Shown here: in pieces, positions 1 through 64,000 of the stretch | Numbering within the stretch: the first letter of the stretch is position 1 | Layout: every line of letters begins with the position of its first letter | Source: Marsupella aquatica | Taxonomy: Eukaryota; Plantae; Marchantiophyta | Length of the DNA stretch: 64,000 nt | Direction: 5' to 3' | Assembly (NCBI GenBank): GCA_973895155.1 | Contig: OZ316899.1 | Location: 7,071,241-7,135,240, forward strand | Translations under genes and position numbers: made by a program | The notes under the pieces: generated by a model | What the model was told of the DNA's origin: nothing | What the model saw: only the letters and a program-made list of their open reading frames with translations | Database searches by the model: none

Positions 1-3000
1 GATGACCATAGAGCATTCCAGAAATTGTTCCATTCGAGGTCAGAAAAAGAAATGCTCCAAATCCCGTTGAGCCTGAGAGAATTAGAGCCTTTGGGTCGAA
101 TCAGCTGATACATACGTGCATTGGACAGGGTGAAGCTCTTCAGCCATTCATGTTTGTCAGACCAACACCATTGGGCGGCACGAGCTTGGAGATCTCCAAA
201 GCAATCCACAGTACCTTTGATTTTGTCCACGAATGCTAAACAAAGCTCTCTTGTTGCAGCGTCAGCACCACGTATTCTTGCAATTTTAGTAGAAAAGGTT
301 CGAACAACTGAGTCATGAGAACCATTTAAATCCGACATCGTCCTTACTCCAATCCTCCCGCACATCTTGATAATGGAGAAAATCATGTCATCCTGTAGGT
401 GCTGAAAACCTTCTAGGCATCTCACAACATCCTCCACGCTCCACCAGCATGCCATGCCAGAAACGCCCGGTGAGAGTATACGGTGCAGCCGAAGAGACTC
501 CCAAGCCTTCCACAAACTACCCGTGTAAAAGAGACAGCCAAAAGAACGAGGGTAATAGAGCAATAGTCAATCAGAGAGAGAGTATCTATTTCTCCTGATG
601 CGCTTAGCATTCCTCCATTTTGCCAATCTCAAATTTTCCCCAAAAAGCCTAGCCCATTCAAAGACTTGCGAATCCAGAGCACGGGTGAACCATTGATAGA
701 GTAAAGCATGAGAGTGACTACGAAAGTCCTTAAACCCAAGGCCACCGTCCACCATAGGCCGTGCCATCGTCTTCCACGCTACCAGGGGAATTTTCCGTCC
801 ACCATTCTCATTATATCCCCAAAGGAAGTTACGGCAGAGAGTCACCAAAGTCTTAGCCAAAGAGTTGGAGCTTCTGAGGAACATCATATGATAGATAGGA
901 ATAGCTTGCAATACATGCTTAACAAGAATAGTGCGTCCTGTGAAAGAAAGAAAACGGGTGGCCCAAGCAGAAAGTCGAGAACTAATCTTGTCAAGACAGA
1001 AGGTGTGGAGTTGCAAGGAAGAAAGGTCCCATCCCATAGGCGCACCAAGGTATCTTTGAATTTCCCCTTTCCCGCTGATCTTGCAACCAGTGTTAACCAG
1101 CCATTCCGGAATCTCCTCCAACGCAAGTGGAATGACAGTAGACTTACGTAAGTTGAGCCGAGCACCAGATGCAAGTTCGTAACAAGCAATTGCTTCCGTG
1201 ACCTTATTGAAATCTTCTTCAGATGCAGGAATGAACAATCCAAGATCATCTGCAAATAATCTGTAACAGATCATGAGGGCCTCAAAGATTTGAATACCTC
1301 TCAGTCGTCCATGCAGAATCTCCTGATCCAAATAGTCCATGAGAGGTTGAGTAGCAATCGCAAATAAAAGAGGAGATAACGGGCAACCTTGACGGACACC
1401 ACGGAGCAACTGGATTTCCTTCGAGAACATGCCATTCAAATGAACCTTGGAGCCCGCGCCAGTGAGTAAGGATCTCACTAAACTAATGTAGTGACTACCG
1501 AGTCCAAGCAAATGCATAGCTTCCCAGATGTAGGAGTGGCAGACTCTGTCGAAGGCCTTCTCAAAGTCCAACATAAGAAAAAGAGAGCTTTTCTTGTTAA
1601 CTCGTATCCAGTCGACAGTCAGCCAGGCAACCGAGATGTTTTCTAAAATGTGCCTGCTCGGAATGAATCCAGTTTGCTGAGGACTAATAAGCTTGTGTAT
1701 AAGTGGTTTAAGGCGTAAAGCCAAGATCTTAGCCACAACCTTGTAGATGGTATTGAGCATAGTAAGAGGGCGCCAGTCCTTCAAACATCTTTTATTGGGT
1801 TTCTTCGGGATCAATTTGATCACACCTTCCTTCATGTTAGCCGAAAATTTTCCTGTTCTCAAGAAATCCAGAATCATCTCATAAATGTCTTCTTTCATAA
1901 AGTGCCAACAAGATCTGTACACTTTGGCAGTGATACCATCAGGTCCCGGTGCTTTGTCAGCCGGAAGTAACCAAAGAGTAGAACGAATCTCCTCCATCGA
2001 TGGGGGGGATTCCAGTTGCCTAATTTCAGCTGCCGTAAGCGACTTACCAGTGTTAGCAAAGAGTTTGCGTCTAGCTTCTCTAACTTCAAACAAAGTACTA
2101 AAAGCCAAATCCTCCGGCGCCTCGTAAAGAGCACAATATTGTTTTTCTACTTCTTTCAGAATACTATCCTCTTGAGTTAATATGTCGCCATTATCAAGAA
2201 GTAGTATAGACATGTTTTCTCTGAGTCTTTTAGCCTTGACCGTAGCAAAGTAGAACTTAGATGGTGCGTCTCCCTGCCCCAGCCATTTGATCCGTGAGAG
2301 TCTCCTGCCCATTTGTGCCTCTTCATGTTCAGCTATTCTTACCTGATCGTCCACAGTAGCAAAATCAGCGATGTCTGATTCAGATAGTGAACTAATAAGG
2401 GCTACCTTAAGTGTTCGCAGACGATTCCTCAAGAGAGAGATTTCCACCTCTCGGGCAAGTGGTGCGGATTGTAATTCCTTGTATTTTTCCCGCAGCCTTA
2501 AACTAGCCAGATAAAAACAAAGGTGAGGATCCACCACCCGATCTTCTTGCACCTCCCATGCACCACAAAGTTTTTCCAAACAACCTTCAACTCTGAGCAG
2601 CCCCACATTGGCCTTGAAATAGGAGGACTAGTGTGAGGTCGTTCCCAACTCCACATTAGAAAGACGGAAGTGAAGAACGATAGGATCGTGATCCAAAAGT
2701 GCAGATCCTCCTTCGTGACAAAGTTCTACAACCGAATCTGTCCACCAGCTTTTTCCACTAAGGTAAAATCGGTCAAGTCTAGACTGCACCACAGACCCAT
2801 TAATTTTCCGTCGCCAAGTGAAGTTTGCGCCACGAAAGCTCCGAGTAACACCAATAGCGTCCTCCAAATCAAGTCTCATTTTAAAAAACCTCCAGAATTC
2901 TGCCTCCCTTCCTCTGATCAGTGGCGATGAACCAGACGAATCATTTCTGCTTTCAGTCATATTGAAATCCCCACAGATAATCCAGTTGTCGTGAGGAAGG

Positions 3001-3395
3001 GATATTTTGAGTTCATGCCACAGTAGAGCACGGTCTTGAGGGAGATTAGGTGCATACACACTTACTAGACCGAAGTTTCCCAAAGGGTGAGAAACACGCA
3101 CCCACACAGCGCGGCCTTTGTCTACTACTCCAGATTGAGTGATAGAAATAGAGGGGTGAATAAGTAACAAAGTACCCCCGCATTTGTCATCTGGCTCAGC
3201 AGATAAATATTGATAGGAAGGTAGAATCAACCGAAGCGCTAGACCTAGTCTAAAACTATCAGCTTTAACCTCTTGTAAAGCTAAGGCAGTCAATGTGGTC
3301 GTGAGCGAAATAATCCAAATTTTCACCACATGTTTCCTGTTCGATTCGCACAGACCACAGACATTCCATGAAGCTATATACAATTCATTATCCAT
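1..3395 (-). pseudogene. LINE-a ORF2, copy 1 (EN 2628..3395, RT 567..2606, C-terminus runs off the window)
   Basis: Same motifs as copy 2; in-frame TAG at 2628 and TGA at 567. Confidence 0.93.
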
Positions 3396-3522
3396 TTTAG
3401 TTTTCAAAATGTTCTTCCAACTCTCGTAAGAATCAGGAAACGAGAGAGGCCATCCCAACAGAAAATGCAGATCAGCAGATAAGCAGATCCTGAAGAAAGC
3501 CCAAAACAGATTCTCGAAGCAC

Positions 3523-6500
3523 TTATTTGGCATGGCGCCCCGGGGAAGTCGGGATGACCGAATTGGAGTTAGCAGCCGAGCGCGTCCGCATTAAAGAGTC
3601 CGAAGTAGGAGGTTCCCGAGCAGGGTAATGGAGAGAGCGTCCCTTCTTGTTGTCATCCTTTTTGTCCTTCTTCTTCTGGTCGGTAGGTGGAGTTCAAAGT
3701 TCTAGTTTTCTTGCTTGCTCCTTCTTTGACTGGCTCTTAGAAATATATTCCTCATATTCTGACATCTCTATATCAGATCCACCCCGCAGAGAAGCCTCCT
3801 CAACATCAGTGGCAGGTTGAATATCCATGTAATCTGTGTTTGAAGTTGGCTCCACTGCAAGAGAGGAAGGGCTCGGTACAACAACTAGGGAGTCCTGCTT
3901 GTCGATTTCTGCTGCTCCATGCTTCCTCAAAGCCTGCGAATCAGATATTCTCTCTATAGCAGGCCAATCCACTGCGCCAGGGATAACATCCTATGAACTA
4001 TGATCTTCAAAGAGAGCATTGTCTCTGAGAAGCGAAGCAAAATTTCCAGTGGAACAATCAGCCAGGGGAGTCGGAAGGATGGTGGTAGAAGGAGAAGATT
4101 CTTCAATCCCCACCGGAGTGCCAATACTGGGAGAACGCACTTTATCAATCAAAACAGCAGTCGGGGACAAAGTCTGATTTTGATTCAAAGGTGACCTGGG
4201 GCTAATAACACTATCCCCTCTAGAAAGGGCAATGATATTACCAATGTTAAGGGTATTTTGTAATATAGTACATTAGTTAGAAATAATAATAAAATTATAA
4301 ATTTTGAACTTTTTCTGAGTCAAAGGTGCAGTATAGCTACCTTTTGTAGCAATTTAGATCAACTGAACACTTTACCTAATGTCATGCTACACCGAAGACT
4401 ACTTCCTGTTCTGGATCTTGAACGACAGCGGAAGTCTTTACCTTTCATCGGCATCACACTCAAGACATGGATGTAATTCAAGAAGCTATGCAAGAGAATA
4501 CCTACACAAGAGTTCAGCAACCAGACCAGACAGCACTACTCCAACAAGATTAGTTCTCCCACGACAATAGTTAAGATCAGTCGATCTCTGCAATTTTAGT
4601 TAAATAGTTAAAGTAGTTAGAAAAGTCTCATACTTTTCCAGGAGATAGCCCTTATGTAGTAGAATCTCCCCTGAAAGTATCGACCAAAACCGACATATAG
4701 TTTAGAAGATATGACATTTTTAGTTTTGTAAAAAGCGTGAGTGCGCAAAGGTGCAACGGCGCTAGTGCTCCAAAGCGCAAAGGCGCAACGGCGTCTCCAA
4801 CACTTAGAAAAATTTCCGGAAAATGTATTTTTTTTATCCGACAGCACTTTTCACCGATTTTATTAAGGCACTTAGACACCTCAGAAAAGTCTAAAATTTT
4901 GTCAGCATGTAGCATGTATATAAATCTTCCACCTAGAAAAGTTTCACCCCATTTTGACTTCTATGTTAGAAATTAAAATTCCGATAAACTCATTATTTAT
5001 TAGTTTTACCACAAAAGTACAAAAACACTTTTACTCCAGTTTACACTAGGGATAACTTTTGGTTAGTTTTTCATTCCAGCAACATTCTAGTGAACCTTGA
5101 GTACTCCTGTAGCATATTTTCATATTTTTTACTTTAGTTTATGACCCTTAAGATATGAAAGGGCATGTCCTTTCATTATCTCTTTTCCCCTTTAGTTTCT
5201 GCTAGCCTATATGTAGTAGAGTTTTTGCCACTTTTTGTGTGAAGAAATTTCATGAGCGCTCAGTTGCAAGATTGCAACTTTGTTACCTCCATTTGTAGCA
5301 AGCACTCCATTGCATATGAGTACTTAATACAAAGGAATTCTTCCCCCTTCAAGTCTAAATGAATGAGAAGTTTGGACCCTTGAAGTAAAATTATTGTGAT
5401 TGTTAAATTTTTTGAGTATGTGGAAATAGATTCCTTGCTGGTAATGTTTCACATATTCCTTAGTTCTTGATGCATAGTTTTTGGCGTGACATTGCTTGTG
5501 CACGGGATGCAAAGATTGTTACTTATCAATTACTTATGGCTTCAAATTTGATTATGATGGTGTCTCTTATTTGTGACACAAAGTACCGATTGGATACAGA
5601 AGTGATTGATTACTAGTCTCCACTCAGTACCTTGGAAGGAAAAGTTGAGACATGTTGACGGCATTTTAGTAATCATCCTAGTATCGTAATCCTTTCCAGA
5701 AATGTTCTTGCGGATATACCACTTAAATCATATCAAATGAAGTTATGTTGAGGAGTCACCTTGGTTGTTTCCTAACTCCCTCACCATACCTCAGGATTTT
5801 TATTGTGTTTTATTAATTGTTTCCATTTTGTTAATTTTATTTTTAATGTCAAGCAGACATTTAAAACTATGCCTTGATGAGCAACCATAGTAAAAGGCTC
5901 AACCTTTGTGTTTTTGGTTACCTTATTCATTCATAAGTGCTAAATCATAGAAAATCATTCCTTACATGTTCTTCCATGGGAACGAATACCGAGTTTTGGA
6001 TCTTAAATGTTTATTTATGTCCCTAGTGTGATACTACATATTTCTCTCAACCGTAGGATCAAGAGGATCGACCCCTGGAGGGCTAGTAGCCGAAGATCCC
6101 CTAGGCGCGCCAGCACCAGCTGTCGCAAGGACCTCTTCCGGTGCCCGAGGAGAGGGACCCAAAGGGACCCCCCCAGACTCAACGTGAATAGAGTCAGAGG
6201 ACCAAGGAACCACCCTGTCAGAAGCATACGTCTCGTCCGCCTCATTGTGTGTCCTATCTGGTTCAGGTTCGTCGTTTTTAATCTCCTTTGTTTCAAAGGC
6301 TTTGCACTGTCTGGCTAAATGGCCCTGTTCATTGCATCTAAAACAATGGTAGGGAATGTTCTTGAACGTGACTGGCTGCCAGATAGTGATATCATCGGTG
6401 ATCTCGATTCCAACACTTTGAGGGATCTCGTGACACGTATCCCAAAGTATACATGCACGATCATGAGGAAACGAGCTTCGAACGTCTCCCTGGATATAAT

Positions 6501-7638
6501 AAAGGAGTTTCCCAGGGGATTCCGCAATTCTTTTCCGACAACCTTCAAGAACCAGAGCACAGAAAGGGATCTCAATCCAGACAGGTAATTTGGTGTAAGT
6601 TTCACTTCGCACATCAAAAGAAGGCTCCCACGGGAAAGTGTGGACAAATTTCCGATCCATGAAAAATGGGGCCAGCTCTAAAGTTGCATCTCTGTGTTCC
6701 GGGTGAACAAACAAAATCATGTAAAACTTCTTGCCCACAAATTTAATCTGCGAAACCGGCCAACCCATGTCGTTGATGAAGATGCCTTCAACCCAATCAC
6801 GAAAGACTGGAAGCAGAGGAGCGCGGTCAGTGAAGTAGCACATCATGGTGCAATTGTAGAGCTCCAAAACTGAAAGGGCCACCTCATCGAATGACCACTT
6901 GAAAGTAGTGTGGAGCTTATTCGGCCAATCTTCCCTGGAATTGTTCGAGATTGTCTTCAGAATATCCAAACATGCTTCTGAATTTTCCCCAAAAAAGTCG
7001 TTGTGTTCATGGATGGGAGCAAACGTGTTCGAGTGAGCCTGTTGACGGCTGGAAGTAGGTTCAACATTGTTTTCCAATCCCCTGTAATTCCTCGATATTC
7101 CAAGATCAAGATCTCTACGTTCACCCCAGCGCTCACATGAAGATTCAGGCTGCACAGGGTCATTCCGGCGATCTCCAGAGACAGGGTGAGGTCCCAAGTG
7201 AGGAGCAGCATCCGCACCCGGCGGGGAAGCAAGAGGTCTCTCCTCAACGACAACAACTTCTTGAAAATCTGCATCCATTTGATCAGCCCACGAAGGACCA
7301 TTTCTAGGAATGAATCGAGAAATCCTTGGAGGCTGTTCAGCTGGTGGTCTTCGGTCATGCTTTGCCGAGTTGTCAAAAAGGTCGTAGGGTGCATTCTTTG
7401 GTCCTCCGCGCGCATCCTGCATAGAGAATCTACTGGGCACATTTCCTCCTATACCCCTCCTGATTTCATCTCCATCACGTGTATTACCCCCCTCAGACAA
7501 GGGTGAGCCATCATTCCTCCAAGAAGTGCCATACCGATTCCTGCCAAATCCTCTTCCAGACGAAGCAGCACCGAGTCTACCAGGCCCTCGACCGGCATAT
7601 GCACGAGTATCCATTCCAGTGCGCCAATTGTAATCCAT
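3523..7638 (-). pseudogene. LINE-a ORF1 (plant L1 ORF1, DUF4283-like region plus CCHC zinc knuckle), split by a 1.8-kb insertion
   Basis: ORF 6034..7638 has LPVWIEIP and CFRCNEQGHLARQC. A low-complexity continuation resumes left of the insertion (3991..4188, 3694..3972) and ends at TAA 3523, with internal stops at 3991 and 3694. Confidence 0.85.
4245..6052. mobile_element. About 1.8-kb AT-rich non-coding insertion in LINE ORF1, probable solo LTR
   Basis: Abrupt AT-rich block with no long ORF. Begins TGTTAAGGGTATTTTGTAATAT; the reverse complement of 6031-6052 matches at 15/22. No clean TSD found, so the ends are uncertain by a few bp. Confidence 0.6.
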
Positions 7639-7959
7639 AGTTCAATGTTGCTTCAGAATAGGGAGCGCAAAGGATCCAAGGACCGTAACGAATGTATGTG
7701 TTGAGACTACCAAGACCAGAGACTCCGCTACAGCATCATCCTACCTCAAATGCTCAGAAGTTAGTCTGAATGCAATCTATCACAGCGAAAAAGGTGTCGA
7801 GAAAAAGCTCTGACGCTACTGGATCCAATGAGACCGACAACGTATTTACCAAAAATCTTAAACTTGTGTAAACCCGGAACGCAAATGTGAGATGCTCAAG
7901 CTCTCACCGCTCTCACCGCTCTTCTCCGCTCCTTCAGCTCTGTACTCAGCATCTTGTTC

Positions 7960-10155
7960 AGCAAGTGCAAGTTTGCGATGAACAAGATTAAGTTCCTCGG
8001 CCATACCTTTACCCCGAAGGGATTACGCCTAGTCAGGACAAACTTAAGGAGATCAAAGAATGGGAGCGCCCGTCCAATGTAAGGCAGGTTAGAGCCTTCT
8101 TAGGGTTTATGGGGTTCTATTGGAGATACATGAAAGACTATGCGAGGATCGCGAGGCCCCTAAACGAGCTAACGTTGAAAAACAAAGTGTTTGTGTGGAC
8201 ACAAGATTGTGAGTTAACATTCCTGGAACTTAAGCGGCTAATGATAACGCCGCTAGTTCTAAAGTTACCTGAGATGGGGAAGCCATTCGAGATTTGGATA
8301 GGCACAAGTGATTACACCATTGGCGCCTGTCTTCACCAAGATGGGCGTCCTGTGGCCTTTGAGTCATGTAAGTTGGAAAATCATTGGATCACACCGGAAA
8401 GGGAAATGTATGTTGTGATCTATGCGTTGAAGAAGTGGGAGATTTACCTTAAGAACGGTCCCAAAGTGGTAATTCACACAGATAGCTCGCCGGCAGGGTA
8501 TTTCAGTTCTAAGCCAAGACTGAACCCCAAGGAAATGCGCTGGCAGATGTTCTTGGCGGATTTTGATTTCAAAGTCCGCCATGTTCCAGGGAAGACAAAT
8601 ATGGCAGCGGACGCATTATTGCGTAAGGACCAACATTGTGTCAATGGGATCACGATGCTCGAATCCGAGTGGCCAAAGGTTCTGGCCGCGGCTTATGGGG
8701 ATGATAGGTTAGCTAAGGAATGGCAAAGCAATGGGGGTAGGCAAGGTAAGGCACGTATCGTTGGGGTTGGATACGACGCATAATGTTCAGTTATGGCGAT
8801 ACAGGCAGAGGCGTGTGGACGTACCAGAGTCTCTAAGGTTAGAGGTTATGCAAAAGTACCACAACTCGCCCTAGGGAGGGCATGGAGGACAAGCCGCTAC
8901 GTATCACAGCATGTCACGAGATGTGTATTGGCCGGACATGAAGCAATCGGTCCTTCAACACGTGCAAAGTTGTTACTCGTGCCAAAAGAACCAAACGGTC
9001 TATAGGGCAAAAGGAGGACTGCTACAACCCTTACCAGTAGCTGCGGCTCCATGGGAGTCTATCTCCATGGACTTCATTGTTGGGTTACCTGAGTCCCATG
9101 GCAGTAACTCCATATTAAAAATCGTGGATCATTTTTCCAAGATGGGGTATTTCTTGCCTACTACGAAGATGGTTTCGGCCCGAGAGGTTGCCGGTCTAGT
9201 GTTTGACAATGTCTTCCGACAATGGGGATTGCCATTGCATATCTTGTCCGATAGCGATACCAAGTTCACGGGCCATTTCTGGAAGGCATTATTCTGGTTA
9301 TTCAGAACGGACCTGACTAGGGGATCAGCATATCATCATGAGACAGATGGCCAAACAGAACGGGTTAATGTTATCGTGGAGGATTACTTGCGTCACTTTG
9401 TGACGGCCAATCAAAAGGATTGGGCAAAGCATTTAACAATGGCCGAGTTTAGGTATAACTCGACCAAGCATTCGCCGACGGGGTTTGCGCCGTTTGTGTT
9501 GGCCACAAGGAGGACGCCAAGGGCGCCCTCCTGGTTTATAGATCCGGAAGCTTGGCGGACAAAAAGCAAGGTTCCTTCTGCGGACAATTTTATTCAAGAG
9601 CGGCGCCTAGTTGTGGAAGCGGCCACCAAGGGTATGACCCTTGCCCAAAGTCGGTATAAGGAGCAAGGGGATAAACATCGATGCCAAGTAAGCTTTGAAA
9701 TTAGGGAGAGCGTCTGGTTGTAGTTGAGACTTGAGAAATACCACGGGAACATAAGTAGGAAGCTGGCTCCCAGATATGCAGGGCCCTATCGCATTATACG
9801 ATGGGCCCACAAGGATAATCCGGTTTTGGTGGTGTTGGAGACACCCAAGGAAATGGGCGTGGGCAAAAGCTACCATGTTAGCTGGCTCAAGAAATTTATC
9901 AAAGACAATGATCCCAACCGGGATCAAGTCTTGCGTCCGGACACGATGCTAGTAGAGGACGGTGAGGAGTTTGAGGTGGAGGCAATTCTGGACCACCGTT
10001 ACAAACACAAATTGGGAAGGCAAATCTTGGAATATTTGGTGAAGTGGGCTGGCTATGACCAGGCCGAGAGTACTTGGGAACCGGAAGAAAATTTGGGTAA
10101 TGCCTCAGAGATCCTTGGAAGCTATTGTAAGCAAAGCGGCCTACCGCCGTTGTGA
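7960..10155 (+). pseudogene. pol: pol 3' part, copy 1 (RH 8109..8783, INT 8911..9723, chromodomain in 9724..10155)
   Basis: Same motifs as 45233..47428. Confidence 0.93.
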
Positions 10156-10579
10156 ACTGGTACAGGCAGCTGTAGCTACCTTTGTGAGTTGTATCCTAGT
10201 TTCACTCCTCTCGGCCTCTTAAGGATAAAGTCGGATTGCGTTGGTCCTAGAGGTTGTTGGGTGGCCGATTTGCTTTTTGCGAGTGGAAGTTGATGGTGCC
10301 CACCCTACATCTGTGGGCGGGCTAGTTTGAACCAAAGGGGAGTGCCCCAAGGGGAGGACAATGGGTCCGACGAGTTTGGAGTTAGCTTACCCATTTGGAC
10401 TGGCATCCTACTTTGATAAGTGGGATAGGTTGGAAATTCCTAAGTCTGGAATGTGCATATCAACCTGGTTTGCATCAGCCTTATGGGCAAACCATTTGTT
10501 ACTTCATAAAAAATTTAAGGCCTAAAGTGGTCTAGGCGTGTTGGAACGTTTCCTGAGGTCACGCAGACGTGACCATTTT

Positions 10580-10588
10580 AAAGGGGGG
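10580..10588 (+). promoter_or_regulatory. Polypurine tract (copy 2 at 47853..47861)
   Basis: AAAGGGGGG immediately before the TG that starts the 3' LTR. Confidence 0.8.
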
Positions 10589-11942
10589 TGCAAGTCGCGG
10601 AACTCGACTACCTTAACACTTAGCTCCGGCATCGCTGACTCCGACGCCGAGCTCCCTTATGGTCCAGGCCCGGATAGGCCAGCCGGGGAGGACTTAGCAT
10701 GGGGAGGCTTGTGGGCAATGAGACGTGGCACTAGCGAGGCAAGGAGCCAAGCTGGGGACACACACTAAGGATTTGGACTAGCTGATAGCTGGTCGGGTCA
10801 AGGAGAAATGTGCCGAGCTCAAGGATGGCCATCCGAACCTCCGGATGGACTTTGAGTTTTGAGGGCTTGGGTGTGAGCTCCTCTTGGGCCCAAGGCCAAT
10901 GGAGTTGACGCCATGGGCAACGGACGCTTGGGGCGCAAGATATGGCTCGATCCGGGTTGGGCCGGTCGGGGGCCCTGAGTGGCGATGAGACCTGAGGGCC
11001 TAGGCATGAGCACTGGGTTGGCCCGATCACAACAGGCTAAGGCACTCCACTTGCGGATGCCTAACGAGAAAGTTATGGGCGTTGCCAGTTGGTGGCGCGC
11101 CCATTATGCGCGATAGGATCCGGGTTGGGGGCCAAATGTTTAGGGACCAAAGCTGGTCCGGGGGTGGCAGGTCTCCATAAGCATATATGAGGGGAGTGGT
11201 GTCTCCCTGGGGCTATGGGCAAGCCGAAGTCGTGAGCCACGGTGATCGCGACACTAAGAGAAACCGTCAAACGGAAATGGCGATATCTTCCCAATGGGAA
11301 GTCCGTTGGAGGACTTCTTGGGTGTGTTGGAAAGATCTTCAGGAGGGCTATGCCCTCCTGAGATCAGCTGGGTCTGGGGGTACCTTGGGGTCTTGGGGTT
11401 TGCGGGTGTTAACTCGCCTACTTGCCAAATCCTGCCGAACAGCAGCCAAGCCACGTTCAGTCTCCCAAGGGAACTTGCGTTGGGGAGGAAAGGCCAAGTA
11501 GGTGTGGAGGTTGAGGCCCAAGAGCGTTTGGCCCCTAGACCATCAGTGAGGTGAACCGGGAGTGGATTCTAGCGTCGGGGCCATTCTGGTCCCGGTGTGT
11601 TGGGACAAGCTTGGGACAAGCTTGGGACAAGCTTTAGGACAAGCTACGCTATTTGGGCCATGAGCATGTCCTGAGGTCAGGGCGGTTAGTTGGTGATGGA
11701 TAGGTACAAGGGGGAACCCGGCCGCGCCCAAGGAAGGAGTTGTTCTGAAAGAACAATGGGCGTGGGTTCTGGTTCCGGCTTATGGCATCGGGAGGACCTA
11801 TTGCTGACCTATTTACCAACGTCTATTGAGCTTGAGTTAGGATGCTAGACTTGGTGAGGTGGTGGTGTCAACACATCAGGCGTTCGGGCACCAAGGCGTG
11901 AGTGTTGGGATTGGTGAGGGCGCTGGGTGGCAAGGTCCACCA
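10589..11942 (+). repeat. 3' LTR of element A
   Basis: Starts TGCAAGTCGC after the PPT (same start as 25302) and ends GGTCCACCA as the 5' LTRs do; about 150 bp shorter near 11860. Confidence 0.88.
11600..11644 (+). repeat. 11-bp TTGGGACAAGC tandem repeat inside the LTR
   Basis: Three perfect units plus one variant here; two plus one near 33003; one plus one near 26301. Confidence 0.85.
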
Positions 11943-12129
11943 CTGATATGAGGGCCTAGGCATGAGCAGTGGGTCGGCCTAAGAACAATGGGCAAAGGCA
12001 CTTCACTTGCAAACGCCTAACTAGGAAGTTATGGGCGTTGCTAGTTGGTGGCGCCCAGATATGCGGGATATGGTCCAGGTTGAGGACCAAAAGTTTGGGG
12101 ACCAAAGGTGGCCCGGGGGTGGCAGGTCT
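11943..12129 (+). repeat. Relic of an older LTR of the same chromovirus family, left piece (copy 2: 49216..49402)
   Basis: Diverged match to LTR positions ~10990-11175; continues collinearly at 25224-25301. Confidence 0.8.
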
Positions 12130-12361
12130 TGTGGTGCGTCCCATGGCTCTCAAAACCCAAGAACCCGCCCTGAACAAGCCAATTCCCACCGGTTTTGCTC
12201 TTGCCAAGGCCATTTCCACGGCTTATCGGCATGGGACGCGGCTAAAACTCCTTTACTAACTTTTTACCCACATGTATTGGACAGATCCTTCATCGGGTCA
12301 TGAGATATGCAGTTGGTCTAATCTAGGCCTCTCCTTCCTCTCTTCCCTTGGTCTCCCCTTG

Positions 12362-12388
12362 GGTATGTTTGGATTCCGCCGCCGGAAT
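12362..12388 (-). promoter_or_regulatory. Conserved hairpin motif (A/G)TTCCGGCGGCGGAA(T/C)-N-AAAC(C)ATACC, putative U5 cis element (also 16253, 27795 and, on +, 31189)
   Basis: Present 170-250 bp from one terminus in X-outer, X-inner, Y and Z. The closing pair of the 6-bp stem is A-T in X and Z and G-C in Y. Confidence 0.6.
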
Positions 12389-13247
12389 GATGCCCAATCG
12401 ACTTGGGTAGCCGCTAAGATTCCTCTAAGCTCAACACATCAGGCTCTGCCTGCTCCTGATGACTTCATTTCCTTCTTTTCTCTCCTATAGTTGATGTGGG
12501 CAATCTTTGCACAAGTTGATGTGACACACAACTAGAAAGATGACTCATACTAAGTTATACCGTGCAACTGTCATACAAAGAGTACTTCTCATACACAAGA
12601 TCTGCAAACTAAGCCAGAAGGCCAACTCTATTAAGCTCTTAGGCATGAGAAAACATGAATACACACAAGAGTCACTACATAACTAACCAAGAGCTTCTCT
12701 GACTAATTGATCCCAGCCTTGTTGGTGCACTAAAAACTTGCTTAAGAAGAAGGCCCCAAAGTCCCCGTTGCACAGGTATTTATCCTGGCAGTGCACCTAC
12801 CTATTTCCTTGCCGCGTAAGCTAAATCTACCTCTAAGTGGAATCTACCTATGTATAGTGGGGCAAGAGCACAAGTGGTGCCCTTACCAGTGGATCCGCAA
12901 TCCCACTAATCTAAATGTTAGGGCCGCTTCTTGGCCCTAATCCTAATCCTAAATTTGGAGGTCAGCGCCCACTTTGCCCACTCACGTCTCCTACCTCCAC
13001 GTCCGCCCTCCCTAACAGGGATGACGCTCCTCCACCGTCATGACGCTGGTGGCTGGCCCTCAATGGACGCCCCCAATCCTTCCTCGACAGCCAATGTAGG
13101 CCTCTTGTTCTCTGACAGGTTACCCGCTCTTGACTGGGTCAACTTATCCTCGGCGTGATCGGGCCCCACTCCTATCTTGGCTTCTGCTTCTCCGGCTTCT
13201 ACTCCCCAAATTGTAACAGTGGTGAGTTTGCCCCTGCAGCTTCAACA

Positions 13248-13304
13248 GCAGTGGTCCTCCTCATAGGCAGTGGTCCTCCTCTTAGGCAGTGGTCCTCCTC
13301 ATAG
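13248..13304 (+). repeat. 3 x 19-bp tandem repeat GCAGTGGTCCTCCTC(A/T)TAG (copy 2: 50521..50577)
   Basis: Read directly from the sequence. Confidence 0.88.
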
Positions 13305-16300
13305 GCTCATCCGACGAGTCGGGTTGTCTCATCCTCCCAAGGTTGCGGGTGATGCCAATCAATGATTGGCAACCTTGAGTCAGTGCCCGCCATGGCCTCA
13401 CCCAGCTGGTCTTCTTAGTCTACCTCTAAGACTGCCACTTTGACAGCCACTACCTCGCATAAGGCTGGTGCCATGCTTCTACCGAGGAGCCACGGTGGCC
13501 TAAGGAACCGTGTTGCTCCCTTACCCCAAAGGTTTTTGCTTCTTCTTGTCCTTCCCTTCCATGGTAGTCGGTGCCTTCCCCTTGCCACTTACTTTTGGCA
13601 AGGGTGAGGGTACCTTGGCTTGTCTCTTGGTCAGGACCACGCCCTACAACCTTGTTGCCACCATCGGGGGTCCACTTGTTGCTGCCTATCGATTTAATTA
13701 ACTCCTCAGACAGTTTCTTCAGCCGCTTTGTTTGGTTGTCCGCTCGCCTCTGCAAGTTCTCTAATTTCTGTGTGGCATCCTCCAACTCCTCATGGGTCTC
13801 GTCTAAATCCCCGCGAGCTTCCTCCAACTCCTTTAGGTTGTTGTCCAACTCCTTCCGTAAGGCCGCCCTCTCCTCCTGGGTTGCTCTTAGCTCTGCGTTG
13901 AGCTCATGCACGACTTCAAACTCTATCTTATTCATCTTCTCGTAGGTTTGGTTGAGCATGTCATCCTTCTTATGCATGTTGGCTTGAAAGTTGGCCGACA
14001 GGGTTTTGCAGTCCTCCTTCAACTTATCGACGCTTTTGTAGGCCTCATCCAAGTCGTCCTTTTTATTATGGAAGGCCCTATGGAATTCTTTGATCTCCTC
14101 CTTCAGTGCCGCTCCTTCCTCAGCACCTTGGTCATGGCTTTGTTGACGACCGTTAGGTGAGCAGCCTCTGCATCTTTAAGCTCTTGCTTCCACTTCTCCT
14201 TCTCCTTGAGAGCCTCGGCCAAATGCCCTTGGGTCTAGGCAACTTTATTCTTGATTAACTGGTTATCAGCCTTGGCCGTATCCAGTTGCCCCTGCATGAT
14301 GTTTATCTCATGCATCCTAACCCGCAGCTTGTCTTGAGCCTGTTTGGCTGCTTTTGGATCTCCAGTCTTGGCTTCCTTCTCTCTAAGCCGCCAGATGACC
14401 TCCTCTTTCTTCATCCTCTCCAAGGCTAGTGCCTCCTCCCACCGGCTCTTCTCCAACCTCTCCCTATGGAGGAAGGGCCCCATCTCTAACTCCTTGCCAA
14501 AGATGTTGAGGGCAAGTAACCCGCACATCCTCTCGTACTCCAGGGCTCTAGAACGTGCATAGATGGAGTGGTTAGGAGATGCCAACATCTCCCAACGCAG
14601 CCTTTGTTCCCAAGTCATCCTCCAAATCTTGTCAAACGTGGGCAAGGGCCCGACTTGGTCCTCTACAAGCCGCCAAATGTCCTTTGGCCATCCTTCGCCT
14701 GGCAAATCCTTCTCCTTGGCCAAGGTTGCCCTCTCCAGATCTTGGAGTTGCTCTTGCAACTCTTGGTCAGCCTGTTTTCTCCCATCGTAATTTGGAGGAG
14801 GGACGTCTGGTGGGGGAGACTCCGGGCTTCTCTGCTGTTTTGGGTCCCCACGCACCACTCTTGGAAGTGTGGGAATGAAACGGCCATAGGTCCGCACCCC
14901 TGGTACCAAATGATCTGACCCGTAGCTAAAGCGTCCTTGTTATATTCCTCCATGCCCTCCCTTCCGGCCTAGAGTACTGGTGCTTGCGGATCCTCTCTTG
15001 GGCTAGCCGCAAAAGCGGCATCCTGTTGGGAACTGTGCATGTGTGCGGTTCTCTCCTCTGGCTCCCACACCTGCCTTCCTCTCTCCTCATCATGACTACA
15101 AACCCTGGGCCCTTGTCCCTCGGGTTCTGGTCTTGAGGCTCCCACGCACATCCGCACCCCTGGCTCGTCTGCTGGCATCCTTCTCTTTGCGCCCTCGGCA
15201 AACGGATCTGCTGTGGTGGGTCTTCCGGTTCCTCCCTCCTCAACCATGCCCTATACCGGTGCCCTTATTGTCATTGCCATCTTCTCCTTCTGGAACATCT
15301 GCAGCAGGCTCTACATGGTCGGTTGCTGCATTGGCATGGATTCCGGCATTGGACTAAAGATCTGTGATATTGTGGAGCTGCCGGGCGGTTTGGGCTTCCT
15401 TGTTGCCGGCCTTGGCTCTAGCTCCTCCTTTGGTGCCCTTGCCTGCAGGGGGAGTATGGGCGCAAAGATCTGTCTCCGGGCATACCGGCACAACAACGGC
15501 ATGTGATAACCAAGCCAAGCCACACTCCCCTGACCTGCCACTTGTTGTTCTTCCTTCAAGATCTTCTTTAGTTGGGCAAGGAGGTATCCATTGTAGTCCC
15601 AGCTTGGGGCTAGGTAAACCTGTGCCTTGCCGATCTCCAGTCTTGGCAGGTTACAATGCATTGTCACTCGCAAGAAATCATTCATTTCTCCAATGTGCGG
15701 GTTGGTGCAGGTGCTTTGGAAGAAGCCATTCTTTGTTGATGGCTTGGGGAATGATCTAAACTCCCTGTCCAACAAGTTCTTTTGGGTGTCTACCTTGGCC
15801 TTGTTGCCCATTGGCAAGCCAAACACTTTGGCAATCACCTTGGGGGTGAGATAGAAGTCCCTCCCATAGATCTTGGTTGAGTTGGACTCGTGGTCCCATG
15901 ATCCCACGAATTCCAACAAGTCTGATTTTGGCACCTCCGGTTTCAGCCACGACAATCTAACAATGGCCTCCAAGCCCAACCCGGCCATGAAGCCTTGGTA
16001 TTTGTGGTACGTCCCATGGCTCCCTAAACCCAAGAAACCCCTTTGCACAAGCCGATTCCCGCAAGTTTCGCTCTTGGCGAGGCCGATTTTGCGGCTTAGC
16101 GGCATGGGACGCTGCTAACTTCCTTCTACTACTATTTAACATTTAACTCACATATACTGGACAGATCCTTCATCGGGTCATGAGATACATAGCCGGCCTA
16201 TTCTAGGCCTTCCCTTGTCCTCCTCTCTCGATTTCCCTTTAGGTATGTTTGGATTCCGCCGCCGGAATGATCCCCAACTGGCTTGGGTAAGCCGCTAAGA

Positions 16301-17950
16301 CCTCTCTCAGCTCGACACATCCAACTCTTACTACCTTGCTTACTCCCTTCTTGGTTGATGTGGGCAATCTTCAAACAAGTTAATGCGACACACAAATAGC
16401 AAAATGACTCCTTCTGACTGAGTTATATCATGCACTTGCCATACAAACAGTACTTCTCATATACAAGATCTGCGAACTAAGCCGTGAGGCCAACTCTATT
16501 CATCTCTTAGGTATGAGGAAACATGAATATACACAAGGGTCATAGTATAACTAACCGAGAGCTTCTTTAACTACTTGATCCCAGCCCTGCTGGTGCACTA
16601 AAAACTTGCTAAGGAAGAAGGCCCGCAACTCCCCGCTGCCCAGGTACTTATCCTGGTAGTGGATCCGCCTAATTCCTTGTAGCATAAGCCTAATCTACCT
16701 ATGTACAGCGAGGCAGGAGCACAAGTGTTGCTCTTACCAGTGGATCCGCAATCCCACTAAGCTAAGTGTCAGGGCCGCCTCTTGGTCCTGATCCTAATTC
16801 TAAACTTGGAGATCTGGGCCCGCCCTGCCCACTCACGCCTCCCTCCACGTCCGCCCTCCTTAAAAGGAGCGGCCCTCCACCACCGTCATGGCAACGGTGT
16901 CTGGTCCTCAATGGACGCCCCCAACACTTCCTCCGCAACCACTACCGTAGGTACGTCCTCTGACAGATTACCTGCTCCGGACCGAGTTAACTCTCCATCG
17001 GCCTAACTGGGTCCACCCTCGGCTTCGGCCTCAGCATCGGCCACGGCCTCCCCGACATGTTCTAGTGGTGGATCCGGTACCCTGGCTTCATCACCGAGTA
17101 TCCTGGCCTTGGCTTTGCCATCCCCGCCTTCTAGGGCAGTTGGATCCTCTGTCGTGACCCTGCCTGAGGTTGGTGTTGGGTTTACCTCCTTGGTCACAAC
17201 GGCTTGAGGAGCCGTATTACTCCCTGACCCAGAAGGTTTCTGCTTCTTCTTCTTCTTTGGTTCGGCAGCTGGCCCCTTCCCCTTGCCACTTACCTTCGGC
17301 ACCGGTGCGAGTGTCTCGGCTTGTCCTTTGGCCAGTACTACTCCTGGTAACTTGGTTGCCCCAATTGGAGTTGGACCTGAGGAAGCCAAGCACTTAAATA
17401 TTGCGACCTGTTTCTTTAGCCGCTCCATTTGGTTGTCGGCTCGCCGCTGTAAGTTTTCCATCTTCCGCGTGCTTTTCTCCAACTCCTCCTGCAATTCATC
17501 CAGGTCCTTGCACGCCTCCTCCCGCTCCTTCTGGGCTTCCTCCAATTCCTCCTTTAAGGTAGCCCTCTCCTCCTGGGTTGCTCTCAGCTCCTTGTTGAGC
17601 TCCGTAACGACCTCAGACCCCATTTTATTCATCTTGGCATAAGTCTAGTAGAGTTGGTCGTCTTTCTCACGGAGGTCGGCCTTGAAGCTGGCCATCATGG
17701 ATGCGAGCTCCTGCCGTAGCACGATAATCGCCTGATAGGATTTCCCTAACTCGGCCTCCTTCTGCTCAAGGGCTCCGCGGATATCCTCGAGTTCCCCCTT
17801 TAGCGCCCTTTCCCTTCTCTGAGTTTCCGCCATGGCCCGATTGTTGGCTGCTATGTGGGCCTCCTTTGCGTCTCTCAGCTCTCGCTTCCACTTCTCCTTT
17901 TCCTTGATCGAATCGGCCAGCTCACCTTGGGTCCGAGTAAGTTTATCCTT

Positions 17951-20900
17951 TTTTTTCTTTTTTCTTTTTTTGGATTTTTACATTTATTCCGCGTGAAACC
18001 CATGGATGGGGGAACCAGCAGGCCAAACGGCATCATAAAACCTCAAACGCCCAAAGGAGGCAATAACAAAGAGTTACTCAACCAGGGTCACCAGATCAGG
18101 CAAAGATTATGAAGCCGTTCTACTAGTGTTCCATGCAGCAAGTAATAGCTAGGGGATAAGCACTAAAAGGCGCAGTAGGTCAGCAGAGTAAAAGTGTAAA
18201 GTGTCAAACCATTGTCTAGTACTGAATTAATCCACCTAATTAGTAAGAAGAGGGTGTATACTGTAGCGGGAGAAGGAAAAAAACCAACGGCATGAACTGT
18301 AAGGGCCACCAAGAGTGGTGCAGCCATAAGCTATAGGGATTGAAAACAGTGCGGGAGGTAGTGGCATTGTGTATGAGGAAATCACGGGAGTAACGGTGTC
18401 AAAAGAGAAGACAAAACTCCCAGATAGCCACATAGTATAAATCAATCTCTCACAAGGCCGCCATCAATGGAGGAAAAAATCCGACGCGACCCACGTCTGA
18501 GAGTGTGAATGCGCTCGATCTCCAACAGTTCTTTGGCACTCGATAGACACCGGTGCTTGCGGCTCAAAGATGAAGGAGAAAGCATGGAAGCAGCCGCAGC
18601 GACATCAATTAGGTGGTCCAGGGTCTCCAAAATAATCAGCATCTGATCAAAAATCCTATGTCTAGTCCGGTCAAAAGTCTGAGCATTCCTAGCCAACCAA
18701 ATGTTCCACAAAATCTGATAGGTAGTGTAGATCCGAAGGGAGTGAATAGGTAATTTTCCCACAGCAGACTTGATAAGGCCAATCAGGGATGGCGTTCCAT
18801 TGCAGAGTGCACCATGCATCCACCCGTGAGCATCAGTCCAACACCTACTGGCGTGCCTGCATGAGAAGAAAATATGTGAGATAGACTCAAGGAGTCCCAC
18901 ACAAAGCACACAACAACCATCAGATTTTCCAATTCTTAGAGCCCTAGAGCCAGAAAACAGACCCTGTGCAAGAATACGCCATAGAAAGACTTTCGCTCGG
19001 GTAGAAAGATCAGATGTCCACACAGCCCTCCACACTTCATTCCATTCTCCATCTATGAGGGCCTCCGCCCAGATCCGGTTCAGACGAGCAGAATCAGTGC
19101 CTTTTGGGCGCAAAAACTCATAGGCTCGAACATTTGTTAATCCAAAGCGATTAGTTCCAACCGCCTGGTCCAGGCAAAGCCATTGTCGTGCAAGAGGCAA
19201 GGTTCCAATGCCGCCAAAGGGAGTTCCACGAATTACTCCCGTCAAAGAGAGACATAGAACCCTGCAAGGAGATGTAAGGCCTCTCAACCGTTGTAGTCGT
19301 GATTCAACATTCATCCATGTGCCATCAGTAGCAGACCAGAAATCCCCGATTTTCCTTATGCCAAGTTTACCAAACGTTCTGGTTAACTCCATAATCACAG
19401 AATCAGGTAGCTCATAGAATCCCTATAAGCAGCGGATAGCATCTTCAAATCCCCAATGGCCAGGGATAGGGTCATAAGTATTAGGGTAGAAGATCAAGTG
19501 TTCTCTCAACTGTTCCCAGGCACTCCACAATTGGCTAGTATATGACAATCTCCCAAAGCTATGAGGGGTGCTAAGAAGCATCTTGTCAGTCAAGGAGTAC
19601 ACATTCCTGCGGACAATCTTGTAATTTTGCCATTTCGTCAATCGAAGATTTTCAGAGAGCATGCAAGCCCATTCAGAGTCGGGGCAATCCAAAGCCCCGG
19701 TGAACCATTTACTCAAAAGTGCGTCCAAGTGACTTTTGAGATCCTTCAATCCGAGACCACCATCCAGCTTGGGCCGAGTCATCTTGTCCCAAGCCACAAG
19801 AGGGATTCGTTTCCCCCCCAACGGGTTGGAGCCCCACAGAAAAATCCTGTTTAAAGCAATCAACTTTTTAGTCAAGGTAATAGGTGAAAGTAGAAACATC
19901 ATGTGATAAACCGGTATGGCCTGAAGCACGTGCTTGATTAACAACAGGCGGCCTGTGAAAGAAAGGAAGCGAGTAGACCAGGATGCAAGTCATGCACTGA
20001 TCCGATCCAAGCAGAAGCAATGCAGTTGCTTCTCAGAAAGATTAGAACCAAAAGGGGCACCTATGTATTTTTGCACAGTGCCTGCAGCGCTAATTGTACA
20101 CCCCGTTTCGTGTAGCCAGTCAGGGATCTCATCAATAGCCAAAGGTATAATGATAGATTTGCCCAGGTGGAGTTTAGCTCCAGTTGCACAATCATTCGTA
20201 GCAAGTGATAGTGTTTCTAGCCTGTGTAAAAGCAATCTTCGTGGCAGGAATGAAAAGGCCTAGATCATCGGCAAAAAGTCTAAAGCAAATAGTTAAAGAG
20301 GAAGAGATTTGTAGTCCTTGGAGTCGACCAGCTGCAATTTCCGCATGGCAAAAGTCCATCAATGGCTGGGTGGAGATAGCAAACAGAAGAGGAGAAAGGG
20401 GACAGCCTTGGCAAACTCCCCTGCACATCTTAATATCATCAGTCCAAAGTCCGTTGACCAGAACTTTAGAAAAGGAATTACTTAGCAGAGATCGAACTAA
20501 GAATATGTAATGTGAGCTCAGGCCCAAAAGATTCATAGTTTCCCAGATATAGAGATGATCGACCCTGTCAAAAGCTTTCTCAAAGTCAAGCTGCAAAAAG
20601 AGAGACGGAGTCTGCGTGGATTCAATCCAGTCGTGTGTCAACCACGTTAGTGAGATATTTTCCAGTATATGACGTCCAGGAATGAAGCCTGTTTGCTGCG
20701 GACTAATCATACGGGGCAGCAGCACCTTCAATCGCAGGGCAAGTAGCTTCGCCAAAATCTTGTATGTGGTTGTTAGCATAGTTAGCGGCCTCCAGTCGCA
20801 CAAACGACGCTTGTCAGTCTTCTTGGGGATAAAACGGATCACGCCATCTTTGATCCCATAGGAAATGTGGCCAGTTCTCCAAAAGTCGTAGATCATATCA

Positions 20901-21641
20901 TATAGGTCAACTTTCACAAAATCCCAGCAAGGACGTAGAACTTTAGCAGTCATACCATCTATCCCTGGTGCTTTATCATTAGGTAGCAATAGTAGGGTAT
21001 CATGTACCTCCTTAATAGTGGGTAAAGCTTCCAATTGGTGGTTCTCAGCGGCAGAGGGGCAAAAATGAGTGTGCTCACAGAGTTTTTGTCTAGCAGCACG
21101 CATCGCCAAAAGCTCCTCAACATTGAGTTCCTGCGGAGAATACAGCGCCTCACAGAAATTTTGAACCTCCTTGATGATCAGATTTTTGTCATGAATCTCT
21201 GAACCATCATCTCCAATTAGGTACTCCATAGTCTCTCTCAGACGTTTTGCTTTGACCAAAGAGAAGTAGAACTTGGAAGGTTCTTCACCCTGGCCAAGCC
21301 AGTTGATCCGGGACAGCTGCCGGTAGTGATGTGCATTCTCAAGTTCCATTTTGCGAACACTGTTATCAGTATAGGCAAATTCCTGCAGATCATTTGGAGC
21401 ATGCTCGTCCATGATAGAGATTTTGAGGAGGCAAAGTTTGTTCCTGAGGATTGCCAGCTCCTCCTCCCGGGGTACCGGCAAAGATTGCAGCTCCATAAAG
21501 CACTTCCAAAATCTTTGGAATGCGTTGGCAAAGCGTAAATGAGGATCCGCAGAGGGCACATCATCACCCCGCCAGGCAGCCTCTAAAAGATTCAGGTTCT
21601 CTGCCTTCCGAAGAACAGAGGGCTTTAAATAAGTAGCTCTC
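17951..21641 (-). mobile_element. 5'-truncated L1-clade LINE (LINE-b), related to but distinct from LINE-a
   Basis: T-rich tail at 17949-17971; 8-bp TSD TTATCCTT at 17943-17950 and 21642-21649; starts just downstream of the endonuclease domain. Confidence 0.9.
18442..21641 (-). pseudogene. LINE-b ORF2 remnant (RT plus zf-RVT-type C-terminus)
   Basis: KAPGIDG, WRPLTML, LDFEKAFD, QGCPLSP, LFADD, CVLC...HIFFSC; frameshift near 20192 and stops at 19990 and 19423. Confidence 0.9.
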
Positions 21642-24600
21642 TTATCCTTGATAATCTGATTATCAGACTGTGCGGTATCCAATTGCCCTTGCATGATGTT
21701 GAGCTCATGCCGCTTATTCCGCAGCTCATCTTGGGCTTTCTTGGCCGCCTTAAGGTCTTCTACCTTGGCTTCCCTTGCCCTAAGCCGACGGATGACCTCG
21801 TCCTTCTTGCTTCTCTCCAAAGCCACCGCTTCTTCTAATCGACGCTTCTCCAACATTTCCCTCTGGAAAAAAGGTCCCTGCTCCAACTCCTCTCCAAAGA
21901 TGCCAAGCGCAAGTTCCCCACACATCTCCCCGTACTCCATGGCTTGTTCTTTAGCATAGGCGGAGTGAGTAGAAGTCATCGACATCATCCACCGCGGCCT
22001 TTGTTCCCAAGCCGCCTTGCCAATTTCTTCTATCGTGGCTGGTGGGCTGCTTTGTTTTTCTGCAAGCCGCCTGATGTCCTTTGGTCATTCTCCTCCTGGT
22101 AAATCCTTCTCCCTAGCCAGGGCTGCCTCTTCTTCCTCCCTGAGTCGTTCCTGAAACTCCTATGCCGTCTGTTTTATGCCGTCAAAGCTCGGGGGAGCGA
22201 CATCTGGTGGGGGAGACTCGGGGCTGCTCTGCTGGGTCGGGTCCCCTCGAACTACTCTTGGAAGAGTGGGGATGAACCTGCCACAGGTCCTTATTCCTGG
22301 AACATGATGGTCCGACCCGTAGCCGGAGTCATCATTGTCGTAGCCTTCTACCGTCTCCTCCTCGGCTTGGACTACCGGTTCCCACCGCTGCTGTCCTGGT
22401 CTTGCCGTGAACACGGCCTCACAGATCACGGGTCCTAGTTCCTCCGGCTTCCACGTTGATCTCATCTTCTCCCTGTCGCGACTAGGAGCTTTGAGCTGCT
22501 TTTCCTCGGCTTCGGGACTTGAAGCTCCTACATACATTCGGACTCCCGGCTCGTGTTCCGGCCTCCTTCTCTCCTTGACCCCTGTAAAGGGGTTTTCCCT
22601 GGTAAGTTGGCTAAGGCCGACTTTGGGAGTAGTATTCTGTACCGGTCCCGTTGCCGTTGCCGTTCTCCTTTCCTTCTCCAGCAATTTCAGCAGAGTCTGC
22701 AAGCCTGGTTGCTGCATCAGCAAGTCCTCCTTCCTCGGCCTAAACACCTGCTCAATTGTAGGATTGTCGGACTGGGTCGGTTTCTCTGTTGTCGGCCTCG
22801 GTTCCGGAACCTCCTCTGGTGCTCTTGCCTGCAGAGGCAGTACCGGGGCGAATATCTGACTTCGGGCATACCGGCACAACAGCGGCATATGATAACCAAG
22901 CCGGGACACGCTTCCCATGTCGATCACCAGCTGTTCCTCCTTCAAGATCTTCTTTAGTTGGGTGAGGAGGTACCCGTTGTAGTCTCGGCTTGGGTCTGGC
23001 CTCTCCGCCAGATAGACCTGTGCCTTGCCGATCTCTGCCCTCGGCAAGTTACAATGCATGGTTACCCGCAAGAAATCGATCATTTCTCCTATGTGCGGGT
23101 TGGTGTAGGTGTTTTGGAAGAAGCCATTCTTTGTTGATGGCCCTGGAAACGCCCGGAACTCCCTGTCTAGCAAGGTCTTCCTGGTATCTACTTTGGTCTT
23201 ATTGCCCATCGGCAAGCCAAACACTTCGGCAATCACCCGGGGAGTGAGATAGAAATCCTTCCCATACACCCTTGTGGAATTGGTCTCGGGCTCCCATGAT
23301 CCCACGAATTCTAGTAAGTCTGAATCCGGCACCTCCGGCTTTAGCCATGGTAGCTTTACGAAGGCTTCCAAGCCGGATCCGGCCATGAAACCTTGGTATT
23401 TCCGAGTCTGCATAGCCGTAAAGCATGCATCCTCCTCCCGTGCAAAGTGTAATTGCACCTCCTTGAGGAGGGTCGCCGCCTAGCCTTTCCAGGTGTCATC
23501 TCTTGTTGGAACGGCATTGACGGGGTCGACCTCTTCCTCTTCGGCTTCCGCCTGCCTCCTACTTCCCTGCTCTGCTGGTTTTTTGGGTGCCACCGACCTC
23601 GTTCTTTTTGCAGGGGTGGCTTCTTCGTTGTTGTTCCCTTTCCTCTTCATAGCGACTGCCGTGGATGTTTCTCCTAGCACGGTTGCCTTCATCCACCCCT
23701 CCGTGCTACCCTTCAACTCCCAGTGTATGTCGTTGCAGCGGTTGATGGCCTCCCGGATGCTGACTATTCTATTCTCACAAAATAGAAGATTGTCAAGTTC
23801 GTCGGCACTAGGCGTCCACAAGAATTCAGCCGTAATGAGTTCTCCTCCTAAGAAAGCAGACTTCTGCAGCTCCCACAACCGAGCGAGCTCCTGCCGTTCT
23901 CGAGCCGCTCTCTCCGATTCTTTGTCCTCGTAGGTCCCAATGTACTCAGTTGCCCGTTCTAACAGGCATCCCCAAGAATGAGCAGCTTGATTGACGTTGC
24001 TCATACCCTTCTTGAGTTGATTGTCGGTATCTGCTTCCACCCCGAGTTGATTGTCGGTATCTACGCACCCTAACCCTAATTGTGTTCCCTCCCCTGACGT
24101 CCTTACTTTTGGCCTCGGCTCGGGTTCCATAGTCACCCTTAATTGTTTATATTTCCCTATTTTTGTTACTATACTAAGGTGTTTCCTAGGGTACACTCCT
24201 GATTTTACTATTTAAACTGGCCTAATGATTCCTGGCTAGGCATCACAGTATTTTTGGTCTGCATGGCTATAAAACATGCATCTTCATCCCATGCAAAATA
24301 TAACTGCACTGCCAGTGGTAGGACCGCCGCCCACCCCTTCCATGTATCAGCTCTATTGGGGATGGCATTGACTAGGTTGACCTCTTGTTCTGCGGCTTCC
24401 TCCTACCTTTGTCTCCCTTGCTTGGCTGGCTTTCTTGATGCTTCCGACCTCGTTCTTTTGGTCGGTGTGATTTTTTTGTTGTTGGCCATCTTCCTTTTCC
24501 TTTCGGCCGCTCCTGACAACTCGGCCAGGATTGTTGCTTTTGTCCACGCCTCCGTGCAACCCTTCAGGTCCCAGATTGTTGTTGCAGTTGTTGATGGCCT

Positions 24601-25223
24601 ACTGAATGCCAATGATTCTATTCTCTCAAAATAGAAGATTGTCAAGCTCATCGGCAATAGGCGTCCACAAGAATTCAGCCTTGATGATCTCTCCTCCTAG
24701 GAAGGCAAACTTTTGCAATTCCCACAGCCAAGCAAGCTCCTATCATTCTCAAGCTGCTCTTTCCGACTCTTCCTCCTCATAGGTCCCAATGTACCCACTT
24801 GCCATTTGAATAGGCATCCCCAAAAATGTGCAACTTGATTGACATTGCTCATTCCCTCCTTATGTTGTTGCTGGGTGTCTACTTCCGCCTGCCGTGTTCA
24901 CCTTTGCAACTGACAGTCGTTGGCTTCTCCTTGCAATTTGTTTGATCAATGTGCGTGAATGAGCCGTCACTCTTGGTGAACCTCCCTTACCCCCCTCCGG
25001 CCTGCCCCTGCCTGACTTGGTCGCTGATTACCTGCAACCACCAATACTTAGCGTACCCAAACCCTAATCATGCCCCTTAGTGGTCCTTGCACCTATTACT
25101 CCCGGCCTTGGCTCGGGTTTCATGGATATCCTTAATTGTTTACATTTTCTTGTAAGGGTTTTTGTGTATACCACCCAACTTTACTATTTTACAAGCCCTA
25201 GTGATTCCTGGCTAGGCATCACA

Positions 25224-25301
25224 GGTCTCCAGGAGCATATATGAGGGGAGTGGTGTCTCCATGGGGGCTAAGGACGAGCCAAAGTTGTGAGTTGCGGTGG
25301 T
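25224..25301 (+). repeat. Relic LTR, right piece (copy 2: 62497..62574)
   Basis: GGTCTCCAGGAGCATATATGAGGGGAGTGG matches the LTR at ~11171-11245 and resumes where the left piece stopped. Confidence 0.8.
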
Positions 25302-26772
25302 TGCAAGTCGCAGAACTCGACTACCTGAACACTAAGCTCCGGCGTCACTGACTCCGATGCCAAGCTCCCTTATGGTCCAGGCCCGGATAGGCCAGCCGGG
25401 GAGGACTTAGCATGGGGAGACTTGTGGGCAACGAGACGTGGCGCTAGCGAAGGCAAGGAGCCAAGTTGGTGACACACACTAAGGACTTGGACTAGCTGAG
25501 AGCTGGTCGGGTCAAGGGGAAATGGGCCGGGCTCAAGGACGACCATCCAAATCTCCGGATGGACTTTGCGTTTTGAGGGCTTGAGTGTGAGCTCCTCTTG
25601 GGCCCAAGGCCAATGGAGTTGACGCCATGGGCAACAAACGTGTGGGGCGCAAGTTATGGCCCAATTCGGGTTGGGCCGATCGGGGGTCCCGAACGGCGAT
25701 GAGACCTGAGGACCTAGGCATGAGCATTGGGTCGGTCCGATCACAGCGAGCTAAGGCACTCCGCTTGCGGTGGCCTAATGAGAAAGTTATGGGCTTGCCA
25801 GTTGGTGGCGCGCCCATTATGCGCAATAGGATTCGGGTTGGGGGGCAAAATGTTTAGGGACCAAAGCTGGTCCCGGGGGTGGGAGGTCTACAGAAGCATA
25901 TATGAGGGGAGTGGTGTCTCCCTGGGGGCTAAGGGCGAGCCGAAGTCGTGAGCCGCGGTGATCGCGACACTAAGGGAAACCGCCAAACGAAAATGGCGAT
26001 ATCTTCCTAACGGGAAGTCTGTTGGAGGACTTCTTGGATGCATTGGAAAGCTCTTGCCAAGGGCTACGCCCTCCTGAACTTACCATGGGTTCTTGGGGTT
26101 TTCGGGTGTTAACTCGCTCACTTGCCAAATCCTGCCGAACAACAGCCAAGCCGCGTTCAGTCTCCCAAGGGAGCTTGCATTGGGGAGGCAAGGCCAAGTA
26201 GGTGTGGAAGTTGAGTTCCAAGAGTGTCCAGCCCCTAGACCATCAATGAGGCAAATTGGGAGTTGGTTGCTAAAGTCAGGGCCATTCTGGTCCCGACGTG
26301 TTGGGACAAGCTTTAGGACAAGCTACGTTATTTGGGCCATGAGCATGTCCTGGGGTCAGGGCGGTCAGTTGGTGATGGATAGGTACGAGGGGGAACCTAG
26401 GCCACGCCCAAGGATGGAGTTGTTCTGGACAAACATTGGGCGTGGGTTCTGGTTCCGGCTTATGGCACCGGGAGGACCTATTGCCGACCTATTTACCAAT
26501 GTCTGTTGAGCTTGAGTTAGGATGCTAGACTTGGCGAGTTCTAGATCCTGAAGGGTTACTTACCGAGGTGCTTGGTTGCTTGTGCAGACAATGAAGACCG
26601 TTGAGTAGCGGTCGTGTTGGAGAGCAAGTGCGGCTTCGTATGGGAGGGGCCGTTGGCGGTGCAAGGGGCATTAGGGTGCTTGCTCAAGGTATTCCATGGA
26701 GGCATTTGGGCACTAGGGGCATTAGGCGTGAGTGCTAGGATTGGTGAGGGCGCTGGGTGGCTAGGTCCACCA
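25302..26772 (+). repeat. Complete 5' LTR (~1.47 kb) of chromovirus element B
   Basis: TGCAAGTCGC...GGTCCACCA, homologous to the element A LTRs and followed by a PBS. Confidence 0.88.
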
Positions 26773-26776
26773 CTTG

Positions 26777-26788
26777 TGGTATCAGAGC
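26777..26788 (+). promoter_or_regulatory. PBS (initiator tRNA-Met) of element B
   Basis: TGGTATCAGAGC 4 nt after the LTR end. Confidence 0.92.
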
Positions 26789-26919
26789 GATTATCGGCAT
26801 AGACATCGGGCCGAGGTTGTGTTAGGTCGGAAGCCAAAAATCTTAACGGATTTTTGCAGGGACTTAGTGCTTCAACGTGCCCAGCGGGTTGACTACGGGC
26901 AGATTCGGTCACTCGGAGC

Positions 26920-27625
26920 ATGGCTAAAGACACTCGATCAAAGAGTGGCAAATACGCTCCCCCTGCCAAGGGGAGAGCCCAAGTTCAAGATGAATAGAAG
27001 GAGGATGGGTCGACTTCCCTAGATGAACGTTACAAGCAGGCTGACAAAGACCGTCGACCGCCGCGGTGAACACATCAAGTGCAGAGCGCCGTTGACTTAA
27101 AGGGAAGGAGGTGGCCAATCCTTCAGAGAATGGGTCGGACAATGACGGCTCCGACGCGGATGGAAGCGACGACAATGCAAAAGTTGAATTGGAGGAAGAG
27201 GGTCAAGACCTAGAGGAGGAACTGATCCTAGCCTTGAGAGGGTTGGATGCAGAACCAGAGGATGATGTCAAGCCGGACGTCATTGTGGATAATTTGACCA
27301 AGCAAAGCCAGGGCGACACGGGTGATGCCTCAGTCCCGGGAGGTCATGGTGCCCGCAAGAGGTGGGGGGTGTCACCAAAATCCACAAGAGAAATTAAGGA
27401 CACGCAGCCCGCAAAGGAAAGACGGTTGGAGGACCGTCCTCATACAACCCGCAAGGGCCTAGGCGCTGATGACGGTTTGGGTCCATTGACTCAAGACCAA
27501 TGACTCATTTATGAGCAGTTTGAACACAACAAGGGGGCCCAAATTAAGTACTTACTTAGTCTGGGTAGTCAAAGTGCGACGTGTCCCAAGGGGGGAATGG
27601 TAGTTGGACGGATAATGTTCCAAGT
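26920..27625 (+). pseudogene. gag: 5' fragment of gag of element B
   Basis: ORF 27111..27503 aligns with 33632..34282 (EEEGQDLEEELI, EDRPHTTRKG); homology stops at TTCCAAGT, 27625. Confidence 0.85.
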
Positions 27626-29082
27626 TGTCACGTCGTCGGCTTTGGCCTTAACTCGGGCTTCAGCTTAGACGGGCACATCCTTTGTAAATATGAGGGTTCG
27701 GGCAGGGAGGGAAGCACGTAATGCACCTAATTCGTGTAAACTAGCGCTAAGTGCGCCTACTGTTAGATACGGACACCTCCTAGGTATGGTTTGTGTTCCG
27801 CCGCCGGAACATACCTTAGTCGATAGCAGGATTGACCCCGGCTTAAGGGCTTCTAAGCCTTCGTGTTGTCCGCCTTTGATCCGGATTTTATGATACAGGT
27901 CCTCAACCCGTGCTCGCAACCACTTACCCGCAAGCTGCACCCCGTGCACGATTTGGGTAGTGCGTTCGGCCCGACATTGCCACCTATACACGAGATTCAC
28001 CCATACATATACACGCACAAGCATACAATCTCGATTTACACGAAGGAAATGGTGGGAAAGGATTTTACTACATAGGGGACATATGCGTACACTTGATTGA
28101 CCCAACAGCTCTGGAGTGAACAGGTCCAAGACCGAGGGTGTACACTACAACGGAGCCTGGCTCCGCACTCGCCCAGCGAGCTTAGTCCTACCCCCCTCCC
28201 CTTGGTACTCTTCCACTCCCAGAGGTCGGGACTCCTCGCACATACCGCGGATGTCCAATTTGAGACTAAAAACCCCCCTGCCTCTACCGAGGGGTGCACT
28301 AAATACTAAGGGCCGAGGAACAGAGTGTCCTCCCGCCCGAAGATTCGCTGACTTAGGTCCTAACTAATCTGACTGTCAGGCCAAAAAACGGCTGTGTCTT
28401 ATTAGAAGATCCTAAACTATGCAGGCTGGACAGCATGGCGGTGCTGTTTTAACTAGGGCAGGTTCCTGCCCCCATAGCCTGATTTAGCTATTCCTAACCC
28501 TATTCTATTCCTACTCCGCCGCTAATGCCTGGCATGCGTGCTAGAGCCGCTCGAGTGGGAGCGGCCATCCCGTTGCTTACGAAGTTTGTCGTTGTCCGCC
28601 TTGAGGAGCTGGACCTGGTCCAGTAGAGATTCGTTCTCTCGCTTCACCGCATCCGTCTCCTCCGCTGCCTCCTGGCATGCCTCCTCCAGTTGCTGGGCGT
28701 CGCTCGTCAGCTTGCCTGCCAGCTGGTCCTGCTTCTCGGCTTCGGTTTGGAGCCGTGCCACTTTGACCTGTAGCGTGGCTATCTTTGTAGTGTCCCGCTG
28801 GGCCCGTTCTTGGCCTCCTCCAGGTCTTTCTGCCAGATGACAATTTGATTATTCAAACTGTCAATCTGGTTCCGGAGTTGTGCAATCTCGGCCTCGTTCC
28901 CAGCTTTGGCCTGATCGGCTAGGGCGGTAAGGGCCTGCGCCTTTGCTAACAACTCATCGGCGGCTGCAACTTTGGGTCGTAGTTGCAGAAGCTCAGCCTC
29001 TTGAGCCGCAACTTTGTTCTTTAAGTATACGGACTCCACCCGGTACCGCTCTATCCTCTGAAGGGCCTCTGACTGGGCCCTA

Positions 29083-31433
29083 TGTGACGCCAATGACGTG
29101 GTCCTTATTTTGTAATCTGATTAAGTAGGTTGCTGTATGCAAGGAGTAGCTATTGATATTGCATAACAATTAGCAAGATGGCAAGAATAAGGGCAATCAT
29201 GGCGTTAAGAGTAGGGAAATAAAAGCTATGTCGCGGGTGGTCGACGACCATATCTCTTTCAATATGTCACCAAATCCGGATCTGTAAAGAGCATTGGAAA
29301 GATCTGGTCAAGGCGAGTAAAATCGATATAAAACACTCGAGAAACGGAGGTGTATTAAGAAAGATACGGCCTGATTAGTGTGACGGGTTAACTTGTGGCC
29401 GGAATTAACGGATTCGGCTTCAGTTTCGGGTTAACCACGGCTTAGCTTATGTGAGCACGGCTTCAGCTTAGCTCAGGTCAGCACGGCTTCAGCTTAGCTT
29501 AGGTAAGCACGGCTTCAGCTTAGCTCAGGTAAGAACGGCTTCAGCTTAGCTCAGGTCAGCACGGCTTCAGCTTAGCTCAGGTCAACACGGCTTCAGCTTA
29601 GCTCAGGTCAGCGCGGCCTCAGGTTAGCATAGGTAAGCTCGGATTCGGGCTCAGCTTAGGCTAGGTTAGCGGATAGCGGGTAGCGGCCTAACCCGAGACC
29701 ACGGGTTAGCTCTACTCGGGTTAGATAGGATAGCTAGGTTAGCCAAATTCGGGTTAGCTATGTAACTCGGGTTAGCGCAGCAATGAGTACCCCCTCTCGA
29801 TTGCGGGGGCATAACTCTCTGTGTATTTGACCAAATCGGCTATAATTGACCTCGTTGGAAAGAGGAGCTCAAGCCGCTTCCAACGCTGCTATCCACGCAG
29901 AAAATGGTTAAATAGAGAAATCGGGAGAGGAGGCGCAAGCTCGCAAAAACTATGGAGGAGGGCCGAATCCGAAGTACATAGCCAATTCGAGATAGAAATA
30001 AAGTTGCGAGTTAGGGTTCAGTAGTTAGAGATAGTGGCGGCTCTGTTAGGGCTGGGATGGGGCTCCAGCAGCGTAGTATCCACCCATTTGGGCTCAGTAT
30101 GAGAGTATATAGGGCAGCCCCCGGTAGAGGCAAGGGGGGGGGGGACTTCAGTTGTGTGATCTCACTTAGACTGAGCAGCGGGGAGGAGCTCTGTGCAAGC
30201 AAGGCTGGACTTGGACGCTGCGTGTTGGGGAGAGCTTGGTTGTGCTATTACTCAGGGAGTAATCAGCCAAGCTTCACAGCAACGGGTTGCTAGGTTTGCG
30301 AGCTAGATTGTGGCTCTTTCTAGTGGGCAGCACAACTGGGTTCTTTTCCCCCGATACAGAGCCTTGGTGATAGGTGATGTATTGGTGATTGTAAACTGTG
30401 GGGAGGATTTCAATTCGATTTGCGGTGGGCACATTAGGGAGGCTGAGGTCCTGATTAAGGGGCAGCAGGAGGAGCATTTACAGTTCAGTCTGGCAAGGCT
30501 ACGTGATCCATGGGGAGTCCCTGCCTTTGTCTGGTGGAGAGCACTAAGGGATCTATGGCCAGAGCTGAGCTTGCAGGGCAAGCATGAGGCCGGGCCTCAT
30601 TGCAGTCTGGGGTAGATCGCCGTTAGGCCTGGTACCAGCCTTGAAGTCGAGTCAACTATGCATGCGTAACTTGACGTTCTGAATTGGAGGTGTGAGATCT
30701 GTATGTGCCCCCAAGAATGAAGTGCAGTGAAGGAGGTTGAGTTCAGGATTGAGTTTGCAAGGCAAGTACGGGATTGGTTCGAGTCCAATCTGCCGTCGCA
30801 ATCTGGAGTGAGCCGGGCTCAGGTTCAGGATTGAGCTTGCATGGCAAGCACGGGGCTTGCAGGGCAAGCACGTCACAATCTGGAGGAGACAGCCTTCGGC
30901 CCTAGTATTCGGATCAAGTGTTCTCAGTGAACTATTGTGCACATCTTTGAATCTAATTGAGTTTTCCTCTCAGGCCTCATTTCTCTCATGGATGTGTGTG
31001 TGTGTGAGGAAATATGAGTGTATGATGGAACTAGCAGCGCCACTGAGAGGTGTACCGGGTGCATTGAAGCGGGCTGGGTGAGGACTGTCATAGCTCTGAT
31101 TGTTGAGAGTGGAATGGCAGAGTGGTGGGGCAATGGCTTAGAAGTCCCTAAGCCGGGAATCAGTCAGGAGTCACTGGTTTATGGGTACATTCCGGCGGCG
31201 GAATAGAAACATACCTATGATAGTAAGCATATGTATAGACCTATTGCGCACCGTAGTGCTAGGCCCTGTGTGTACGGGCCCGATATGAAGACCCCTTCTC
31301 ACCAGAACTATCATGAGCGCAGATCTGATCCCCAACCTTGGTTCCTTGGGATTGAGCTTGGGTGATGTGTGATAGAGTCTTGCTATGATAGTCTGGTGTT
31401 AAGGGCATAAACTGGTGTTTATCGGCATTCACA
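29083..31433 (+). mobile_element. Element Z: ~2.35-kb non-coding solo-LTR-like insertion
   Basis: TGTGACGCCAAT...ATCGGCATTCACA imperfect inverted ends, internal tandem array, TATATA at 30106-30111 and the shared hairpin motif at 31189. The TSD is ambiguous (CCCT at 29078-29081 and 31438-31441). Confidence 0.68.
29454..29635 (+). repeat. 7 x 26-bp tandem array (AGCACGGCTTCAGCTTAGCTCAGGTC)
   Basis: Units start at 29454, 29480, 29506, 29532, 29558, 29584 and 29610, with degenerate flanks. Confidence 0.92.
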
Positions 31434-32377
31434 ACATCCCTTCGTGATCCTCAGGTACAAGGAGATGGTTTTGGCACCCATAGTGACGTTTTTGGTGTTA
31501 AGACCCATGTCAATCGCGTGACACCCGACGTGCTTTTACTGCGGCAACCAACTCCTGATTGAAGAAACAGGCTACCTTCCGGGCCATGAACTCCCCGGTA
31601 TCCCGGGAAATTTGATGAGAGAAATCTCCCAGAAGCCCGTTCAGAAATGTACCCGGTACGAAGAGTTCCGGGTGGTCCAGGTTGTGCCTGTCCGGAGTTG
31701 GGCACGGGAAGACGTCAACACGCGCGGGGGCCGGGGCAGTGACATCCAGCCCTGGGGACGTAGTGTTGGAAGGGGTTGGAGTGTCCTCCTGCAGCAATGT
31801 CCGGTTCTCCGGAATAGCCACCGGTGGGTCTTTGGGAGACCCGGGCTCGAGTAAGGCCTCCGCTGTACCGACTTTTGTACTTGGCCCGGCCTGTTGGATC
31901 GCATCTACGGTTGCAATAACCGACCCATCCGGTACCTCCTCGGTTACAACTACAGCTACTTGTGGAGGTGGGGTGGGTGAAGCCTGCGTGTCCGCTGGAC
32001 TTCGGGTCTCGGGTTGGGGCCGTCTCTCTAAGGCCGGGAAAACCCACCTAGCTGGGACCAGCTTTGTAATGTTGACACGGGGAAGGGTTCGTCGATCGAA
32101 CCGAGTGTACCACTCAAGAATGATCTCAATGTGGCTAGCAAAATACGCCTTCCCGCCAATGTATAGCGTCTTTCTTTGCCGCTCCATCTCTTCATGGAAT
32201 TTCTTAGCGAAGTACGACGCCCACTTCCTAGGTCGATAGTTCTCGACCTGGATAACCTGGGCAGCGGAGATCTCCCCCCGGGATTTCATCATGTGGAGGG
32301 CGTACCTTTGGAACTCCAGTCGCTCAGCTATCTCGGGGATGAGGCAGGTCCTCATCACGAACCCGTTGTCCACTGCC

Positions 32378-33484
32378 CCCGAGCGGCGATCAGACCTGAT
32401 GGCCTGGGCATGAGCACTGGCTTGGCCCGGTCACACGGGCTAAGGCACTCCGCTTGCGAATGCCTAACGAGAAAGTTATGGGCGTTGCCAGTTGGTGGCG
32501 CGCCCATTATGCGCGATAGGATCCGGGTTGGGTGCCAAATGTTTAGGGACCAAAGCTGGTCTGGGGGTGGCAGGTCTCCATAAGCATATATGAGGGGAGT
32601 GGTGTCTCCCTAGGGGCTAAGGGCGAGCCGAAGTCGTGAGCCGCGGAGGTCGCGATACTAAGAGAAACCACCAAACAAAAATGGCAATATCTTCCCAACG
32701 GGAAGTCCGTTGGAGGACTTCTTGGGTGCGTTGGAAAGCTCTTGAGGAAGGCTACGCCCTCCTGAGCTCAGCTGGGTCTGGGATACCTTGGGGTCTTGGG
32801 GTTTGCGGGTGTTAACTCGCCCACTTGCCAAATCCTGTCAAACAGCAGCCAAACTGTGTTCAGTCTCCCAAGGGAGCTTTCGTTGGGGAGGCAAGGTCAA
32901 GTAGGTGTGGAGGTTGAGGCCCAAGAGCATTTGGCCCCTAGATCATCAGTGAGGACAACCGAGAGTGGATTCTAGCGTCGGGGCCATTATGGTCCCGGCG
33001 TGTTGGGACAAGCTTGGGACAAGCTTTAGAACAAGCTACGCTATTTGGGCCATGAGCATGTCCTGAGGTCAGGGCGGTCAGTTGGTGATAAATAGGTACA
33101 AGGGAGAACTCGGGCCGCGCCCAAGGAAGGAGCTGTTCTGGACGAACAGTGGGCATGGGTTTTGGTTCCGGCTTATGGCATTGGGAGGACCTATCGCTGA
33201 CCTATTTACCAACGTCTGTTGAGCTTGAGTTAGGATGCTAGACTTGGCGAGTTCTAGATCCAGAAGGGTTACTTACCGAGATGCTTGGTTGCTTGTGTAG
33301 ATAGTGAGGACCGTTGAGTAGCGATCGTGTAGGTGAGCAAGTGCGGCTTCGTATGGGAGGGGCCGCTGGTGGTGCAAGGGGCACTAGGGTGCTTGTTCGA
33401 GGTATTCTGTGGAGGCATTCAAGGAAAGGGCACTTAGGCATGAGTGCTAGGATTGGTGAGGGCGTTGGGTGGCAAGGTCCACCA
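32378..33484 (+). repeat. 5' LTR of element A, missing its first ~390 bp
   Basis: Homologous to ~10975..11942 and ~25688..26772; ends ...GGTCCACCA, 4 nt before the PBS. Confidence 0.85.
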
Positions 33485-33488
33485 CTTG

Positions 33489-33500
33489 TGGTATCAGAGC
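33489..33500 (+). promoter_or_regulatory. Primer-binding site (initiator tRNA-Met)
   Basis: TGGTATCAGAGC directly after the LTR; canonical plant iMet PBS. Confidence 0.93.
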
Positions 33501-33631
33501 AATTGCTGGCATAGACACCGGGTCGGGGTTGCGCTAAGTCAGAATCCAAAAATCTTAACGGATTTTTGCGGGGACTTAGTGCTTCAACGTGCCCGACCGG
33601 TCAACTGTAGGCAGATTCGGTCATTGGGAAC

Positions 33632-35140
33632 ATGGCTAAAAACACTCAATTAAAGAGTAGCAAACAGGCTCCCCCCACCAAGGGGAGAGCCCAGGTTCAA
33701 GATGAACAGAAGGATGACGGGTTGACTTCCCTAGATGAACGTTACGAGCAGGATGCAGAAGACGCAACGGCCGAACCGTCGACCTCTGCGGCGAACACGT
33801 CGAGTGCAGAGCGCCGTGGACTTAAAGGGAAGGAGGTAGCTGATCCTTCAGAGGACGGGTTGGATGACGATGACTCCGATGCGGAAGGAAGCGACAACGA
33901 GGCTGAAGCCAAATCAGAGGAAGAGGGTCAGGACCTGGAAGAGGAACTGATCCCAGCCTTGAGAGGATTGAACGCGGAACCAGAGGATGATGTCCAGCCG
34001 GATGTCATCATGGATAATTTGACCAAGGAAACCCAGGGCAATGCGGGTGATGCCTCAGCCCCAAGAGGTCATGGTGCTCGCAAGACGCGGGGGGTATTAC
34101 CAAAATCCACAAGAGAACCTAAGGACAGACGGCCCGCAAAGGAAAGACAATTGGAGGACCGTCCTCATACAACTCGCAAGGGCCCAGCCGCTGACGACGG
34201 TCAGGGTCCGTTGACTCAAGACCAACAACTCATTTATGACCAGTTGGAACACAACAAGGGGGCCTATGAAGTACTTACTTAGTCTAGGTAGCCAGAGTGC
34301 GACGAGTCCCGAGGGGGGAATGGTAGTTGGACAAAGTATGTTCCAAGTGAACCAGCTACCAACTCCTCCAACTTACAATGGGGCCTATGAACAAAGTGGA
34401 CAAAAATTCCTGAGTTGGCTCTCCACGATGGAGATTCATCTCCAGGTGTGCGTTGAGCGATCCACTTGGGCTATCGCAGCCGCTCCTTACCTGAAGGACT
34501 ATGCCTTGACTTGGTACAAGTCATGGAAGAAGTCGCAAGATGACTCCTCCTTGCCGTTAACTTGGGAAAACCTGGTTGAGGGACTCCGTGCTCATGTCAC
34601 CACTAAGTACCCGGAGCAGCACGCTCAAAAATGTGTAACGGAGATGAGCTTCAGGGTGATATCAAAATGTTCATTACTTATTACCAGAATCAGTTGGCGT
34701 GTATCCCGGCGGGACAAGAGACCTACATACACAACTTCACAACTTTATAGTGAAGCTCCCGCCGTTGCTCAGGGAAAAGTTACAGGAAAAGCGTCATGAG
34801 TCCAAAACGCTTTCTGACGCCTTCGACAAGGCAACTACATTGGTGAATAACCGACCTGACTTGGCGAAGGTGGGTGGCAAGGGATCCGAGGGGGAAGCTG
34901 GGAAAGCAAAAGGTCCCGAAAATAAGCGTAAGCAGTCTGAGGGGGCGGGGGCCGGTGGTTTGGACCCCTAGCCCCAGAATGGAGAAGCTAAGCGAAACCG
35001 AAAGGCTGGCAACTTCAAGAAAGGAACCTCATCGGCACAGAAAGCAAAGAAGCAGGCAACCATGGAACAGAGGCGGGCTGAAGGTTTGTGCTTCACATGT
35101 GGTGCCATGGGCCATCAAAGTAAGGATTGTTCCACGAAAG
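33632..35140 (+). pseudogene. gag: gag (frameshifted), with an acidic N-terminus and CCHC zinc knuckle
   Basis: Consecutive ORFs 33632..34282, 34236..34799 (PPTYNG, YLKDYALTWY) and 34699..34971; CFTCGAMGHQSKDC in 35062..35490. Confidence 0.85.
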
Positions 35141-35299
35141 GTGGCAAGCCAAGCGGAGAGGGAGGGCAGAAGAGCATTAAGGTAAGTATCGCTCTAACCG
35201 AACCCTTAGTAGCTGACAAGGTCCCTGTAGGGGATGTTCCTGCAGGAGAGAGGGTGTTGTTGCAAGAGAAGATACCTCAAGTTAAGACAATGGATCCTG

Positions 35300-36557
35300 A
35301 AAAACTGATTTTTGTGAATGTCACTTCTAATGGTAATCTGGGGGTTGCTTTGGTGGATACAGGCGCGACCGCCTGCTTCATAAGTGGGCAGGCGGCAGCA
35401 CGTCTTGGGGTGGACGTGCAAGAGTTGCTACAACCGTTAGTGTGCAAGTTTGCCAACGACACAAAAGATAGTGTCGAGAGTAGTACATAGACTTTGGGTA
35501 GAGGTCATAGGCAAACAACAAAATTTTGTTAGTTAGGAGATGTTCTACATTCTAGACGGTCTAGCCGTAGACTTCATTTTGTCAATAGGTTATCTCAGAA
35601 AGCACAATGTTACCTTGAAACCGGGGGTTGAGTGCTCCATTTTCCCAATAAGGGCAGTGAGCCCATCATTGTACACAAAGTTACCAAAAATAAATAAAGA
35701 TTTCTCAAATTAAGTAAAGTGTCGTGGTTGTCTCCATGTGTATCGGCGAAGCAATGGTGGAAAGACTTCAAGGGTGGACATGAATGTTTCTTCTTTCATC
35801 TCCACCCAACTAAGGAGGCTGCGCCGCAGCCAAAAGGCAAGTCAGCTAAGGTTGGGCCCGACTGCGGTTGAATTCCAGAAATTTTAGAGGAATTCAACAA
35901 CGTGCTCTCGCAGAAGCTACCTAAAGGTTTACCCCCGCGGAGAGAAGTGGATCACCAAGTTGAGTTGGAGCCAGGTTTGGCTCCTCAGGCTAAAGCTCCT
36001 TATCGTTTGAACTTGAACAAACGAATGATGTTGAAGAACGCCTTGGAAGAGTTGATCGACCAAGGGTTCATTCGCCCTAGTAAAAGTCCTTACGGGGTGC
36101 CCGTGCTATTTGTGTCCAAAAAGGATGGTACTTTGAGATTGTGTGCAGATTACCGGGCCCTCAATAAGCAGACAGTAAAGACCAAGTACTCATTACCTCA
36201 TATGGATGACCTCTTTGATTGCCTCTCCGGGGCTAAGAAGTTTTCAAGGTGGACTTGCGGTCTGGGTATTACCAGATCCGCATGGCTAAAGGAGACAAGT
36301 ATAAGACCGCGATGCGCACAAGGTTTGGATCCTATGAGTTTTTGGTTATGCCGCTCGGGTTGTGTAACGCAACCGCAACATTCATGAAGATGATGAATAC
36401 CATCTTCCATGACTTGTTGGACCAAGGAGTGGTCATCTTTAGTGACAACATCCTGATCTACTCAAAAACATTGGAGGAACATGAGCAGTTGCTCAGAGAA
36501 GTGTTCTCTCGCCTTGGTAAGGCTCGTCTCTTTGCTAAACCTAGCAAGTGCAAGTTT
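35300..36557 (+). pseudogene. pol: pol 5' part: aspartic protease and N-terminal RT
   Basis: ALVDTGATACFIS (protease); PSKSPYGVPVLFVSKKDGTLRLCADYRALNK, DLRSGYYQI and MPLGLCNA (RT). The catalytic YxDD reads FSDN, and there is a frameshift near 36245. Confidence 0.92.
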
Positions 36558-36747
36558 TTTTTTTTTTTTTTGGTTTTGGAAATAAAAATGAAACCCGCGA
36601 AAACCCACGGGAAGGGGGGCCCAACAGGGCAACATAAGCGTGGGCAGCATAGTGTGACCCAGGTGAGGCCATAATGAGCACCTATGTGCAAAGGCACAAA
36701 GAAGTGTTCCTAGCCAACTAAAGTAGAATGCATAAACAAGTATTGCT

Positions 36748-39700
36748 TCAACTAAAAAGCCATGCGTCTGGATGAGTAACCCACCTAAGACGTTCCTGAC
36801 GGACTAATTCTTTGACTCGCAGTAATCTAGTATGTTTTCTACTGGGACCCGAGGCTTCACAGAGGCCATGCAAGGAGTCTAACATATCTGAAAGGAGTAG
36901 ATTCAGATTAAACCTTCTACTGTTGACACGATTAAAAAGCTGCTCATTCCGTGCCAGCCAGAGAGTCCACAGCACGTGGTAAACCACAAAGACCCGAATG
37001 GTTCTCTCAATTTTGGTGCATCCAGTGACTTCCAAGACAGAGAATAAATTCAAATGTCTCCAAGAAGTGGCTCCCGGAAAAATCCACCCAGCTAGCTGCC
37101 AGCACCTCTTAGCGAAGGGACATGTGAAGAAAAGATGAGGAATTGTTTCAAGAACATTGGTGCACAGTAGGCAGCTTCCATCTCCTTTACCAATCTTTCT
37201 AGCTCGTGTTCCAGTGAATAACCCTTGAGCAGCTAATCTCCAAAGGAATAAGCGGCCTTTTAACGGTAAATCAGATGACCATAGAGCATTCCAGAAATTG
37301 TTCCATTCGAGGTCAGAAAAAGAAATGCTCCAAATCCCGTTGAGCCTGAGAGAATTAGAGCCTTTGGGTCGAATCAGCTGATACATACGTGCATTGGACA
37401 GGGTGAAGCTCTTCAGCCATTCATGTTTGTCAGACCAACACCATTGGGCGGCACGAGCTTGGAGATCTCCAAAGCAATCCACAGTACCTTTGATTTTGTC
37501 CACGAATGCTAAACAAAGCTCTCTTGTTGCAGCGTCAGCACCACGTATTCTTGCAATTTTAGTAGAAAAGGTTCGAACAACTGAGTCATGAGAACCATTT
37601 AAATCCGACATCGTCCTTACTCCAATCCTCCCGCACATCTTGATAATGGAGAAAATCATGTCATCCTGTAGGTGCTGAAAACCTTCTAGGCATCTCACAA
37701 CATCCTCCACGCTCCACCAGCATGCCATGCCAGAAACGCCCGGTGAGAGTATACGGTGCAGCCGAAGAGACTCCCAAGCCTTCCACAAACTACCCGTGTA
37801 AAAGAGACAGCCAAAAGAACGAGGGTAATAGAGCAATAGTCAATCAGAGAGAGAGTATCTATTTCTCCTGATGCGCTTAGCATTCCTCCATTTTGCCAAT
37901 CTCAAATTTTCCCCAAAAAGCCTAGCCCATTCAAAGACTTGCGAATCCAGAGCACGGGTGAACCATTGATAGAGTAAAGCATGAGAGTGACTACGAAAGT
38001 CCTTAAACCCAAGGCCACCGTCCACCATAGGCCGTGCCATCGTCTTCCACGCTACCAGGGGAATTTTCCGTCCACCATTCTCATTATATCCCCAAAGGAA
38101 GTTACGGCAGAGAGTCACCAAAGTCTTAGCCAAAGAGTTGGAGCTTCTGAGGAACATCATATGATAGATAGGAATAGCTTGCAATACATGCTTAACAAGA
38201 ATAGTGCGTCCTGTGAAAGAAAGAAAACGGGTGGCCCAAGCAGAAAGTCGAGAACTAATCTTGTCAAGACAGAAGGTGTGGAGTTGCAAGGAAGAAAGGT
38301 CCCATCCCATAGGCGCACCAAGGTATCTTTGAATTTCCCCTTTCCCGCTGATCTTGCAACCAGTGTTAACCAGCCATTCCGGAATCTCCTCCAACGCAAG
38401 TGGAATGACAGTAGACTTACGTAAGTTGAGCCGAGCACCAGATGCAAGTTCGTAACAAGCAATTGCTTCCGTGACCTTATTGAAATCTTCTTCAGATGCA
38501 GGAATGAACAATCCAAGATCATCTGCAAATAATCTGTAACAGATCATGAGGGCCTCAAAGATTTGAATACCTCTCAGTCGTCCATGCAGAATCTCCTGAT
38601 CCAAATAGTCCATGAGAGGTTGAGTAGCAATCGCAAATAAAAGAGGAGATAACGGGCAACCTTGACGGACACCACGGAGCAACTGGATTTCCTTCGAGAA
38701 CATGCCATTCAAATGAACCTTGGAGCCCGCGCCAGTGAGTAAGGATCTCACTAAACTAATGTAGTGACTACCGAGTCCAAGCAAATGCATAGCTTCCCAG
38801 ATGTAGGAGTGGCAGACTCTGTCGAAGGCCTTCTCAAAGTCCAACATAAGAAAAAGAGAGCTTTTCTTGTTAACTCGTATCCAGTCGACAGTCAGCCAGG
38901 CAACCGAGATGTTTTCTAAAATGTGCCTGCTCGGAATGAATCCAGTTTGCTGAGGACTAATAAGCTTGTGTATAAGTGGTTTAAGGCGTAAAGCCAAGAT
39001 CTTAGCCACAACCTTGTAGATGGTATTGAGCATAGTAAGAGGGCGCCAGTCCTTCAAACATCTTTTATTGGGTTTCTTCGGGATCAATTTGATCACACCT
39101 TCCTTCATGTTAGCCAAAAATTTTCCTGTTCTCAAGAAATCCAGAATCATCTCATAAATGTCTTCTTTCATAAAGTGCCAACAAGATCTGTACACTTTGG
39201 CAGTGATACCATCAGGTCCCGGTGCTTTGTCAGCCGGAAGTAACCAAAGAGTAGAACGAATCTCCTCCATCGATGGGGGGGATTCCAGTTGCCTAATTTC
39301 AGCTGCCGTAAGCGACTTACCAGTGTTAGCAAAGAGTTTGCGTCTAGCTTCTCTAACTTCAAACAAAGTACTAAAAGCCAAATCCTCCGGCGCCTCGTAA
39401 AGAGCACAATATTGTTTTTCTACTTCTTTCAGAATACTATCCTCTTGAGTTAATATGTCGCCATTATCAAGAAGTAGTATAGACATGTTTTCTCTGAGTC
39501 TTTTAGCCTTGACCGTAGCAAAGTAGAACTTAGATGGTGCGTCTCCCTGCCCCAGCCATTTGATCCGTGAGAGTCTCCTGCCCATTTGTGCCTCTTCATG
39601 TTCAGCTATTCTTACCTGATCGTCCACAGTAGCAAAATCAGCGATGTCTGATTCAGATAGTGAACTAATAAGGGCTACCTTAAGTGTTCGCAGACGATTC

Positions 39701-40668
39701 CTCAAGAGAGAGATTTCCACCTCTCGGGCAAGTGGTGCGGATTGTAATTCCTTGTATTTTTCCCGCAGCCTTAAACTAGCCAGATAAAAACAAAGGTGAG
39801 GATCCACCACCCGATCTTCTTGCACCTCCCATGCACCACAAAGTTTTTCCAAACAACCTTCAACTCTGAGCAGCCCCACATTGGCCTTGAAATAGGAGGA
39901 CTAGTGTGAGGTCGTTCCCAACTCCACATTAGAAAGACGGAAGTGAAGAACGATAGGATCGTGATCCAAAAGTGCAGATCCTCCTTCGTGACAAAGTTCT
40001 ACAACCGAATCTGTCCACCAGCTTTTTCCACTAAGGTAAAATCGGTCAAGTCTAGACTGCACCACAGACCCATTAATTTTCCGTCGCCAAGTGAAGTTTG
40101 CGCCACGAAAGCTCCGAGTAACACCAATAGCGTCCTCCAAATCAAGTCTCATTTTAAAAAACCTCCAGAATTCTGCCTCCCTTCCTCTGATCAGTGGCGA
40201 TGAACCAGACGAATCATTTCTGCTTTCAGTCATATTGAAATCCCCACAGATAATCCAGTTGTCGTGAGGAAGGGATATTTTGAGTTCATGCCACAGTAGA
40301 GCACGGTCTTGAGGGAGATTAGGTGCATACACACTTACTAGACCGAAGTTTCCCAAAGGGTGAGAAACACGCACCCACACAGCGCGGCCTTTGTCTACTA
40401 CTCCAGATTGAGTGATAGAAATAGAGGGGTGAATAAGTAACAAAGTACCCCCGCATTTGTCATCTGGCTCAGCAGATAAATATTGATAGGAAGGTAGAAT
40501 CAACCGAAGCGCTAGACCTAGTCTAAAACTATCAGCTTTAACCTCTTGTAAAGCTAAGGCAGTCAATGTGGTCGTGAGCGAAATAATCCAAATTTTCACC
40601 ACATGTTTCCTGTTCGATTCGCACAGACCACAGACATTCCATGAAGCTATATACAATTCATTATCCAT
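36748..40668 (-). pseudogene. LINE-a ORF2: APE endonuclease, reverse transcriptase and zf-RVT-type C-terminus, with two in-frame stops
   Basis: ORFs 39901..40806, 37840..39879 and 36748..37836 share one frame. Endonuclease motifs IASWNVCGL, ALQE, ICGDFN, SRLDRFY, LDHDPI. RT motifs KAPGPDG, WRPLTMLN, LDFEKAFD, GVRQGCPLSP, LFADD, YLG. C-terminal CLLC...HLFFTC. Likely start MDNELY at 40668. Confidence 0.93.
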
Positions 40669-40795
40669 TTTAGTTTTCAAAATGTTCTTCCAACTCTCGT
40701 AAGAATCAGGAAACGAGAGAGGCCATCCCAACAGAAAATGCAGATCAGCAGATAAGCAGATCCTGAAGAAAGCCCAAAACAGATTCTCGAAGCAC

Positions 40796-43700
40796 TTATT
40801 TGGCATGGCGCCCCGGGGAAGTCGGGATGACCGAATTGGAGTTAGCAGCCGAGCGCGTCCGCATTAAAGAGTCCGAAGTAGGAGGTTCCCGAGCAGGGTA
40901 ATGGAGAGAGCGTCCCTTCTTGTTGTCATCCTTTTTGTCCTTCTTCTTCTGGTCGGTAGGTGGAGTTCAAAGTTCTAGTTTTCTTGCTTGCTCCTTCTTT
41001 GACTGGCTCTTAGAAATATATTCCTCATATTCTGACATCTCTATATCAGATCCACCCCGCAGAGAAGCCTCCTCAACATCAGTGGCAGGTTGAATATCCA
41101 TGTAATCTGTGTTTGAAGTTGGCTCCACTGCAAGAGAGGAAGGGCTCGGTACAACAACTAGGGAGTCCTGCTTGTCGATTTCTGCTGCTCCATGCTTCCT
41201 CAAAGCCTGCGAATCAGATATTCTCTCTATAGCAGGCCAATCCACTGCGCCAGGGATAACATCCTATGAACTATGATCTTCAAAGAGAGCATTGTCTCTG
41301 AGAAGCGAAGCAAAATTTCCAGTGGAACAATCAGCCAGGGGAGTCGGAAGGATGGTGGTAGAAGGAGAAGATTCTTCAATCCCCACCGGAGTGCCAATAC
41401 TGGGAGAACGCACTTTATCAATCAAAACAGCAGTCGGGGACAAAGTCTGATTTTGATTCAAAGGTGACCTGGGGCTAATAACACTATCCCCTCTAGAAAG
41501 GGCAATGATATTACCAATGTTAAGGGTATTTTGTAATATAGTACATTAGTTAGAAATAATAATAAAATTATAAATTTTGAACTTTTTCTGAGTCAAAGGT
41601 GCAGTATAGCTACCTTTTGTAGCAATTTAGATCAACTGAACACTTTACCTAATGTCATGCTACACCGAAGACTACTTCCTGTTCTGGATCTTGAACGACA
41701 GCGGAAGTCTTTACCTTTCATCGGCATCACACTCAAGACATGGATGTAATTCAAGAAGCTATGCAAGAGAATACCTACACAAGAGTTCAGCAACCAGACC
41801 AGACAGCACTACTCCAACAAGATTAGTTCTCCCACGACAATAGTTAAGATCAGTCGATCTCTGCAATTTTAGTTAAATAGTTAAAGTAGTTAGAAAAGTC
41901 TCATACTTTTCCAGGAGATAGCCCTTATGTAGTAGAATCTCCCCTGAAAGTATCGACCAAAACCGACATATAGTTTAGAAGATATGACATTTTTAGTTTT
42001 GTAAAAAGCGTGAGTGCGCAAAGGTGCAACGGCGCTAGTGCTCCAAAGCGCAAAGGCGCAACGGCGTCTCCAACACTTAGAAAAATTTCCGGAAAATGTA
42101 TTTTTTTTATCCGACAGCACTTTTCACCGATTTTATTAAGGCACTTAGACACCTCAGAAAAGTCTAAAATTTTGTCAGCATGTAGCATGTATATAAATCT
42201 TCCACCTAGAAAAGTTTCACCCCATTTTGACTTCTATGTTAGAAATTAAAATTCCGATAAACTCATTATTTATTAGTTTTACCACAAAAGTACAAAAACA
42301 CTTTTACTCCAGTTTACACTAGGGATAACTTTTGGTTAGTTTTTCATTCCAGCAACATTCTAGTGAACCTTGAGTACTCCTGTAGCATATTTTCATATTT
42401 TTTACTTTAGTTTATGACCCTTAAGATATGAAAGGGCATGTCCTTTCATTATCTCTTTTCCCCTTTAGTTTCTGCTAGCCTATATGTAGTAGAGTTTTTG
42501 CCACTTTTTGTGTGAAGAAATTTCATGAGCGCTCAGTTGCAAGATTGCAACTTTGTTACCTCCATTTGTAGCAAGCACTCCATTGCATATGAGTACTTAA
42601 TACAAAGGAATTCTTCCCCCTTCAAGTCTAAATGAATGAGAAGTTTGGACCCTTGAAGTAAAATTATTGTGATTGTTAAATTTTTTGAGTATGTGGAAAT
42701 AGATTCCTTGCTGGTAATGTTTCACATATTCCTTAGTTCTTGATGCATAGTTTTTGGCGTGACATTGCTTGTGCACGGGATGCAAAGATTGTTACTTATC
42801 AATTACTTATGGCTTCAAATTTGATTATGATGGTGTCTCTTATTTGTGACACAAAGTACCGATTGGATACAGAAGTGATTGATTACTAGTCTCCACTCAG
42901 TACCTTGGAAGGAAAAGTTGAGACATGTTGACGGCATTTTAGTAATCATCCTAGTATCGTAATCCTTTCCAGAAATGTTCTTGCGGATATACCACTTAAA
43001 TCATATCAAATGAAGTTATGTTGAGGAGTCACCTTGGTTGTTTCCTAACTCCCTCACCATACCTCAGGATTTTTATTGTGTTTTATTAATTGTTTCCATT
43101 TTGTTAATTTTATTTTTAATGTCAAGCAGACATTTAAAACTATGCCTTGATGAGCAACCATAGTAAAAGGCTCAACCTTTGTGTTTTTGGTTACCTTATT
43201 CATTCATAAGTGCTAAATCATAGAAAATCATTCCTTACATGTTCTTCCATGGGAACGAATACCGAGTTTTGGATCTTAAATGTTTATTTATGTCCCTAGT
43301 GTGATACTACATATTTCTCTCAACCGTAGGATCAAGAGGATCGACCCCTGGAGGGCTAGTAGCCGAAGATCCCCTAGGCGCGCCAGCACCAGCTGTCGCA
43401 AGGACCTCTTCCGGTGCCCGAGGAGAGGGACCCAAAGGGACCCCCCCAGACTCAACGTGAATAGAGTCAGAGGACCAAGGAACCACCCTGTCAGAAGCAT
43501 ACGTCTCGTCCGCCTCATTGTGTGTCCTATCTGGTTCAGGTTCGTCGTTTTTAATCTCCTTTGTTTCAAAGGCTTTGCACTGTCTGGCTAAATGGCCCTG
43601 TTCATTACATCTAAAACAATGGTAGGGAATGTTCTTGAACGTGACTGGCTGCCAGATAGTGATATCATCGGTGATCTCGATTCCAACACTTTGAGGGATC

Positions 43701-44911
43701 TCGTGACACGTATCCCAAAGTATACATGCACGATCATGAGGAAACGAGCTTCGAACGTCTCCCTGGATATAATAAAGGAGTTTCCCAGGGGATTCCGCAA
43801 TTCTTTTCCGACAACCTTCAAGAACCAGAGCACAGAAAGGGATCTCAATCCAGACAGGTAATTTGGTGTAAGTTTCACTTCGCACATCAAAAGAAGGCTC
43901 CCACGGGAAAGTGTGGACAAATTTCCGATCCATGAAAAATGGGGCCAGCTCTAAAGTTGCATCTCTGTGTTCCGGGTGAACAAACAAAATCATGTAAAAC
44001 TTCTTGCCCACAAATTTAATCTGCGAAACCGGCCAACCCATGTCGTTGATGAAGATGCCTTCAACCCAATCACGAAAGACTGGAAGCAGAGGAGCGCGGT
44101 CAGTGAAGTAGCACATCATGGTGCAATTGTAGAGCTCCAAAACTGAAAGGGCCGCCTCATCGAATGACCACTTGAAAGTAGTGTGGAGCTTATTCGGCCA
44201 ATCTTCCCTGGAATTGTTCGAGATTGTCTTCAGAATATCCAAACATGCTTCTGAATTTTCCCCAAAAAAGTCGTTGTGTTCATGGATGGGAGCAAACGTG
44301 TTCGAGTGAGCCTGTTGACGGCTGGAAGTAGGTTCAACATTGTTTTCCAATCCCCTGTAATTCCTCGATATTCCAAGATCAAGATCTCTACGTTCACCCC
44401 AGCGCTCACATGAAGATTCAGGCTGCACAGGGTCATTCCGGCGATCTCCAGAGACAGGGTGAGGTCCCAAGTGAGGAGCAGCATCCGCACCCGGCGGGGA
44501 AGCAAGAGGTCTCTCCTCAACGACAACAACTTCTTGAAAATCTGCATCCATTTGATCAGCCCACGAAGGACCATTTCTAGGAATGAATCGAGAAATCCTT
44601 GGAGGCTGTTCAGCTGGTGGTCTTCGGTCATGCTTTGCCGAGTTGTCAAAAAGGTCGTAGGGTGCATTCTTTGGTCCTCCGCGCGCATCCTGCATAGAGA
44701 ATCTACTGGGCACATTTCCTCCTATACCCCTCCTGATTTCATCTCCATCACGTGTATTACCCCCCTCAGACAAGGGTGAGCCATCATTCCTCCAAGAAGT
44801 GCCATACCGATTCCTGCCAAATCCTCTTCCAGACGAAGCAGCACCGAGTCTACCAGGCCCTCGACCGGCATATGCACGAGTATCCATTCCAGTGCGCCAA
44901 TTGTAATCCAT
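40796..44911 (-). pseudogene. LINE-a ORF1, copy 2
   Basis: Duplicate of 3523..7638 with one V/A difference. Confidence 0.85.
41518..43325. mobile_element. Probable solo LTR in LINE ORF1, copy 2
   Basis: Duplicate of 4245..6052. Confidence 0.6.
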
Positions 44912-45232
44912 AGTTCAATGTTGCTTCAGAATAGGGAGCGCAAAGGATCCAAGGACCGTAACGAATGTATGTGTTGAGACTACCAAGACCAGAGACTCCG
45001 CTACAGCATCATCCTACCTCAAATGCTCAGAAGTTAGTCTGAATGCAATCTATCACAGCGAAAAAGGTGTCGAGAAAAAGCTCTGACGCTACTGGATCCA
45101 ATGAGACCGACAACGTATTTACCAAAAATCTTAAACTTGTGTAAACCCGGAACGCAAATGTGAGATGCTCAAGCTCTCACCGCTCTCACCGCTCTTCTCC
45201 GCTCCTTCAGCTCTGTACTCAGCATCTTGTTC

Positions 45233-47428
45233 AGCAAGTGCAAGTTTGCGATGAACAAGATTAAGTTCCTCGGCCATACCTTTACCCCGAAGGGATTACG
45301 CCTAGTCAGGACAAACTTAAGGAGATCAAAGAATGGGAGCGCCCGTCCAATGTAAGGCAGGTTAGAGCCTTCTTAGGGTTTATGGGGTTCTATTGGAGAT
45401 ACATGAAAGACTATGCGAGGATCGCGAGGCCCCTAAACGAGCTAACGTTGAAAAACAAAGTGTTTGTGTGGACACAAGATTGTGAGTTAACATTCCTGGA
45501 ACTTAAGCGGCTAATGATAACGCCGCTAGTTCTAAAGTTACCTGAGATGGGGAAGCCATTCGAGATTTGGATAGGCACAAGTGATTACACCATTGGCGCC
45601 TGTCTTCACCAAGATGGGCGTCCTGTGGCCTTTGAGTCATGTAAGTTGGAAAATCATTGGATCACACCGGAAAGGGAAATGTATGTTGTGATCTATGCGT
45701 TGAAGAAGTGGGAGATTTACCTTAAGAACGGTCCCAAAGTGGTAATTCACACAGATAGCTCGCCGGCAGGGTATTTCAGTTCTAAGCCAAGACTGAACCC
45801 CAAGGAAATGCGCTGGCAGATGTTCTTGGCGGATTTTGATTTCAAAGTCCGCCATGTTCCAGGGAAGACAAATATGGCAGCGGACGCATTATTGCGTAAG
45901 GACCAACATTGTGTCAATGGGATCACGATGCTCGAATCCGAGTGGCCAAAGGTTCTGGCCGCGGCTTATGGGGATGATAGGTTAGCTAAGGAATGGCAAA
46001 GCAATGGGGGTAGGCAAGGTAAGGCACGTATCGTTGGGGTTGGATACGACGCATAATGTTCAGTTATGGCGATACAGGCAGAGGCGTGTGGACGTACCAG
46101 AGTCTCTAAGGTTAGAGGTTATGCAAAAGTACCACAACTCGCCCTAGGGAGGGCATGGAGGACAAGCCGCTACGTATCACAGCATGTCACGAGATGTGTA
46201 TTGGCCGGACATGAAGCAATCGGTCCTTCAACACGTGCAAAGTTGTTACTCGTGCCAAAAGAACCAAACGGTCTATAGGGCAAAAGGAGGACTGCTACAA
46301 CCCTTACCAGTAGCTGCGGCTCCATGGGAGTCTATCTCCATGGACTTCATTGTTGGGTTACCTGAGTCCCATGGCAGTAACTCCATATTAAAAATCGTGG
46401 ATCATTTTTCCAAGATGGGGTATTTCTTGCCTACTACGAAGATGGTTTCGGCCCGAGAGGTTGCCGGTCTAGTGTTTGACAATGTCTTCCGACAATGGGG
46501 ATTGCCATTGCATATCTTGTCCGATAGCGATACCAAGTTCACGGGCCATTTCTGGAAGGCATTATTCTGGTTATTCAGAACGGACCTGACTAGGGGATCA
46601 GCATATCATCATGAGACAGATGGCCAAACAGAACGGGTTAATGTTATCGTGGAGGATTACTTGCGTCACTTTGTGACGGCCAATCAAAAGGATTGGGCAA
46701 AGCATTTAACAATGGCCGAGTTTAGGTATAACTCGACCAAGCATTCGCCGACGGGGTTTGCGCCGTTTGTGTTGGCCACAAGGAGGACGCCAAGGGCGCC
46801 CTCCTGGTTTATAGATCCGGAAGCTTGGCGGACAAAAAGCAAGGTTCCTTCTGCGGACAATTTTATTCAAGAGCGGCGCCTAGTTGTGGAAGCGGCCACC
46901 AAGGGTATGACCCTTGCCCAAAGTCGGTATAAGGAGCAAGGGGATAAACATCGATGCCAAGTAAGCTTTGAAATTAGGGAGAGCGTCTGGTTGTAGTTGA
47001 GACTTGAGAAATACCACGGGAACATAAGTAGGAAGCTGGCTCCCAGATATGCAGGGCCCTATCGCATTATACGATGGGCCCACAAGGATAATCCGGTTTT
47101 GGTGGTGTTGGAGACACCCAAGGAAATGGGCGTGGGCAAAAGCTACCATGTTAGCTGGCTCAAGAAATTTATCAAAGACAATGATCCCAACCGGGATCAA
47201 GTCTTGCGTCCGGACACGATGCTAGTAGAGGACGGTGAGGAGTTTGAGGTGGAGGCAATTCTGGACCACCGTTACAAACACAAATTGGGAAGGCAAATCT
47301 TGGAATATTTGGTGAAGTGGGCTGGCTATGACCAGGCCGAGAGTACTTGGGAACCGGAAGAAAATTTGGGTAATGCCTCAGAGATCCTTGGAAGCTATTG
47401 TAAGCAAAGCGGCCTACCGCCGTTGTGA
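45233..47428 (+). pseudogene. pol: pol 3' part: end of RT, RNase H, integrase (HHCC, DDE, GPY/F) and chromodomain
   Basis: VRAFLGFMGFYWRY, RPVAFES, EREMYVVIYALKKW, HVPGKTNMAADAL (RT/RH); CYSCQ, WESISMDFI, ILSDSD, TDGQTER, YAGPY (INT); EFEVEAILDHR...EYLVKWAGY...STWEPEENL (chromodomain). Contains stops and frameshifts. Confidence 0.93.
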
Positions 47429-47861
47429 ACTGGTACAGGCAGCTGTAGCTACCTTTGTGAGTTGTATCCTAGTTTCACTCCTCTCGGCCTCTTAAGGATA
47501 AAGTCGGATTGCGTTGGTCCTAGAGGTTGTTGGGTGGCCGATTTGCTTTTTGCGAGTGGAAGTTGATGGTGCCCACCCTACATCTGTGGGCGGGCTAGTT
47601 TGAACCAAAGGGGAGTGCCCCAAGGGGAGGACAATGGGTCCGACGAGTTTGGAGTTAGCTTACCCATTTGGACTGGCATCCTACTTTGATAAGTGGGATA
47701 GGTTGGAAATTCCTAAGTCTGGAATGTGCATATCAACCTGGTTTGCATCAGCCTTATGGGCAAACCATTTGTTACTTCATAAAAAATTTAAGGCCTAAAG
47801 TGGTCTAGGCGTGTTGGAACGTTTCCTGAGGTCACGCAGACGTGACCATTTTAAAGGGGGG

Positions 47862-49215
47862 TGCAAGTCGCGGAACTCGACTACCTTAACACTTAGCTCC
47901 GGCATCGCTGACTCCGACGCCGAGCTCCCTTATGGTCCAGGCCCGGATAGGCCAGCCGGGGAGGACTTAGCATGGGGAGGCTTGTGGGCAATGAGACGTG
48001 GCACTAGCGAGGCAAGGAGCCAAGCTGGGGACACACACTAAGGATTTGGACTAGCTGATAGCTGGTCGGGTCAAGGAGAAATGTGCCGAGCTCAAGGATG
48101 GCCATCCGAACCTCCGGATGGACTTTGAGTTTTGAGGGCTTGGGTGTGAGCTCCTCTTGGGCCCAAGGCCAATGGAGTTGACGCCATGGGCAACGGACGC
48201 TTGGGGCGCAAGATATGGCTCGATCCGGGTTGGGCCGGTCGGGGGCCCTGAGTGGCGATGAGACCTGAGGGCCTAGGCATGAGCACTGGGTTGGCCCGAT
48301 CACAACAGGCTAAGGCACTCCACTTGCGGATGCCTAACGAGAAAGTTATGGGCGTTGCCAGTTGGTGGCGCGCCCATTATGCGCGATAGGATCCGGGTTG
48401 GGGGCCAAATGTTTAGGGACCAAAGCTGGTCCGGGGGTGGCAGGTCTCCATAAGCATATATGAGGGGAGTGGTGTCTCCCTGGGGCTATGGGCAAGCCGA
48501 AGTCGTGAGCCACGGTGATCGCGACACTAAGAGAAACCGTCAAACGGAAATGGCGATATCTTCCCAATGGGAAGTCCGTTGGAGGACTTCTTGGGTGTGT
48601 TGGAAAGATCTTCAGGAGGGCTATGCCCTCCTGAGATCAGCTGGGTCTGGGGGTACCTTGGGGTCTTGGGGTTTGCGGGTGTTAACTCGCCTACTTGCCA
48701 AATCCTGCCGAACAGCAGCCAAGCCACGTTCAGTCTCCCAAGGGAACTTGCGTTGGGGAGGAAAGGCCAAGTAGGTGTGGAGGTTGAGGCCCAAGAGCGT
48801 TTGGCCCCTAGACCATCAGTGAGGTGAACCGGGAGTGGATTCTAGCGTCGGGGCCATTCTGGTCCCGGTGTGTTGGGACAAGCTTGGGACAAGCTTGGGA
48901 CAAGCTTTAGGACAAGCTACGCTATTTGGGCCATGAGCATGTCCTGAGGTCAGGGCGGTTAGTTGGTGATGGATAGGTACAAGGGGGAACCCGGCCGCGC
49001 CCAAGGAAGGAGTTGTTCTGAAAGAACAATGGGCGTGGGTTCTGGTTCCGGCTTATGGCATCGGGAGGACCTATTGCTGACCTATTTACCAACGTCTATT
49101 GAGCTTGAGTTAGGATGCTAGACTTGGTGAGGTGGTGGTGTCAACACATCAGGCGTTCGGGCACCAAGGCGTGAGTGTTGGGATTGGTGAGGGCGCTGGG
49201 TGGCAAGGTCCACCA
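47862..49215 (+). repeat. 3' LTR of element A, copy 2
   Basis: Duplicate of 10589..11942. Confidence 0.88.
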
Positions 49216-52200
49216 CTGATATGAGGGCCTAGGCATGAGCAGTGGGTCGGCCTAAGAACAATGGGCAAAGGCACTTCACTTGCAAACGCCTAACTAGGAA
49301 GTTATGGGCGTTGCTAGTTGGTGGCGCCCAGATATGCGGGATATGGTCCAGGTTGAGGACCAAAAGTTTGGGGACCAAAGGTGGCCCGGGGGTGGCAGGT
49401 CTTGTGGTGCGTCCCATGGCTCTCAAAACCCAAGAACCCGCCCTGAACAAGCCAATTCCCACCGGTTTTGCTCTTGCCAAGGCCATTTCCACGGCTTATC
49501 GGCATGGGACGCGGCTAAAACTCCTTTACTAACTTTTTACCCACATGTATTGGACAGATCCTTCATCGGGTCATGAGATATGCAGTTGGTCTAATCTAGG
49601 CCTCTCCTTCCTCTCTTCCCTTGGTCTCCCCTTGGGTATGTTTGGATTCCGCCGCCGGAATGATGCCCAATCGACTTGGGTAGCCGCTAAGATTCCTCTA
49701 AGCTCAACACATCAGGCTCTGCCTGCTCCTGATGACTTCATTTCCTTCTTTTCTCTCCTATAGTTGATGTGGGCAATCTTTGCACAAGTTGATGTGACAC
49801 ACAACTAGAAAGATGACTCATACTAAGTTATACCGTGCAACTGTCATACAAAGAGTACTTCTCATACACAAGATCTGCAAACTAAGCCAGAAGGCCAACT
49901 CTATTAAGCTCTTAGGCATGAGAAAACATGAATACACACAAGAGTCACTACATAACTAACCAAGAGCTTCTCTGACTAATTGATCCCAGCCTTGTTGGTG
50001 CACTAAAAACTTGCTTAAGAAGAAGGCCCCAAAGTCCCCGTTGCACAGGTATTTATCCTGGCAGTGCACCTACCTATTTCCTTGCCGCGTAAGCTAAATC
50101 TACCTCTAAGTGGAATCTACCTATGTATAGTGGGGCAAGAGCACAAGTGGTGCCCTTACCAGTGGATCCGCAATCCCACTAATCTAAATGTTAGGGCCGC
50201 TTCTTGGCCCTAATCCTAATCCTAAATTTGGAGGTCAGCGCCCACTTTGCCCACTCACGTCTCCTACCTCCACGTCCGCCCTCCCTAACAGGGATGACGC
50301 TCCTCCACCGTCATGACGCTGGTGGCTGGCCCTCAATGGACGCCCCCAATCCTTCCTCGACAGCCAATGTAGGCCTCTTGTTCTCTGACAGGTTACCCGC
50401 TCTTGACTGGGTCAACTTATCCTCGGCGTGATCGGGCCCCACTCCTATCTTGGCTTCTGCTTCTCCGGCTTCTACTCCCCAAATTGTAACAGTGGTGAGT
50501 TTGCCCCTGCAGCTTCAACAGCAGTGGTCCTCCTCATAGGCAGTGGTCCTCCTCTTAGGCAGTGGTCCTCCTCATAGGCTCATCCGACGAGTCGGGTTGT
50601 CTCATCCTCCCAAGGTTGCGGGTGATGCCAATCAATGATTGGCAACCTTGAGTCAGTGCCCGCCATGGCCTCACCCAGCTGGTCTTCTTAGTCTACCTCT
50701 AAGACTGCCACTTTGACAGCCACTACCTCGCATAAGGCTGGTGCCATGCTTCTACCGAGGAGCCACGGTGGCCTAAGGAACCGTGTTGCTCCCTTACCCC
50801 AAAGGTTTTTGCTTCTTCTTGTCCTTCCCTTCCATGGTAGTCGGTGCCTTCCCCTTGCCACTTACTTTTGGCAAGGGTGAGGGTACCTTGGCTTGTCTCT
50901 TGGTCAGGACCACGCCCTACAACCTTGTTGCCACCATCGGGGGTCCACTTGTTGCTGCCTATCGATTTAATTAACTCCTCAGACAGTTTCTTCAGCCGCT
51001 TTGTTTGGTTGTCCGCTCGCCTCTGCAAGTTCTCTAATTTCTGTGTGGCATCCTCCAACTCCTCATGGGTCTCGTCTAAATCCCCGCGAGCTTCCTCCAA
51101 CTCCTTTAGGTTGTTGTCCAACTCCTTCCGTAAGGCCGCCCTCTCCTCCTGGGTTGCTCTTAGCTCTGCGTTGAGCTCATGCACGACTTCAAACTCTATC
51201 TTATTCATCTTCTCGTAGGTTTGGTTGAGCATGTCATCCTTCTTATGCATGTTGGCTTGAAAGTTGGCCGACAGGGTTTTGCAGTCCTCCTTCAACTTAT
51301 CGACGCTTTTGTAGGCCTCATCCAAGTCGTCCTTTTTATTATGGAAGGCCCTATGGAATTCTTTGATCTCCTCCTTCAGTGCCGCTCCTTCCTCAGCACC
51401 TTGGTCATGGCTTTGTTGACGACCGTTAGGTGAGCAGCCTCTGCATCTTTAAGCTCTTGCTTCCACTTCTCCTTCTCCTTGAGAGCCTCGGCCAAATGCC
51501 CTTGGGTCTAGGCAACTTTATTCTTGATTAACTGGTTATCAGCCTTGGCCGTATCCAGTTGCCCCTGCATGATGTTTATCTCATGCATCCTAACCCGCAG
51601 CTTGTCTTGAGCCTGTTTGGCTGCTTTTGGATCTCCAGTCTTGGCTTCCTTCTCTCTAAGCCGCCAGATGACCTCCTCTTTCTTCATCCTCTCCAAGGCT
51701 AGTGCCTCCTCCCACCGGCTCTTCTCCAACCTCTCCCTATGGAGGAAGGGCCCCATCTCTAACTCCTTGCCAAAGATGTTGAGGGCAAGTAACCCGCACA
51801 TCCTCTCGTACTCCAGGGCTCTAGAACGTGCATAGATGGAGTGGTTAGGAGATGCCAACATCTCCCAACGCAGCCTTTGTTCCCAAGTCATCCTCCAAAT
51901 CTTGTCAAACGTGGGCAAGGGCCCGACTTGGTCCTCTACAAGCCGCCAAATGTCCTTTGGCCATCCTTCGCCTGGCAAATCCTTCTCCTTGGCCAAGGTT
52001 GCCCTCTCCAGATCTTGGAGTTGCTCTTGCAACTCTTGGTCAGCCTGTTTTCTCCCATCGTAATTTGGAGGAGGGACGTCTGGTGGGGGAGACTCCGGGC
52101 TTCTCTGCTGTTTTGGGTCCCCACGCACCACTCTTGGAAGTGTGGGAATGAAACGGCCATAGGTCCGCACCCCTGGTACCAAATGATCTGACCCGTAGCT

Positions 52201-54158
52201 AAAGCGTCCTTGTTATATTCCTCCATGCCCTCCCTTCCGGCCTAGAGTACTGGTGCTTGCGGATCCTCTCTTGGGCTAGCCGCAAAAGCGGCATCCTGTT
52301 GGGAACTGTGCATGTGTGCGGTTCTCTCCTCTGGCTCCCACACCTGCCTTCCTCTCTCCTCATCATGACTACAAACCCTGGGCCCTTGTCCCTCGGGTTC
52401 TGGTCTTGAGGCTCCCACGCACATCCGCACCCCTGGCTCGTCTGCTGGCATCCTTCTCTTTGCGCCCTCGGCAAACGGATCTGCTGTGGTGGGTCTTCCG
52501 GTTCCTCCCTCCTCAACCATGCCCTATACCGGTGCCCTTATTGTCATTGCCATCTTCTCCTTCTGGAACATCTGCAGCAGGCTCTACATGGTCGGTTGCT
52601 GCATTGGCATGGATTCCGGCATTGGACTAAAGATCTGTGATATTGTGGAGCTGCCGGGCGGTTTGGGCTTCCTTGTTGCCGGCCTTGGCTCTAGCTCCTC
52701 CTTTGGTGCCCTTGCCTGCAGGGGGAGTATGGGCGCAAAGATCTGTCTCCGGGCATACCGGCACAACAACGGCATGTGATAACCAAGCCAAGCCACACTC
52801 CCCTGACCTGCCACTTGTTGTTCTTCCTTCAAGATCTTCTTTAGTTGGGCAAGGAGGTATCCATTGTAGTCCCAGCTTGGGGCTAGGTAAACCTGTGCCT
52901 TGCCGATCTCCAGTCTTGGCAGGTTACAATGCATTGTCACTCGCAAGAAATCATTCATTTCTCCAATGTGCGGGTTGGTGCAGGTGCTTTGGAAGAAGCC
53001 ATTCTTTGTTGATGGCTTGGGGAATGATCTAAACTCCCTGTCCAACAAGTTCTTTTGGGTGTCTACCTTGGCCTTGTTGCCCATTGGCAAGCCAAACACT
53101 TTGGCAATCACCTTGGGGGTGAGATAGAAGTCCCTCCCATAGATCTTGGTTGAGTTGGACTCGTGGTCCCATGATCCCACGAATTCCAACAAGTCTGATT
53201 TTGGCACCTCCGGTTTCAGCCACGACAATCTAACAATGGCCTCCAAGCCCAACCCGGCCATGAAGCCTTGGTATTTGTGGTACGTCCCATGGCTCCCTAA
53301 ACCCAAGAAACCCCTTTGCACAAGCCGATTCCCGCAAGTTTCGCTCTTGGCGAGGCCGATTTTGCGGCTTAGCGGCATGGGACGCTGCTAACTTCCTTCT
53401 ACTACTATTTAACATTTAACTCACATATACTGGACAGATCCTTCATCGGGTCATGAGATACATAGCCGGCCTATTCTAGGCCTTCCCTTGTCCTCCTCTC
53501 TCGATTTCCCTTTAGGTATGTTTGGATTCCGCCGCCGGAATGATCCCCAACTGGCTTGGGTAAGCCGCTAAGACCTCTCTCAGCTCGACACATCCAACTC
53601 TTACTACCTTGCTTACTCCCTTCTTGGTTGATGTGGGCAATCTTCAAACAAGTTAATGCGACACACAAATAGCAAAATGACTCCTTCTGACTGAGTTATA
53701 TCATGCACTTGCCATACAAACAGTACTTCTCATATACAAGATCTGCGAACTAAGCCGTGAGGCCAACTCTATTCATCTCTTAGGTATGAGGAAACATGAA
53801 TATACACAAGGGTCATAGTATAACTAACCGAGAGCTTCTTTAACTACTTGATCCCAGCCCTGCTGGTGCACTAAAAACTTGCTAAGGAAGAAGGCCCGCA
53901 ACTCCCCGCTGCCCAGGTACTTATCCTGGTAGTGGATCCGCCTAATTCCTTGTAGCATAAGCCTAATCTACCTATGTACAGCGAGGCAGGAGCACAAGTG
54001 TTGCTCTTACCAGTGGATCCGCAATCCCACTAAGCTAAGTGTCAGGGCCGCCTCTTGGTCCTGATCCTAATTCTAAACTTGGAGATCTGGGCCCGCCCTG
54101 CCCACTCACGCCTCCCTCCACGTCCGCCCTCCTTAAAAGGAGCGGCCCTCCACCACCG

Positions 54159-57100
54159 TCATGGCAACGGTGTCTGGTCCTCAATGGACGCCCCCAACAC
54201 TTCCTCCGCAACCACTACCGTAGGTACGTCCTCTGACAGATTACCTGCTCCGGACCGAGTTAACTCTCCATCGGCCTAACTGGGTCCACCCTCGGCTTCG
54301 GCCTCAGCATCGGCCACGGCCTCCCCGACATGTTCTAGTGGTGGATCCGGTACCCTGGCTTCATCACCGAGTATCCTGGCCTTGGCTTTGCCATCCCCGC
54401 CTTCTAGGGCAGTTGGATCCTCTGTCGTGACCCTGCCTGAGGTTGGTGTTGGGTTTACCTCCTTGGTCACAACGGCTTGAGGAGCCGTATTACTCCCTGA
54501 CCCAGAAGGTTTCTGCTTCTTCTTCTTCTTTGGTTCGGCAGCTGGCCCCTTCCCCTTGCCACTTACCTTCGGCACCGGTGCGAGTGTCTCGGCTTGTCCT
54601 TTGGCCAGTACTACTCCTGGTAACTTGGTTGCCCCAATTGGAGTTGGACCTGAGGAAGCCAAGCACTTAAATATTGCGACCTGTTTCTTTAGCCGCTCCA
54701 TTTGGTTGTCGGCTCGCCGCTGTAAGTTTTCCATCTTCCGCGTGCTTTTCTCCAACTCCTCCTGCAATTCATCCAGGTCCTTGCACGCCTCCTCCCGCTC
54801 CTTCTGGGCTTCCTCCAATTCCTCCTTTAAGGTAGCCCTCTCCTCCTGGGTTGCTCTCAGCTCCTTGTTGAGCTCCGTAACGACCTCAGACCCCATTTTA
54901 TTCATCTTGGCATAAGTCTAGTAGAGTTGGTCGTCTTTCTCACGGAGGTCGGCCTTGAAGCTGGCCATCATGGATGCGAGCTCCTGCCGTAGCACGATAA
55001 TCGCCTGATAGGATTTCCCTAACTCGGCCTCCTTCTGCTCAAGGGCTCCGCGGATATCCTCGAGTTCCCCCTTTAGCGCCCTTTCCCTTCTCTGAGTTTC
55101 CGCCATGGCCCGATTGTTGGCTGCTATGTGGGCCTCCTTTGCGTCTCTCAGCTCTCGCTTCCACTTCTCCTTTTCCTTGATCGAATCGGCCAGCTCACCT
55201 TGGGTCCGAGTAAGTTTATCCTTTTTTTTCTTTTTTCTTTTTTTGGATTTTTACATTTATTCCGCGTGAAACCCATGGATGGGGGAACCAGCAGGCCAAA
55301 CGGCATCATAAAACCTCAAACGCCCAAAGGAGGCAATAACAAAGAGTTACTCAACCAGGGTCACCAGATCAGGCAAAGATTATGAAGCCGTTCTACTAGT
55401 GTTCCATGCAGCAAGTAATAGCTAGGGGATAAGCACTAAAAGGCGCAGTAGGTCAGCAGAGTAAAAGTGTAAAGTGTCAAACCATTGTCTAGTACTGAAT
55501 TAATCCACCTAATTAGTAAGAAGAGGGTGTATACTGTAGCGGGAGAAGGAAAAAAACCAACGGCATGAACTGTAAGGGCCACCAAGAGTGGTGCAGCCAT
55601 AAGCTATAGGGATTGAAAACAGTGCGGGAGGTAGTGGCATTGTGTATGAGGAAATCACGGGAGTAACGGTGTCAAAAGAGAAGACAAAACTCCCAGATAG
55701 CCACATAGTATAAATCAATCTCTCACAAGGCCGCCATCAATGGAGGAAAAAATCCGACGCGACCCACGTCTGAGAGTGTGAATGCGCTCGATCTCCAACA
55801 GTTCTTTGGCACTCGATAGACACCGGTGCTTGCGGCTCAAAGATGAAGGAGAAAGCATGGAAGCAGCCGCAGCGACATCAATTAGGTGGTCCAGGGTCTC
55901 CAAAATAATCAGCATCTGATCAAAAATCCTATGTCTAGTCCGGTCAAAAGTCTGAGCATTCCTAGCCAACCAAATGTTCCACAAAATCTGATAGGTAGTG
56001 TAGATCCGAAGGGAGTGAATAGGTAATTTTCCCACAGCAGACTTGATAAGGCCAATCAGGGATGGCGTTCCATTGCAGAGTGCACCATGCATCCACCCGT
56101 GAGCATCAGTCCAACACCTACTGGCGTGCCTGCATGAGAAGAAAATATGTGAGATAGACTCAAGGAGTCCCACACAAAGCACACAACAACCATCAGATTT
56201 TCCAATTCTTAGAGCCCTAGAGCCAGAAAACAGACCCTGTGCAAGAATACGCCATAGAAAGACTTTCGCTCGGGTAGAAAGATCAGATGTCCACACAGCC
56301 CTCCACACTTCATTCCATTCTCCATCTATGAGGGCCTCCGCCCAGATCCGGTTCAGACGAGCAGAATCAGTGCCTTTTGGGCGCAAAAACTCATAGGCTC
56401 GAACATTTGTTAATCCAAAGCGATTAGTTCCAACCGCCTGGTCCAGGCAAAGCCATTGTCGTGCAAGAGGCAAGGTTCCAATGCCGCCAAAGGGAGTTCC
56501 ACGAATTACTCCCGTCAAAGAGAGACATAGAACCCTGCAAGGAGATGTAAGGCCTCTCAACCGTTGTAGTCGTGATTCAACATTCATCCATGTGCCATCA
56601 GTAGCAGACCAGAAATCCCCGATTTTCCTTATGCCAAGTTTACCAAACGTTCTGGTTAACTCCATAATCACAGAATCAGGTAGCTCATAGAATCCCTATA
56701 AGCAGCGGATAGCATCTTCAAATCCCCAATGGCCAGGGATAGGGTCATAAGTATTAGGGTAGAAGATCAAGTGTTCTCTCAACTGTTCCCAGGCACTCCA
56801 CAATTGGCTAGTATATGACAATCTCCCAAAGCTATGAGGGGTGCTAAGAAGCATCTTGTCAGTCAAGGAGTACACATTCCTGCGGACAATCTTGTAATTT
56901 TGCCATTTCGTCAATCGAAGATTTTCAGAGAGCATGCAAGCCCATTCAGAGTCGGGGCAATCCAAAGCCCCGGTGAACCATTTACTCAAAAGTGCGTCCA
57001 AGTGACTTTTGAGATCCTTCAATCCGAGACCACCATCCAGCTTGGGCCGAGTCATCTTGTCCCAAGCCACAAGAGGGATTCGTTTCCCCCCCAACGGGTT

Positions 57101-60100
57101 GGAGCCCCACAGAAAAATCCTGTTTAAAGCAATCAACTTTTTAGTCAAGGTAATAGGTGAAAGTAGAAACATCATGTGATAAACCGGTATGGCCTGAAGC
57201 ACGTGCTTGATTAACAACAGGCGGCCTGTGAAAGAAAGGAAGCGAGTAGACCAGGATGCAAGTCATGCACTGATCCGATCCAAGCAGAAGCAATGCAGTT
57301 GCTTCTCAGAAAGATTAGAACCAAAAGGGGCACCTATGTATTTTTGCACAGTGCCTGCAGCGCTAATTGTACACCCCGTTTCGTGTAGCCAGTCAGGGAT
57401 CTCATCAATAGCCAAAGGTATAATGATAGATTTGCCCAGGTGGAGTTTAGCTCCAGTTGCACAATCATTCGTAGCAAGTGATAGTGTTTCTAGCCTGTGT
57501 AAAAGCAATCTTCGTGGCAGGAATGAAAAGGCCTAGATCATCGGCAAAAAGTCTAAAGCAAATAGTTAAAGAGGAAGAGATTTGTAGTCCTTGGAGTCGA
57601 CCAGCTGCAATTTCCGCATGGCAAAAGTCCATCAATGGCTGGGTGGAGATAGCAAACAGAAGAGGAGAAAGGGGACAGCCTTGGCAAACTCCCCTGCACA
57701 TCTTAATATCATCAGTCCAAAGTCCGTTGACCAGAACTTTAGAAAAGGAATTACTTAGCAGAGATCGAACTAAGAATATGTAATGTGAGCTCAGGCCCAA
57801 AAGATTCATAGTTTCCCAGATATAGAGATGATCGACCCTGTCAAAAGCTTTCTCAAAGTCAAGCTGCAAAAAGAGAGACGGAGTCTGCGTGGATTCAATC
57901 CAGTCGTGTGTCAACCACGTTAGTGAGATATTTTCCAGTATATGACGTCCAGGAATGAAGCCTGTTTGCTGCGGACTAATCATACGGGGCAGCAGCACCT
58001 TCAATCGCAGGGCAAGTAGCTTCGCCAAAATCTTGTATGTGGTTGTTAGCATAGTTAGCGGCCTCCAGTCGCACAAACGACGCTTGTCAGTCTTCTTGGG
58101 GATAAAACGGATCACGCCATCTTTGATCCCATAGGAAATGTGGCCAGTTCTCCAAAAGTCGTAGATCATATCATATAGGTCAACTTTCACAAAATCCCAG
58201 CAAGGACGTAGAACTTTAGCAGTCATACCATCTATCCCTGGTGCTTTATCATTAGGTAGCAATAGTAGGGTATCATGTACCTCCTTAATAGTGGGTAAAG
58301 CTTCCAATTGGTGGTTCTCAGCGGCAGAGGGGCAAAAATGAGTGTGCTCACAGAGTTTTTGTCTAGCAGCACGCATCGCCAAAAGCTCCTCAACATTGAG
58401 TTCCTGCGGAGAATACAGCGCCTCACAGAAATTTTGAACCTCCTTGATGATCAGATTTTTGTCATGAATCTCTGAACCATCATCTCCAATTAGGTACTCC
58501 ATAGTCTCTCTCAGACGTTTTGCTTTGACCAAAGAGAAGTAGAACTTGGAAGGTTCTTCACCCTGGCCAAGCCAGTTGATCCGGGACAGCTGCCGGTAGT
58601 GATGTGCATTCTCAAGTTCCATTTTGCGAACACTGTTATCAGTATAGGCAAATTCCTGCAGATCATTTGGAGCATGCTCGTCCATGATAGAGATTTTGAG
58701 GAGGCAAAGTTTGTTCCTGAGGATTGCCAGCTCCTCCTCCCGGGGTACCGGCAAAGATTGCAGCTCCATAAAGCACTTCCAAAATCTTTGGAATGCGTTG
58801 GCAAAGCGTAAATGAGGATCCGCAGAGGGCACATCATCACCCCGCCAGGCAGCCTCTAAAAGATTCAGGTTCTCTGCCTTCCGAAGAACAGAGGGCTTTA
58901 AATAAGTAGCTCTCTTATCCTTGATAATCTGATTATCAGACTGTGCGGTATCCAATTGCCCTTGCATGATGTTGAGCTCATGCCGCTTATTCCGCAGCTC
59001 ATCTTGGGCTTTCTTGGCCGCCTTAAGGTCTTCTACCTTGGCTTCCCTTGCCCTAAGCCGACGGATGACCTCGTCCTTCTTGCTTCTCTCCAAAGCCACC
59101 GCTTCTTCTAATCGACGCTTCTCCAACATTTCCCTCTGGAAAAAAGGTCCCTGCTCCAACTCCTCTCCAAAGATGCCAAGCGCAAGTTCCCCACACATCT
59201 CCCCGTACTCCATGGCTTGTTCTTTAGCATAGGCGGAGTGAGTAGAAGTCATCGACATCATCCACCGCGGCCTTTGTTCCCAAGCCGCCTTGCCAATTTC
59301 TTCTATCGTGGCTGGTGGGCTGCTTTGTTTTTCTGCAAGCCGCCTGATGTCCTTTGGTCATTCTCCTCCTGGTAAATCCTTCTCCCTAGCCAGGGCTGCC
59401 TCTTCTTCCTCCCTGAGTCGTTCCTGAAACTCCTATGCCGTCTGTTTTATGCCGTCAAAGCTCGGGGGAGCGACATCTGGTGGGGGAGACTCGGGGCTGC
59501 TCTGCTGGGTCGGGTCCCCTCGAACTACTCTTGGAAGAGTGGGGATGAACCTGCCACAGGTCCTTATTCCTGGAACATGATGGTCCGACCCGTAGCCGGA
59601 GTCATCATTGTCGTAGCCTTCTACCGTCTCCTCCTCGGCTTGGACTACCGGTTCCCACCGCTGCTGTCCTGGTCTTGCCGTGAACACGGCCTCACAGATC
59701 ACGGGTCCTAGTTCCTCCGGCTTCCACGTTGATCTCATCTTCTCCCTGTCGCGACTAGGAGCTTTGAGCTGCTTTTCCTCGGCTTCGGGACTTGAAGCTC
59801 CTACATACATTCGGACTCCCGGCTCGTGTTCCGGCCTCCTTCTCTCCTTGACCCCTGTAAAGGGGTTTTCCCTGGTAAGTTGGCTAAGGCCGACTTTGGG
59901 AGTAGTATTCTGTACCGGTCCCGTTGCCGTTGCCGTTCTCCTTTCCTTCTCCAGCAATTTCAGCAGAGTCTGCAAGCCTGGTTGCTGCATCAGCAAGTCC
60001 TCCTTCCTCGGCCTAAACACCTGCTCAATTGTAGGATTGTCGGACTGGGTCGGTTTCTCTGTTGTCGGCCTCGGTTCCGGAACCTCCTCTGGTGCTCTTG

Positions 60101-61403
60101 CCTGCAGAGGCAGTACCGGGGCGAATATCTGACTTCGGGCATACCGGCACAACAGCGGCATATGATAACCAAGCCGGGACACGCTTCCCATGTCGATCAC
60201 CAGCTGTTCCTCCTTCAAGATCTTCTTTAGTTGGGTGAGGAGGTACCCGTTGTAGTCTCGGCTTGGGTCTGGCCTCTCCGCCAGATAGACCTGTGCCTTG
60301 CCGATCTCTGCCCTCGGCAAGTTACAATGCATGGTTACCCGCAAGAAATCGATCATTTCTCCTATGTGCGGGTTGGTGTAGGTGTTTTGGAAGAAGCCAT
60401 TCTTTGTTGATGGCCCTGGAAACGCCCGGAACTCCCTGTCTAGCAAGGTCTTCCTGGTATCTACTTTGGTCTTATTGCCCATCGGCAAGCCAAACACTTC
60501 GGCAATCACCCGGGGAGTGAGATAGAAATCCTTCCCATACACCCTTGTGGAATTGGTCTCGGGCTCCCATGATCCCACGAATTCTAGTAAGTCTGAATCC
60601 GGCACCTCCGGCTTTAGCCATGGTAGCTTTACGAAGGCTTCCAAGCCGGATCCGGCCATGAAACCTTGGTATTTCCGAGTCTGCATAGCCGTAAAGCATG
60701 CATCCTCCTCCCGTGCAAAGTGTAATTGCACCTCCTTGAGGAGGGTCGCCGCCTAGCCTTTCCAGGTGTCATCTCTTGTTGGAACGGCATTGACGGGGTC
60801 GACCTCTTCCTCTTCGGCTTCCGCCTGCCTCCTACTTCCCTGCTCTGCTGGTTTTTTGGGTGCCACCGACCTCGTTCTTTTTGCAGGGGTGGCTTCTTCG
60901 TTGTTGTTCCCTTTCCTCTTCATAGCGACTGCCGTGGATGTTTCTCCTAGCACGGTTGCCTTCATCCACCCCTCCGTGCTACCCTTCAACTCCCAGTGTA
61001 TGTCGTTGCAGCGGTTGATGGCCTCCCGGATGCTGACTATTCTATTCTCACAAAATAGAAGATTGTCAAGTTCGTCGGCACTAGGCGTCCACAAGAATTC
61101 AGCCGTAATGAGTTCTCCTCCTAAGAAAGCAGACTTCTGCAGCTCCCACAACCGAGCGAGCTCCTGCCGTTCTCGAGCCGCTCTCTCCGATTCTTTGTCC
61201 TCGTAGGTCCCAATGTACTCAGTTGCCCGTTCTAACAGGCATCCCCAAGAATGAGCAGCTTGATTGACGTTGCTCATACCCTTCTTGAGTTGATTGTCGG
61301 TATCTGCTTCCACCCCGAGTTGATTGTCGGTATCTACGCACCCTAACCCTAATTGTGTTCCCTCCCCTGACGTCCTTACTTTTGGCCTCGGCTCGGGTTC
61401 CAT
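54159..61403 (-). pseudogene. Family X inner ORF, duplicate
   Basis: Duplicate of 16886..24130. Confidence 0.85.
55224..58914 (-). mobile_element. LINE-b, duplicate (ORF2 remnant 55715..58914)
   Basis: Duplicate of 17951..21641. Confidence 0.9.
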
Positions 61404-62574
61404 AGTCACCCTTAATTGTTTATATTTCCCTATTTTTGTTACTATACTAAGGTGTTTCCTAGGGTACACTCCTGATTTTACTATTTAAACTGGCCTAATG
61501 ATTCATGGCTAGGCATCACAGTATTTTTGGTCTGCATGGCTATAAAACATGCATCTTCATCCCATGCAAAATATAACTGCACTGCCAGTGGTAGGACCGC
61601 CGCCCACCCCTTCCATGTATCAGCTCTATTGGGGATGGCATTGACTAGGTTGACCTCTTGTTCTGCGGCTTCCTCCTACCTTTGTCTCCCTTGCTTGGCT
61701 GGCTTTCTTGATGCTTCCGACCTCGTTCTTTTGGTCGGTGTGATTTTTTTGTTGTTGGCCATCTTCCTTTTCCTTTCGGCCGCTCCTGACAACTCGGCCA
61801 GGATTGTTGCTTTTGTCCACGCCTCCGTGCAACCCTTCAGGTCCCAGATTGTTGTTGCAGTTGTTGATGGCCTACTGAATGCCAATGATTCTATTCTCTC
61901 AAAATAGAAGATTGTCAAGCTCATCGGCAATAGGCGTCCACAAGAATTCAGCCTTGATGATCTCTCCTCCTAGGAAGGCAAACTTTTGCAATTCCCACAG
62001 CCAAGCAAGCTCCTATCATTCTCAAGCTGCTCTTTCCGACTCTTCCTCCTCATAGGTCCCAATGTACCCACTTGCCATTTGAATAGGCATCCCCAAAAAT
62101 GTGCAACTTGATTGACATTGCTCATTCCCTCCTTATGTTGTTGCTGGGTGTCTACTTCCGCCTGCCGTGTTCACCTTTGCAACTGACAGTCGTTGGCTTC
62201 TCCTTGCAATTTGTTTGATCAATGTGCGTGAATGAGCCGTCACTCTTGGTGAACCTCCCTTACCCCCCTCCGGCCTGCCCCTGCCTGACTTGGTCGCTGA
62301 TTACCTGCAACCACCAATACTTAGCGTACCCAAACCCTAATCATGCCCCTTAGTGGTCCTTGCACCTATTACTCCCGGCCTTGGCTCGGGTTTCATGGAT
62401 ATCCTTAATTGTTTACATTTTCTTGTAAGGGTTTTTGTGTATACCACCCAACTTTACTATTTTACAAGCCCTAGTGATTCCTGGCTAGGCATCACAGGTC
62501 TCCAGGAGCATATATGAGGGGAGTGGTGTCTCCATGGGGGCTAAGGACGAGCCAAAGTTGTGAGTTGCGGTGGT

Positions 62575-64000
62575 TGCAAGTCGCAGAACTCGACTACCTG
62601 AACACTAAGCTCCGGCGTCACTGACTCCGATGCCAAGCTCCCTTATGGTCCAGGCCCGGATAGGCCAGCCGGGGAGGACTTAGCATGGGGAGACTTGTGG
62701 GCAACGAGACGTGGCGCTAGCGAAGGCAAGGAGCCAAGTTGGTGACACACACTAAGGACTTGGACTAGCTGAGAGCTGGTCGGGTCAAGGGGAAATGGGC
62801 CGGGCTCAAGGACGACCATCCAAATCTCCGGATGGACTTTGCGTTTTGAGGGCTTGAGTGTGAGCTCCTCTTGGGCCCAAGGCCAATGGAGTTGACGCCA
62901 TGGGCAACAAACGTGTGGGGCGCAAGTTATGGCCCAATTCGGGTTGGGCCGATCGGGGGTCCCGAACGGCGATGAGACCTGAGGACCTAGGCATGAGCAT
63001 TGGGTCGGTCCGATCACAGCGAGCTAAGGCACTCCGCTTGCGGTGGCCTAATGAGAAAGTTATGGGCTTGCCAGTTGGTGGCGCGCCCATTATGCGCAAT
63101 AGGATTCGGGTTGGGGGGCAAAATGTTTAGGGACCAAAGCTGGTCCCGGGGGTGGGAGGTCTACAGAAGCATATATGAGGGGAGTGGTGTCTCCCTGGGG
63201 GCTAAGGGCGAGCCGAAGTCGTGAGCCGCGGTGATCGCGACACTAAGGGAAACCGCCAAACGAAAATGGCGATATCTTCCTAACGGGAAGTCTGTTGGAG
63301 GACTTCTTGGATGCATTGGAAAGCTCTTGCCAAGGGCTACGCCCTCCTGAACTTACCATGGGTTCTTGGGGTTTTCGGGTGTTAACTCGCTCACTTGCCA
63401 AATCCTGCCGAACAACAGCCAAGCCGCGTTCAGTCTCCCAAGGGAGCTTGCATTGGGGAGGCAAGGCCAAGTAGGTGTGGAAGTTGAGTTCCAAGAGTGT
63501 CCAGCCCCTAGACCATCAATGAGGCAAATTGGGAGTTGGTTGCTAAAGTCAGGGCCATTCTGGTCCCGACGTGTTGGGACAAGCTTTAGGACAAGCTACG
63601 TTATTTGGGCCATGAGCATGTCCTGGGGTCAGGGCGGTCAGTTGGTGATGGATAGGTACGAGGGGGAACCTAGGCCACGCCCAAGGATGGAGTTGTTCTG
63701 GACAAACATTGGGCGTGGGTTCTGGTTCCGGCTTATGGCACCGGGAGGACCTATTGCCGACCTATTTACCAATGTCTGTTGAGCTTGAGTTAGGATGCTA
63801 GACTTGGCGAGTTCTAGATCCTGAAGGGTTACTTACCGAGGTGCTTGGTTGCTTGTGCAGACAATGAAGACCGTTGAGTAGCGGTCGTGTTGGAGAGCAA
63901 GTGCGGCTTCGTATGGGAGGGGCCGTTGGCGGTGCAAGGGGCATTAGGGTGCTTGCTCAAGGTATTCCATGGAGGCATTTGGGCACTAGGGGCATTAGGC
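62575..64000 (+). repeat. 5' LTR of element B, duplicate (cut by the window end)
   Basis: Duplicate of 25302..26727. Confidence 0.88.

Follow-up and report, generated by a model that had tools for sequence, protein, structure and literature searches.

The LTRs of plant retrotransposons are treated as non-coding, and extra open reading frames (ORFs) are sought in the internal region. In retroviruses, the sag gene of MMTV lies in U3, nef of HIV overlaps the LTR, and HBZ of HTLV-1 is an antisense gene driven from the 3' LTR. An antisense promoter of HTLV has been described (PMC7264820). Among plant elements, the closest described systems are the extra ORFs of Athila/Tat elements (Ogre, Retand, and TatIII), which encode ATHILA ORF-1 (PF03078), PMD (PF10536), or Transposase_28 (PF04195) domains, often together with a coiled coil, and which are described as occupying the interval from the LTR to gag or that from pol to the 3' LTR (PMC6317226, PMC4408406, PMC7264820, PMC11963269). 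For Tat extra ORFs, an antisense arrangement with PMD and a coiled coil has been described, and the same source places the first extra ORFs in gymnosperms and reports none in Tat-like elements of moss (PMC4408406). Ogre LTRs measure 1.9 to 6.5 kb (PMC6431247), LTRs of non-chromoviruses reach about 5 kb, and 93.4% of the plant LTR retrotransposons in REXdb have 5-bp target site duplications (TSDs) (PMC6317226). Solo LTR formation is reportedly likelier with longer LTRs (PMC7251063, citing Du et al. 2012). Our literature search, which mostly covered papers outside subscription and does not establish absence from print, found no ORF inside the LTR of a plant retrotransposon.

In the window, a 64,000-nucleotide stretch of Marsupella aquatica DNA, we characterized two nested copies of a unit that shares features with each of these systems. 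Like the extra ORFs of Athila/Tat elements, the unit has a long, non-catalytic, probably antisense ORF with a look-alike core and an SMC-like coiled coil, and like the elements themselves it shows a 5-bp TSD and the length of a very long LTR; unlike in those elements, the gene lies between the two integrase ends of a single repeat-free unit and has no Pfam membership. In its TG..CA termini, short inverted ends, 5-bp TSD, size, and lack of an internal primer binding site (PBS) or polypurine tract (PPT), it resembles the solo LTRs of long-LTR Ty3/gypsy elements such as Ogre, except that three-quarters of its length is one selected reading frame. The likeness to sag, nef, and HBZ is one of layout, with no sequence relation claimed: those are coding sequences located within a terminal repeat or running antisense to their element. 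The gene here is much longer, at 1,181 codons, probably sits downstream of the promoter, and falls entirely within the repeat of a plant retrotransposon.

We consider it probable that each copy is a solo LTR (4.5 to 4.8 kb) of a Ty3/gypsy-type retrotransposon, holding a complete selected gene that probably lies beyond the promoter of the LTR itself, in antisense orientation. If so, a gene of 1,180 codons persists in the LTR of one lineage, the gag-pol-deleting recombination that is the host's main removal route spares the accessory gene together with its likely promoter, and a high-copy family would strew many stand-alone gene units.

Ends, target sites, and nesting of the two copies

The outer element (12130..25223, no strand assigned) has TG..CA ends, measures 4,844 bp once the inner copy nested in it is removed, and is flanked by the TSD GGTCT at 12125..12129 (plus strand) and 25224-25228. 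Its host site is an LTR of a chromoviral Ty3/gypsy element, of which other copies at 11165 and 32568 provide the empty site. The inner element (16003..24247, no strand assigned), also with TG..CA ends, measures 4,546 bp without a LINE, is flanked by GTATT at 15998..16002 (plus strand) and 24248-24252, and interrupts the outer gene within the part that encodes its core domain. The insertion joints were each recovered in three of four runs (outer, 12122-25222; inner, 16000-24251). The sequence-only reading had described two nested copies with TG..CA termini, short inverted ends, and perfect 5-bp TSDs, and all of this was confirmed, with empty sites in addition. The inner family was very deep in all four runs. 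Summed contig depth was about the same for the non-coding arm as for the core domain, a depth sum being no copy number.

The left end of both copies reads TGTGGT(A/G)CGTCCCATGGCTC and the right end GATTCCTGGCTAGGCATCACA; 7 and 8 of the 10 outermost bases pair as inverted termini, just 4 bases being perfect, and the copies have no long terminal inverted repeats of tens of bases. Among the Metaviridae integrase end motifs tabulated in PMC3601003 are TGTGGYG and CNTNACA, and motifs such as these fit the ends of both copies. A fit in the opposite orientation also exists in that table (Mag C, TGTNATRT, 7 of 8 positions), which counts against the favored reading.

Inside the two copies, we found none of the structures of an internal region. 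Terminal direct repeats were absent (best left/right match 28 bp at 82% and E 0.035 in the inner copy, and 11 bp in the outer), as was a PBS in a screen of 15 PBS-type motifs, and purine tracts occurred only on the coding strand of the gene, apart from one tract in the outer arm. Six ORF pieces of the two copies gave no Pfam match to gag, reverse transcriptase, integrase, or transposase. The lack of terminal repeats, PBS, gag, reverse transcriptase, and integrase noted from the letters alone was therefore borne out by the repeat, motif, and Pfam screens, and neither copy has short true LTRs at its two ends. No tRNA was found, and Rfam gave 0 matches at E 0.5 over 12000-32500. Among the 24 of about 4,650 rows listed, no loose contig end fell at an element end, a sample uninformative on PBS or PPT. 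Nor was a full-length element, or a copy with a PBS or PPT beside its end, seen, which counts against a solo LTR.

The LINE within the inner gene (17951..21641, minus strand) is 5'-truncated, has its poly(A) tail at the left and matches to RVT_1 and zf-RVT, and is flanked by an 8-bp TSD, TTATCCTT, at 17943-17950 and 21642-21649. The whole region is duplicated 37,273 bp onward with 4 mismatches in 26,727 bp, and because the duplicate is nearly identical, we do not count the copy at 49403-62496 as a separate insertion.

A long gene under purifying selection

The inner reading frame runs on the minus strand from an ATG at 24130 to a TGA at 16886 and comprises 3,546 nt, or 1,181 codons plus the stop, beginning 117 bp from the right end and stopping 883 bp from the left end. 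The lengths of 4,546, 3,546, and 117 bp in the sequence-only reading were exact, and its approximate 0.9 kb on the far side is the 883 bp. The first 829 codons (21642..24130, minus strand) contain three internal stops and encode an N-terminal helical part, the core domain, a low-complexity linker, and the start of a coiled coil; the core domain itself (residues 243-440; 22811..23404, minus strand) is conserved and without stops. The last 354 codons and the stop (16886..17950, minus strand) contain two internal stops and encode an SMC-like coiled coil, a KKKKK basic patch, and an acidic tail. The frame is thus broken by five internal stops and the LINE, compared with about 52 stops expected by composition (P ~1e-16).

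The outer gene survives as two minus-strand remnants. The 5' remnant (24253..25123) begins with an ATG at 25123 that is homologous to the inner ATG and lies 100 bp from the right end, and the 3' remnant (13038..16002) contains stops and frame changes, its final stop aligning with that of the inner gene. Overall, the outer frame has more stops than the inner and several frame changes, and none of the stops is common to both copies.

We then compared the two copies codon by codon, as the sequence-only reading had proposed. The dN/dS ratio was 0.10 in the core (bootstrap 0.06-0.16, 193 codons), 0.25 in the coiled part (0.155-0.355, 390 codons), and 0.22 in the in-frame segment of residues 54-134 (76 codons), with 53-67% of synonymous sites differing in six in-frame segments and 43% in residues 54-134. 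Judged from these sequences, the long ORF is a real gene under purifying selection, because the core ratio is 0.10 despite the five stops and the LINE.

Neighboring elements, the non-coding arm, and promoter polarity

Two further elements lie to the right of the nested pair. Element A (27626..32377, no strand assigned) represents a third, distant ORF-bearing family, with a TGTCACG end and a 0.93-kb arm, its right part being lost at 32377. Its anatomy is that of the inner and outer copies: a minus-strand gene with a coiled coil and the core. Element B (29083..31523, minus strand) is inserted in the gene of A, measures 2,441 bp with TG..CA ends and a TSD of CCCTA/CCCGA (one mismatch), and has no long ORF; 1.0 kb of non-coding DNA stands in place of the gene of the others, and a tandem array of a 26-bp unit occupies 29440-29646. 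What is new here is this third ORF-bearing family, together with an ORF-less element, with collinear motifs common to both copies.

The element anatomy bears on whether the copies arose by deletion from an ordinary element whose LTRs were shorter and whose extra ORF lay in the internal region, where such ORFs are normally described (PMC7264820; PMC11963269). A derivative of this kind would still have a PBS or PPT and a duplicated portion of the LTR, both of which the copies lack, and the layout repeats in three distant families, two of which have their ATG 100-117 bp from the end. Because three families whose proteins are up to 24% identical share one anatomy, that layout is no chance deletion, and we regard this origin as highly improbable. 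The direct end repeats, PBS, and PPT of a TRIM- or LARD-type structure were likewise absent from the inner and outer copies.

The non-coding arm of the inner copy (16003..16885, plus strand; outer equivalent 12130-13037) is conserved, with 82.6% identity between the copies (719 of 870 aligned bases) as against the 53-67% of differing synonymous sites in the gene (43% in residues 54-134), and is likely the U3 or promoter part. Motif 1 of the arm, AGGTATG..TTCCGCCGCCGGAA (16241..16267, plus strand), forms a short palindrome or hairpin and recurs in the outer copy (about 12362-12389, one change), in A (27782-27809, with one paired change at the stem base), and in B (31190-31216, minus strand); it was found 0 times in 100 shuffles. 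Motif 2, GGTGCACTAAAAA (16592..16604, plus strand; outer 12724, A 28293), is a putative TATA box that faces the 3' end of the gene, and the inner GGTGCACTAAAAA aligns with CACTAAATA in A and CCCTATATA in B. Five matches compare with 0.03 expected. In the inner and outer copies, the TATA call depends on a 15-base match with a blastn E of 0.33 by itself, and the box of these two copies reads CACTAAAAA, which is not a canonical TATA; both points count against the call. Motif 1 and the TATA-region motif keep their order between B and A (E 3e-6 each), and the TATA-like motif, collinear in all four elements, lies about 600 bp in.

An inward-facing promoter such as one 600 bp from the end is a hallmark of an LTR, and we infer that motif 2 may act as one. 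Since the TATA-like box is directed into the gene at its 3' end, the gene probably runs antisense and belongs to R/U5 rather than to U3, a polarity that is itself deduced. On the solo LTR reading, a full element (LTR-PBS-gag-pol-PPT-LTR) would first have inserted at the site, and recombination of its two long LTRs would have left a single LTR behind. The 0.9-kb arm would be U3, with the TATA box near +600 and the gene in R/U5; the gene would be transcribed in the opposite direction from a promoter in the last 117 bp, where a TATA-like TTTAAATAG is found some 80 nt ahead of the ATG, and a complete element would carry the gene in two copies. For an R/U5 of 3.6 kb, either the first cDNA strand or R would have to be very long, which counts against this arrangement.

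That requirement would be spared if the copies were solo LTRs carrying a sense gene within U3, in the manner of MMTV sag, while the 0.9-kb arm supplied promoter, R, and U5 on the minus strand. This was the placement proposed by the sequence-only reading, and the ends, TSDs, and selection fit it equally well. However, the aligned box sits in the arm and faces the 3' end of the gene, and the ORF-side ends of the two copies are rich in T when read on the plus strand (43% and 41% over 100 bases). Moreover, B shows a clear TATA-like CCCTATATA, then CT-rich and AACCCTAA-like runs and a T-rich far end, all in the direction that corresponds to the plus strand of the inner and outer copies. We regard the sense placement as unlikely; of the earlier proposal, the solo LTR origin stands as the best reading, the ORF-less B having the same motifs, and the U3 location does not.

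B probably represents a normal solo LTR from the same group of elements, and its ordinary LTR features also argue against a protein-coding unit that lacks LTRs, retains just the integrase attachment ends, and depends on a retrotransposon or Ginger-like integrase for movement in trans. Such a unit predicts, as observed, that the complete TG..CA units in the window (inner, outer, and B; 3/3) are single, and it would agree with the missing terminal repeats and internal PBS and PPT and with the great depth of the inner family in all four runs. Against it, many solos are expected anyway from long LTRs, and an inward antisense promoter would have no obvious use. A single-copy unit could not rebuild from RNA, by reverse transcription, the part upstream of its promoter, and no route is known that copies such a unit through RNA in the absence of paired repeats. 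We therefore give this explanation a small probability, and an equally small one to a distinct kind of mobile unit, LTR-shaped and single-copy with integrase attachment ends, in which a single large gene encodes a non-catalytic regulator, selection maintains at least three deep families, a foreign integrase supplies movement, and paired repeats never existed. A solo LTR origin of the inner and outer copies is likely.

Relatives and possible role of the encoded protein

A single long ORF that takes up most of the element is also what a cut-and-paste DNA transposon with TG..CA ends would show, the ORF then encoding either a transposase that has diverged or a helper without catalytic activity. 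PMD proteins are likewise present in MULE DNA transposons (PMC5418596), and one family to which the core has an Atlas lead carries the name Transposase_32. The inverted ends, however, are short and imperfect, neither Pfam nor NCBIfam gave a match to a transposase or integrase family, and the conserved columns, mostly hydrophobic plus NG, lack a D-D-E pattern. The two predicted folds were poor (pLDDT 50.6 and 48.7), each placing, at low confidence, one beta-hairpin among helices. The ORF is not recognizable as a transposase, and we hold a DNA transposon to be very unlikely.

No transmembrane segment, a trait of env-like ORFs, was present (top 19-residue hydropathy 0.94 and 0.97). With the first of the two models, Foldseek found no match at E 0.001, and the best VIA-align hit (Z 5.1), on a helical hairpin, was uninformative. 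A PDB sequence search gave 0 matches for P0001; with alignment A3 it gave five weak ones, of which the best (E 0.046) was histone H2A, and we took these as chance. Shared-word protein searches returned nothing among 7,990 candidates scored for residues 40-440 of P0001 or among 113 for the core, nor did alignment A2 among 7,181 longer proteins (1,179-3,365 aa). Queries with the end pattern and P0028 found no related loci in metagenome contigs, and none was found in viral contigs, where one search reported a single match without returning a locus.

The core had no Pfam match, nor did any of 18/18 members even at E 10, and it did not fall within the ATHILA ORF-1, PMD, Transposase_32, or DUF1985 profiles. 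The family to which it belongs is unannotated and bears a weak look-alike relation to ATHILA, Transposase_32, PMD, and DUF1985, at Atlas scores of 0.83-0.91 (0.83-0.89 for these domain families) that count as leads only and not as family membership; the lead to PMD scored 0.89, with PMD present on 14% of that cluster. The SMC-like coiled coil (TIGR02168) is also among the domains listed for Athila/Tat extra ORFs.

The Arabidopsis PMD proteins MAIN, MAIL1, and MAIL2 act at DNA motifs and oppose Polycomb silencing, and PMD-A clades are gypsy-encoded (PMC5418596; bioRxiv 10.1101/2024.09.27.615353). Because these proteins act in this way, we tentatively suggest, as the likeliest role, that the protein is a regulator that binds chromatin or DNA in the nucleus and has no catalytic activity, similar in type to the ATHILA/PMD extra ORFs and equipped with a coiled coil, aiding the escape of the element from silencing; unlike for MAIN, MAIL1, and MAIL2, the tie to PMD here is an Atlas lead, and the role is drawn by analogy. 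Motif 1 of the arm is possibly the route of such a putative anti-silencing role. Protein and conserved DNA motif would form a testable pair that bears on the role of extra ORFs, and ATHILA/PMD-like accessory proteins would occur in a non-seed plant, earlier than in PMC4408406.

HMMER gave 17 matches, of which 15 are plausible relatives of the core domain; P0009 and P0013, with Ig/cadherin repeats and helicase-associated repeats, were dropped as chance matches. The relatives are unannotated proteins, and the only named one is from a liverwort, unlike the distribution in PMC4408406, which has no extra ORF in the Tat-like elements of moss. Within the window, the protein of element A was recovered by tblastn at 24% identity over 90 residues (E 7e-6), and pairwise comparison with the protein P0028 gave 33% identity (E 3e-14).

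Two nested insertions

Plant transposons lie nested in one another in the window. A chromoviral Ty3/gypsy element is the host of the outer copy (12130-25223), which in turn contains the inner copy (16003-24247). The sequence-only reading had reported TG..CA ends and perfect 5-bp TSDs for both copies, and we found these at each of them. The sizes that it claimed for the inner copy were likewise exact: 4,546 bp, with a frame of 3,546 nt that lies 117 bp from one end and 883 bp (given as ~0.9 kb) from the other. The outer copy measures 4,844 bp. The terminal 20-mers of the two copies are nearly identical, and in the other host LTR copies of the window, GGTCT stands only once at the outer site. 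Contigs of public sequencing runs joined across the outer copy in three of four runs, and across the inner copy also in three of four; the four runs come from two studies, one of which may have yielded the window sequence itself. Both copies are real insertions. In a sensitive end-to-end comparison, neither copy contained a terminal direct repeat, and a PBS-type motif was absent inside both, as had been stated from the sequence alone.

The inner family was very deep in all four runs. In run X2, depth was ~20,000 to 58,000 in bins wholly in the element versus 81 to 411 in bins wholly in the LINE that is inserted inside the inner copy's gene. This depth, which is summed and not a copy number, indicates a high-copy family. 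In each of the four runs, a contig also linked the two sides of the inner site (joint 16003-24264) with 11 other letters at the junction; it probably stems from a sister subfamily of the outer element that lacks the inner insertion.

The gene and its relatives

The long minus-strand gene is real but broken in these copies. The inner frame contains five internal stops, compared with ~52 expected, and is also interrupted by the LINE insertion, while the outer frame has more stops than the inner as well as frame changes. No internal stop is common to the two copies, and the position of the ATG is homologous. Between the copies, dN/dS was 0.10 for the core, the conserved domain of the protein (193 codons; bootstrap, 0.06 to 0.16), 0.22 for residues 54-134, 0.25 for the coiled part (390 codons; 0.155 to 0.355), 0.33 for the linker, and 0.36 for the tail. 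The outer gene tail includes a 19-bp tandem repeat (3.1 copies, 13248-13306) that is absent from the inner copy.

From its N terminus, the protein has a helical part, the core (~200 residues; 22811-23404 in the inner copy, where it is stop-free), a linker of low complexity, an extended coiled coil that includes a KKKKK patch, and an acidic tail; it has no transmembrane stretch, and its predicted folds were of poor quality. In agreement with the sequence-only reading, the ORF was not recognizable as a transposase, with no family match and no conserved D-D-E pattern. The core had no Pfam match, and tests for membership placed the protein in none of the Pfam extra-ORF domain families (ATHILA ORF-1, PMD, Transposase_32, and DUF1985). 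NCBIfam returned only subthreshold SMC-type coiled-coil matches. A full HMMER scan yielded 17 proteins, 15 of them plausible. Among the 10 proteins looked up, the sole named one (CAM6122807.1) came from the liverwort Calypogeia fissa, which points weakly to a non-seed plant; one cluster was a bacterial chance match, and the rest were unnamed or “hypothetical.” One relative, P0028, is stop-free over its 787 residues and shares both the core and the coiled coil. In the ESM Atlas, unnamed Streptophyta clusters ranked first (0.90 to 0.91), followed by DUF1985 and a PMD-bearing cluster (0.89), and the P0028 core led to Transposase_32 (0.84) and ATHILA (0.83); these family scores are below the tool's own bar and serve as leads. 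The domains listed by REXdb for Athila and Ogre extra ORFs include ATHILA and PMD, plus SMC-like matches (excerpts of PMC6317226), and the available REXdb text does not set LTR-located ORFs apart.

In its mode of action, the gene may resemble those extra ORFs of Tat elements that are antisense and combine PMD with a coiled coil (PMC4408406, in excerpt), as well as other 3′ antisense ORFs (portions of PMC7264820 and PMC11963269). Such ORFs are described in the internal region, whereas the present gene is inside an LTR-like unit. In the literature searched for LTR-located ORFs and liverwort elements, we found no plant ORF inside an LTR, although a prior description may exist; the available sections of PMC12885004 and PMC7466625 contain nothing on this subject.

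Shared motifs, polarity, and origin

Two further elements bear on the polarity of the copies. Element A (27626-32377), a third ORF-bearing family, has a TGTCACG end and a 0.93-kb arm (the noncoding stretch at the left of each copy), followed by a minus-strand gene with a coiled coil and a core that shares 24% identity with the inner core (E, 7e-6). It is inserted in the host gag; its right part is lost, with host LTR sequence resuming at 32378, and its gene piece at 31525-32376 is stop-free over 284 codons. Element B (29083-31523) is a 2,441-bp TG..CA unit in the gene of A; it lacks a long ORF, and its 5-bp TSD is near-perfect. Within it are an array of a 26-bp repeat (8 copies, 29440-29646) and, near 29855, a palindromic motif, GTTGGAAAG..CTTCCAAC, which we take to be one seen in other plant gypsy LTRs.

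A short palindrome, motif 1, is common to the inner copy, the outer copy, A, and B at 155 to 310 bp from one end, with no matches in 100 shuffles. It starts with AG/GTATGT (16241-16247 and equivalents), which resembles a splice donor when read on the plus strand, and it lies upstream of the putative TATA box. A second motif, the putative TATA region, lies further in and follows motif 1 in the same order in all four: CCCTATATA of B aligned to CACTAAATA of A (E, 3e-6 over 35 bases), and the latter to CACTAAAAA of the inner and outer copies. In motif direction, B presents a TATA-like box, CT-rich and AACCCTAA-like runs, the tandem array, and a T-rich end. TATATA-type boxes and downstream stretches rich in T or GT occur in plant LTRs (excerpts of PMC3601003). 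The feature order of B, with its remaining parts, is the one expected of a plant LTR.

Because the motif direction of B is the plus strand of the inner and outer copies, a putative promoter would lie ~600 bp into the arm and face the gene's 3′ end. The motifs would thus put the gene in place of the last kilobase of B, antisense and on the R/U5 side, and not in U3 as first proposed; the link to the inner and outer copies is 15 bases long, and the box of these two copies is not canonical. According to a published rule, R/U5 is the better conserved part, which would favor the opposite polarity, with the gene in U3.

The original interpretation as solo LTRs that contain a gene is partly supported: the insertions, the selection on the gene, and the lack of terminal repeats agree with it, and the motifs speak against the U3 placement. 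We consider solo LTRs of either polarity probable, and lean, with less assurance, toward the version in which a large accessory gene lies antisense within the solo LTR, downstream of its promoter. A full element would have been inserted by its own integrase, and recombination between two very long LTRs would have left one. Long LTRs are reported to favor solo formation (PMC7251063), and 4.5 to 4.8 kb is inside the known LTR range (PMC6317226; PMC6431247), according to the available parts of these papers. For its expression, the gene would depend on a separate promoter within the last 117 bp, where the TATA-like TTTAAATAG, ~80 nt above the ATG, is a candidate. Selection on the gene would have acted in active elements. 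Each of the three complete units of the window stands alone, as both solo LTRs and an LTR-less cassette would allow. The cassette is improbable: its promoter would point inward from 600 bp inside the end, so that RNA from a lone unit could not restore the whole unit unless a second copy were present. This speaks for an LTR. Scans of metagenome and viral contig collections returned no related loci.

As for function, PMD proteins counteract Polycomb by acting at DNA motifs (bioRxiv 10.1101/2024.09.27.615353; PMC5418596; both in excerpt). By analogy, we tentatively propose that the protein could be a nuclear regulator shielding the element from silencing, with motif 1 as its candidate site.

The host element and its duplication

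The host encodes RNase H, integrase, and a chromodomain at 7992-10152, and a capsid-like domain, zinc knuckle, protease, and RT at 34215-36671. Its PBS, at 26777 and 33489, is presumably of the tRNA-Met type. No CA precedes the PBS in the host LTR, both 5′ LTRs reading CCACCACTTG and then TGGTATCAGAGC, and after the purine tract, the LTR starts with TGCAAGTC. From the sites inspected (10583-10600, 11930-11950, 26765-26790, and 33477-33500), LTR termini such as AGT..ACT or CAAGT..ACTTG are possible.

A unit of 37,273 bp is duplicated in tandem (1-26727 and 37274-64000), with 4 mismatches over 26,727 bp (99.985% identity), and every feature described therefore recurs once and counts once. The duplication could be a segmental array of very recent origin or else a repeat introduced by the assembly. 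The host pol also contains a long L1-type LINE on the minus strand (567-7641 and 36748-44914) with a DUF4283 and zinc knuckle ORF, an endonuclease, RT, and zf-RVT; it shares ~64% identity over 1.36 kb with the LINE in the inner copy.
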